Shown: one piece after another, positions 1 to 18,202 of the stretch | Position numbering within the stretch: position 1 is the first letter of the stretch | Layout: every line of letters begins with the position of its first letter | UHGV virus genome: UHGV-0153103 | DNA from: a virus | Strand: one strand, 5' to 3' | Length of the DNA stretch: 18,202 bases | Notes under the pieces: model-generated | Database searches by the model: none | What the model was told of the DNA's origin: nothing | What the model saw: only the letters and a program-made list of their open reading frames with translations | Program-made: the position numbers and the translations under genes

Positions 1-46
1 TACACTTCTAGCTTCGTCGGCAGCGTCAGATGTGTATAAGAGACAG
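1..46. other. Library adapter, not biological: P5 tail (TACAC) + 8-nt index-like TTCTAGCT + Nextera read-1 adapter TCGTCGGCAGCGTC + Tn5 mosaic end AGATGTGTATAAGAGACAG
   Basis: Exact match to the well-known Nextera adapter and 19-bp mosaic end; the exact reverse complement sits at the other contig end. Confidence 0.95.
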
Positions 47-103
47 ATTCAGGATGTTGCTTGTAATTGCATTCGCTTTCTTGCGAGTACTTGTAAGTTG
101 CAT
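47..103 (-). CDS. 5' fragment (19 codons, MQLTSTRKKANAITSNILN) of a gene in the cII position, truncated by the contig end
   Basis: ATG at 103..101 (minus) is preceded by TAAGGAAATAATTACAT, near-identical to the lambda cII ribosome-binding context as I recall it; the encoded N-terminus does not match lambda CII; the ORF runs into adapter. Confidence 0.35.
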
Positions 104-182
104 ATGTAATTATTTCCTTAGATAACAATTGATTGAATGTATGCAAATAAATGCATACACCATAGGTGTGGTTTAATTTGAT
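104..182 (-). terminator. lambda-like nutR-to-cII leader, tR1-like (rho-dependent) region
   Basis: Minus-strand sequence TTAAACCACACCTATGGTGTATGCATTTATTTGCATACATTCAATCAATTGTTATC matches my recollection of the lambda tR1 region; this is a memory-based match and terminator function is inferred. Confidence 0.4.
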
Positions 183-214
183 GCCCTTTTTCAGGGCTGG
201 GATGTGTAAGAGCG
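183..214 (-). promoter_or_regulatory. nutR: boxA CGCTCTTACACATCCCA and boxB GCCCTGAAAAAGGGC
   Basis: On the minus strand just 3' of the cro stop; boxB hairpin identical to lambda nutR boxB, boxA one mismatch from the lambda sequence as recalled. Confidence 0.8.
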
Positions 215-222
215 GGAATGTC

Positions 223-1575
<1,353 letters not shown>

Positions 1576-1625
1576 TCCCCACCTCAATCTCAGTAACCCA
1601 AAAACAAACTATTTTCCGTTTAAAA

Positions 1626-1639
1626 ACAATGGAGTTTGT
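1626..1639. promoter_or_regulatory. Operator OL3 (ACAATGGAGTTTGT)
   Basis: ACAA-N6-TTGT 14-mer upstream of PL. Confidence 0.7.
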
Positions 1640-1656
1640 TTTTTGCACCTCCATTT

Positions 1657-1670
1657 ACAATATTTCTTGT
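1657..1670. promoter_or_regulatory. Operator OL2 (ACAATATTTCTTGT)
   Basis: ACAA-N6-TTGT 14-mer. Confidence 0.75.
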
Positions 1671-1698
1671 TTACAACATACAATCTTTCTTGTAATTT
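1670..1698 (+). promoter_or_regulatory. Putative PL promoter (-35 TTTACA, 17-bp spacer, -10 TAATTT)
   Basis: Sigma70-like hexamers with 17-bp spacing overlapping OL1/OL2, about 40 bp upstream of nutL and 180 bp upstream of N. Confidence 0.45.
1680..1693. promoter_or_regulatory. Operator OL1 (ACAATCTTTCTTGT)
   Basis: ACAA-N6-TTGT 14-mer, 23 bp from OL2, overlapping the putative PL spacer. Confidence 0.75.
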
Positions 1699-1737
1699 TA
1701 AGCCATCAGCAGGACGCACTAACCACCATGAAGGTGA

Positions 1738-1768
1738 TGCTCTTAAAAATTTAGCCCTGAAGAAGGGC
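1738..1768 (+). promoter_or_regulatory. nutL: boxA-like TGCTCTTAA and boxB GCCCTGAAGAAGGGC
   Basis: boxB hairpin identical to lambda nutL boxB as recalled; surrounding sequence closely lambda-like. Confidence 0.8.
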
Positions 1769-1878
1769 AGCATTCAAAGCAGAAGGCTTTGAGTAGCGCG
1801 AAATGCAGCTGCAAGACAGCAACCGTGGAGATAAGCATCACGGCGCGTTACTCAAAGCTAACTGACAGGAGAATCCAG

Positions 1879-2205
1879 ATGGATGCACAAACACGCCGCC
1901 GCGAACGTCGCGCAGATAAACAGGCTCAATGGAAAGCAGCAAATCCCCTGTTGGTTGGGGTAAGCGCAAAACCAGTTAACCGCCCTATTCTCTCGCTGAA
2001 TCGCAAACCGAAATCACGAGTAGAAAGCGCACTGAATCCAATAGACCTTACAGTGCTGGCTGAATACCACGAACAGATTGAAAGCAACCTGCAACGTATT
2101 GAGCACAAGAATCAGCGCACATGGTACAGCAAGCCACGCAGTGAAATGGGTGTGACCTGTTCAGGCCGCCAGAAAATGAAATTAGGCAGCAAACCACTTA
2201 TTTGA
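1879..2205 (+). CDS. N: Antitermination protein N (lambda-type, arginine-rich motif)
   Basis: MDAQTRRRERRADKQAQWKAANPLLVGVSAKPVNRPILSLNRKPKSRVESALNPIDLTVLAEY... is near-identical to lambda N with scattered substitutions; preceded by GGAGAATCCAG-ATG as in lambda. Confidence 0.9.
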   Translation: MDAQTRRRERRADKQAQWKAANPLLVGVSAKPVNRPILSLNRKPKSRVESALNPIDLTVLAEYHEQIESNLQRIEHKNQRTWYSKPRSEMGVTCSGRQKMKLGSKPLI

Positions 2206-2216
2206 GAGGAATTAAT

Positions 2217-2840
2217 ATGTCATCAATCCGCTTAACTACGAGAATGAAAGAGGAAATCGCTCGTAACGCTTTAATTAAGTCTGGGGTTTTCACTGAACTT
2301 GAAGAAGTAACAAAGTTAAAGAACCAGCTTGCACTTGACGCCAGAGTTATTGCGTTTGGCGGTAAAAAGAAAACTGAGGAAGTGGATCAGTTATCATCCA
2401 AGTTAGTAGCTATAAGTGAAGAACTTGAAAAACTGGGATGTTCATTTTACTCATACGATGTTCGTTCTACATCAATTTATCTGACTGTATCTGGCAGAAG
2501 AGTTGGCTGGCATTCATACGGAAAAGACGGCAACGGTGAAGATATATTGCTCCCCACCCCAGAAGAAGATAAATGCATGTTTGACGCAGAACACGAAATA
2601 ACAAAAAGGTTTGATGAAATCTGCGCATTGCAACAAAAACTTGAAGCCAAGAAAAAGGATATCGAATCAAATGTATGGGCTGCTTTGAACTCATTCACAA
2701 CAGTTAAGCGACTTATTGAAGTTTGGCCTGAAAGCAAAGAGTTGCTACCAAAAGAAGCAGATAAAGCAAGTACAGCACTTCCTGCTTTACGGGTAGAAGA
2801 TTTGAATAAGATGATTGGACTTCCTTCCGAGGCCGCATAG
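2217..2840 (+). CDS. Hypothetical protein (207 aa) in the ral/sieB slot between N and cIII
   Basis: ATG at 2217 with GAGAGGA ribosome-binding site; protein-like composition; followed immediately by an intrinsic terminator; no family recognised. Confidence 0.65.
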   Translation: MSSIRLTTRMKEEIARNALIKSGVFTELEEVTKLKNQLALDARVIAFGGKKKTEEVDQLSSKLVAISEELEKLGCSFYSYDVRSTSIYLTVSGRRVGWHSYGKDGNGEDILLPTPEEDKCMFDAEHEITKRFDEICALQQKLEAKKKDIESNVWAALNSFTTVKRLIEVWPESKELLPKEADKASTALPALRVEDLNKMIGLPSEAA

Positions 2841-2855
2841 TCGGCCTTTATTTTT
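2830..2855 (+). terminator. Rho-independent terminator (tL1-like): stem AGGCCG/CGGCCT, loop CATAGT, then TTTATTTTT
   Basis: 6-bp GC-rich stem with the stop codon of the upstream gene in the loop, followed by a T-run. Confidence 0.7.
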
Positions 2856-3064
2856 GGCATAAACAACAGAATAAACACTGCACTGTGTATTCATTCCAAC
2901 GAGTGAATACACGGAGCAATGTCGCTCGTAACTAAACAGGAGCCGACTTGTTCTGATTATTGGAAATCTTCTTTGCCCTCCAGTGTGGGGGCTTTTTTAT
3001 ATGCATACCAATAACGCTTCACTCGAGGCGTTTTCGTTATGCAATCAAACAGAAGGAGCATCCT

Positions 3065-3235
3065 ATGCAACAGTTCGCTATTGCAGGGGCGGCATCGGTT
3101 CGCCCTTTCAACCCGATTTTATCGGTACAGCATTCACGAAAAAATATTTTAACCGGAGCAGACTTTAAACAACCAAGAATGAAAAGTTTGCTCGAAAAGC
3201 TTTGGGATATTTTGAAACAACAAGGCCGTCCATGA
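3065..3235 (+). CDS. cIII: CIII-like protein (56 aa; putative FtsH/HflB inhibitor)
   Basis: MQQFAIAG... N-terminus and ...KSLLEKLWDILKQQGRP resemble lambda CIII (MQYAIAG... ...LIDILNQPG) as recalled; AGGAG ribosome-binding site; position after N as in lambda. Confidence 0.5.
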   Translation: MQQFAIAGAASVRPFNPILSVQHSRKNILTGADFKQPRMKSLLEKLWDILKQQGRP

Positions 3236-3390
3236 GTTTTACGGATAACTGGTCAGACGAAGAATTCATTCGTCAGATGAAAGAATTAATCGGTAACGAA
3301 GGAGATATTCATGTCACTTGCAACCACAGTGAAGGAGAGCAAGTTACAGAGACGCATGTACACGCAGAAAGCTCTCTGGTATCGCCATAA
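3232..3390 (+). CDS. Small protein (52 aa) in the kil position, unknown function
   Basis: ATG overlaps the cIII-like stop (ATGA), as kil overlaps cIII in lambda; the sequence does not match lambda Kil as far as I can recall. Confidence 0.4.
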   Translation: MSFTDNWSDEEFIRQMKELIGNEGDIHVTCNHSEGEQVTETHVHAESSLVSP

Positions 3391-3489
3391 TGGCGACCGC
3401 GAAGGAATGCGGGTATGCCTTAATTTGTCCCGAGTCGAAGTATTAAATCAGCGTTATTTCCTTGGGCCGTGTCCATTCTGAGGTGAATT

Positions 3490-4197
3490 ATGGATTTGAA
3501 CAAATTCGATGAGCCATTCAGCCCTGAAGATATCGAATGGCGAATACAGCAAAGCGGTAAAACACGCGATGGCAAGGTGTGGGCTATGGTGCTGGCTTAT
3601 GTCACGAACCGGGCAATCATGAAGCGCCTGGACGATGTTTGCGGCAAAGCAGGATGGCGCAATGAATACCGCGATATTCCCAACAACGGCGGAGTTGAAT
3701 GCGGCATATCAATCAAGATTGATTCCGAATGGGTAACCAAATGGGATGCTGCTGAAAACACGCAGGTAGAAGCCGTCAAAGGCGGTCGTTCCGGTGCAAT
3801 GAAGCGCGCTGCCGTTCAGTGGGGAATCGGTCGGTATCTGTATAACCTTGAGGAAGGTTTTGCACAAACATCTCTCGATAAAAAGCAGGGATGGCACAGG
3901 GCAAAACTCAAGGATGGAACAGGATTTTACTGGCTCCCTCCATCGCTGCCGGGATGGGCAATCCCAGCATCAGATAACAAACCATCACCAGAAAATACCA
4001 ACCAGAAATCTCCATCGGTTGACTGCGAACAAATCCTGAAAGACTTCAGCGATTATGCGTCAACAGAAACTGACAAGAAAAAACTCATCGAGCGTTATCA
4101 GCGTGACTGGCAATTAATGGCTGGCAACGAGGAGGCGCAGGCTAAATGCGTTCAGGTAATGAACATCAGAGTTAACGAACTAAAACAGGCGGCATAA
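3490..4197 (+). CDS. Rad52-like single-strand annealing protein (Sak/Rad52 family)
   Basis: Motifs VWAMVLAYVTNRAIMKRLD and KGGRSGAMKRAAVQWGIGRYLY are typical of phage Rad52-type annealases; GAGGTGA ribosome-binding site; immediately followed by ssb. Confidence 0.65.
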   Translation: MDLNKFDEPFSPEDIEWRIQQSGKTRDGKVWAMVLAYVTNRAIMKRLDDVCGKAGWRNEYRDIPNNGGVECGISIKIDSEWVTKWDAAENTQVEAVKGGRSGAMKRAAVQWGIGRYLYNLEEGFAQTSLDKKQGWHRAKLKDGTGFYWLPPSLPGWAIPASDNKPSPENTNQKSPSVDCEQILKDFSDYASTETDKKKLIERYQRDWQLMAGNEEAQAKCVQVMNIRVNELKQAA

Positions 4198-4713
4198 ATG
4201 GCAAGCAGAGGCGTAAATAAGGTGATCATTATTGGTCGCCTTGGGCATGATCCAGAAATCAGATATTCACCATCAGGAACGGCATTTGCAAACCTTACCG
4301 TTGCTACGTCAGAACAATGGCGTGATAAGAAAACTGGAGAGCAAAAGGAGCAGACGGAGTGGCACCGCGTGGTAATGAGCGGGAAACTGGCAGAAATTGC
4401 CAGCGAATATCTGCGAAAAGGCTCTGAGGTTTATCTTGAAGGCAAATTGCGGACAAGAAAATGGCAGGATCAAAGCGGACAGGATCGGTTCACTACCGAA
4501 GTCATCGTGGGCGTTGGTGGAACCATGCAAATGCTTGGTGGCAAGCAAGGAGGCAATGAACAGTCTTCACCTCAGCGAAATAATGGTCAGCAACAAAGAC
4601 AGCAACCTCAGCAGCAGGGAAATCACAGCGAACCACCTATGGATTTTGACGACGATATCCCCTTTGCACCAGTAACTCTCCCCTTCCCTCGTCACGCTAT
4701 TCACGCAATTTAA
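4198..4713 (+). CDS. ssb: Single-stranded DNA-binding protein (OB fold, Gln/Gly-rich linker, acidic DDDIPF tail)
   Basis: [44 protein letters not shown]... and C-terminal ...MDFDDDIPF are hallmark SSB features; start abuts the upstream stop (TAAATG). Confidence 0.9.
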
Positions 4714-4721
4714 GGACTTAC

Positions 4722-5270
4722 ATGAATCACTTGATGGTTGACCTTGAAACAATGGGCAACGGGCCATACGCGCCAGTTATTTCTATTGGGGCGGTATTCT
4801 TTGACCCGAATACCGGAGAAACAGGAGAAGAGTTCTCGGTAAATATCTCGCTTGAATCATCAATGCGATATCGAGCGCGTCCTGACGCTTCAACGATTTT
4901 ATGGTGGCTGGAACAGAGTGAAGAAGCCAGAAAATCGCTAACCAGCAACACTCAGGAGCTTTCAACGGCTCTTTCATGGTTATCTGAATTCATCATAAAG
5001 AACGCTAACCACAAATTCGTTCAGGTTTGGGGGAATGGAGCATCATTTGACTGCGTTATTCTCCGAAACAGTTATTCGCTGACAGGGCAGCCAGTTCCGT
5101 GGCAGTGGTGGAATGACCGCGACGTAAGAACAATCGTCGAACTTGGGAAGGTAATAGGATTCGACCCTAAGCGAGATATGCCATTCAAAGGAACTCGCCA
5201 CAACGCGCTTGATGATGCCATTCACCAAGCCAAATACGTTTCAGAGATCTGGAAAAAGTTAGCTAAATAA
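4722..5270 (+). CDS. DnaQ-like 3'-5' exonuclease (DEDDh family)
   Basis: Exo motifs VDLETMG (D-x-E), WGNGASFDCVIL (D) and HNALDDAIHQAKY (H-x4-D); AAGGA ribosome-binding site; an alternative start at 4734 is possible. Confidence 0.7.
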   Translation: MNHLMVDLETMGNGPYAPVISIGAVFFDPNTGETGEEFSVNISLESSMRYRARPDASTILWWLEQSEEARKSLTSNTQELSTALSWLSEFIIKNANHKFVQVWGNGASFDCVILRNSYSLTGQPVPWQWWNDRDVRTIVELGKVIGFDPKRDMPFKGTRHNALDDAIHQAKYVSEIWKKLAK

Positions 5271-5286
5271 TCAACAGGAGAAAACC

Positions 5287-5580
5287 ATGCCAGCGCCTCT
5301 GTATGGTGCGGATGACGCGCGCCGCTGTTCCGGCAATTCCGTATCGGAGGTGCTGGATAAATTCAGAAAAAACTACGATCAGATAATGTCGCTACCGCAG
5401 GAAACGAAAGAGGAAAAGGAATTTCGCCATTGTATATGGCTTGCAGAGAAAGAAGAACTCGAGCGAATTTACCAGACATCAATCCGACCATTCCGCAAAG
5501 CCACATATACCCACTTCCCTGAAATTGACCCGCGCCTGCGTAATTACCGCTCACGCTATGGCGCTATCAGTAATGACTGA
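5287..5580 (+). CDS. Hypothetical protein (97 aa)
   Basis: AACAGGAGA ribosome-binding site, co-directional packing in the operon; no family recognised. Confidence 0.5.
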
Positions 5581-5590
5581 GGAATTTACC

Positions 5591-5755
5591 ATGAGAGGAC
5601 TTGCATACAATCCCGGCATTCTTCCGGCAGAAATGATTATTCGCCAGCGCGTAAAGCCAATGCCATCGAGAGAGGAATTGCTAAAGAGAAATTCTTTTCC
5701 ATCAGTGAATCAAAACAAATATCTGAATGCGATGTGGCGGAGTGGGAAGAAATGA
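5591..5755 (+). CDS. Hypothetical small protein (54 aa)
   Basis: GAGGA ribosome-binding site 7 nt before the ATG at 5591; stop overlaps the next start. Confidence 0.4.
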
Positions 5756-6138
5756 AACAAATGTCACTAATTGAGATGGATGGTTTTCTGAAAGGTAAAT
5801 GCATCCCACGAGATTTAAAGGTTAACGAAACAAACGCTGAATATCTGGTGCGTAAATTTGCTGAAGCGGAGGCCAAGTGCGCGGCGCTGGCAGCGGATAA
5901 TGCGGCGCTTAAACAGTCGGAGAAGGAATTTAATAACTTCTGTCGTCAGGAGTACTACGGTTGGGAGGACAACTTCACGGAAACCCCAGCCACCGATGCT
6001 TTCCTGGCTGAAGTACGGGCGCAGGGTGTGGAGATGGCTATGGAGCATATGCAGTCGAGCGGTTCGTTAACATTTGGAGATTGCTACATATCACTTAACG
6101 AGTTCGCCGCAGAGCTTCGCAAAGGAGGTAACCAGTGA
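5752..6138 (+). CDS. Hypothetical protein (128 aa; an alternative GTG start at 5734 gives 134 aa)
   Basis: ATG at 5752 overlaps the upstream stop (ATGA); coiled-coil-like A/E/K-rich segment; no family recognised. Confidence 0.5.
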
Positions 6139-6434
6139 GTGTATATCTCATTGATAAACGCCGACGTGGGCAACAAATACCACCTGTAGGAATTCCGAAT
6201 CACACATGGTTTTGCGTACTTGATATCGATGGCATGGATAAGTTTGTTGACACTCGTCATTACTGCGATACCGCAACAGCTACTCCGGCGAAAGCAAAGA
6301 AAATGGCTGCTCTGATAGAAAACTGGACTCCACCTGATGGGTGGTGCAATGGGAATGATCGAGATTGGCATGAAAAAATGAAGGGCTATATCTGCGATTT
6401 CTTACGTAAATGCAACGGCTTCAGGGTGATGTGA
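6135..6434 (+). CDS. Hypothetical protein (99 aa, GTG start)
   Basis: AAAGGAGG ribosome-binding site 5 nt upstream of the GTG at 6135; overlaps the upstream stop; cysteine/tryptophan-rich. Confidence 0.5.
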   Translation: MSVYLIDKRRRGQQIPPVGIPNHTWFCVLDIDGMDKFVDTRHYCDTATATPAKAKKMAALIENWTPPDGWCNGNDRDWHEKMKGYICDFLRKCNGFRVM

Positions 6435-6435
6435 C

Positions 6436-7272
6436 ATGAACAAGATTGACTATCAGGCACTGCGTGAGGCAGCAGAAAAAGCAACGTGTGGTGCGTGGTC
6501 GCTCGAATATGGAGAGAACCGATTTGATGGTGATGATGCACTAATTCATCGCGAGGCTGCTGGATATATTCCCATTTGCAGAATTGAAGGAGCACATCCT
6601 GAAAGCGGTTTCGATGAAGATTTCCAAATGGAACAGCAGGCCAATGCTGAATTCATCGCCGCAGCCAATCCGGCTACCGTGCTGGCACTGCTGAATGAAC
6701 GGGAAAGAAACCAGCAATACATCAAACGCCGCGACCAGGAGAACGAGGAAATTGCTCTTACGGTTGGGAAGCTGCGTGTTGAGCTTGAGGAAGTAAAACA
6801 ACACGCTGAAGAATTATCCGAAACCAAGGCTGTTCGTAACCAATGGCGGCCAGATATTTGCCCAATAACCGGACGTACATTTTTCATGTGGATTGAGCAT
6901 CCAACATTGGGAAATGTGCCGACATATGGTGGCCCATTAGATAGTTACACCATTCCAACAAAGGACGGTGACGGTGAGTTTTCATGTGAGCGTTACGATC
7001 ATGATTTTGGCGGTTGGGTAGAAAGCGAATGTCTTGGGTTATATCTGATTGATGATAGAGAACAATGCAGGGTCTACGAACTGGAGGAACGCGTTAAAGA
7101 GCTGGAAACGCGGGAAGTTCATTTGCCGACTCGCTACGGCCTTCGATATGGACATCCGATAAATGATGATGAGCGCCACGTCATGATACCTAAAGAAAAT
7201 GGCAGTTGGCTTTACCTGATTGACCTAGAACACGCATTACGCGTCGCTGGCATTCGCATCAAAGGAGAGTGA
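6436..7272 (+). CDS. Ead/Ea22-like protein
   Basis: N-terminus MNKIDYQALREAAEKATCGAW resembles the conserved start of Ea22-like prophage proteins (from memory); central coiled-coil segment. Confidence 0.55.
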   Translation: MNKIDYQALREAAEKATCGAWSLEYGENRFDGDDALIHREAAGYIPICRIEGAHPESGFDEDFQMEQQANAEFIAAANPATVLALLNERERNQQYIKRRDQENEEIALTVGKLRVELEEVKQHAEELSETKAVRNQWRPDICPITGRTFFMWIEHPTLGNVPTYGGPLDSYTIPTKDGDGEFSCERYDHDFGGWVESECLGLYLIDDREQCRVYELEERVKELETREVHLPTRYGLRYGHPINDDERHVMIPKENGSWLYLIDLEHALRVAGIRIKGE

Positions 7273-7273
7273 T

Positions 7274-7789
7274 ATGGCATTAACACACCGCGAACTCTGT
7301 CAGATTGCGTACAAGTTCCTTAAGCGCAACGGGTTCAAGGTTTGTTTTCATGACCGCTTTATAGCTGTAACCAGTACCGGAGAACAGCCAGATGCTATGG
7401 GATTCAGAAATTCAGCATCATGCCTGATAGAGGCGAAGTGTTCTCGTGCTGACTTGTTAGCAGATAGAAAAAAGCGTTTTCGTAAAAATCCGTCTCTTGG
7501 AATGGGCGACTGGCGATTCTTTATTAGTGAGCCGGGAATTATTTCAATTGAGGATTTACCACCTGGCTGGGGGTTACTTCACGTTGTTAACGGAAGAGTA
7601 CGGAAAGTACATGGGTGGCCCAAGGGTAATTGCTGTTGGGGTAATCCTGACGATAAGCCATTTACTGGAAATAAGCAGGTTGAATGCGATTACATGTTAT
7701 CTGCATTAAGGCGCATGGAGTTGAGAGGGCACCTTAATGAAATATATGACGGTGTAATTGTTAATAAGAAAGAAGGAAACGCGGCATGA
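7274..7789 (+). CDS. Putative PD-(D/E)xK-type nuclease-like protein
   Basis: Candidate catalytic motif GEQPD-AMGF...CLIEAKCS (PD ... E-x-K with about 13-residue spacing); otherwise unrecognised. Confidence 0.4.
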   Translation: MALTHRELCQIAYKFLKRNGFKVCFHDRFIAVTSTGEQPDAMGFRNSASCLIEAKCSRADLLADRKKRFRKNPSLGMGDWRFFISEPGIISIEDLPPGWGLLHVVNGRVRKVHGWPKGNCCWGNPDDKPFTGNKQVECDYMLSALRRMELRGHLNEIYDGVIVNKKEGNAA

Positions 7790-8712
7790 TCACTATTACC
7801 AAAGAGCGACTACTGACAATCAAGCAGTGGCGCGAAACATACGGACCTGGTAGCAACGTTGTACTGCCAGCAGAAGAAGCGGAAGAACTGGCACGAATTG
7901 CTCTGGCAGCGCTGGAAGCCGAGCCGATAGGTTTCCGTTGCAGGCGCAATGATAACCTTGGTGATTGGAGTTACGTATATCATCGAGAGCCAGATGATTT
8001 TGAGCGCAAACATTTAGTGATAGAGGGCATTTACGCCGCCCCTCCAGCACCAGTAGTACCGGAAGAAAAACCAATGCCTAATCCTCTTAGCATGTACGCG
8101 GTTGATGCTGTTGCCGCTATTGCAGAGGTGAGAGGCTGGAACGCCTGCCGTGCCGCTATGCTTCAGTCCGGAAACTTTCGGGAAAACAAGAATTCGTCAA
8201 CCAATAATTTTCGGGAAATCGCGGAAACGTCAACCAACTATCCGGTAATTCCTAGTGAGGTGTTGTCCGCAATCCTGAAGGTTGCCAAGATTCGTGCCGA
8301 TTTCGATGATTTTGACGGTGACAGGCGAGGTATCGGTGATTGTCTGGATGAGGCTGAGCAAGAGCTTATCGTTACCATTAACAAATATGCCAGTCAGTTG
8401 GCAGCAGAACCGATAGCGACTAATGACGTTCGAGAGCAAACAGCCGTTCCGCCAGTTCCGGTAACTCCGGATGGTTGGATAAGCTGTAGTGATCGAATGC
8501 CAGAAATGGGAGAGCGACAATGCTATGTGTTAGCTGCTGACTTTAAAAACAACTACCCACCAAACATCCCCAACACTCAGGTCGGCGTATATGGCGACTG
8601 GTTTAATGATGGCAAGCCCACTTGGGATGACGGTGATGGCGAAGACCTGCATCTCAAAGAAGTAACCCACTGGATGCCGCTACCAGAACCGCCGAAGGAG
8701 GTACGCCAATGA
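7786..8712 (+). CDS. Hypothetical protein with DUF551-like C-terminal domain
   Basis: C-terminal ...GWISCSDRMPE...VTHWMPLPEPPK resembles the DUF551 signature common in lambdoid early regions (from memory); last gene of the plus-strand operon. Confidence 0.5.
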   Translation: MITITKERLLTIKQWRETYGPGSNVVLPAEEAEELARIALAALEAEPIGFRCRRNDNLGDWSYVYHREPDDFERKHLVIEGIYAAPPAPVVPEEKPMPNPLSMYAVDAVAAIAEVRGWNACRAAMLQSGNFRENKNSSTNNFREIAETSTNYPVIPSEVLSAILKVAKIRADFDDFDGDRRGIGDCLDEAEQELIVTINKYASQLAAEPIATNDVREQTAVPPVPVTPDGWISCSDRMPEMGERQCYVLAADFKNNYPPNIPNTQVGVYGDWFNDGKPTWDDGDGEDLHLKEVTHWMPLPEPPKEVRQ

Positions 8713-8798
8713 CCTAGCCTGAAGCATTTGCAATTGTAGTGGCTGCCATTTTGATCGCACTGATTGTTTTTGCGATTTGCCGCTGGGGGTAAAATAGT

Positions 8799-9026
8799 TC
8801 ACCTGCATGGAGATTTGATGCCGGGGAATTGTGGGGGAGCATTCAAACCTCTCCCCTTCCCGGTTAAAGACTCCATTGCTTTGCGGTCAGAGAGATACAT
8901 CAGCTTCATCAGCTTCATCAGCTTCATCAGCTTCATCAGCTTCATCAGCTTAATGAAACGCATAGATCCGCCATGCTTTTTCAGCAAATACGCTGCCATT
9001 TGCGCAACTTTTTCTTCATTAAACAT
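8799..9026 (-). CDS. Small ORF (75 aa) containing (MKL)x6 from the tandem repeat; N-terminus reminiscent of Panacea/DUF4065 (SocA-like) proteins; possibly a truncated remnant
   Basis: MFNEEKVAQMAAYLLKKHGGSMRFIKLMKL...MYLSDRKAMESLTGKG resembles the conserved KLxKLLY N-terminal block of DUF4065 proteins as recalled; no strong ribosome-binding site; protein far shorter than that family. Confidence 0.3.
   Translation of the reverse strand: MFNEEKVAQMAAYLLKKHGGSMRFIKLMKLMKLMKLMKLMKLMYLSDRKAMESLTGKGRGLNAPPQFPGIKSPCR
8898..8951. repeat. Perfect tandem repeat, 9-bp unit CATCAGCTT x 6 (54 bp)
   Basis: Seen directly; in-frame for both strands (ISF on plus, MKL on minus). Confidence 0.97.
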
Positions 9027-9119
9027 AAATCGGCTCTCTGTCTCACATGAAACACTCTTTCTGACTATATGTTAATAGCTCCGGTTATTACAGGTTAATG
9101 TGTGTTTATTTCTTAATCA

Positions 9120-9142
9120 GCCCCGCACTTCCGTACGGGGCC
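9120..9142. terminator. GC-rich hairpin (GCCCCG / CGGGGC) between the convergent operons, possible bidirectional terminator
   Basis: 6-bp G/C stem directly 3' of the giant gene stop; flanking U-run is weak on both strands. Confidence 0.3.
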
Positions 9143-9149
9143 ATTTCTG

Positions 9150-12100
9150 TTAATCCACTCCCACTTTTTTGTTGTACTCGCGGTTAAACCGATCCACGGC
9201 AACCTTCATATCCCGCTCTACCGATTTCACCATCGCCGCCTGCTGCGCCAGACTGAGAGAACTGTCGGCATAAATGGCATCGCGCTGTTTGCGCAAATCC
9301 TTCAGTCTCTTCCGGGTATCCTGCATAAGCCCGTTCATCAACAATTTTCCGTTGTTCTCGTCAATGAACGCCGTTCTTTCTGCACCGGTCAGACTCTTCA
9401 GCTCTGCGTGATACTGCGCAACCTCTGTCATCCGGTCGTACATCTTCTGCTGGTCTGCATACGGCATCACCTCACCCGAAATTTTCCCCAGGAAGGGCAC
9501 CTGCTGTTCCGGTATATCAATACCATTCAGCGATTTCACCGCCGCATCCGTGGTTTTGGAAATGAAGCGCCCTGTCCCTCCGGAGATATAGTCAATCCAG
9601 AATTTCAGCGATTCCGGTGTGATATCCACCGCGCCGGGACGATACTGGCTGCCACCTGAGAACGCATTCAGCCAGGATGCAAACGCCTTGTACGCTTCTG
9701 GCGTTGAACGTCTTCCCAGCTGGCTGTCAGGTTTTGGTGTACCAAACGGCATGTTCTCCTGGTAAATCTGCGCCCCCATGAAGTTTTCATTCATGGCAAG
9801 GTTCGCAAACGGACGCAGAATGGTCGGTGCTGCGTTTTTCAGCAATGCCCCCGACAACGTTTCCGACGTCTCGCTGCCGATCGGGCTGAATGCTCCCAGG
9901 ATACCGCCGACAACATTACCGGCAGCACGTGAAGCAGTCAGGTCGCCCGCTGCCACACCTTCAGCTGTATGACCAAGCAGGAAGAACACGTTGTACCCGT
10001 AAGGCAGAGGAATACTCCAGTACTCACCGGCCTTGCCCCCGAACATCGATTTCATGATGACGAGGTTACGCTCTTTCACATGAGACGGTACTTTGTCGTA
10101 CCAGTTAACCCCGTCATCATCCTCACCCGCCACACTGCGGTTAAGCGAGCCAAGCAGATAACCCGCTCCCACAGCTGCAAGCACGATTTTCTGCGGTACA
10201 TTGAGATTCTTCCAGCGAAGGCGCTCCAGTAACGGCCCGTCGCCATTAAGATGTCCGAGCGTTCTCACCAGGTTTGCGGTCCCCTGAATGCTGGCGTTGG
10301 CAAACATGTACAGCGAGTTCATCAGCATCCCCTGCTCACCACGACGGTTAAAGTTCACCGTCATGTTTTTGGCAAGAGACGCCGCCTGCTGGCGTGACAA
10401 ACCGGCATCACGGGCGTGTTTATAGGCAGAAAGACGCAGAGCGTTTTCAACCGCGCCGTTGGCATCCTCGACCAGGTTCAGGAACGAATGCCATGCACCG
10501 ATACTCTGGCCTTTCCATCCGCCCTTCGCCAGCGACACAAGGCGATCCATTTCCTTCTGCTGGCCCTCAAGGTCACCCATGTTAAACCAGCCGGTTTTAC
10601 CTCCGTCCTCAACAAACTCTTTCCACACTTTCTGCCACTGTGCGCCTTTGCCCGTGAGGGTTTTACCCCGCAGACTTGCGTATACGGCTGACATGGCGGA
10701 ACGGCTGTCTTTCACCACAGCCAGCGCGGATAAGTTATCCAGCCCTTTCAGTTTGCCGTCGCTTCTTCCCTGCTCAGCCTTCAGGTTCATCACCGCAGTC
10801 TGCACGTCACGGATGAAGTTACTGACCAGAAATTCCGGGTTATACGACGTGTTCACCGTTGCCAGGAAGCGGTTAACTTTCCCCAGCGTACGGATTACGG
10901 CGTTACTGGTTTCCGGCCCCATGTTCTTCATCGCACGCATCAGGCGCGGATCATGAAGTTTAATGTAGTAAGTTTTGCCGTCCTTTTTGGTGGTGAAGTA
11001 GCGATCCGCCATCATTGCCATCGGCACAGGGCGCTCGACAACTTCGCGAATGGTTTCACCAGTTTCCTGGTCCTTGCGCTCTGCAATCACACGCATTGTA
11101 TCCGGTCTGTCATCAGTGAATACCTGCCAGTAATCCTTGTCGGGATTATCCTGTACCAGTTTCAGGAAGGCGTTACCCACTTCATTTTTGCGATTGCGGA
11201 TCAGCGATTCACTCAAATCCTGTATCGCCTGAGTGGAAGGAGACTGTGCGCGGGATGCACGCCCCATGGCCTGCTTACTTTCACGCCCGCCGATGGTGAA
11301 TCCCTTGCCTGTACGTGGCAGTGACACCACACCGTCAACATCCTGCCCTTTCAGGGGGACGTAGTAACGGTAGGCTTTCTGCCAGGCATCCACCACGCCG
11401 CTCTCTTCCAGTCCTGCCTCACGGATAATCTCACGGCGACGGGCCAGCATATCGTCAATAATCCCTGCCAGACGGTCATACTGTGCCTGTTTGCCGCTGT
11501 TACGCACACGCTGCATGATTTCCGCCGCTTCCGCGTTGGTCATCCCCGAACCGCCGTCCGGCATTTTCGGGTTGATTTTCGCAATATGCGCGTTACGTTC
11601 CGGCGCGTGACGGGCGTAGAGGTACTCATCCAGATCGGCCTGCGCAATTTTGTAGTCCGCCAGCAATTTGGCCAGCGGCTGAACGTAGCGCTCCTTCATT
11701 ACGTTCAGGTCGTTTTCCGCCTTCCCGTGGAAGAGTTCTTCAGCCATATAGGCGTTATTGCTGTCATCTATTTTTCCGCCAGTTTTACGGATATTCTCCT
11801 GCACCGCCTTCAGCACCTGGAATTTATCCTGCATCTGGCGAACAAAACGGGATGCAATTGTCTCTTCCGGCGTCAGACTGCTGGTGCGGGAGTAATACGG
11901 CCCCTTGCGAATATCTTCAGGATAGAGTATTTTATCTACAGAGCCGCGATAAGAATGTTCCCCTTTGGGCAATTGAAGCCCTCTGTGCAGAAGGTTATCG
12001 CGGCTTAATTTTTTCTTCCGGTAAAGCGTTAATCCGGCTTTATCCAGACTATTTGCCTTATTCATTCCTCCTTCCGTACCGTAAACCGAAGCTACCTTGT

Positions 12101-15100
12101 TGATTTCCAGGCGCGACCGGACAGCCTTCATGTGTACCGCTGACACTACAGGATCACCATTTTTATCCATGGCATCAAGCAGCATCACAACCGCATTTCT
12201 TTCTGTCGCGGAACGGTAAATTGCATCCGGATCGTGCATCAGTTCCGGTAGTCTCTCGATAACATCCATCGGCACCACATGTTTCACTCCATTGGTGGCC
12301 TTACGCACAGTGTCGCGGGAGATAACCAGCGGCAAATCTGGTGCGCCAAGGTGACGCAATACCGGCGGCGTACGCCCGATGTTTACCGTTAAATCTGTGG
12401 TGCGCAGAGACTTCATCATTCTGGCAAGGTCATCACGATAACGCTCGCCCTCACCTTCCGGCACTTTGAACGGATCAGGCTTACCGCTACGGGAGTACTG
12501 AGACGATGCGTCCGCGCCATCCTCACGCGGCGTGTAACCTTCCCGCACACGCTGGCCTAACGTGCGAATAGTTTCGCGAACAAGTCTGATATCGTTCAGT
12601 TCCGTCGGCTTCAGTAACCCCGTACGACGCAGTACCCCTTTGACCAGGGCAACAACACGCTCCCATGCCGCCACGAATTTAATCGGCTGCTTCTCTGCCA
12701 TATGCGCCAGAAATTCACCCGCCTGCACTTCCGGTGATTCCTTACCATAAGACGCATCAACCTTACGCCAGGCTTCACGGATGGTGGCGTTATCACTGTC
12801 ACGGGTTTTCAGCACGGTCTTAATAATCGTCTGATATTCCGCTGGCGTGACTACATGCTCCATTGCATGGTGAATAATCTCGTGACGTAACTTCTCGCGA
12901 ACGGTCCGCCCGTCAGGGATGTTATCCGCCACCAGGACAATTTCACGTTTATCCGGACGATAGAACGCGTGCACCTTGCCGTAACCGTCGAATGATTCAC
13001 CCGCCAGTGCTTCAGCCTCTTTCTGTGACTTCACCACGCGGACCTTCAGGTCACTGTCCTTAATGCCACTAATCACGCCACGGGCAACAGCTTCAACCTG
13101 CGGGACCGGACTGCCTTTGGCTTCCGCACTGCGGTTAACATCCGAAATCAGATTGCCTTCAGGTGTGCGGGTCACGCCCTTACGGGAATAAAACGCAACT
13201 CCCTTGTCCGTCTCACGGGTTTTCAGTGTTCGGAACAAGTGATCGAATGCCTCACGAATACCGCCATCCAGTTCTGCATTCGTCGGATAAGCGTAGGTGT
13301 CCGGCTGTCCATGGTCATCCGCCTTACGGATATTGACCAGATAATCATTCTCCACGCCAGCCATACGCGCTTTATCCTGAACATAACGCTCAAAGGCTCG
13401 CGCCGCCATTTCAACATCCGTTGACCAGTACGGTTTTGAACGAACGCCATCCAGGCGTTCAGAACGACGCAACATGTCACTGCTGTTAATGGCTTTCATC
13501 ACGCCTTTAAACGCGTCGTAAACCTCCTGACGTACCGGATATTCCGCATCAACATACCTGCCGTCTTTAAATACGCGCCCGGCACGCTGTGCTTCCGTCA
13601 TATAGTCGCCACCTGACGTGATCTTCCCGTCAGTGGAAACATCATAACGACCAAAATAATTATCCAGTGAATGGAACCATTCGTGGGCCAGCGCCCCCGG
13701 TCCGTTACCTTTTGTCAGGTTGATTGCCACCTCACCCGGCTCATAGTGTGCCGCCGCCTTACCCTTACCACGGGCACCAAAAGCAAGCCCAAGACGACCG
13801 TTCAGAGAAAGCGCTTTTGTCGGCACGTTCAGCACGTCAGCCAGGTCATGCAGCGAGTCATAAGCCCGGTTCAAATCAGCCTGACGACGCGGACTTTCCA
13901 CATAATTACCAAACTGCACACCACGAAAACCAAACGCATCACTGAACTGCTCCGGCGAAACATCCCCCTTGCGGCGTTCTGGTCCGGTACGATCGCGGTT
14001 GGTGGCGTTACGCTGCTCCTCACGCGAGACTTCACGCAGCGCCTTCACCTGATTAACCAGCTCATCACGATGTGTGCGCACATAATCATGTGCATCACGG
14101 GCAGACTCAAAACCGCCCTTCAGTTTCTGCCTGTTTTTGCCATAACCGATAAAAATGTCGCCACTGGCCTTATGCCGGTACACGTCAAAGGTTATTCTGT
14201 CATCAGCAGAGGTTGCTGGCGTTTCCCTTTCTCTGGAGCCTTGTTCATCGAAATATGCTTTCGCCTTTTTCAGTAACTCATCCCGGCTTTCCGAGAAAAA
14301 GAGGTCGCGCCCCTTGCTATCACGAAGCGAATACATCATTTGCGGCGGATCGTAACGTTTTCCCCCGACAAACGAATAAACACCGGACCTGACACGATAG
14401 CCGGATGCTTTATCAATCTGCAATGCAGAAAGCGTACGGAGCAGTTTCCAGGTATCCGACATGCTCCGTAACCCCGGCTTACTGTCCATCATATCAGCCA
14501 GTTTCGCTGCCGGAATTTTCCCCTCCAGCATACCGGCAGTAGCTTCGCGACCGCTTTTAACAATGCTGATCCATTTCTGCATGTTACGGCTTGTTCTGGT
14601 GGGAATTTCACTGCGATACAACGCCATCATTGCCAGCGTGTCACTATCCACACCTTCTTTTTCCAGACGGGCATAATCCGGCTTTGGAAACAGTTTGCTC
14701 AGTGGTTGTGTCGCGTACTCCCCATCCTCCAGCGTTTTACCCATAGCTTCAGCAAGCTGCGCATAACGGTGTTTTGCCGCGCCCTTAATCTCCTCGCCAA
14801 AGTCTTCAATTTTCGCACCACGCGCCTGCTGGTGAGTGCTCGGTTTATCTACCGGCACCGGCACCTCAGTATCCGGAACATCGGTTATGGTCTGGCGATT
14901 ATCCCCGGTCTGTCTGCGTGCTTCTGCCTGCTGTGCCAGTTCCGGAAGGGAGTCACGAACCATACGAGGGAGTGATTCAGGCTGTGGCATATCAACCCCA
15001 CGCTGACTTTCAGGTGCAGGAAGACCTTCACGCACTGGTGCTGTGGCGTTCTGCTCATCCGGTGACGGCAGACCACGACGAACTGTTTCGCCCTCCAGTA

Positions 15101-17504
15101 TTTCCCCCTGGCGACCAGCGGCATTTTCCGGTGCCTGCGCACGTCCTTTCTGGAAACTCTGGCCCTTCACCTCACCGGTTGTGGTAAAACGACCACCACG
15201 TCCGGCCTGATTTTCATCCGGCGTACGCGCTACTTCTCCTGGTAACGGATATCCCTGTCCGGGATGAATATCGCCGGGAGCGGGAAGGCGTGGACGCTCA
15301 GTTAACTCCTGTGCTGTCGGACCGGCATCACCTTCAGCCATCTGGGAACGCACCAGTTCTTCCGCCGTCGGCGCGTTGCCACGAGCAAGACGGGCCTGCA
15401 CTTCTGTATCATCCCCCGTAAAACCACGGAATCGCGGGTCACGCATGAACGCGGGCTGTTCCATCGGATCAGCATCAGTAATACGCTCTCCGTCAGCCAG
15501 AGTGTTAATGGTCTCCGTTGCCACATCTTCAGAGAACGCAGGATTATCCATTTCAACGGCATACTGATTCTCGCCTTTCTTCACTACGGACGGTTTCAGG
15601 CCGGTGGCGCTGGCATTGCGGAAAACGTCGCTCCCCAGAGCACTTTTTTCATCCGTGAAATAACGGTTGTCCGGACGCACCTTTTCAATGCGTTCTGCTG
15701 GTCTGGACGCACCACTCTCGTTAATTTCAATACGAACTTCATCCGGATCGCGGAACCGCACCGTCGGGTAAATACTCCCGTCGCCATCATCCGCATTTTC
15801 CGGCTGTGGCTGTGCCTCCGGTCTGGCCTCCCGCTGAGGGCGAAGCACATCACGTATTGCCTGTAACTGCTGCTCTTCAGTATCAGTACGCCCTTCCTTC
15901 TGGCTGAGTTTTCGGTATTCCTCAAGCAGTTCAGGGCGCGGCTTCGCCTTCAGCTCATCCATCACCGCCTGTCGCTTCGCCTGTTCATCCAGTTCATTCA
16001 ACAGCTGGCTGGCGGCTTCCCGGCGATGAACGGCAGACGTGTCTCCCTCATGTGCCATATCCGCATCAGCATACTGTTCCAGAAGCTGCTCGCGATTCAT
16101 CCCCTGCATAGATTCACGATGCTGTGCCACCGGATCAACCGGTTCGGGTTGCGGAGCCGATTCGTCCTGAGGAACGCTTTCAGCCTCACGCATGGCTGCT
16201 TCATCTGCCGCCTGACGTTTTCCACGATATCCGGCAGCCGCACCGAATGGTGCCCCCATTGCAGCACCAAGGGCTGCACCTTCGATCGTTGCGTCAGCCA
16301 CGCCCTCCCACGGTGACACATCCATTCCGGCGGTCTCACGCAATGCCGTGTTTTCCTGATAGCGTGAATAGCCACCCTGCGCCGCATTAATCGTCCCCTG
16401 TTCCGTGGCATTTCTGACAATGCCGCTTTTAACGGTCTTCGCCGTGCCCCGCATCGCCAGATTAAGCAACTGAGCATCGCCCAGTTTTGCCGCCATGGCA
16501 TTCACAGCCAGCAATTCAGGATCGGTTGCCAGCTGCGCACGCACCTCATCGGCAACACGCTCTTTTGCCAGGTCCATTTTCTGGCGGTCAGTAAGCTGCG
16601 CGTGCTGCGGATCTGCATCAATTGACAAAAAGGTCTGCTGAAATTTCGGTGACTTCGCCAGCTCAGAATAATCCGCGTTAAGAACAGCATCTGCCGCTGC
16701 CATTGCACTCCGCCCTTGCGCACTGACAGTGGAATGGGTGATCAGGCCTGCCTGGAAAAAATCCGGCATTTTTTTATCGACAGCTTCGGCTGCCAGTGCT
16801 GTGGCTCTTTCCGGCTGCATCCCTGCCGCGATGTATTTTTTCTCCAGCCCGGCGGTCAGCACTTTTCGCAGAGTGACATCACCCAGCTTTTTAGTCACAC
16901 CGCCTGCAACCATATCCGGTACAAGCGCACCAATCAGGTTAACCCCTTTCGCTACCCAGACCGCTGAATCATCATATCCTTCAGTCATCGGTGTATTCAG
17001 CGCCCGCTGCGCCCCCGGCGACATCTTGCCAGTCAGCCATTCATCCGAGGCTTTAGCGCCGCCACTGACGGCCTTGCCTGTGACCTTCAGACCTTTACCG
17101 ACAGTATCAGTAACCGCATTTTTTCCATCAGGCAGAGTGTCGATGACCTCATCCGCCCCCTTGCTGCCACCGACAAAAATATCCTGAACAGTTGCGACTC
17201 CCGGCAGCCCCATACGGCTGAACTCATTTAAAATACGTACCCCTGTTTTTACCGGGCTCTGAATCATCGCATCACCGAGTCCACGGGCCATTTCCCCTGT
17301 CCCCCGGACGGACTGGGCGACACCTTTCCCCATAGTTGGCAATACATCGCCCAGGCTGAACGACGTGCTGTTGTCCTTCCAGCGATTGGGATCGGAGAAA
17401 AACACATCATAGCTGTCAGTCTCTCCCGGCTGCTGAATGTTCAGGCTGTTGCGGCTCTGGTTGCCAAATTGCGCTTCAGGGCGCTGTTCATCGGAATAAG
17501 CCAT
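9150..17504 (-). CDS. Giant multi-domain protein (2,784 aa) with two HExxH zincin-like motifs; candidate virion-delivered or polyvalent protein
   Basis: Uninterrupted 8.35-kb ORF; GGAG 6 nt upstream of the ATG at 17504; HEWFH at 13671..13685 (residue ~1274) and HEIIH at 12870..12884 (residue ~1541); Pro/Glu/Gln-rich region about residues 430-900; hydrophobic Gly/Ala-rich segments near the C-terminus (about 10050..10200); no P-loop seen. Confidence 0.85.
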   Translation of the reverse strand: MAYSDEQRPEAQFGNQSRNSLNIQQPGETDSYDVFFSDPNRWKDNSTSFSLGDVLPTMGKGVAQSVRGTGEMARGLGDAMIQSPVKTGVRILNEFSRMGLPGVATVQDIFVGGSKGADEVIDTLPDGKNAVTDTVGKGLKVTGKAVSGGAKASDEWLTGKMSPGAQRALNTPMTEGYDDSAVWVAKGVNLIGALVPDMVAGGVTKKLGDVTLRKVLTAGLEKKYIAAGMQPERATALAAEAVDKKMPDFFQAGLITHSTVSAQGRSAMAAADAVLNADYSELAKSPKFQQTFLSIDADPQHAQLTDRQKMDLAKERVADEVRAQLATDPELLAVNAMAAKLGDAQLLNLAMRGTAKTVKSGIVRNATEQGTINAAQGGYSRYQENTALRETAGMDVSPWEGVADATIEGAALGAAMGAPFGAAAGYRGKRQAADEAAMREAESVPQDESAPQPEPVDPVAQHRESMQGMNREQLLEQYADADMAHEGDTSAVHRREAASQLLNELDEQAKRQAVMDELKAKPRPELLEEYRKLSQKEGRTDTEEQQLQAIRDVLRPQREARPEAQPQPENADDGDGSIYPTVRFRDPDEVRIEINESGASRPAERIEKVRPDNRYFTDEKSALGSDVFRNASATGLKPSVVKKGENQYAVEMDNPAFSEDVATETINTLADGERITDADPMEQPAFMRDPRFRGFTGDDTEVQARLARGNAPTAEELVRSQMAEGDAGPTAQELTERPRLPAPGDIHPGQGYPLPGEVARTPDENQAGRGGRFTTTGEVKGQSFQKGRAQAPENAAGRQGEILEGETVRRGLPSPDEQNATAPVREGLPAPESQRGVDMPQPESLPRMVRDSLPELAQQAEARRQTGDNRQTITDVPDTEVPVPVDKPSTHQQARGAKIEDFGEEIKGAAKHRYAQLAEAMGKTLEDGEYATQPLSKLFPKPDYARLEKEGVDSDTLAMMALYRSEIPTRTSRNMQKWISIVKSGREATAGMLEGKIPAAKLADMMDSKPGLRSMSDTWKLLRTLSALQIDKASGYRVRSGVYSFVGGKRYDPPQMMYSLRDSKGRDLFFSESRDELLKKAKAYFDEQGSRERETPATSADDRITFDVYRHKASGDIFIGYGKNRQKLKGGFESARDAHDYVRTHRDELVNQVKALREVSREEQRNATNRDRTGPERRKGDVSPEQFSDAFGFRGVQFGNYVESPRRQADLNRAYDSLHDLADVLNVPTKALSLNGRLGLAFGARGKGKAAAHYEPGEVAINLTKGNGPGALAHEWFHSLDNYFGRYDVSTDGKITSGGDYMTEAQRAGRVFKDGRYVDAEYPVRQEVYDAFKGVMKAINSSDMLRRSERLDGVRSKPYWSTDVEMAARAFERYVQDKARMAGVENDYLVNIRKADDHGQPDTYAYPTNAELDGGIREAFDHLFRTLKTRETDKGVAFYSRKGVTRTPEGNLISDVNRSAEAKGSPVPQVEAVARGVISGIKDSDLKVRVVKSQKEAEALAGESFDGYGKVHAFYRPDKREIVLVADNIPDGRTVREKLRHEIIHHAMEHVVTPAEYQTIIKTVLKTRDSDNATIREAWRKVDASYGKESPEVQAGEFLAHMAEKQPIKFVAAWERVVALVKGVLRRTGLLKPTELNDIRLVRETIRTLGQRVREGYTPREDGADASSQYSRSGKPDPFKVPEGEGERYRDDLARMMKSLRTTDLTVNIGRTPPVLRHLGAPDLPLVISRDTVRKATNGVKHVVPMDVIERLPELMHDPDAIYRSATERNAVVMLLDAMDKNGDPVVSAVHMKAVRSRLEINKVASVYGTEGGMNKANSLDKAGLTLYRKKKLSRDNLLHRGLQLPKGEHSYRGSVDKILYPEDIRKGPYYSRTSSLTPEETIASRFVRQMQDKFQVLKAVQENIRKTGGKIDDSNNAYMAEELFHGKAENDLNVMKERYVQPLAKLLADYKIAQADLDEYLYARHAPERNAHIAKINPKMPDGGSGMTNAEAAEIMQRVRNSGKQAQYDRLAGIIDDMLARRREIIREAGLEESGVVDAWQKAYRYYVPLKGQDVDGVVSLPRTGKGFTIGGRESKQAMGRASRAQSPSTQAIQDLSESLIRNRKNEVGNAFLKLVQDNPDKDYWQVFTDDRPDTMRVIAERKDQETGETIREVVERPVPMAMMADRYFTTKKDGKTYYIKLHDPRLMRAMKNMGPETSNAVIRTLGKVNRFLATVNTSYNPEFLVSNFIRDVQTAVMNLKAEQGRSDGKLKGLDNLSALAVVKDSRSAMSAVYASLRGKTLTGKGAQWQKVWKEFVEDGGKTGWFNMGDLEGQQKEMDRLVSLAKGGWKGQSIGAWHSFLNLVEDANGAVENALRLSAYKHARDAGLSRQQAASLAKNMTVNFNRRGEQGMLMNSLYMFANASIQGTANLVRTLGHLNGDGPLLERLRWKNLNVPQKIVLAAVGAGYLLGSLNRSVAGEDDDGVNWYDKVPSHVKERNLVIMKSMFGGKAGEYWSIPLPYGYNVFFLLGHTAEGVAAGDLTASRAAGNVVGGILGAFSPIGSETSETLSGALLKNAAPTILRPFANLAMNENFMGAQIYQENMPFGTPKPDSQLGRRSTPEAYKAFASWLNAFSGGSQYRPGAVDITPESLKFWIDYISGGTGRFISKTTDAAVKSLNGIDIPEQQVPFLGKISGEVMPYADQQKMYDRMTEVAQYHAELKSLTGAERTAFIDENNGKLLMNGLMQDTRKRLKDLRKQRDAIYADSSLSLAQQAAMVKSVERDMKVAVDRFNREYNKKVGVD

Positions 17505-17515
17505 ACAGACTCCAT

Positions 17516-17540
17516 AAAAAAACCCGGCACAATGACCGGG
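17516..17540 (-). terminator. Rho-independent terminator (stem CCCGG/CCGGG, then 7 U) between the upstream gene and the giant gene
   Basis: On the minus strand: CCCGGTCATTGTGCCGGGTTTTTTT, ending 2 nt before the giant gene ribosome-binding site. Confidence 0.7.
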
Positions 17541-17572
17541 TATCAGGAAATAGTATTAACGGGAATGGTGAA

Positions 17573-18154
17573 TTACTGCGCGTAATTCTGTTTCAGACCA
17601 CGGATAAACTCAGATGCAGAGGCCGCGCTATCATCCCTGGCCTGTTCCTCCCTGGCCTTTTGAATACGGAGAAAATTCGCATACCCGTGTTCCAGCAATT
17701 TCTGATTCTGAGGCTCCAGCATTTCTGGCTGACGGGAGGCCACTTCTCTGGCAAATGCCTGCTTATCCGGATCATCACCCGCCCAACTGGTAATCCCTTG
17801 TTGAATTTTTTGCTGCTGAATTTGCTGCTGATACTGCGGCAGTCCCATCGAAGCATAATATTGCGTCACTGCTCCCTGCGCATCACCGCCGTCCTGTGCA
17901 ACCTTTATCGCTACCTGGCTGGCTCCTTTCTGAAGTTGATCCGCAGAAAGTCCCTGCTGCTTCGGCGTGAAATAGCCGAAATTTTTCGAAATTTCCGCGA
18001 ATTTACTGCGTTCCCTGACAAGCTCAACAGCCTTATCAACAGGCACCGCCAGCACGGTTTGATCATCAGGATGTGCACTGCCGTATTCCGTAACGGGTTT
18101 ATGTGCTGTAGAGCCATCACTGTATGTGAGATCAAGGCCGATAAGTATGTACCC
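17573..18154 (-). CDS. 3' portion of a gene truncated by the contig end; Gln-rich hypothetical protein
   Basis: ORF runs into adapter; the apparent MYKRQ start is translated adapter sequence; real residues begin ...GYILIGLDLTYSDG; no family recognised. Confidence 0.55.
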   Translation of the reverse strand, partial: GYILIGLDLTYSDGSTAHKPVTEYGSAHPDDQTVLAVPVDKAVELVRERSKFAEISKNFGYFTPKQQGLSADQLQKGASQVAIKVAQDGGDAQGAVTQYYASMGLPQYQQQIQQQKIQQGITSWAGDDPDKQAFAREVASRQPEMLEPQNQKLLEHGYANFLRIQKAREEQARDDSAASASEFIRGLKQNYAQ

Positions 18155-18202
18155 CTGTCTCTTATACACATCTGACGCTGCCGACGAAGCTAGAAGTGTA
18201 GA
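18155..18202. other. Library adapter (reverse complement of the adapter at 1..46)
   Basis: CTGTCTCTTATACACATCTGACGCTGCCGACGA + AGCTAGAA + GTGTAGA is the exact inverse of the 5' end. Confidence 0.95.

Follow-up and report, generated by a model that had tools for sequence, protein, structure and literature searches.

Which function is carried by the gene that directly follows the antiterminator gene N in this lambdoid phage, and is it one of those known from the same place in lambda? The DNA analysed here, hereafter the window, is a stretch of 18,202 nt from the virus genome UHGV-0153103 and represents the leftward early region of a lambdoid phage, with positions numbered in the sense in which PL is transcribed. 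An earlier note on this DNA had described a 207-aa gene between N and cIII, in the region that holds ral and sieB in lambda, had recognized no family for it, and had considered restriction alleviation and superinfection exclusion as its possible functions.

The gene and the slot between N and cIII

The features of this part of the window, with the basis on which each was assigned, are the following.

542-1174: 434-type cI, with 434-type cro on the other strand (ORF list)
1754-1768, plus strand: nutL boxB of lambda, GCCCTGAAGAAGGGC (read from the sequence)
1879-2205, plus strand: lambda-type antiterminator gene N (Pfam PF11438, N36, E 1e-25)
2206-2209, plus strand: Shine-Dalgarno sequence GAGG, 7 nt ahead of ATG 2217 (read from the sequence)
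2217 (ATG) to 2838-2840 (TAG), plus strand: Nmad5-family coding sequence, 207 aa, PF18757 and PHROG 1965 (ORF list, Pfam, PHROG, alignments)
2829-2848, T-run to 2855, plus strand: terminator-like hairpin GAGGCCG-CATAGT-CGGCCTT followed by TATTTTT (consensus scan, minimum-energy fold)
2975-2998, plus strand: second terminator-like hairpin, GCCCTCCAGTGTGGGGGC followed by TTTTTT, between the 207-aa gene and cIII (scan)
3013-3040: third terminator-like site, ahead of cIII (consensus scan)
3065-3235, plus strand: cIII-like ORF, the downstream bound of the slot (ORF list, spacing)

The 207-aa gene is real, conserved and under purifying selection. Its ATG lies 11 nt after the stop codon of N (TGA, 2203-2205), and a run of 207 stop-free codons did not arise in any of 300 shuffles of the surrounding 2 kb. 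The ratio dN/dS against the copies in HK542 and mEp235 is 0.15-0.28 (about 0.2). Conservation at this position in related phages had been named beforehand as a test, and the frame proved intact in all 89 distinct related regions (207 aa in 87 of them, 204 aa in two); the 5' junction, CTTATTTGAGAGGAATTAATATG, is identical across these regions save for one single-base variant. An antisense ORF of 133 codons at 2477-2878 was considered as the true gene and rejected, as it is fragmented in a 57%-identical Klebsiella homologue, and hence a shadow ORF, and as the sense frame is the one under purifying selection. Taken together, the substitution ratio, the shuffles, the conserved frame and the broken antisense ORF establish that the gene had been delimited and described correctly in the earlier note, and its placement between N and cIII is confirmed by the ORF itself, by the N36 match and by the cIII-like ORF. 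The latter has no Pfam match of its own; it begins 225 nt 3' of the 207-aa gene, a spacing equal to that of the annotated cIII of HK542, and takes the position of the annotated cIII of mEp235. The copy in the window does not depart in any respect from its many relatives.

The region of lambda that this gene occupies can be given exactly, in agreement with the location in the ral/sieB region that had been proposed. Homology to lambda resumes at window position 2837, which corresponds to lambda 34088 in the ral stop codon, and the cassette therefore replaces the lambda segment sieB-orf28-ral, from the stop codon of N to the hairpin. The G+C content of the gene is 40% (33% at third codon positions) compared with 50% for the window, and comparison of the sequences indicates that it is a discrete, mosaic, low-GC and self-contained cassette in the accessory slot after N. 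Its position makes it an analogue of ral and sieB of lambda and of nun of HK022, but it belongs to none of those families. With lambda Ral the 207-aa protein shares the character of an early-left accessory gene product whose gene ends at the common hairpin and flank, but there is no sequence similarity and the 207-aa protein is three times the size of Ral. With SieB and Nun it shares the position between N and cIII, but it has no similarity to them, no membrane segment and no promoter of its own, and its family is common in virulent phages. Furthermore, 13 related loci carry both genes, arranged as N, ral, hairpin, 207-aa gene, hairpin and cIII, with Ral encoded by a separate 66-aa ORF directly upstream of the 207-aa gene; since the two stand in tandem in these loci, ral and the 207-aa gene are neither simple alternatives nor exchangeable alleles for a single function.

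Terminator-like hairpins and transcription from PL

The gene had been said to be closed by an intrinsic terminator (2830..2855) and to be expressed at once from PL, and both statements hold in part. A hairpin followed by a T-run is present at 2829-2855. Its stem (G2829-G2835 paired with C2842-T2848) comprises 7 pairs, 5 of them G-C, and the stop codon TAG of the 207-aa gene lies within its 6-nt loop (2836-2841). The minimum-energy fold of a 56-nt segment includes this hairpin, at about -13 kcal/mol and with z = -1.1 relative to shuffles. The hairpin is thus a modest one, and the terminator is a predicted one.

Comparison with related phages gives some evidence that the hairpin is not a chance structure, and variation among the relatives gives evidence to the contrary. 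The 3' arm and the T-run belong to a flank common to lambda (after ral), mEp234 and mEpX1, and the 5' arm is made of the last codons of whichever gene fills the slot. That gene is ral in lambda, the 207-aa gene in HK542 and mEp235, a gene of 84 aa in mEp234 and one of 60 aa in mEpX1 and E. coli CP53. Behind all four of these different genes there is a hairpin, each time with its own 5' arm. In the mEp234 record the site equivalent to 2829-2855 was annotated as a rho-independent terminator by its depositors, and we know of no experimental terminator at the lambda site directly after ral. A Pantoea homologue (52% identical) has a different stem and T-run at the same place, and no terminator-like site was found after the gene in the Klebsiella and Providencia homologues. 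Among 87 close relatives, 43 are altered in the 33-nt hairpin segment, many in the stem and others in the loop or the T-run, with no clean compensatory change in any of the 87. The first hairpin hence resembles the intrinsic terminators of the lambda leftward operon in being a G+C-rich hairpin with a T-run, with equivalent sites annotated in mEp234 and mEpX1, but it differs from them in having only 7 pairs and in being altered in about half of the relatives. The site equivalent to the second hairpin (2975-2998) is annotated as a rho-independent terminator in both mEp234 and mEpX1, and it corresponds to about lambda 33950-33927, which we take to be the location of tL2a on the lambda map.

The consensus scan revealed no terminator-like site between PL and 2829, for which reason N-independent transcription of the 207-aa gene is plausible here; as read from the sequence, the gene is probably transcribed from PL together with N. 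Immediate expression is not a general property of the cassette, as in the 13 loci with the tandem arrangement the 207-aa gene is located downstream of ral and the hairpin of ral, and so behind a terminator. An Rfam scan of the whole window gave no family at the gathering score.

Family membership and the conserved C-terminal module

The earlier note was wrong in seeing no family here, as Pfam PF18757 (Nmad5, nucleotide modification associated domain 5) includes the protein over its full length. The match (E 6.2e-71; 239.1 bits against a cut-off of 27) extends over residues 4-203 and covers model positions 1-206 of 206, and near-identical proteins are named 'Nmad5 family putative nucleotide modification protein' in RefSeq. 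The protein also matches PHROG 1965 (E 1.9e-82), which is without an assigned function. With these families it has in common the end-to-end HMM match, the length class and the conserved motifs. No match was found among the NCBIfam HMMs, nor among those of PADLOC, which represent defence and not anti-defence proteins. Pfam searched at E values up to 1 gave no match beyond Nmad5 other than coiled-coil noise, and so none to Ral; we take the weak matches to P4Ha_N, YfjL_C, DUF7201 and SKA2 as such noise, because all of them are below the cut-offs and lie on long helices. Two further leads were discarded, namely a 'Smchd1' annotation in phage APC_JM3.2, in support of which nothing was found, and a DefensePredictor 'NMAD' lead, which is irrelevant since the validated defence system contains Nmad2 and not Nmad5. 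The literature on mEp235, HK542, HK244, PhiR12, OLD and lambdoid Rec modules is silent on the 207-aa gene.

The gene is common. Near-identical proteins are encoded by 221 of 5426 complete E. coli genomes (about 4%), almost always as one chromosomal copy per genome, and proteins that are 96-99% identical are annotated in E. coli prophages and in HK542, HK244 and mEp235; many Stx-converting phages carry the gene as well. The family comprises 868 cluster representatives at 50% identity across phages of Proteobacteria. The best 150 of these 868 representatives are nearly all standalone proteins of 185-220 aa that match the model end to end. Members occur in phages of Escherichia, Vibrio, Pseudomonas, Bordetella, Edwardsiella and an alphaproteobacterium, and the strictly virulent genera Dhillonvirus, Yuavirus and Ithacavirus are among those that carry the gene. 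Of 72,556 plasmid records, 6 contain Nmad5, all of them phage-sized and non-mobilizable, which led us to reject the idea of an anti-defence gene of plasmid leading regions; by these searches, the family appears essentially confined to phages and prophages. The family had thus been catalogued and this protein annotated in public genomes before our analysis, and by its family and its place in the ral slot the 207-aa gene is an ordinary early accessory gene.

The protein has a mass of 23 kDa and is soluble and mildly acidic (pI 5.5), without a membrane segment (the maximum Kyte-Doolittle hydropathy over 19 residues is 0.53). An AlphaFold2 model built from an 18-sequence alignment is a confident one (mean pLDDT 84, pTM 0.70). 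In it, three long helices within residues 8-72 are followed by a beta hairpin (86-100) and a further long helix (127-158); residues 163-200 form a small helical module at the C-terminus, with the last 25 residues modelled at low confidence (pLDDT 48-59). Profile and structure searches had both been suggested for this protein. The former yielded the Pfam match to Nmad5; profiles made from alignments of 18 and 66 members gave nothing meaningful against the PDB, and among solved folds no counterpart of the model was found, the long helices dominating the fold searches.

Conserved positions were read from alignments of 18 close and 66 diverse members. Invariant across the 66 are only G48, P178 and N197, and I14, A18, G23, R43, G49, G93, G102, T162, L166, W170, P171, E172, L176, L196, G201 and P203 are nearly so; R43, G48-G49, G93, G102, T162, L166, W170-P171-E172, L176, P178, L196-N197, G201 and P203, which are conserved throughout the family, are all present in the window protein. 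No set of conserved catalytic residues emerged across the 66 diverse members, in which the conserved positions are mostly G, P, W and L, together with R43 and E172, and in this alignment the pattern reads as structural or binding and not as catalytic. The conserved core is made up of the C-terminal 85-100 residues, the sole part common to the Dhillonvirus and Yuavirus proteins, and the motifs of the C-terminal module are T162..L166..W170-P171-E172..P178 and L196-N197..G201..P203.

The only functional data on the family concern the homologue in Dhillonvirus (SM_S22 CDS6 and SM_A8 CDS7). Its last 100 residues are homologous to the 207-aa protein (34% identity, E 5e-14), but it otherwise differs: annotated at 254 aa in SM_A8, it has a longer and unrelated N-terminal part, and it is encoded in a virulent phage by a lone opposite-strand gene of the head module. 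Deletion of Nmad5 from SM_S22 was viable, and the gene could not be cloned, being apparently toxic (PMC11846954). The lambdoid gene is likewise non-essential; an IS3-family element interrupts it at about codon 33 in O157 Stx2a phages. The gene is dispensable and yet maintained under purifying selection; its role would be a helpful one, and its product is probably harmful to the cell in excess.

The same study reported that escape of the phage from the Tmn defence system was attained by one substitution in this protein, K216E in SM_A8 and K296E in SM_S22, and that deletion of the gene neither changed the sensitivity to Tmn nor led to escape (PMC11846954). As the deletion was without effect on Tmn sensitivity, the wild-type Dhillonvirus protein is neither clearly a trigger nor clearly an inhibitor. 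In our alignment K216 of SM_A8 corresponds to R165 of the window protein. This residue is part of T162-x-K-R-L-I-E-x-W-P-E, the best-conserved stretch of the family, which leads up to and includes the W-P-E motif. By analogy, the escape site points to an interaction surface that may matter for the response of host defences.

Possible functions of the protein

We propose, with a probability of roughly 0.4, that the 207-aa protein is an early accessory factor for counter-defence or host takeover, acting as a non-catalytic binder of host DNA-handling or immune machinery, or of DNA itself. The protein would be a helical binding protein and not an enzyme, docking through the C-terminal module (T162-x-K-R165-L-I-E-x-W-P-E ... 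L-P-A ... D-L-N ... G-L-P), together with a few conserved basic residues (R5, R43 and K164/R165). The partner could be a component of host DNA handling or defence that is conserved across Proteobacteria, or DNA, and the effect in early infection would be a change in the cell's handling of phage DNA as it enters or is replicated. A partner common to many Proteobacteria is suggested by the range of phage hosts in which the family is found, from Escherichia to an alphaproteobacterium, and a general binding to DNA is not favoured, as the protein is mildly acidic. It should be noted that the Dhillonvirus homologue, from which the functional data originate, shares 34% identity over the C-terminal half only, which speaks against a binding role of this kind. 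The same is true of the location of Nmad5 in the replication and nucleotide-metabolism modules of virulent phages, which fits a role in phage replication at least as well.

A bolder version, which we regard as doubtful, would be that Nmad5 is misnamed and represents a widespread non-enzymatic early effector of phages, whose W-P-E / D-L-N-x-x-I-G-L-P module binds a conserved component of bacterial DNA metabolism or immunity, and in which the charge at R165 decides whether defences such as the Tmn NTPase fire. If true, the slot after N in lambdoid phages would be a two-gene counter-defence locus, consisting of ral and Nmad5. The useful outcome of the present analysis lies in three points: in the genetically tractable phages HK542 and mEp235 the gene is found in the slot classically associated with anti-restriction, a published defence-escape mutation maps to the most conserved block of the family within its core, and the only name of the family, which rests on gene neighbourhood in one phage group and does not suit most contexts, is probably misleading. 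Together they offer an inexpensive and direct way to discover the function of the family, which bears on the engineering of phages that evade bacterial defences.

A different proposal, which the neighbourhoods in virulent phages support, is that the protein serves as an accessory or adaptor to the replication or recombination proteins of the phage itself. It might, for example, load or bridge exonuclease, ssDNA-binding or annealing proteins, or link the supply of nucleotides with the replisome. We consider this possible, though on balance not likely. Family members in 171 fetched loci were clustered at 60% identity into 19 clusters, and three genes on either side of Nmad5 were scanned at 15 representative loci, giving 90 neighbours. 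Besides helix-turn-helix repressors (5), the commonest functional neighbours at these loci are PD-(D/E)XK nucleases (PDDEXK_1, 4; DUF2800, 3; DUF3799, 1; YqaJ, 1), Enc34-type ssDNA-binding proteins (3), AAA_24/Sak4-like ATPases (3), VapE primase-helicases (2) and family A DNA polymerases (2), together with one ThyX. In the N4-like phage FSL SP-058 the gene belongs to the replication module, with ThyX on one side and an exonuclease on the other, and in Yuavirus it is found near the DNA polymerase. The other products of the window include a Rad52-type annealase, an SSB and an Rv2179c-like exonuclease, the genes for which begin 650 nt downstream of the 207-aa gene, as well as Abc2, Ea22-like and DUF551 proteins. 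Against an adaptor of this kind, the lambdoid cassette is freely combined with unrelated recombination modules or none, as the accompanying recombinase is of the Rad52 type in the window and mEp235, of the Erf type in HK542 and Br_167, and not recognizable in the Klebsiella prophages; a single phage-encoded partner would, on account of these combinations, be unlikely. In addition, the cassette is separated from the recombination modules by terminators, cIII and kil, the Dhillonvirus copy stands alone on the opposite strand inside the head module, and the gene is dispensable.

The name of the family would instead suggest a helper in nucleotide or DNA base modification, such as a specificity or scaffolding subunit for modifying enzymes, and this we find improbable. 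The name originates from the neighbourhood with thymidine-hypermodification genes in Yuavirus (M6-like) phages, where Nmad5 is located between aGPT-Pplase1 and a thymidylate-synthase-like gene and is also flanked by a kinase; the copy in FSL SP-058, which follows ThyX, could be read in the same way. Among the contexts sampled, this neighbourhood was met only in Yuavirus. A Pfam scan of the ORFs of the window found no modification enzyme, and the aGPT-Pplase, 5-hmdU kinase and thymidylate-synthase-like genes of the naming context are absent here and from most of the contexts sampled; neither aGPT-Pplase nor 5-hmdU kinase occurs among the 90 neighbours at 15 diverse loci, in which the one ThyX is the nearest approach. 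In the complete HK542 genome there are no modification genes other than two glycosyltransferase genes, which lie in the late region and far from the 207-aa gene. Nor does the protein show conserved catalytic residues. Moreover, reconstitution in vitro of the M6 pathway for thymidine hypermodification made use of purified gp51-gp54, and the parts of that account available to us make no mention of the Nmad5 gene (PMC8989533). Since modification genes are lacking in the window, in HK542 and in most contexts, the name reflects guilt by association from one phage group. This concerns the name and not homology, and membership in PF18757 by sequence therefore stands. To judge from these sequences, we do not think that the 207-aa protein modifies nucleotides in this phage.

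Slightly less probable again is a regulator of transcription or expression of the early operon, for example a second antitermination factor or a processing or timing factor. It would be in keeping with the place of the gene directly after N and among terminator-like hairpins, and with the arrangement in temperate phages of Klebsiella, Pantoea and Providencia, in which homologues of 46-58% identity open the leftward operon, either directly behind the repressor or separated from it by one gene; in the Klebsiella prophages, which have no N gene, the homologue directly follows a PL-like promoter. The protein has neither an arginine-rich nor a helix-turn-helix motif, and similarity to N, Q, Nun or known regulators was not found. 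Furthermore, the family is widespread in virulent phages that use other transcription strategies, the N4-like phage among them.

The least probable function is one that protects the lysogen by exclusion or defence in the manner of SieB, Nun or Rex. Superinfection exclusion had been raised in the earlier note, and the slot is filled by sieB in lambda and by nun in HK022-type phages, but it is very unlikely here, because the PL operon is shut off by the repressor in lysogens, no sigma-70-like promoter was detected in 1500-3600 (by a strict scan, which gave no site at all although PL is expected within this range), the protein has neither a membrane segment nor a PADLOC match, and the family is conserved in strictly virulent phages. 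In mEp235, the 207-aa gene follows a Nun homologue.

Cassette junctions and the fate of the Nmad5 gene

The gene order N, ral, hairpin, Nmad5, hairpin, cIII was found in 13 loci (L115, L161, L019 and 10 others), all of them E. coli prophages from IMG/VR, which carry ral and the Nmad5 gene (the 207-aa PF18757 gene, or cassette) in tandem. Both sides of the cassette in these loci are bounded by the 3' arm of the hairpin together with its T-run (GGCCTTTATTTT). The 5' junction of the cassette, located at the end of N, reads CTTATTTGA and is similar to the T-run, and this likeness suggests that shuffling of the cassette is guided by microhomology.

In O157 Stx2a phages the Nmad5 gene is split near codon ~33 by an IS3-family insertion, as seen in Stx2_13518, which is an Stx2a-converting phage, and in many sister records:

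L017 (Stx2_13518), 1238-2451: IS3-family insertion in the Nmad5 gene, with transposase ORFs of 108 aa and 296 aa

What remains of the split gene is a C-terminal ORF of 152 aa with a GTG start.

A strong hairpin separates the Nmad5 gene from cIII in the window:

2883-2914, +: hairpin of 14 pairs, CTGTGTATTCATTC-CAAC-GAGTGAATACACGG

This structure lacks a T-run and is unchanged in lambda, where it lies just 3' of ral, as well as in mEp234, mEpX1 and HK542. A search of Rfam returned no family for it; a role as an element for RNA processing or stability is conceivable.

The HK542 record also contains a pair of glycosyltransferase genes, which sit at its right end, after the lysis genes, and in that record are distant from the Nmad5 gene:

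L010 (HK542), 36330-38239: two glycosyltransferase genes adjoining an HNH endonuclease

Immunity region and the interval between cI and PL

A 434-type immunity region (223-1174) is joined in the window with a lambda-type N (1879-2205) and nutL; the cI and cro sequences are recognisable as those of the phage 434 type. Homology of HK542, which has lambda immunity, to the window starts only at ~1699, the PL edge. Between cI and PL, in the place occupied by rexAB in lambda, lies a further ORF:

1099/1171-1575, +: ORF of 134-158 aa

Its N-terminus is hydrophobic and resembles a signal peptide, no match was found in Pfam, and it could be a moron expressed in the lysogen.

Recombination module and giant ORF

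Downstream, the window carries a recombination module (3490-5580, +), in the following order:

3490-4197, +: Rad52/22-type annealase
4198-4713, +: SSB
4722-5270, +: Rv2179c-like 3'-5' exonuclease
5287-5580, +: Abc2 anti-RecBCD

No Abc1 was recognised among the window ORFs scanned. Further along the window, a single, very long ORF lies on the opposite strand:

9150-17504, -: 2784-aa ORF with Pfam LPD38, LPD5, LPD1 and MuF_C

These domains mark its product as a 'large polyvalent protein'. Over 180 records of Stx-converting (933W-like, Sepvirinae) phages match the region at 94-95% identity, and the ORF is the giant ORF already known from that group; its presence in the window suggests an origin from a phage or prophage of this kind.

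What the first reader, a model, noticed from the sequence alone, without database searches (positions are those of the whole stretch)
8799..9026. Perfect 9-bp x6 tandem repeat encoding (MKL)6 inside a small Panacea-like ORF
Six identical CATCAGCTT units (8898..8951) sit in-frame in a 75-aa minus-strand ORF. Its N-terminus (VAQMAAYLLKKHGG...FIKLMKLMYLSD) resembles the conserved KLxKLLY block of DUF4065/Panacea antitoxin-like proteins, and the repeat expands exactly that motif. Perfect repeat identity suggests recent slipped-strand expansion, so the locus may vary in length between genomes. The ORF is much shorter than Panacea-family proteins, so it may be a remnant, or the repeat may serve a DNA-level role at the junction of the convergent operons.
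Basis: partly seen in the sequence, partly recalled or inferred. Interest (0 to 1): 0.6.

Follow-up and report, generated by a model that had tools for sequence, protein, structure and literature searches.

The report
Variable repeat in dead antitoxin gene
The six perfect 9-base repeats are real, but they are a slippage-prone length polymorphism inside the broken front end of a phage antitoxin (Panacea/PanA) gene, so this is an ordinary piece of gene decay, not a working system.

Summary
In detail: CATCAGCTT occurs six times, perfectly, at 8898..8951. It lies in frame in a 75-aa minus-strand ORF (8799..9026) of a 933W-type (Sepvirinae) phage. The ORF gets no Pfam hit. Its DNA, however, matches the 5' end of a 174-aa gene at the same position in phage PhiR5_2 and 18 E. 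coli genomes, and that gene hits PF13274 (Panacea) at E = 2.4e-19. Homology stops at window base 8870, where a DUF551/Ea22 module has replaced the rest. The remnant keeps helix 1, strand 1 and most of central helix 2. It lacks the GPV signature and has no partner gene. The repeat lies on the family motif KLxKLLY, which is itself two KLx triplets. Two copies is therefore the ancestral length: one copy is a contraction, and 3, 5 and 6 copies are expansions. Flanking SNPs indicate two independent 2-to-1 contractions and one sublineage carrying 3, 5 and 6 copies. Intact relatives elsewhere pair PanA with a 134-aa protein predicted to have a MazF fold. 933W carries a different, internally deleted wreck of both genes. 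I found no evidence for a DNA-level role. Interest is low to moderate.

The parts
8898..8951 (-). Variable-number tandem repeat: six perfect copies of AAGCTGATG (K-L-M), reading CATCAGCTT on the + strand
   Evidence: The same array has 1, 2, 3, 5 or 6 perfect copies in relatives whose flanks are conserved.
8870..9026 (-). 5' remnant of a PanA (Panacea-domain antitoxin) gene. It holds codons for helix a1, strand b1 and most of central helix a2, through ...YLSDRKAME.
   Evidence: The DNA is near-identical to the full-length gene of PhiR5_2 and E. coli G1/2 up to base 8870. The full-length gene hits PF13274 at E = 2.4e-19. The window ORF hits phrog_1281, the full-length family, at E = 2e-4 and phrog_3658, the remnant family, at E = 1.8e-38. 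Secondary-structure mapping comes from the AF2 model of homologue P0008.
8799..8869 (-). Unrelated read-through tail of the remnant ORF (SLTGKGRGLNAPPQFPGIKSPCR*). It is encoded by DNA of the neighbouring DUF551 module.
   Evidence: Homology to the full-length gene ends at 8870. In E. coli O104:H4 a 1-bp deletion changes this tail and extends the ORF to 91 aa, so the tail is not constrained.
8799..9026 (-). The whole 75-aa remnant ORF as called
   Evidence: No hit in Pfam (E up to 10), NCBIfam or PADLOC.
9120..9141 (.). GC-rich hairpin (GCCCCG...CGGGGC) between the stop of the giant gene and the remnant, identical in all allele classes
   Evidence: Sequence and invariant columns in A1. The terminator scan did not call it, because its loop exceeds 8 nt.
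9150..17504 (-). Upstream neighbour on the same strand: a 2784-aa polyvalent virion-type protein with LPD5, LPD1, MuF_C and LPD38 domains
7786..8712 (+). Convergent neighbour: the DUF551 gene, last gene of the early-left operon. Its module replaced the 3' three-quarters of PanA and the partner gene.
   Evidence: Full-length alleles are flanked instead by an IbrB/IbrA module.

Best explanation
The 75-aa ORF is the non-functional 5' stub of a PanA (Panacea-domain) antitoxin gene. That gene once formed a two-gene module with a toxin-like partner of predicted MazF fold. A mosaic recombination event replaced everything after codon ...RKAME with the DUF551/Ea22 early-left module, removing the GPV core of the domain and the partner gene. 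The family's conserved helix-2 motif KL(M/I)-KL(L/M)-Y is two KLx triplets. In this phage lineage the two triplets became identical 9-bp units (AAGCTGATG x2). Identical tandem units are a substrate for slipped-strand mispairing during replication, so the array now gains and loses whole units. Because the unit is 9 bp the frame is never broken, and because the gene is already dead nothing selects against length change. The window carries a +4-unit allele reached stepwise (2 -> 3 -> 5 -> 6) in one sublineage. What is shown: the homology, the breakpoint, the copy-number polymorphism, the haplotype structure, and the partner gene and its predicted fold. What is inferred: slippage as the mechanism, neutrality, and loss of function.
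For: The repeat and ORF are confirmed.

Homology and breakpoint: a full-length homologue sits at the same junction and scores PF13274 E = 2.4e-19, covering profile positions 2-112 of 113. DNA identity runs up to window base 8870 and then diverges abruptly. In the model of an intact homologue (pLDDT 92.8) the KLx triplets are residues 26-31 of central helix 24-42 and GPV lies at 57-59, beyond the breakpoint.

Ancestral length: 17 full-length homologues (32-98% identity) all have two KLx triplets except the Stx-phage allele. Outgroup codons are AAA CTG ATG AAG CTG CTG.

Copy numbers: the 18 full-length alleles have 1 copy. Truncated alleles comprise 42 E. coli genomes and 13 IMG/VR contigs with 2 copies, POCJ13 and 75/02 with 1, cM8a with 3, L032 with 5, and the window, L015 and L033 with 6. 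Every array is perfect.

Haplotypes: POCJ13 (n=1) has the same left-flank haplotype as four n=2 contigs. 75/02 (n=1) lies on a different n=2 background. The n=3, 5 and 6 alleles share a private SNP at window 9053 where that flank is held (it lies outside L015). The private SNP at 8752 was confirmed in cM8a, L015 and the window, and was not checked in L032 or L033.

Independent decay: 933W-type phages (about 115 E. coli records) have a ~395-bp internal deletion of PanA that leaves a 31-aa stub. Their L0135 is an internally deleted partner gene.

Partner gene: it lies immediately downstream (4-nt overlap or 3-nt gap) in every intact relative examined, in four different prophage sites. Its model (pLDDT 89) matches MazF structures. 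PanA paired with MazF/PemK-like toxins has been validated experimentally (PMC8832971).

No DNA-level signal: single-strand folding gives z = -0.36, and the 9-mer is not enriched elsewhere in the window.
Against: Loss of function is inferred, not measured. The ORF stays open in every truncated allele, though a 9-bp unit guarantees that. Its start codon and upstream region are conserved, though these alleles differ by only a few SNPs, so conservation is uninformative. The ancestral copy number within Stx phages cannot be proved. A history of 'one copy, then duplication' costs about as many events as 'two copies, then contractions'; I prefer the latter on the haplotype pattern and the family-consensus length. 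No read data were available, so ongoing instability within a population is untested. The MazF-fold assignment rests on a predicted model with weak Foldseek E-values (8e-3 or worse) and TM scores of 0.5-0.66. No sequence-level hit supports it.
Confidence: 0.88

Rival explanations
1. The stub is an expressed small protein in its own right, and the number of KLM units tunes its activity. It would be an in-frame contingency locus, for example an amphipathic cationic helix acting on membranes, or a decoy for PanA-type systems.
For: The ORF is open in all truncated alleles, and the start codon and upstream region are conserved. (KLM)n would extend a helix with a regular K/L/M pattern (inference from the model). 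Expansion occurred only in truncated alleles.
Against: In-frame maintenance is automatic for a 9-bp unit. The C-terminal tail is unconstrained: 91 aa in O104:H4 and a different 31-aa stub in 933W. No sigma-70-like promoter was found between the giant gene and the ORF. No family, defence or structure hit was found. The commonest states are 2 copies and the 933W-type deletion, not long arrays.
Confidence: 0.06
2. The array acts at the DNA level, as a binding-site array, recombination hotspot or termination element at the junction of the convergent late and early-left operons.
For: It lies between convergent operons. The left endpoint of the independent 933W deletion falls inside the same 9-bp unit (AAGCTGA|), which hints at local fragility.
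Against: Close relatives function with one or two copies. There is no exact copy elsewhere in the window, and one-mismatch copies occur at chance level, 5 against 5.3 expected. Single-strand folding is no better than shuffles, z = -0.36. The unit has no dyad symmetry beyond AGCT. In intact relatives the sequence is ordinary coding sequence for a conserved helix.
Confidence: 0.03
3. The six copies are an assembly or sequencing artefact.
For: Short tandem repeats can be miscounted by assemblers. One contig (L015) begins only 45 bases before the search-pattern match at the array.
Against: The array is 54 bp, shorter than typical reads. Three other independent assemblies, one IMG/VR isolate-derived and two ENA metagenomes, give 6, 6 and 5 copies on the same haplotype.
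Confidence: 0.01

Closest known systems
PanA antitoxins (Panacea domain, PF13274/DUF4065; Kurata et al. 2022, PMC8832971), including SocA
   Same: The ORF descends from a PanA gene. It has the same N-terminus (MFxEEKxAQMAAYLL...) and the same KLxKLLYLSDR helix-2 motif. Intact relatives sit in a two-gene locus with a downstream toxin-like partner less than 100 nt away. PanA paired with MazF/PemK-like toxins is a validated combination.
   Different: Only about 40 of roughly 185 residues survive, plus the repeat insert. The GPV signature, the beta-sheet and five of the helices are gone. There is no partner gene and no PF13274 score. It is a pseudogene fragment, not a family member in any functional sense.
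Bacterial VNTR / slipped-strand tandem repeats (the kind used as MLVA markers; contingency loci)
   Same: Perfect head-to-tail units. Copy number differs among near-identical genomes. Changes recur independently (homoplasy) and look stepwise.
   Different: The unit length is a multiple of three, so it cannot switch a gene on and off by frameshift, and the host gene is already inactive. No search of the held literature found it described as a typing marker.
933W L0135 and the unannotated 31-aa stub upstream of it (the O157:H7 Stx2 phage version of the same locus)
   Same: Same position downstream of the giant LPD gene, and the same PanA 5' end up to ...RFIKL.
   Different: The inactivating lesion is independent. 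A ~395-bp internal deletion with 2-bp microhomology removes the array's 3' part, and the partner gene survives as an internally deleted 62-aa ORF.
MazF/PemK/CcdB-fold type II toxins (applies to the lost partner gene, not to the window ORF)
   Same: The predicted fold of the 134-aa partner matches MazF structures from E. coli, S. aureus, B. subtilis and M. tuberculosis (probability ~1.0, TM 0.5-0.66). The gene order and overlap are typical of toxin-antitoxin pairs.
   Different: No sequence-level similarity. Toxicity and RNase activity are untested. The partner is absent from the window.

Membership tests
PanA / Panacea-domain antitoxin (PF13274) | Significant match to the PF13274 profile | tested here: not met
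   The window ORF gets no Pfam family even at E <= 10. The full-length homologue at the same locus scores 70.7 bits, E = 2.4e-19.
PanA / Panacea-domain antitoxin (PF13274) | Descent from a PanA gene (homology) | tested here: met
   Near-identical DNA to the full-length gene from the upstream intergenic region to base 8870. phrog_1281 E = 2e-4. The N-terminus matches the family consensus.
PanA / Panacea-domain antitoxin (PF13274) | Conserved GPV motif in strand beta-2, needed for neutralisation (PMC8832971) | tested here: not met
   The breakpoint at ...RKAME precedes the GPV position, which is residues 57-59 of P0008. The tail contains no GPV.
PanA / Panacea-domain antitoxin (PF13274) | Complete fold: central helix surrounded by five helices plus a three-strand sheet | tested here: not met
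   Mapping onto the pLDDT 92.8 model shows that only a1, b1 and most of a2 are encoded.
PanA / Panacea-domain antitoxin (PF13274) | Adjacent cognate toxin gene within about 100 nt in a conserved two-gene locus | tested here: not met
   tblastn of the 134-aa partner finds nothing in the window. The next gene is the convergent DUF551 gene. The partner is present in intact relatives.
Slipped-strand VNTR | Perfect head-to-tail units | tested here: met
   All alleles matched a pattern that requires perfect units between fixed flanks.
Slipped-strand VNTR | Copy number differs among close relatives with conserved flanks | tested here: met
   1, 2, 3, 5 and 6 copies, with flanks 99.4-99.8% identical for the 5- and 6-copy contigs.
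Slipped-strand VNTR | Recurrent or stepwise change on the genealogy | tested here: met
   Two n=1 alleles lie on different n=2 haplotypes. The n=3, 5 and 6 alleles share private SNPs.
Slipped-strand VNTR | Length heterogeneity among reads within one population | not testable with these tools
   No read data are available.
Phase-variable contingency gene | Repeat changes shift the reading frame or promoter spacing so that expression switches on and off | tested here: not met
   The unit is 9 bp, so the array is always in frame, and it lies inside the ORF, not in a promoter.
Iteron / protein-binding repeat array | Copy number and spacing conserved among relatives, with further copies of the site elsewhere | tested here: not met
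   Relatives have 1-6 copies. There is no exact copy elsewhere, and one-mismatch hits occur at chance level.
MazF/CcdB-fold toxin (lost partner gene) | MazF-like SH3-barrel fold | tested here: inconclusive
   The confident model (pLDDT 89.3) has MazF for its first 32 Foldseek PDB hits, but E >= 8e-3 and TM 0.5-0.66. No sequence or profile hit was found.
MazF/CcdB-fold toxin (lost partner gene) | Growth inhibition neutralised by the cognate PanA | not testable with these tools
   Needs expression experiments.

The most novel reading that the evidence does not exclude
The stub is translated, and the (KLM)n segment forms a length-variable cationic amphipathic helix with an activity of its own. 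It might be membrane-active, or a dominant-negative decoy against PanA-type modules of competing prophages. Repeat slippage would then give the phage an in-frame tuning knob.
Probability: 0.04. Interest if true: 0.6.

Novelty: new member of a known kind. Interest (0 to 1): 0.25.

Why it matters
The main value is better annotation. It explains a recurrent 'hypothetical protein' in O104:H4-type and Shigella Stx phages: 60-91 aa proteins such as WP_000481379.1 and WP_000481378.1. It also explains 933W L0135 and an unannotated 31-aa stub upstream of it. All are wrecks of one PanA plus MazF-fold toxin-antitoxin module, and that module was inactivated at least three different ways in this phage group.

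It gives a clean small example of how a conserved peptide motif that is an internal repeat (KLxKLLY) can turn into a slippage-prone DNA repeat once its two units become identical.

In practical terms, the locus is a 9-bp VNTR with at least five alleles in phages of the O104:H4 and Shigella Stx-phage type. It could add resolution to prophage subtyping.

The intact PanA plus 134-aa pair is found in several prophage moron and defence hotspots, and it is an untested candidate toxin-antitoxin or defence module.

Tried and rejected
- Pfam, NCBIfam and PADLOC on the 75-aa ORF found nothing. Only PHROG families built from the remnants themselves hit strongly.
- A global MAFFT alignment of 933W against the full-length gene misplaced the deletion. 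I replaced it with local BLAST.
- The promoter/terminator scan found no sigma-70-like promoter. It found two weak terminator-like sites inside the ORF, which I do not regard as meaningful.
- DNA-level role: single-strand folding of the array is no better than shuffles, and the 9-mer is not enriched elsewhere. Rejected.
- A hydrophobic + strand reading frame at 8709..8793 looked like a small membrane peptide. It has a conserved in-frame TAG and is frameshifted in relatives. Rejected as a gene.
- 933W L0135 as a live toxin needing this antitoxin: rejected. It lacks the central ~70 residues of the partner family, and it persists in all O157 phages where PanA is destroyed.
- The GTDB species-representative scan for alleles with two or more copies found nothing.
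- Literature searches for the repeat sequence, for Panacea in Shiga-toxin phages and for 933W L0134 found nothing relevant.
- Sequence search of the partner against PDB chains found nothing significant.
- I looked for an intact PanA plus partner pair directly behind a giant LPD gene and found none among the homologues sampled.

Full report
**Observation.** The window holds six identical, head-to-tail copies of CATCAGCTT at 8898..8951. Tandem Repeats Finder reports period 9, 6.0 copies, 100% matches and score 108. On the minus strand the unit reads AAGCTGATG (K-L-M). It lies in frame in the 75-aa ORF 8799..9026, MFNEEKVAQMAAYLLKKHGGSMRFI(KLM)6YLSDRKAMESLTGKGRGLNAPPQFPGIKSPCR. A run of 45 period-9 matches has a chance probability near 1e-23 for a window of this size.

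**Where we are.** The window is a 933W-type short-tailed lambdoid phage (Sepvirinae). The best matches are Shigella phages POCJ13 and 75/02 Stx. The ORF lies 123 nt downstream of, and on the same strand as, a 2784-aa polyvalent protein gene (9150..17504) with LPD5, LPD1, MuF_C and LPD38 domains. It is convergent with the last gene of the early-left operon. That operon reads, in order: CI-like repressor, N, Nmad5, Rad52-like, SSB, exoribonuclease, Abc2, DUF7739, Ea22, an unnamed gene, DUF551.

**Is it Panacea-like?** Scored directly, no. The ORF hits no Pfam family even at E <= 10, and nothing in NCBIfam or PADLOC. By descent, yes. Phage PhiR5_2 and E. coli G1/2 have a 174-aa gene at exactly this position. 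It scores PF13274 SocA_Panacea at E = 2.4e-19, covering profile positions 2-112 of 113. The window's DNA is near-identical to that allele from the stop of the giant gene through the codons ...YLSDRKAME, and then diverges abruptly. The last shared base is window 8870. What follows in the window is DNA of the DUF551 module. Full-length alleles are instead followed by an IbrB/IbrA module. The ORF is therefore a 5' remnant produced by a mosaic replacement.

An AlphaFold model of an intact homologue (P0008, pLDDT 92.8) shows what survives: helix a1, strand b1 and most of the central helix a2 (residues 24-42). The rest of the fold is lost. That includes the GPV motif at residues 57-59, which Kurata et al. 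call the signature of the domain and show to be needed for neutralisation (PMC8832971).

**What the repeat is.** I aligned 17 full-length homologues spanning 32-98% identity. The family motif is L-KL(M/I)-KL(L/M)-YLSDR, which is two KLx triplets at the start of helix a2. In the closest outgroup, an E. coli P2-like prophage at 69% identity, the codons are AAA CTG ATG AAG CTG CTG, so the two units are already 7/9 identical. The 2-copy allele (KLMKLMY) therefore has the ancestral length. One-copy alleles are contractions, and the window's six copies are a +4 expansion.

**Copy-number survey.** Among 176 matching records from 175 complete E. coli genomes there are three allele classes.
- Class A, full length: 18 records, all with 1 copy.
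- Class B, truncated like the window: 42 records with 2 copies and one (cM8a) with 3.
- Class C, 933W-type: about 115 records.

Outside that collection, POCJ13 and 75/02 are class B with 1 copy. Thirteen IMG/VR contigs are class B with 2 copies and one (L015) has 6. A metagenome scan for 3 or more copies found a 5-copy contig (L032) and another 6-copy contig (L033). These are 99.7-99.8% identical to the window over 9-11 kb. Every array is perfect, and every allele with more than one copy is the truncated form.

**Genealogy.** Flanking SNPs in class B (706 nt on the left, 335 nt on the right) give three results. POCJ13 (n=1) has exactly the left-flank haplotype of four n=2 contigs. 75/02 (n=1) lies on a different, otherwise n=2 haplotype. 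The n=3, 5 and 6 alleles share a private SNP at window 9053 wherever that flank is held. A second private SNP at 8752 was confirmed in cM8a, L015 and the window. The simplest history is an ancestral 2-copy state in class B, two independent contractions to 1, and one sublineage that climbed 2 -> 3 -> 5 -> 6. That is the behaviour expected of slipped-strand mispairing, where instability rises with copy number. The perfection of all units fits recent events. Slippage and neutrality are inferences; the polymorphism and the haplotype pattern are shown.

**A decaying two-gene module.** In every more distant intact relative examined, the PanA gene is followed by a conserved gene of about 134 aa, with a 4-nt overlap or a 3-nt gap. 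This holds in four different prophage sites:
- a P2-like prophage between gpA and portal;
- beside the integrase in a Yersinia prophage;
- a Mixta element;
- downstream of antiterminator Q and Bro-N in Salmonella-type lambdoids, next to ParDE or HigBA-like pairs.

The partner has no Pfam, NCBIfam, PADLOC or PDB sequence match. A confident model (pLDDT 89.3) has MazF from four species as its first 32 Foldseek PDB hits, plus CcdB further down (probability ~1.0, TM 0.5-0.66, E >= 8e-3). PanA paired with MazF/PemK-like toxins is an experimentally validated combination (PMC8832971). The ancestral unit was therefore most likely a PanAT toxin-antitoxin pair. That is fold-level inference, and toxicity is untested.

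In Stx-type phages the pair is broken in every class.
- Class B lost the 3' three-quarters of PanA and the whole partner.
- Class C (933W) has a ~395-bp internal deletion of PanA with 2-bp microhomology, leaving a 31-aa stub. Its annotated L0135 (62 aa) is an internally deleted partner that keeps the N-terminal 13 and about 36 C-terminal residues.
- Class A keeps most of PanA. It has a CAA->TAA change at codon 9 of the family-typical N-terminus, lacks one KLx triplet, and has its partner cut to 15 codons.

The protein database also holds further decayed class-A variants, including one with the GPV region deleted.

**DNA-level role?** I found no support. Close relatives carry one or two copies. 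The 9-mer has no other exact copy in the window, and one-mismatch copies occur at chance level, 5 against 5.3 expected. The single strand folds no better than shuffles, z = -0.36. In intact relatives the sequence is ordinary coding sequence for a conserved helix. The one oddity is that the left endpoint of the independent 933W deletion falls inside the same 9-bp unit. That may be coincidence or local fragility.

**A functional stub?** This cannot be excluded but is unlikely. The open frame is automatic for a 9-bp unit. The tail is unconstrained: a 1-bp deletion in the E. coli O104:H4 allele makes a 91-aa ORF. No sigma-70-like promoter was detected upstream. Nothing resembles a known small-protein family.

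**Known or new?** Panacea antitoxins, their pairing with MazF-like toxins, gene remnants at phage mosaic junctions and slippage-driven VNTRs are all well known. The literature held here describes neither this repeat nor a Panacea gene in Stx phages. This is therefore a new member of known kinds.

**Verdict.** The feature is ordinary gene decay plus a neutral VNTR. It has modest value for annotation and possibly for prophage typing. Interest 0.25.

Noticed in passing
L004 (phage 933W, AF125520.1) 1234..1422 minus strand, and the unannotated stretch just upstream of it: 933W L0135 (62 aa, 'hypothetical') is an internally deleted copy of the 134-aa partner of PanA, which has a predicted MazF fold. 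Immediately upstream lies an unannotated 31-aa PanA stub (MFNEEKVAQMAAYLLKKHGGSMRFIKLKQQR*) made by a ~395-bp deletion. The left end of that deletion falls inside the same AAGCTGATG unit.
   Followed up: yes
L024 5001..5941; L026 5001..5959; L029 5001..5975; L034 6001..7049; L035 3943..4877: An intact PanA (177-207 aa) plus a 134-142-aa partner, overlapping by 4 nt or separated by 3 nt, recurs in four different prophage moron sites. The sites are P2-like gpA-portal, beside an integrase, a Mixta element, and downstream of antiterminator Q next to ParDE or HigBA-like pairs. The partner has no family assignment anywhere but a confident MazF-like predicted fold. It is an uncharacterised candidate PanAT or defence module.
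   Followed up: partly
L003 1061..1612 minus strand (PhiR5_2); L008 2061..2585 (E. coli G1/2, WP_032270877.1): The 'full-length' Stx-phage PanA allele may itself be impaired. It has a CAA->TAA change at codon 9 of the family-typical N-terminus (translation restarts at the next ATG), lacks one KLx triplet in central helix a2, and has its partner gene cut to 15 codons. The protein database also holds further decayed versions: P0003 without the GPV region, and P0005, P0013 and P0017 truncated.
   Followed up: partly
L006 2455..2730 minus strand (E. coli O104:H4 C227-11): The 2011 outbreak lineage carries the 2-copy allele plus a 1-bp deletion. The deletion fuses the remnant to a downstream frame, giving the 91-aa 'hypothetical protein' WP_000481378.1.
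   Followed up: yes
window 8709..8793, + strand: This reading frame, MT*PEAFAIVVAAILIALIVFAICRWG*, would encode a small transmembrane-like peptide starting at an ATG that overlaps the DUF551 stop codon. Its third codon is a TAG conserved in all relatives, and several relatives are frameshifted. It is probably not a gene, and may be another relic.
   Followed up: yes
window 9120..9141: A GC-rich hairpin (GCCCCG...CGGGGC, 10-nt loop) lies just after the stop of the 2784-aa gene. It is identical in all three allele classes. It is probably the end of the late transcript, but it was not called by the consensus terminator scan.
   Followed up: no
window 9150..17504, minus strand: A giant 2784-aa polyvalent protein with LPD5 (1047-1190), LPD1 (1351-1430), MuF_C (1740-1832) and LPD38 (2467-2672) domains, plus an HExxH-like motif (HEWFH) that I saw by eye. 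It is frameshifted in at least one E. coli prophage, G1/2.
   Followed up: no
window 9053 and 8752: Two private SNPs mark the sublineage with expanded arrays. The SNP at 9053 was seen in cM8a, L032, L033 and the window. The SNP at 8752 was seen in cM8a, L015 and the window. With the repeat length they could serve as a lineage marker.
   Followed up: partly
window 542..6434, + strand: The early-left operon carries a CI-like S24/HTH repressor, N, an Nmad5 (nucleotide-modification-associated) protein, a Rad52-family recombinase, SSB, an Rv2179c-like 3'-5' exoribonuclease, the P22 Abc2-type anti-RecBCD protein and DUF7739.
   Followed up: no

Follow-up and report, generated by a model that had tools for sequence, protein, structure and literature searches.

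An open reading frame (ORF) of 2,784 amino acids (aa) in a stretch of viral DNA probably encodes the giant protein carried inside the virions of short-tailed lambdoid phages of the 933W/Sp5/phi24B type (Sepvirinae), a polyvalent protein that would be built on the delivery chassis of the phage N4 virion RNA polymerase (vRNAP) and injected into the host by the steps given below. The ORF is the largest and least understood essential gene of the short-tailed Stx phages, by which Shiga toxin genes are disseminated among E. coli. An ejection or polyvalent role is not a new idea, the same role having been proposed in a 2026 phi24B preprint (bioRxiv 10.64898/2026.04.10.717836); new here are the apparent homologies linking the N-terminal domain (NTD) as well as the second zincin domain to parts of N4-like vRNAPs, the near-absence of cysteine, and the assignment of the MuF_C domain to an RNase fold.

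The giant ORF and its genomic context

The window (the whole stretch of DNA that was analysed, 18,202 bases) carries the giant ORF at 9150..17504 on the (-) strand, with an ATG start, 2,784 codons, a stop, and a full-length match to PHROG 616. The ORF was read with zero internal stops and accounts for 8,355 of the window's bases (45.9%), in line with the single uninterrupted frame filling 46% of the window that an earlier note had described from the sequence. The encoded protein shows 100% identity to RefSeq WP_032188436.1 from E. coli cM8a, where it is already known under the name 'LPD5 domain-containing protein', and 96.3% identity to gp35 of Stx2-phage 86. Judged by sequence, it is the orthologue of Sp5 ORF80 (ECs1242), Stx2-86 gp35 and phi24B gp47, with which it shares its length, its terminal place in the late operon and the two HExxH motifs. 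The host phage differs from these three in being a mosaic, with an early-left region of Sf6/HK620-like type and no integrase between the late and early-left operons. Protein-database entries for these genes appear to be mostly fragments of at most 1,620 aa, and full-length architectures were therefore taken from a representative library alone.

The unusual size of the ORF is the one feature that might favour its being an artefact, either a chimeric assembly or a pseudogene in decay in which a long frame is accidental. This explanation was rejected and its probability is practically negligible: the identical 8,355-nt CDS is annotated in cM8a, an independent complete genome; at least 80% of the CDS is covered by 186 phage records at a DNA identity of 90-96%; the domains of the protein are conserved down to approximately 30% identity and across phyla; and the phi24B orthologue has been detected as a protein. 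The earlier note had named a chimera as a finding that would overturn its account, and the cM8a CDS and the phage records dispose of it.

Genes for a cI-like S24 repressor, a Rad52-like protein, SSB, an exoribonuclease, Ead/Ea22 and DUF551 lie on the (+) strand and end near 9075, so that the giant ORF on the (-) strand is convergent on the early-left operon, as had been proposed. No int or xis gene was found between the early-left operon and the giant ORF in the window. The early-left region (1-6436) is Sf6/HK620-like rather than Stx-phage-like. The giant gene is the final gene of a late operon that also holds tail-fibre, adaptor and N4-gp56-family capsid genes; the database search for synteny recommended in the earlier note returned the same gene as the last one of the late operon in related Stx phages, which is where that note had placed it by analogy with lambdoid phages. 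A terminator-like GC hairpin with a run of seven T (17522..17541, (-) strand) lies 17 nt upstream of the ATG of the giant ORF and is followed, before the ATG, by a GGAG ribosome-binding site. The 3' part of the next upstream late gene (17573..18202, (-) strand) runs off the edge of the window. Its product is a homologue of Stx2-86 gp34, is cysteine-free over the full length of the protein and gave no Pfam match; by its position beside the giant gene, it is probably the homologue of Sp5 ORF79 (421 aa, essential).

Domain layout, zincins and the MuF_C domain

All domains are given in protein order and all are encoded on the (-) strand. The NTD (aa 1-430; 16215..17504) is rich in Gly (10.9%) and Ala (14.4%), which bears out the Gly-rich N-terminus remarked on before. 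It is followed by a low-complexity linker (aa ~430-900; 14805..16217) defined by composition (net charge -31; P 9.1%, E 11.7%, Q 7.9%) and without a family match, corresponding to the acidic, Pro/Glu/Gln-rich region of approximately 470 residues in the earlier description. The LPD5-zincin-LPD1 unit begins with aa ~893-1190 (13935..14828), where Pfam places LPD5 at aa 1047-1190, the match to a profile of solo LPD5-LPD1 proteins begins at aa 893, and the AF2 model is confident over aa ~893-1190. Zincin domain 1 (aa ~1190-1440; 13185..13937) contains H1253, HEWFH (aa 1274-1278; codons at 13671..13685), D1281 and E1365, and Pfam LPD1 (aa 1351-1430) constitutes its C-terminal helical portion. Zincin domain 2 (aa ~1440-1700; 12405..13187) contains HEIIH (aa 1541-1545; codons at 12870..12884) and E1597. 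MuF_C (aa 1740-1832; 12009..12287) is followed by a constant, mostly alpha-helical C-terminal module (C-module; aa 1855-2784; 9153..11942) that holds Pfam LPD38 (aa 2467-2672; 9489-10106).

Pfam scores were 147 bits for LPD5 (E 4.5e-43), 81 for LPD1, 61.3 for MuF_C (cut-off 27.6) and 165 for LPD38, against cut-offs of 27-27.6 bits for the four families. On these four domains the polyvalent-protein reading holds, and the Pfam search that had been advised thus supplied the domain assignments for what the earlier note had proposed from motifs. By sequence evidence, the giant protein is a polyvalent protein of the phage type: it combines at least two unrelated domains, including the LPD class, and is the product of a late, virion-associated gene. 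It resembles the class of Iyer et al. 2017 (PMC5512222) in joining unrelated domains in one giant late-gene product, in the presence of LPD5, LPD1, LPD38 and PBECR/MuF_C, and in zincin metallopeptidase hubs with an extra His and Asp. The main text of that study makes no mention of Stx phages or 933W and reports no relatives for the N-terminal region of N4 vRNAP, whereas a shared NTD was detected here.

HExxH occurs exactly twice in the giant protein, as HEWFH at aa 1274 within ALAHEWFHSLDNYFG and HEIIH at aa 1541 within LRHEIIHHAMEH, both strings quoted in the earlier note; the spacing of 267 residues agrees with its figure of about 270, and 0.038 occurrences would be expected from composition alone. 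Both motifs are kept in distant homologues, each with an invariant downstream Glu. Within zincin 1, no variation was seen among 68-75 sequences at H1274, E1275, H1278 and E1365, nor at H1253 and D1281, two extra residues specific to the phage clade. Within zincin 2, E1542 is kept in 75/75, H1541 in 70/75 and H1545 in 62/75 sequences (the remainder being HExxxH variants), and E1597 in 73/73. By this conservation, both motifs are gluzincin signatures. The predicted fold, which for domain 1 is a zincin fold, resembles those of the peptidases MtfA, anthrax lethal factor and the Pro-Pro endopeptidases. The giant protein stands apart from ATLF-like and MtfA-like gluzincins in its low sequence identity to them (12-14%), in the non-significant Foldseek E-values, in the phage-clade-specific H1253 and D1281, and in having no PDB sequence match, a search of the PDB with the whole protein having returned chance matches only (E > 0.6). 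Of the checks suggested earlier, the PDB sequence search accordingly gave nothing beyond chance, and structure prediction gave a zincin-like fold with Foldseek values short of significance. The claim of zincin-like peptidase domains thus stands for motif and predicted fold, and zinc binding and peptide-bond hydrolysis by either domain may be expected from these. No match to the families or folds of tail fibres, lambda J or tape measures was found; the earlier note, which had considered the protein neither lambda J nor a tape measure, would have been undone by fibre or tape-measure homology with unconserved HExxH motifs.

MuF_C is an RNase-fold domain and not a metallopeptidase, having been defined as a PBECR (barnase/EndoU/colicin-like) predicted RNase fold (PMC5512222). 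His1742 is present in every aligned homologue, and the Ser of INKVASVYG is kept to approximately 38% identity and replaced by Asn in the most distant homologue (P0167, 21%); both residues were matched by eye, without a structure, to the published PBECR active-site positions. This assignment bears on the phi24B preprint, in which the protein forms part of a periplasmic conduit and a metallopeptidase digests peptidoglycan so that the channel reaches the inner membrane. Podoviruses must indeed cross the cell wall, a task that the preprint gives to a 'MuF-C metallopeptidase', and the zincin folds are real. However, the domain so named has the RNase fold; Pfam and NCBIfam gave no match to a lysozyme, transglycosylase, M15, M23 or DD-peptidase family; the nearest folds of the zincins are those of protein endopeptidases and not of cell-wall hydrolases; and the LPD5-zincin-LPD1 unit also exists on its own, in a protein from a conjugative-element context. 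We therefore regard digestion of peptidoglycan as an improbable function. The literature is to be corrected on this point, and likewise on the AAA+ ATPase domain, which is absent from the ORF80-type protein (see below).

Homology to the N4 virion RNA polymerase

On profile evidence, the first ~450 aa are homologous to the membrane-binding NTD of the vRNAPs of Schitoviridae (N4-like phages). In hhalign, aa 2-457 of the giant protein were aligned to N4 residues 81-504 with a probability of 98.7% (E 2.4e-16, 373 columns). The NTD HMM scored 42.9 bits on N4 gp50, whereas none of 2,000 shuffles exceeded 5.3 bits, and the reciprocal HMM matched 89 members of the family. A word-indexed homologue search with the NTD returned E. 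coli and Salmonella sequences only and distant relatives required exhaustive HMMER, by which the NTD was found at the N-terminus of approximately 55 giant proteins. The N4 NTD inserts into nanodiscs and binds lipid (PMC13434306); in the NTD of the giant protein, aa 181-199 form a helix of weak hydrophobicity.

In hhalign, zincin 2 was aligned to the vRNAP C-terminal domain (CTD) profile over 241 columns, equivalent to N4 ~2126-2400 (probability 83.4%, E 8.4e-6). Zincin 2 thus appears homologous to the C1 HExxH domain of N4-like vRNAPs, on a match that is moderate (83%), and HExxH is present in 12/12 vRNAPs. Zincin 1 against N4 C1 was not significant in hhalign. The C-module against N4 C2 gave 3% (E 0.013), and the single-sequence hhalign comparison was empty. 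With BLASTP, no alignment between the giant protein and N4 gp50 was significant, although two weak ones fell in the right regions. No RNA polymerase family was found in Pfam or NCBIfam, and the BLASTP comparison with gp50 was empty for the region 1007-2101; the giant protein, lacking an RNA polymerase domain, is therefore not a member of the Schitoviridae vRNAP family.

The giant protein contains no Cys, and Cys is essentially absent from nearly all of its relatives and from the 12/12 N4-like vRNAPs checked. N4 gp50 is likewise giant and cysteine-free, and its gene is the last of a structural operon with an N4-gp56-type capsid gene; gp50 shares the homologous NTD, a low-complexity linker after the NTD (between NTD and cargo in N4), the homologous HExxH C1 domain, and a large alpha-helical C-terminal region without structural relatives. 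The two differ in that the giant ORF has, in place of RNA polymerase, a cargo of LPD5-zincin-LPD1 and PBECR, in that their C-terminal helical modules have no detectable homology, and in that the host phage of the giant ORF is temperate, lambdoid and dependent on host RNAP.

The C-module is constant among relatives, whereas the cargo differs and includes methyltransferase, ART, InPase, PBECR1, LPD3 and Sno-type helicase domains. No structural relative of the C-module was found. Since it also has no detectable homology to N4 C2, its presumed role as an encapsidation and delivery module rests on analogy. One candidate for a stand-alone C-module (P0165) was rejected because the prophage that contains it is degraded and the gene has probably been truncated; it thus gives no evidence for an independent module. 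The hydrophobic C-terminal strings quoted in the earlier note are present at ~aa 2439-2454 and ~aa 2497-2530, within or beside Pfam LPD38, but their hydrophobicity is weak (top 19-residue Kyte-Doolittle mean 1.38), so that membrane insertion is predicted without confidence.

The C-module also gave a weak match to PHROG 10089 ('DarB-like antirestriction'; E 4e-27), by which the protein might be a DarB-like factor shielding incoming DNA from host restriction. Relatives that share the NTD do carry a methylase together with an SNF2 or Sno helicase as cargo, and Iyer et al. cast polyvalent proteins as counter-defence weapons (PMC5512222). The match is, however, restricted to aa 2345-2672 in the LPD38 region of the shared C-module and includes no DarB catalytic part, methyltransferase and helicase domains are absent by Pfam, and the fact that the gene is essential in a K-12 background points to a core role that goes further than counter-restriction. 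An anti-restriction function of this kind is very improbable.

Location in the virion and proposed delivery

The phi24B orthologue gp47 was found by mass spectrometry in purified virions, gave no density in the cryo-EM map, and was put forward by the authors as an ejection protein (bioRxiv 10.64898/2026.04.10.717836); its detection upholds the virion packaging predicted in the earlier note. Sp5 ORF80 is essential, and heads of the Sp5 delta-ORF80 mutant were DNA-filled and of normal appearance but did not bind an antibody against the tail fibre (ORF67), from which the authors proposed a role in tail assembly (PMC5155283). On that account the short tail would depend on the protein for its construction or stability, perhaps through a step that requires energy, and the protein would not be delivered into the host; the same authors reported a COG1483 AAA+ match for ORF80 (PMC5155283). 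Neither Walker A pattern ([AG]x4GK[ST] or GxGK[ST]) was found in the giant protein, strict or lax, which agrees with the missing P-loop of the earlier note, and no ATPase family was matched in Pfam, NCBIfam or PHROGs; the AAA+ ATPase assignment was rejected on these grounds. The resolved structure of the phi24B tail and portal, moreover, lacks the giant protein although it is abundant by mass spectrometry, and the ends of the protein are homologous to those of an ejected protein, N4 vRNAP. The antibody result, given as 'data not shown', can also be reconciled with an internal protein, the loss of which destabilises tail attachment. We consider a purely structural role in the tail unlikely.

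The favoured reading remains that of an injected polyvalent protein, host injection being inferred from the homology of the ends to N4 vRNAP, of which approximately 4 copies are present per virion, whose CTD is required for encapsidation, and which is ejected via a channel of ~35 A (PMC13434306, PMC13492108). As the final gene of the late operon, the giant gene would be expressed late, and the upstream terminator-like hairpin may hold its dose low. A few copies would enter the capsid via the constant ~930-aa helical C-module, by analogy with the N4 CTD. At infection, the loosely folded chain would be threaded through tail and trans-envelope channel in the manner of 'beads on a string'; the complete absence of Cys fits transit of the oxidising periplasm and later refolding. 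The NTD, like its lipid-binding N4 homologue, would form part of the ejection conduit, anchored at the inner membrane, and the ~470-aa acidic linker would serve as a flexible tether. The cargo reaching the cytoplasm would comprise the LPD5-gluzincin-LPD1 unit, the second gluzincin and the PBECR RNase-like domain. The zincins might either split the polyprotein into its functional pieces or cleave proteins of the host; the RNase-like domain might act on RNA in early takeover or counter-defence.

The proposed role is shared with T7 gp14/15/16 and P22 gp7/16/20, internal capsid proteins expelled as a trans-envelope conduit. No sequence, family or fold similarity to these proteins was found, which is consistent with the earlier view that the ORF does not encode a P22-type ejection protein, and the giant protein differs from them in being one 300-kDa chain in place of three smaller proteins and in having no transglycosylase domain.

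We give an even chance to the broader proposal that the Stx-phage giant protein and N4 vRNAP represent one ancient injection chassis, composed of a membrane-inserting NTD, a low-complexity tether, swappable cargo and a C1 zincin, and cysteine-free because it is threaded unfolded through the tail. In that case the small cysteine-free genes just upstream (gp31-34 homologues) would correspond to the channel proteins gp51/gp52 of N4; a phmmer comparison of N4 gp51-gp59 with Stx-phage late proteins gave no similarity. If this proposal holds, temperate Stx phages would inject two zincins and an RNase-like domain into E. coli before their DNA, as N4 does its polymerase. The composition of these proteins suggests a general rule by which the absence of Cys marks proteins injected through phage tails.

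An intact gene shared with Stx-converting phages

The 2,784-aa giant ORF runs without interruption from 9150 to 17504 on the minus strand and takes up 45.9% of the window, in agreement with the 46% of the earlier note. It starts with an ATG preceded by a GGAG ribosome-binding site. Genes on the plus strand (cI-like S24 repressor, Rad52-like, SSB, exoribonuclease, Ead/Ea22 and DUF551) end near 9075, and the giant ORF is therefore convergent on the early-left operon, as had been proposed. The early-left genes include a full-length Nmad5 (nucleotide modification associated domain 5) gene at 2202-2840 (+) (E 7e-71). Just downstream of the giant gene, a small minus-strand ORF (approximately 8799-9026) is the counterpart of a 66-aa protein that the E. 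coli cM8a annotation names 'Panacea domain-containing protein'; it is probably what is left of an antitoxin-type gene. No integrase, excisionase or attP was found between the ends of the late and early-left operons (9076-9149 and surroundings), unlike in Stx2-phage 86, which carries an integrase at this junction; the cM8a prophage adjoins a truncated 4Fe-4S gene just downstream of ynfF, likewise without an adjacent integrase.

In 186 phage records, nearly all from Stx-converting or related Escherichia/Shigella podophages, matches of 90-96% identity cover 80% or more of the ORF DNA. The same 8,355-nt CDS, encoding a 100% identical protein, is present in E. coli cM8a in a prophage that also carries a capsid gene of the N4-gp56 family; the ORF is thus real, intact and previously catalogued, and an assembly chimera, raised earlier as a refuting alternative, is excluded by this CDS and the phage records. 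In Stx2-phage 86 the counterpart is gp35 (96.3% identical, both HExxH motifs kept), the last late gene after the tail fibre, Lom and four small genes, named 'LPD5 domain-containing protein' in RefSeq, and PHROG 616 (function unknown) matches the protein end to end. The window itself is mosaic, with early-left positions 1-6436 matching Sf6/HK620-type (P22-like) phages at up to 97.5% identity and positions 6436-18154 99.6% identical to the cM8a prophage with its Stx-phage-type late genes.

Orthologues have been studied in two phages. In the Sakai Stx2 phage Sp5, ORF80/ECs1242 (2,793 aa) is among nine essential morphogenesis genes, and its mutant forms heads that are filled with DNA yet fail to bind anti-tail-fibre antibody, from which a role in tail assembly was suggested (PMC5155283). 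In phi24B, gp47 (2,811 aa) was detected in purified virions by mass spectrometry and is absent from the cryo-EM map; it was proposed to be an ejection protein packed in the capsid, with a peptidase that degrades peptidoglycan (bioRxiv 10.64898/2026.04.10.717836). We consider it probable that the giant protein is a capsid-packed, ejected polyvalent protein built on a chassis like that of the phage N4 virion RNA polymerase (vRNAP, gp50). A tail-assembly role is conceivable and judged unlikely; it would be compatible with packaging and ejection rather than exclusive of them, and a stable tail may require an internal protein. Because the feature was known and annotated before, its novelty is low, and the remaining interest lies in the N4-chassis homology and a cysteine-free signature, both of which can be tested.

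Zincin and RNase-fold domains

Pfam searches placed LPD5 at aa 1047-1190, LPD1 at aa 1351-1430, MuF_C at aa 1740-1832 and LPD38 at aa 2467-2672. The protein contains exactly two HExxH motifs, where composition alone would predict 0.038: HEWFH starts at aa 1274 and HEIIH at aa 1541, a spacing of 267 residues against the approximately 270 noted before. Both fall outside the Pfam-defined domains, the first between LPD5 and LPD1. Other compositional features described earlier were also recovered, namely a Gly-rich N-terminus (aa 1-430, rich also in Ala) and a Pro/Glu/Gln-rich acidic region of about 470 residues (aa 430-900, net charge -31), while the quoted hydrophobic C-terminal strings are present and proved only weakly hydrophobic. 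The Walker A motif is absent, as the earlier note had held. A COG1483 AAA+ match noted for Sp5 ORF80 (PMC5155283) was not reproduced, since Pfam and other family searches and a motif scan found no ATPase family or P-loop.

Around the first motif (zincin 1), H1253, H1274, E1275, H1278, D1281, D1352, Y1359 and E1365 were invariant or nearly so in an 80-sequence alignment, and all eight were 100% conserved in a non-redundant jackhmmer alignment. Polyvalent proteins, LPD domains and the zincin 'MPTase' hub were defined by Iyer et al. (2017), whose 'phage-type' MPTase is marked by an extra His ending strand 2 and by an Asp placed three residues beyond HExxH (PMC5512222); as read from its sequence signature, zincin 1 is exactly this variant. 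LPD1 accordingly makes up the helical half, at the C-terminal side, of a gluzincin. Around the second motif (zincin 2), all 75 sequences kept E1542, while H1541 was found in 70/75 and H1545 in 62/75; the others have shifted HExxxH forms. E1597 was invariant (73/73). An AF2 model of aa 1040-1720 was confident (pLDDT 81), and Foldseek returned weak matches alone, with zincins at the top of the list. The LPD domains, the conserved zincin signatures and the virion presence of gp47 support the earlier suggestion of a virion-packaged polyvalent protein with peptidase-like domains. Digestion of peptidoglycan by the protein is regarded as quite improbable, since the kind of folds present and the lack of any muralytic family match count against it; for MPTases, polyprotein processing or attack on host proteins has been proposed (PMC5512222), and every enzymatic activity of the packaged protein is putative.

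The phi24B preprint lists LPD5, LPD1, LPD38 and a 'MuF-C metallopeptidase' in gp47 (bioRxiv 10.64898/2026.04.10.717836). The last label is a mix-up: MuF_C was defined as a PBECR RNase-fold domain (PMC5512222), and is one by family definition, and the protein carries its peptidase signatures outside this domain. All aligned homologues retain the predicted PBECR His, and the Ser persists to approximately 38% identity. The MuF_C/PBECR cassette (12009-12287 (-), aa 1720-1860) occurs in at least two allelic types: identity to Stx2-phage 86 falls there to 85-90%, and in some E. coli orthologues the cassette is approximately 39% identical despite a 93-98% identical C-terminal module. This pattern points to exchange of the cassette or to diversifying selection acting on the RNase-like domain.

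Modular layout and relationship to N4 vRNAP

The last ~930 aa (C-module, aa 1855-2784) form one conserved unit (34-77% identity over ~97% of its length) that is always C-terminal, behind cargos including methyltransferase, ART-PolyVal, LPD3, InPase, PBECR1, LPD5-LPD1 and Sno-type helicase. AF2 modelled this unit with confidence as a largely helical body (pLDDT 82.5, pTM 0.79), for which structure comparison found no solved relative. Two motifs in the C-module, LAKNxTVNFNRRGE and IPLPYGYN (aa 2375-2390 and 2499-2511, within 9153-11942 (-)), are invariant in homologues down to 34% identity and look more like a functional site than membrane helices.

An exhaustive HMMER search with an N-terminal domain (NTD) profile showed that aa ~140-460 head approximately 55 giant proteins, 1.7-4.7 thousand residues long. 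In many of them the LPD5-zincin-LPD1 unit and the C-module are present as well, and others have LPD39 at their end together with DarB-like methylase/helicase or DdrB-ParB cargo. The LPD5-zincin-LPD1 unit also occurs as solo proteins of ~480-570 aa, one of which adjoins PcfJ and a Sno-type helicase, a conjugative-element context. The profile of 55 NTDs matched N4 gp50 aa 228-445 with 42.9 bits (maximum 5.3 bits in 2,000 composition-preserving shuffles). Against an NTD profile of 12 diverse Schitoviridae vRNAPs, hhalign gave 98.7% (E 2.4e-16, 373 columns; giant 2-457 with N4 81-504), and the reverse vRNAP-NTD HMM recovered 89 family members. Zincin 2 aligned with the N4 HExxH domain C1 (83%, E 8.4e-6, 241 columns), and no relationship between the C-module and the N4 helical domain C2 was detectable by hhalign.

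Both proteins run in the order NTD, low-complexity linker, cargo, C1 zincin and large helical C-terminus, and each gene is the last of a structural operon that includes a capsid gene of N4-gp56 type; the giant protein differs in an inserted PBECR domain and in having LPD5-zincin-LPD1 in place of the RNAP. The aligned region spans N4 segment 224-278, which is predicted to be membrane-spanning, and the N4 NTD inserts into nanodiscs (PMC13434306). On this proposed chassis, the C-module would direct encapsidation, and the protein would be translocated and anchored in the membrane. As Schitoviridae are unmentioned in the phi24B preprint and Iyer et al. report no relatives of the N4 N-terminal region (PMC5512222), the NTD link appears undescribed in both.

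Cysteine-free proteins at the late operon end

The giant protein has 0 Cys in 2,784 residues. The same holds for almost every giant relative (0-1 in nearly all), for all 12 vRNAPs (3,022-3,785 aa) and for the N4 ejection proteins gp51 and gp52; distant C-module homologues have 0-1 Cys per 900-1,600 aa, and the pooled homologue set has 0.107% Cys. We infer a constraint on proteins that pass in an unfolded state through tail and oxidising periplasm, and the lack of Cys could be a common hallmark of tail-translocated proteins; it is not discussed in two N4 papers (PMC13434306, PMC13492108).

In Stx phages, the four genes directly upstream of the giant gene (homologues of Stx2-86 gp31-gp34; 217, 148, 83 and 421 aa; L001 6291-8931) are also cysteine-free, compared with 1-9 Cys in neighbouring tail genes. 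By analogy they may form an ejection-protein cassette comparable to N4 gp51/gp52, to which no sequence similarity was found. The 421-aa gene, only partly within the window (17573-18202 (-)), is probably the essential Sp5 ORF79, judged by position. A strong terminator-like hairpin (17522-17541 (-); 7 bp stem with 5 GC pairs, then seven T) lies 17 nt ahead of the giant ORF's ATG and may keep the dose of the protein low; phages Pokken and EcP1 have annotated terminators directly upstream of their vRNAP genes.

Follow-up and report, generated by a model that had tools for sequence, protein, structure and literature searches.

Two different gluzincin-type peptidase modules predicted back to back in the giant virion protein of Shiga-toxin phages

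The stretch of viral DNA analysed here in full (UHGV virus genome UHGV-0153103, 18,202 nucleotides; hereafter the window) encodes a giant polyvalent protein with two HExxH motifs, which we assign to the active-site helices of two different gluzincin domains lying back to back. For the identity of these domains as distinct zincin modules, taken alone, we put the probability at about 0.9. It is quite likely that both are real, distinct peptidase modules with a proteolytic function, and metal binding and endopeptidase activity, as predicted from sequence, are probable. The finding is real yet largely ordinary, because both domain types have already been described for polyvalent proteins of phages and plasmids: both modules fit MPTase classes described for such proteins by Iyer et al. 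2017 (PMC5512222). Current views are not overturned, and the 2017 polyvalent-protein framework fits.

The two motifs and the protein that carries them

The two peptides quoted in the initial annotation both recur exactly, on the minus strand, within a single open reading frame. The first, GPGALAHEWFHSLDNYFGRYD, covers residues 1268-1288 (nt 13641-13703) and contains HEWFH at nt 13671-13685; the second, EKLRHEIIHHAMEHVVTPAEY, covers residues 1537-1557 (nt 12834-12896) and contains HEIIH at nt 12870-12884. The interval 12870-13685 therefore spans the outer edges of both motifs. The reading frame and the Pfam domains recognised in its product are as follows.

9150..17504, minus strand: ORF of the polyvalent virion (ejection) protein, 2784 aa, containing both modules (ORF list and translation)
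13935..14366, minus strand: Pfam LPD5, residues 1047-1190 (E 4.5e-43)
13215..13454, minus strand: Pfam LPD1, residues 1351-1430 (E 7.5e-23)
12009..12287, minus strand: Pfam MuF_C, residues 1740-1832 (E 1.1e-16)
9489..10106, minus strand: Pfam domain match (E 3.4e-48), confined to phage-type proteins according to Iyer 2017

The C-terminal part of the giant protein is LPD38. The region is 99.5% identical to gp35 of Stx2-converting phage 86 ('LPD5 domain-containing protein'). Phages phi296 and phi419, which are included in the virion proteome data PRIDE PXD061229, show the same 99.5% identity here. Database labels of the giant protein say merely 'hypothetical' or 'LPD5 domain-containing', although it is the largest gene product of Shiga-toxin-spreading phages. 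According to the text of a preprint on phage phi24B, proteomics found the homologue gp47 in virions; through this homologue the giant protein is a virion protein of short-tailed Stx phages, which are proposed to eject it together with their DNA. The running text of that preprint reports no fragments of gp47, and the text of a proteomics paper on EHEC phages does not mention the giant protein.

It is very large, is built of many domains, accompanies the phage DNA on delivery and has MPTases between its other domains. In all this it resembles the polyvalent proteins surveyed by Iyer, Burroughs, Anand, de Souza and Aravind 2017 (PMC5512222), about 8% of which have more than one MPTase; the main text of that survey has no occurrence of '933W' and does not mention the Stx-phage protein. 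N4 virion RNA polymerase and P1 DdrB are likewise virion-packaged giant proteins with a zincin domain, but by their description they bear an RNA polymerase and a ParB-like domain, respectively, where PBECR and LPD38 are found here.

The two motifs are the only instances of HExxH in the 2784 residues, against 0.038 (about 0.04) expected from composition. Both are kept in homologues (90 sequences for module 1, which holds the first motif; 147 representatives for module 2, which holds the second), and in both cases structure prediction places HExxH in a helix of a zincin-like model, in agreement with the earlier proposal of tandem peptidase-like modules. The zincin clan had been judged undecidable by eye; here module 1 proves to be of the CLCA_X type, and module 2 to belong to an HExxxH family.

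Module 1, a CLCA_X-type gluzincin

The features of module 1 are listed here.

13224..13991, minus strand: module 1 catalytic domain, CLCA_X-type gluzincin, residues 1172-1427 (about 1172-1430)
13746..13748, minus strand: H1253, conserved His ending core strand 2 (AAHYE), all but invariant across 90 sequences; within strand 1252-1255 in the model
13662..13685, minus strand: HEWFHSLD, putative active-site helix (H1274, E1275, H1278, D1281), from conservation; helix 1272-1289 of the model
13428-13430, minus strand: Y1359, invariant, just upstream of the glutamate helix
13389..13412, minus strand: glutamate helix EMAARAFE (E1365, E1372), from invariance; helix 1363-1381 of the model

Against CLCA_X (NCBIfam NF041907), module 1 scores 153.8 bits (E 5.3e-45) over profile positions 3-245 of 250. 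Because this lies below the curated whole-protein cut-off of 260 bits, NCBI would not name it CLCA_X, and it is to be read as a clear homologue below the naming threshold. With the CLCA_X proteins of Lenart et al. 2013 (PMC3650047) it shares an HExxH motif followed by a conserved Asp, a distribution in phages and plasmids (its own homologues include proteins from phage contigs), and frequent occurrence in very long proteins; the consensus in that paper is, however, HExxHxxxD, whereas the Asp of module 1 stands three residues after the second His. A link between CLCA_X and the self-cleaving CLCA proteases of eukaryotes has been suggested in the same work. The widespread phage-type MPTase class of Iyer 2017 (PMC5512222) is marked by a His ending strand 2 and an Asp three residues after HEXXH, and this signature is matched exactly by H1253 and D1281.

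Across the 90 homologues, H1274, E1275, W1276, H1278, Y1359, E1365 and E1372 are invariant, and H1253 and D1281 are each at least 90% conserved; in the numbering of the alignment itself (A2), the invariant positions around the glutamate helix are Y320, E326, A329, R330, F332 and E333. In the likely arrangement H1274, H1278 and E1365 would be the metal ligands and E1275 the general base, with H1253, D1281, Y1359 and E1372 lining the site. E1365 rather than E1372 is taken as the third ligand because of the pattern of a ligand followed by an acid at +7 in LTA4 hydrolase and thimet oligopeptidase (PMC3268031, Table 1), and by this analogy E1372 would be the second-shell acid.

The AlphaFold2 (AF2) model of residues 1040-1445 (pLDDT 86.9, pTM 0.81) has the features of a clan MA(E)-like gluzincin: an N-terminal helix and a three-stranded sheet precede the conserved HExxH helix, and the glutamate helix follows downstream. 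It resembles solved zincins, the best neighbours being MtfA, anthrax lethal factor and PPEP. The likeness to lethal factor and the Pro-Pro endopeptidases (MEROPS M34) and to MtfA (M90) is one of fold, not of family: the sequence profile of the lethal factor family (M34/Pfam ATLF) does not take in module 1, isolated segments gave no ATLF or MtfA match in Pfam even at E<=10, and no PDB chain was matched by sequence. Nor did the isolated HExxH core (residues 1190-1350) match any Pfam family at E<=10.

Pfam divides the domain between the end of LPD5 and LPD1. LPD1 overlaps both the CLCA_X profile match and the invariant glutamate helix; what it describes is actually the C-terminal half of the zincin domain of module 1, that helix included. 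In the model, the N-terminal part of LPD5 (about residues 1059-1162) appears as an alpha/beta sub-domain packed on module 1, and the C-terminal end of LPD5 appears to enter the zincin core; the model is consistent with the LPD5 sub-domain and module 1 forming one compact unit. LPD1 and the end of LPD5 thus really belong to a peptidase domain, whereas in Iyer 2017 LPD5 and LPD1 are separate domains of unassigned function; here they border module 1 and supply part of that peptidase.

Module 2 and its relation to module 1

For module 2 the corresponding features are these.

12408..13124, minus strand: module 2, HExxxH-family polyvalent-protein metallopeptidase, about residues 1478-1655 (profile match 1461-1699; confident fold 1470-1604)
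12867..12884, minus strand: HEIIHH, putative active-site helix (H1541, E1542, H1545; H1546 at the Y/H position of the family), from conservation; helix 1532-1551 of the model
12747-12749, minus strand: Y1586, conserved (139/147), upstream of the glutamate helix
12693..12716, minus strand: glutamate helix EFLAHMAE (E1597, with E1604 at +7), from conservation; helix 1591-1604 of the model

Module 2 also has the predicted fold of a clan MA(E)-like gluzincin: a core sheet, a helix that bears HExxH or its variant, and a Glu helix. E1542, H1545 and E1597 are present in all 147 representatives, H1541 in 145, Y1586 in 139 and E1604 in 136. Here H1541, H1545 and E1597 would be the ligands and E1542 the base, with Y1586 and E1604 (the second-shell acid) as auxiliaries. 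The extra histidines that the initial annotation had remarked near the second motif are indeed present in the sequence, but conservation is lacking: of the 147 representatives, 63 have Y and 54 have H at position 1546, and at position 1550, where most have N, the nearest relatives themselves differ (Q, N or K). H1546 and H1550 were considered as additional ligands, or as part of an inverted HxxEH motif, and were rejected because these positions vary.

The motif of module 2 is unusual for its own family. HExxxH is found in 138 of the 147 representatives, and HExxHH solely in the clade of the query. In an NJ tree with midpoint rooting this clade is monophyletic, nested at a depth of 10 nodes; the taxonomic pattern across genomes agrees with HExxxH ancestry. 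Since the great majority carry HExxxH, the canonical HExxH of module 2 is best read as a derived one-residue deletion in an enterobacterial subclade of the family. The literal HEXXXH motif of the class in Iyer 2017 is absent from module 2, where HEIIHH aligns as canonical HExxH, yet by descent, as the alignments indicate, module 2 is a member of that class. The HExxxH spacing of the family is shared with DPP III (MEROPS M49, HELLGH-aa52-E), as is an EE pair about 51-52 residues further on, of which the second Glu is the ligand, but the combination that defines M49 (a two-lobe fold with HExxGH...EExR(K)AE(D)) was not found. In DPP III an engineered change from HExxxH to HExxH (del-DPP III) leaves the enzyme active (PMC3268031), and this designed one-residue deletion has its natural parallel in the Stx-phage clade. 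The occurrence of both spacings within one family offers a natural test of the geometry of the active-site helix.

The module 2 family is large (368 representative homologues, mostly of 2-6 thousand residues) and has no curated profile: no Pfam or NCBIfam model matches module 2, the isolated segment returned only noise from Pfam at E<=10 (for example Peptidase_M76, E 0.11), and 29 members of its alignment compared with Pfam and NCBIfam disclosed no consistent family. A word-indexed homologue search yielded just near-identical enterobacterial fragments, none exceeding about 440 aa in length, and the representative search was therefore the source of the diverse set; the genome scan used a narrower alignment and reached Gammaproteobacteria only. 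When the two modules and the profile of module 2 were compared with all PDB chains, the best E values were 0.1-1, all spurious.

The initial annotation had taken the modules to be non-identical rather than the products of an internal duplication, and this view is upheld. The two share the same core topology, and hhalign sets the strand and the HExxH helix of one in register with those of the other, as duplication of a single peptidase module would predict, but the match extends over 40 columns only, with an E value of 0.016 and a probability of 2.9%. Neither profile finds a second copy of its own module in the giant protein, and a search with both at relaxed thresholds found no third or cryptic copy of either. 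The distributions of the families differ, too, and each module occurs without the other. Both are carried by 27 of 150 representatives and at 10 of 20 genomic loci; module 1 invariably comes first, and module 2 usually follows it directly. One plasmid-like contig has them as separate genes side by side, again with module 1 ahead. A recent duplication is already refuted, while descent from a very remote common ancestor within the zincin superfamily is to be expected. Chance is countered by the low number of motifs expected and by the conservation of both, and it is scarcely credible that either duplication or chance accounts for the pair.

It is also very unlikely that the zincin fold has, in one or both modules, been turned to a non-peptidase or non-catalytic role, whether that of a metallo-RNase like YbeY, of an oxygenase-like HExxH enzyme, or of a domain that serves for structure or binding. 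The His, Glu and His of the motif, the Glu of the glutamate helix, the acid at +7 and the Tyr upstream are invariant or nearly so in both families, over hundreds of sequences. The inactive N-domain of lethal factor, by contrast, has lost its catalytic motif.

Proposed role of the modules and the [FY]SR linker motif

The most likely role of both domains would be to cut proteins around the time of ejection. One target might be the 300-kDa polyprotein itself, at linkers between modules, with release of PBECR and other modules; alternatively, other proteins might be cut in trans. Self-cleavage at the linkers is conceivable, at somewhat less than an even chance. A conserved site is no proof of self-processing, since N4 virion RNA polymerase and ArdC have related domains and yet are delivered unprocessed. 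Of the giant virion proteins compared above, P1 DdrB is proteolytically processed before packaging and N4 virion RNA polymerase is packaged unprocessed (Iyer 2017, PMC5512222). The protease activity of ArdC is dispensable for its known function, and the C-terminal metalloprotease domain of ArdC (R388; PDB 6SNA) has no sequence similarity to either module. Candidate sites for self-cleavage may be provided by a short motif, [FY]SR, which follows module 1, module 2 and MuF_C.

13182..13190, minus strand: Y1439-S-R, first [FY]SR, directly after module 1
12489..12497, minus strand: Y1670-S-R, second [FY]SR, behind module 2, where the model is of low confidence (disordered)
11886-11894, minus strand: third YSR (about residue 1871), after MuF_C

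The giant protein has five [FY]S[RK] sequences against 1.3 expected, and three of them directly follow consecutive modules. Among 108 giant homologues [FY]SR is enriched 1.9-fold, a modest enrichment that a single conserved site behind module 2 could largely explain. At the second YSR, the columns of the 147 module 2 representatives hold F in 107 and S in 89, and the model falls to pLDDT < 50 at residues 1668-1681. The linker motif is present in 69 of 125 fused module 2 proteins and in none of 7 stand-alone ones (Fisher p 0.005). Of 66 stand-alone module 1 proteins, which end before the segment of the first YSR, 65 lack the motif; this site could be structural, because it lies partly within a confidently modelled beta-hairpin.

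The stand-alone proteins also bear on the alternative that the modules are trans-acting effectors which, after ejection, cleave host proteins (of defence, restriction or regulation) or other phage proteins. Versions of either module that stand alone cannot process a polyprotein in cis, which argues for targets in trans. Module 1 occurs in many phage contigs as a protein of ~335 aa (LPD5 plus LPD1), encoded among small early-type genes outside the structural module, and module 2 as proteins of 210-270 aa in plasmid-like settings, beside an Antirestrict-family gene and genes of type IV CRISPR, with a relaxase nearby; further stand-alone genes of module 2, on short contigs, had no informative surroundings. 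The structural neighbours, furthermore, are target-specific toxins and regulators (anthrax lethal factor, PPEP, IrrE, Spartan and BoNT), and such a role is one of the options listed by Iyer 2017 (PMC5512222). The presence of the linker motif in fused versions and its absence from stand-alone ones is, however, more easily explained by processing in cis. We regard a role in trans as a tentative possibility; it is compatible with, and does not exclude, the main reading of proteolysis at about the moment of ejection.

Ejection proteins of podoviruses often have wall-degrading activity, T7 gp16 being an example, and a metallopeptidase that degrades peptidoglycan might allow the ejected protein to build a trans-periplasmic conduit. 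In its text the phi24B preprint, the one recent study of the giant protein, proposes this for gp47 and credits a 'Muf-C metallopeptidase domain'. MuF-C is, however, defined as a PBECR domain in Iyer 2017 (PMC5512222), and MuF_C of the giant protein (1740-1832) is predicted to be a PBECR-type RNase-fold domain, not a peptidase; it has no HExxH, the motifs lying outside it at 1274 and 1541. The domain named in the preprint is thus not the one that holds the peptidase, and the role given to it there is one at the cell wall. The same modules also stand alone among early-type phage genes and on plasmid-like contigs, contexts unrelated to ejection, and peptidoglycan degradation seems very unlikely.

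A broader proposal, which we consider doubtful, is that the zincin pair and [FY]SR together form a self-dismantling device, in which cuts made after ejection at each YSR (near residues 1439, 1670 and 1871) would free the modules as separate effectors; [FY]SR would then be an undescribed general 'punctuation mark' of polyvalent proteins, and the Stx clade a working natural reversion from HExxxH to HExxH. If this were true, the products released separately would be the peptidases, the RNase-like module (PBECR) and the C-terminal part with LPD38, and the Stx-phage clade would be the natural counterpart of engineered del-DPP III.

Two apparently intact and different zinc-peptidase centres, with residues that can be mutated, offer a handle on the activation of the ejection protein and on the first minutes of infection. 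Constraint on both catalytic cores is seen among the Stx-phage alleles compared: the cores are 87-100% identical, whereas identity falls to 38-83% over residues 840-1140.

The giant protein and its genomic setting

Both HExxH peptides quoted in the initial annotation, which placed them at 12870-13685, are present in a single minus-strand open reading frame (ORF) whose product is referred to here as the giant protein; from the coordinates of the two motifs, the span then reported corresponds to their outer edges. The protein contains only these two HExxH motifs, against 0.038 expected from its composition.

Features of the giant ORF (Pfam domains LPD5, LPD1, MuF_C and LPD38)
9150..17504, minus: giant ORF, 2784 residues, from the ORF list and translation
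residues 1047-1190, minus: LPD5
nt 13671-13685, residues 1274-1278, minus: HEWFH (motif 1)
residues 1351-1430, minus: LPD1
nt 13182-13190, residues 1439-1441, minus: YSR 1, directly after module 1
nt 12870-12884, residues 1541-1545, minus: HEIIH (motif 2)
nt 12489-12497, residues 1670-1672, minus: YSR 2, directly after module 2
nt 12009-12287, residues 1740-1832, minus: MuF_C
nt 11886-11894, residues 1871-1873, minus: YSR 3, directly after MuF_C
residues 2467-2672, minus: LPD38

The region matches 186 short-tailed Shiga toxin (Stx) phages (Sepvirinae, Traversvirus) and shares 99.5% identity with Stx2-converting phage 86 and the EHEC podophages phi296 and phi419; whereas the figure for phage 86 applies to 12500-14500, identity over the whole ORF to any phage record is at most 95.9%. 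Residues ~840-1140 (window ~14085-14985), which start just upstream of LPD5 and extend into it, are hypervariable and mosaic among Stx-phage alleles, with 38-83% identity against 90-100% elsewhere and 87-100% in the catalytic regions of both modules. The phage 86 counterpart, gp35 ('LPD5 domain-containing protein'), lies at the end of the tail/other late gene block and adjoins the integrase gene. In the window, by contrast, there is no integrase between the giant ORF and the early-left phage region (542-9075, plus strand), which runs convergently towards the giant ORF and stops ~75 nt from its 3' end.

Genes of the early-left region
542-1174, plus: cI-like repressor (HTH + Peptidase_S24)
1789-2205, plus: N antiterminator
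2202-2840, plus: Nmad5
3490-4197, plus: Rad52-type recombinase
4198-4713, plus: SSB
4722-5270, plus: Rv2179c-like 3'-5' exonuclease
6436-7272, plus: Ead/Ea22
7786-8712, plus: DUF551

The phi24B homologue gp47 (2811 aa) was found by proteomics in purified virions but was not visible in cryo-EM, and it was suggested to be an ejection protein packaged inside the capsid (phi24B preprint, 2026). The glycine-rich stretch GAALGAAMGAPFGAAAGY (window ~16206-16289, residues ~406-433) could be a membrane-inserting element of such a protein; Gly-zipper Pfam matches to it were weak and non-significant (E 0.3-0.7), and a Kyte-Doolittle scan of the whole giant protein found no strongly hydrophobic 19-mer.

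Motif 1 falls between LPD5 and LPD1, and motif 2 between LPD1 and MuF_C, neither within a Pfam match. All four Pfam domains are 'polyvalent protein' domains defined by Iyer et al. (2017, PMC5512222), who assign MuF_C to the PBECR (barnase/EndoU/colicin-like) predicted RNase fold. The 'Muf-C metallopeptidase domain' named in the phi24B preprint therefore appears to be a mislabel, MuF_C having no HExxH. Peptidoglycan degradation, the role suggested in that preprint, is unlikely for the two modules, because it depends on this misnamed domain and because neither module has a fold similar to those of wall peptidases.

Two distinct predicted peptidase modules

A search with residues 1190-1440 gave 151 homologues of module 1 (the HEWFH peptidase domain, ~1172-1430), many of them stand-alone proteins of ~335 aa with both LPD5 and LPD1, so that LPD5, the HExxH and LPD1 constitute one unit. 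Residues 1172-1427 match the NCBIfam model NF041907 ('CLCA_X') over nearly its full length (E 5.3e-45) with 153.8 bits, short of the 260-bit naming cut-off. CLCA_X is a zincin family of phages and plasmids that was described as the sister of the self-cleaving metalloprotease domain of CLCA (Lenart et al. 2013, PMC3650047). The confident AF2 model of residues 1040-1445 (pLDDT 86.9, pTM 0.81) has an N-terminal alpha/beta sub-domain, comprising most of LPD5, and then a zincin core of one helix (1204-1225), three strands, the HExxH helix (1272-1289) and a Glu helix (1363-1381). LPD1 is therefore the C-terminal half of the peptidase, glutamate helix included, and the CLCA_X peptidase domain takes in Pfam LPD1 together with the end of LPD5. 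Across 90 aligned sequences H1274, E1275, W1276, H1278, Y1359, E1365 and E1372 are invariant, while H1253 and D1281 reach at least 90% conservation; these two fit literally the zincin-like metallopeptidase (MPTase) class, widespread in phage-type polyvalent proteins, in which a conserved His closes strand 2 and an Asp lies three residues past HEXXH (Iyer et al. 2017, PMC5512222).

For module 2 (the HEIIH peptidase domain, ~1478-1655), neither Pfam nor NCBIfam offers a model, and the PDB contains no relative by sequence. When representative sequences were searched exhaustively with residues 1470-1700, 368 clusters were recovered at E<=1e-3, mostly within proteins of 2000-6000 residues, with a few stand-alone forms of 210-270 aa. 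E1542, H1545 and E1597 are conserved in 147/147 representatives, H1541 in 145, Y1586 in 139 and E1604 in 136, so that both motifs hold their positions among homologues (90 and 147 sequences). In the AF2 model, residues 1470-1604 form a confident core (pLDDT 87-98) of a helix, three strands, the HExxH helix and the Glu helix, and the BFVD matches of the model are polyvalent proteins and internal-virion proteins from unrelated phages.

The earlier proposal of two non-identical modules rather than an internal duplication is borne out by profile-profile comparison: the hhalign match is confined to the final core strand plus the HExxH helix (E 0.016, probability 2.9%), and neither profile found a second copy of its module in the giant protein. 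Module 1 accompanies module 2 in 27 of 150 module 2 representatives, always upstream and usually directly adjacent, and in 10 of 20 gammaproteobacterial loci, again upstream and usually adjacent; either is also found where the other is absent. Five loci encoding close homologues (L014, L015 (Edwardsiella), L016, L022 and L025) carry module 2 at the corresponding position and no detectable module 1 upstream, and the segment ahead of module 2 thus appears to be exchangeable.

Motif spacing in module 2

Although the spacing of motif 2 is canonical, as first described, HExxxH is found in 138 of the 147 module 2 representatives (for example RHEVIAHHGL and RHEILGHYGL), and HExxHH only in the giant protein and its six closest relatives. 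The alignment gap lies inside the motif: H1545 is the invariant His, H1546 occupies a Y/H position and A1547-M1548 correspond to the family G-L. In a midpoint-rooted NJ tree, indicative only as it has no bootstrap, the HExxHH sequences form a monophyletic group that is nested ten nodes deep within the HExxxH forms, and in genome loci the spacing follows taxonomy.

Motif 2 spacing in genome loci
HExxHH: Citrobacter, Edwardsiella
HExxAHH: Pectobacterium, Brenneria, Serratia, Yersinia, Symbiopectobacterium
HExxVHH: Vibrionaceae
HExxGHY: Chromatiaceae

By descent, therefore, module 2 is an MPTase of the 'HEXXXH' kind noted by Iyer et al. (2017, PMC5512222), and by sequence comparison its HExxH arose secondarily through the deletion of one residue. 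A precedent for tolerance of such a loss is DPP III (M49; HELLGH-aa52-E), of which an engineered HExxH deletion variant is still active (PMC3268031). The 'extra' histidines remarked on beside motif 2 are present in HHAMEH but not conserved, 1546 being Y or H and 1550 mostly N and differing even between the closest relatives. An inverted HxxEH read in HHAMEH (H1546...H1550; 12855-12869) is likewise not conserved in them and was taken as coincidence.

Proposed catalysis, linker motifs and role

From the complete gluzincin set in both modules, we infer metal binding and catalysis by each. In module 1 the metal ligands would be H1274, H1278 and E1365; in module 2 they would be H1541, H1545 and E1597, and in both the Glu of the HExxH is the putative general base. 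At +7 on the Glu helix, the acids E1372 and E1604 probably partner the first His from the second shell, an arrangement known from LTA4 hydrolase and thimet oligopeptidase (PMC3268031), and the upstream Y1359 and Y1586 may assist the transition state, as proposed for ArdC Y255. All essentials fit existing descriptions of polyvalent-protein MPTase classes (Iyer et al. 2017, PMC5512222) and of CLCA_X (Lenart et al. 2013, PMC3650047). Added here are exact positions and residue assignments for two intact predicted peptidase centres in an Stx-phage protein, the recognition of LPD1 and the end of LPD5 as pieces of CLCA_X and of motif 2 as a derived HExxH in an HExxxH family without a curated profile, the corrected MuF_C label, and a testable linker-motif hypothesis.

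That hypothesis concerns [FY]S[RK], which occurs five times in the giant protein where 1.3 would be expected (P about 0.012) and is 1.9-fold enriched in 108 giant homologues, control tripeptides not being enriched; the main text of Iyer et al. (2017, PMC5512222) mentions no such motif. YSR 2 occupies a conserved site, with F in 107/147 and S in 89/147 family members; it lies in a low-confidence linker of the AF2 model, and its distance from the HExxH-type motif is fixed (median 131 residues). The pattern follows module 2 in 69/125 fused proteins versus 0/7 stand-alone ones, and stand-alone module 1 proteins stop short of the YSR 1 segment. With these modest statistics the sites are compatible with cleavage or 'punctuation'; they could equally be structural caps, and a confidently modelled hairpin does precede YSR 1.

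The [FY]S[RK] pattern lends weak support to self-processing of the giant protein, the main proposal of Iyer et al. (2017, PMC5512222) for polyproteins and one of three options for its role, peptidoglycan degradation included. The third, cleavage of host or other proteins in trans, is favoured by the occurrence of stand-alone forms, both amid early-type genes of phages and in anti-restriction neighbourhoods of plasmids. On one plasmid-like contig (L007, 3222-9331), the single case of a split pair, a 739-aa module 1 protein is followed after 294 bp by a 240-aa module 2 protein (HExxxH), together with an Antirestrict-family gene, an ankyrin-repeat gene and type IV CRISPR genes (Csf3/RAMP); the locus resembles an anti-defence island with the two peptidases as separate neighbouring genes. 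On two freshwater or metagenomic phage contigs (L002/L003, 6356-9008), a stand-alone LPD5+LPD1 peptidase gene directly follows genes for Amidoligase_2, GATase_6 and the gamma-glutamyl cyclotransferase-like GGACT, which hints at a tie to a peptide-ligation or tagging cassette.

Follow-up and report, generated by a model that had tools for sequence, protein, structure and literature searches.

A putative intrinsic terminator directly upstream of the giant late gene in a 933W/Sp5-type lambdoid prophage, and its likely read-through by Q-loaded RNA polymerase

The systems closest to the element reported here are the intrinsic terminators of lambdoid late operons and the Q protein with which RNA polymerase passes them. 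In its textbook form, an intrinsic terminator is a hairpin with a U tract of 7-9 nt immediately after it (PMC9388147). Once loaded at PR', Q acts as a nozzle at the RNA exit channel, by which terminator hairpins are kept from forming, and the Q-loaded polymerase remains processive for tens of thousands of nucleotides (PMC9388147); the nozzle and antitermination by Q are also treated in PMC6606751 and bioRxiv 10.1101/651190. Regarding the late genes of the phages concerned, ORF79 and ORF80 of Sp5 are both essential and needed for tail assembly (Mondal et al. 2016, PMC5155283). Lysogens of Phi24B express lom regardless of induction, and the expression of a gene downstream of lom is induction-linked (PMC3342100), which gives indirect in vivo support to the idea that terminators of the late region confine Q-independent transcription.

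The DNA analysed in this study is a stretch of 18,202 nt from the virus genome UHGV-0153103, hereafter called the window. Prophages in E. coli FORC_069 and others match the region at 99.9-100% identity, and the Stx-converting phages of the 933W/Sp5 type (Sepvirinae) match it at 93-95%; the window is a short-tailed lambdoid prophage of the 933W/Sp5 type. Its giant late gene, taken from the list of open reading frames, occupies 9150..17504 on the minus strand and encodes 2784 aa; it is the homologue of Sp5 ORF80/ECs1242 (2793 aa), and its product carries the domains LPD5, LPD1, MuF_C and LPD38, the mark of a "large polyvalent protein". Upstream of it on the same strand lies the 3' part (193 codons and the stop) of another late gene, the homologue of Sp5 ORF79/ECs1241, at 17573..18154. 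This fragment, which is cut at the contig end, matches at 100% a 421-aa hypothetical protein of E. coli FORC_069 and is without a Pfam family. The last 48 bases of the window (18155-18202) are an Illumina Nextera i5 adapter, reading ...TCTACAC-TTCTAGCT-TCGTCGGCAGCGTCAGATGTGTATAAGAGACAG on the minus strand, and database matches begin only at base 49 of the minus-strand query; the contig end is a library artefact that truncates the ORF79 homologue.

The left half of the window (1-9150) holds an early-left (pL-type) operon on the plus strand, convergent with the giant gene, in which a CI/LexA-like repressor (542-1174), Nmad5 (2202-2840), a Rad52-type recombinase (3490-4197), SSB (4198-4713), a 3'-5' exonuclease (4722-5270), Ea22 (6436-7272) and DUF551 (7786-8712) follow one another, all on the plus strand. 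Neither an integrase nor an attachment site is present in the 440 bp that separate the two operon ends. No complete E. coli genome was found to carry more than 60% of this half contiguously, and the left half is thus a mosaic. At about 8893-8946 on the minus strand, a 9-bp tandem repeat GCTGATGAA occurs six times, encoding (KLM)n, in a small ORF that closely follows the giant gene, and it is near this repeat that the window diverges from the FORC_069 prophage. In addition, a G+C-rich hairpin GCCCCGUACGGAAGUGCGGGGC at 9120-9141 on the minus strand stands 8 nt past the giant-gene stop with no U-run after it; it could be a 3'-end stabiliser, or could be tied to the end of a Q-modified transcript meeting the convergent early operon.

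The junction between the two late genes is a spacer of only 68 nt. On the minus strand, the stop codon TAA of the upstream ORF (17575..17573) is followed by 31 nt (17542..17572), which hold a TTAAT motif at 17559..17555, and then by the hairpin ACCCGGU-CAUUGU-GCCGGGU (17522..17541), with 7 pairs, a loop of 6 nt and a folding energy of about -11 kcal/mol. The pairs are an A-U, three C-G, two G-C and a U-G, so that 5 of the 7 are G-C or C-G. Directly 3' of the stem stands a U7 tract (17515..17521), which together with the last U of the stem (17522) makes 8 consecutive U in all (17522 and 17521..17515), and after another 2 nt (AU) comes the Shine-Dalgarno sequence GGAG of the giant gene (17509..17512), which the 4-nt spacer UCUG separates from the ATG at 17504..17502. 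Counted in this way, the hairpin begins 32 nt after the upstream TAA and ends 17 nt before the ATG, and it lies outside coding sequence on the same strand as both flanking genes, i.e. in sense orientation. The initial annotation had placed a clean hairpin with U7 at 17516..17540, 2 nt before the ribosome-binding site, as the separator between the upstream gene and the giant ORF. This arrangement is borne out on the minus strand with the U7 and the 2-nt distance as described, and each end of the interval needs to be moved by one base.

The question of whether such a structure might arise from base composition depends strongly on how it is scanned for. With a loose terminator scan, 18 sites were detected in the window against 18.9 expected from shuffles, a comparison which is uninformative. 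When the window was shuffled 300 times with its dinucleotides preserved and scanned under a strict criterion (dG <= -11 kcal/mol, at least 6 T in 8), a shuffled window held on average 0.077 sites with both strands counted, and the chance that a site of this quality falls in this 68-nt sense-strand spacer is about 1e-4. The site of the hairpin and U7 ranked 1 in the first terminator scan of the window, and in an energy-based scan of both strands it was again the strongest terminator-like site. Folded in isolation, the hairpin reaches -11.1 to -11.6 kcal/mol, with z = -2.9 relative to shuffles. On the plus strand the same hairpin is followed by UAUCA with no U-run, so that the site is unidirectional. 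The terminator sequence is present in a single copy within the window, and a repeated or mobile element was ruled out as its identity by this one occurrence.

Compared with what is expected of an intrinsic terminator, namely a G+C-rich stem-loop (a stem of about 5-14 bp, a loop of 3-8 nt) with an adjacent U tract, the element agrees on both counts; it is moreover in sense orientation, intergenic and downstream of a stop codon, and its structure has been maintained in evolution, as described below. By every feature that can be read at the sequence level, it is a genuine unidirectional intrinsic (Rho-independent) terminator. The 31-nt spacer should be long enough that a ribosome standing at the upstream stop codon would not cover the hairpin. 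Its strength is moderate, with 7 bp that include an A-U and a G-U, and the terminator could be of only partial efficiency.

The terminator is conserved across phages of this type. The genomes of 933W and Phi24B carry the variant GCCCGGC...GCCGGGU, and in a search of viral contigs (IMG/VR) with the N-terminus of the giant protein, which returned 42 loci with three hairpin variants, this variant was found in 20 of the 42. A third E. coli lineage has GCCCGAC...GUCGGGC followed by U7-U9. Among phage records searched by tblastn, relatives are almost entirely E. coli/Shigella Stx-type phages, and matches in Vibrio phages, at 30% identity, are too distant for intergenic DNA to be compared; genome contigs searched with the N-terminus gave no confirmed relatives. 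Salmonella relatives were obtained through a homologous-protein search with contig look-ups, in which most protein matches were contig-truncated fragments. In these relatives, whose giant N-terminus is 63-69% identical, the hairpin is GCCCGG...CCGGG(U/C) with U5-U6 and the GGAG is kept, and the remaining spacer and the gene ends have diverged despite the kept hairpin core. In all lineages a U-run of 5-9 stands right after the stem, the spacing from U-run to GGAG is 2-6 nt, and the folding energies of all hairpin variants range from -10.6 to -14.1 kcal/mol.

To what extent the pairing itself is preserved can be seen in an alignment of 13 distinct sequences, in which the GGAG is invariant. In this alignment 95.6% of cells are paired, as against 24-47% when the 3' partner is slid. 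Four of the 7 stem pairs never vary, and one pair shows a compensatory change from G-C to A-U (in 4 sequences of one lineage, probably a single event). Two pairs vary one-sidedly and yet stay paired, save that one of them is unpaired in the four Salmonella sequences. The evidence of covariation is by itself modest; it is a stronger argument that the stem, the U-run and their position have persisted where the flanks have diverged. Some of the conservation could be due to the E. coli phages sharing a recent ancestor. It can be argued from the universal retention of the U-run that termination itself has been selected. In several independent assemblies of Salmonella-type relatives (L045, L046, L048, L049), the giant gene is called as two ORFs, of 268-564 aa and about 2060-2500 aa, which may reflect a real split, a frameshift or pseudogenisation in that lineage.

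The conserved position of the GGAG also bears on where the giant gene starts. The Phi24B record (HM208303.1, 1462-1500) lets the giant CDS begin 39 nt further upstream, with an ATG in the same frame where the hairpin has its 5' edge, and adds the remark "putative leader peptide". The codon that matches this ATG is ATA in the window (17541-17543), and other lineages are without the ATG as well, which points to the GGAG-preceded ATG at 17504 as the real start; by this comparison the giant-gene start in Phi24B is probably mis-annotated.

Between the U-run and this ATG there are 10 nt, in which no promoter fits. Promoter searches of the junction gave no sigma-70-like or extended -10 promoter within the hairpin or 3' of it. 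Over the 650 nt upstream, the sole candidates are two weak 8/12 matches that lie more than 300 nt away inside the ORF79 homologue, and between the preceding terminator and the giant-gene terminator no sigma-70-like promoter was found. The initial annotation was right, then, in that almost no room is left for a standard promoter, with none detected there or nearby upstream, and it follows that the giant gene must be transcribed by read-through. The motif TTAAT (17555-17559, minus strand) stands 13 nt before the hairpin and is the same in every E. coli and Salmonella lineage, in a spacer from stop to hairpin that otherwise diverges between lineages; this invariance may be a coincidence of the alignment. 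As a -10 element it was rejected, with the A at -11 missing and a transcript from there bound to hit the terminator at once.

Alternative RNA structures were also searched for. RNAalifold on the 13-sequence alignment returned the terminator hairpin only, with no conserved alternative or mutually exclusive structure. A fold of the whole 86-nt spacer in which UUUCC pairs with the Shine-Dalgarno sequence was discarded, having a z-score of -0.9 and no conservation, and Rfam searched at permissive E-values gave only sRNA and leader models far below their gathering scores, which matched the generic terminator shape. There is accordingly neither a conserved antiterminator structure nor a known aptamer or leader family by which an attenuator, riboswitch or leader would be recognised. 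With respect to a 3'-UTR-derived Hfq-binding sRNA, the hairpin and the U tail are present, and neither a promoter upstream nor an Rfam family was found.

Read-through from far upstream asks for an antiterminator, and Q and PR' lie outside the window, so their counterparts were assessed in the near-identical FORC_069 prophage. In this prophage a 144-aa protein matches PF06530 Phage_antitermQ with E = 2e-50, and its gene lies 26.9 kb upstream of the giant-gene start on the same strand. From Q to the giant gene the annotated genes share one strand, the sole exception being a moron-like gene (heptose phosphatase) on the opposite strand, and they run in the order lysis genes, terminase, portal, N4-gp56-type capsid, tail fibre, cor, lom, hok, ORF79 and the giant gene; neither tRNA genes nor stx genes were found in the prophage. 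A promoter-like TTTACG-16-TATCAT overlaps the end of the Q gene, and about 258 nt downstream of it ends a hairpin with U7 of -13.3 kcal/mol, both being called by consensus match only. The PR'-tR' distance mapped by Term-seq in the Stx phages of Sakai is the same, about 258 nt (PMC7547250). The 770-bp gap after Q holds three sense terminator-like hairpins (17333-17821 of the FORC_069 prophage), the middle one of which is at the position expected for tR' and a StxS-like sRNA.

The terminator at the giant gene is one of many in this operon. We scanned the 36.2 kb from Q to the end of the giant gene in FORC_069 (dG <= -7.5 kcal/mol, at least 5 U in 8) and obtained 18 terminator-like sites in sense orientation versus 6 antisense, with 13 of the 18 within the 11% of sequence that is intergenic. 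On the lysis side these intergenic sense sites are three after Q, one before holin, one after lysozyme and two after Rz; among the structural genes they stand after portal, after capsid and after the gene following the capsid gene; distally they stand after lom, before the four-gene block ending in ORF79, and before the giant gene. This four-gene block has a sense terminator at each end in both the E. coli and the Salmonella lineages. Four of the operon's terminator-like sites sit 17-22 nt before the next start codon, a layout identical to that of the giant-gene junction. Of the features by which a Q-antiterminated lambdoid late operon can be recognised, the Q gene upstream on the same strand and the continuous gene array are present, and PR' and tR' have candidate sites, as assessed in near-identical prophages. 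The proposal in the initial annotation that the giant gene needs Q-type antitermination is supported, by inference from the Q gene 27 kb upstream in FORC_069, and the unusual promoter that it offered as the other choice finds no support. Its further suggestion of a tightly gated giant protein does not stand as a property of this gene, in view of the 18 sense sites in the operon and the 13 that are intergenic: the giant gene is under the same gating as all other late genes, and the design is the ordinary one of lambdoid phages.

Taking these observations together, we consider it likely that the element is a real intrinsic terminator within the late operon, which insulates in lysogens and is read through by Q-loaded polymerase. 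In the lysogen, Q-independent polymerase could arrive from stray or moron promoters, for instance from the constitutive lom about 3.6 kb upstream; without Q, the unmodified RNA polymerase would form the hairpin and release at the U7, and the promoter-less giant gene would stay silent. After induction, Q would load at PR' about 27 kb upstream, and the polymerase would then ignore this terminator and about a dozen others in the operon. The giant gene would come last among the cistrons of a late transcript about 35 kb long, with its translation starting from its own GGAG-ATG immediately past the U-run.

Other readings of the same structure differ mostly in what they take the hairpin to be for. 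That it is a chance hairpin without function would agree with the loose scan, whose sites are as many as in shuffles, but the strict-criterion expectation of 0.077 per window and an intergenic, sense structure conserved from E. coli to Salmonella with a compensatory change leave this reading effectively refuted and with hardly any probability. Only slightly better placed is the view that the giant gene has its own unusual or activator-dependent promoter, overlapping or following the hairpin, and that the terminator just ends the upstream unit. The presence of a strong terminator ahead of the giant gene speaks for it and nothing further does, whereas only 10 nt lie between U-run and ATG, neither a -10/-35 nor an extended -10 match was obtained within the hairpin or beyond it, and the spacer upstream is poorly conserved save for TTAAT, in which no usable register offers the key A at -11; we regard such a promoter as very improbable. 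It is also doubtful that the U-run beside the Shine-Dalgarno sequence is mainly a translation enhancer, a landing site for ribosomal protein S1 with the hairpin shielding the ribosome-binding site from upstream structure. U-rich and AU-rich leaders enhance translation in E. coli, and both the 2-6 nt between U-run and GGAG in all lineages and the four operon terminators located 17-22 nt before the next start codon would be in keeping with this role; compact phage gene packing, however, explains the juxtaposition equally well, and conservation of the hairpin core is no weaker than that of the U-run.

There are two readings that leave the hairpin a more active part in lytic growth. One is that it works as a partial terminator (attenuator) in lytic growth as well, which would lower the giant gene relative to the upstream tail genes for the sake of stoichiometry. 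The moderate stem strength of about -11 kcal/mol and the similar hairpins after the major capsid gene and other operon genes, where graded expression is plausible, favour this, but Q-loaded complexes are described as essentially termination-deficient (PMC9388147), and neither a conserved alternative structure (RNAalifold) nor an Rfam regulatory family match was obtained, so that we think attenuation rather unlikely. The other, which we rate as a tentative possibility and which is compatible with termination, is that the hairpin serves mainly RNA stability: after endonuclease cuts of the late transcript it would block 3'-to-5' exonucleases, and the mRNA of the ORF79 block would be shielded from decay starting in the 8.4-kb giant-gene segment. 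It is in line with this that a conserved hairpin closes, on its 3' side, a four-gene block bracketed by terminators, that terminator hairpins are reported in PMC11696848 to raise the stability of upstream mRNA, and that the Q-loaded polymerase prevents the hairpin only in the exit channel (PMC9388147), from which later folding would be possible. A decay barrier, however, needs no U-run, and yet U5-9 stands directly after the stem in every lineage.

As an extension of the preferred reading of a Q-bypassed insulating terminator, the module of hairpin, U-run and GGAG, which recurs at four junctions of the late operon and is conserved from E. coli to Salmonella phages, might be thought of as a deliberate three-in-one device, an idea that we put forward as speculative and improbable on balance. 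Its three roles may be to block Q-independent transcription, to form a decay barrier for the upstream message and to provide a U-rich landing pad for the ribosome. By such a device, a potentially harmful polyvalent giant protein may be kept silent in lysogens with constitutive morons (lom, hok), and the U-rich pad may set the translation rate of the next cistron. If this were true, the terminators would divide the late operon into segments whose expression is tuned separately.

The terminator has little significance beyond annotation. In this respect, the giant gene should be annotated from the ATG preceded by GGAG, not from the upstream ATG of some records. The giant tail/polyvalent protein of 933W/Sp5-type phages, the major Stx2 phages included, has no promoter of its own, and its gene should depend strictly on Q-mediated read-through of many terminators, which supports the picture of the whole 35-kb late region, with the Shiga toxin genes where they are present, as one antitermination-controlled unit. 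Moreover, the conserved intra-operon terminators could be a natural test set for the extent and completeness of terminator bypass by Q-loaded polymerase.

Literature searches gave no paper describing this junction or mapping transcripts across it. The nearest known systems are tR' and the downstream terminators of lambdoid phages (lambda, 21, 82, 933W), which likewise consist of a hairpin with U7 on the late-gene strand; they come from the same phage group, and read-through by the same Q-loaded polymerase is expected at the giant-gene terminator. The differences are that tR' lies in the leader, whereas the giant-gene terminator is some 27 kb away from PR' with a structural gene on either side, and that tR' of Stx phages generates the StxS sRNA, whereas no stable small RNA is known from the giant-gene terminator. 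The terminators that close morons (after lom, bor) are likewise intergenic and sense in the late region, with a similar hairpin after lom in the FORC_069 prophage; they differ in that the giant-gene terminator follows an essential tail-assembly gene and no promoter is detected in the block that it closes. Outside phages, mobile elements such as Tn916 and the conjugation operon of pLS20, according to PMC11658703 and PMC13401043, combine insulator terminators with element-encoded processive antitermination; the logic would be the same, and with different elements and different antiterminators the likeness is by analogy only. In view of these systems, the terminator at the giant-gene junction is a so far undescribed member of a very well-known kind, with nothing unusual in its biology.
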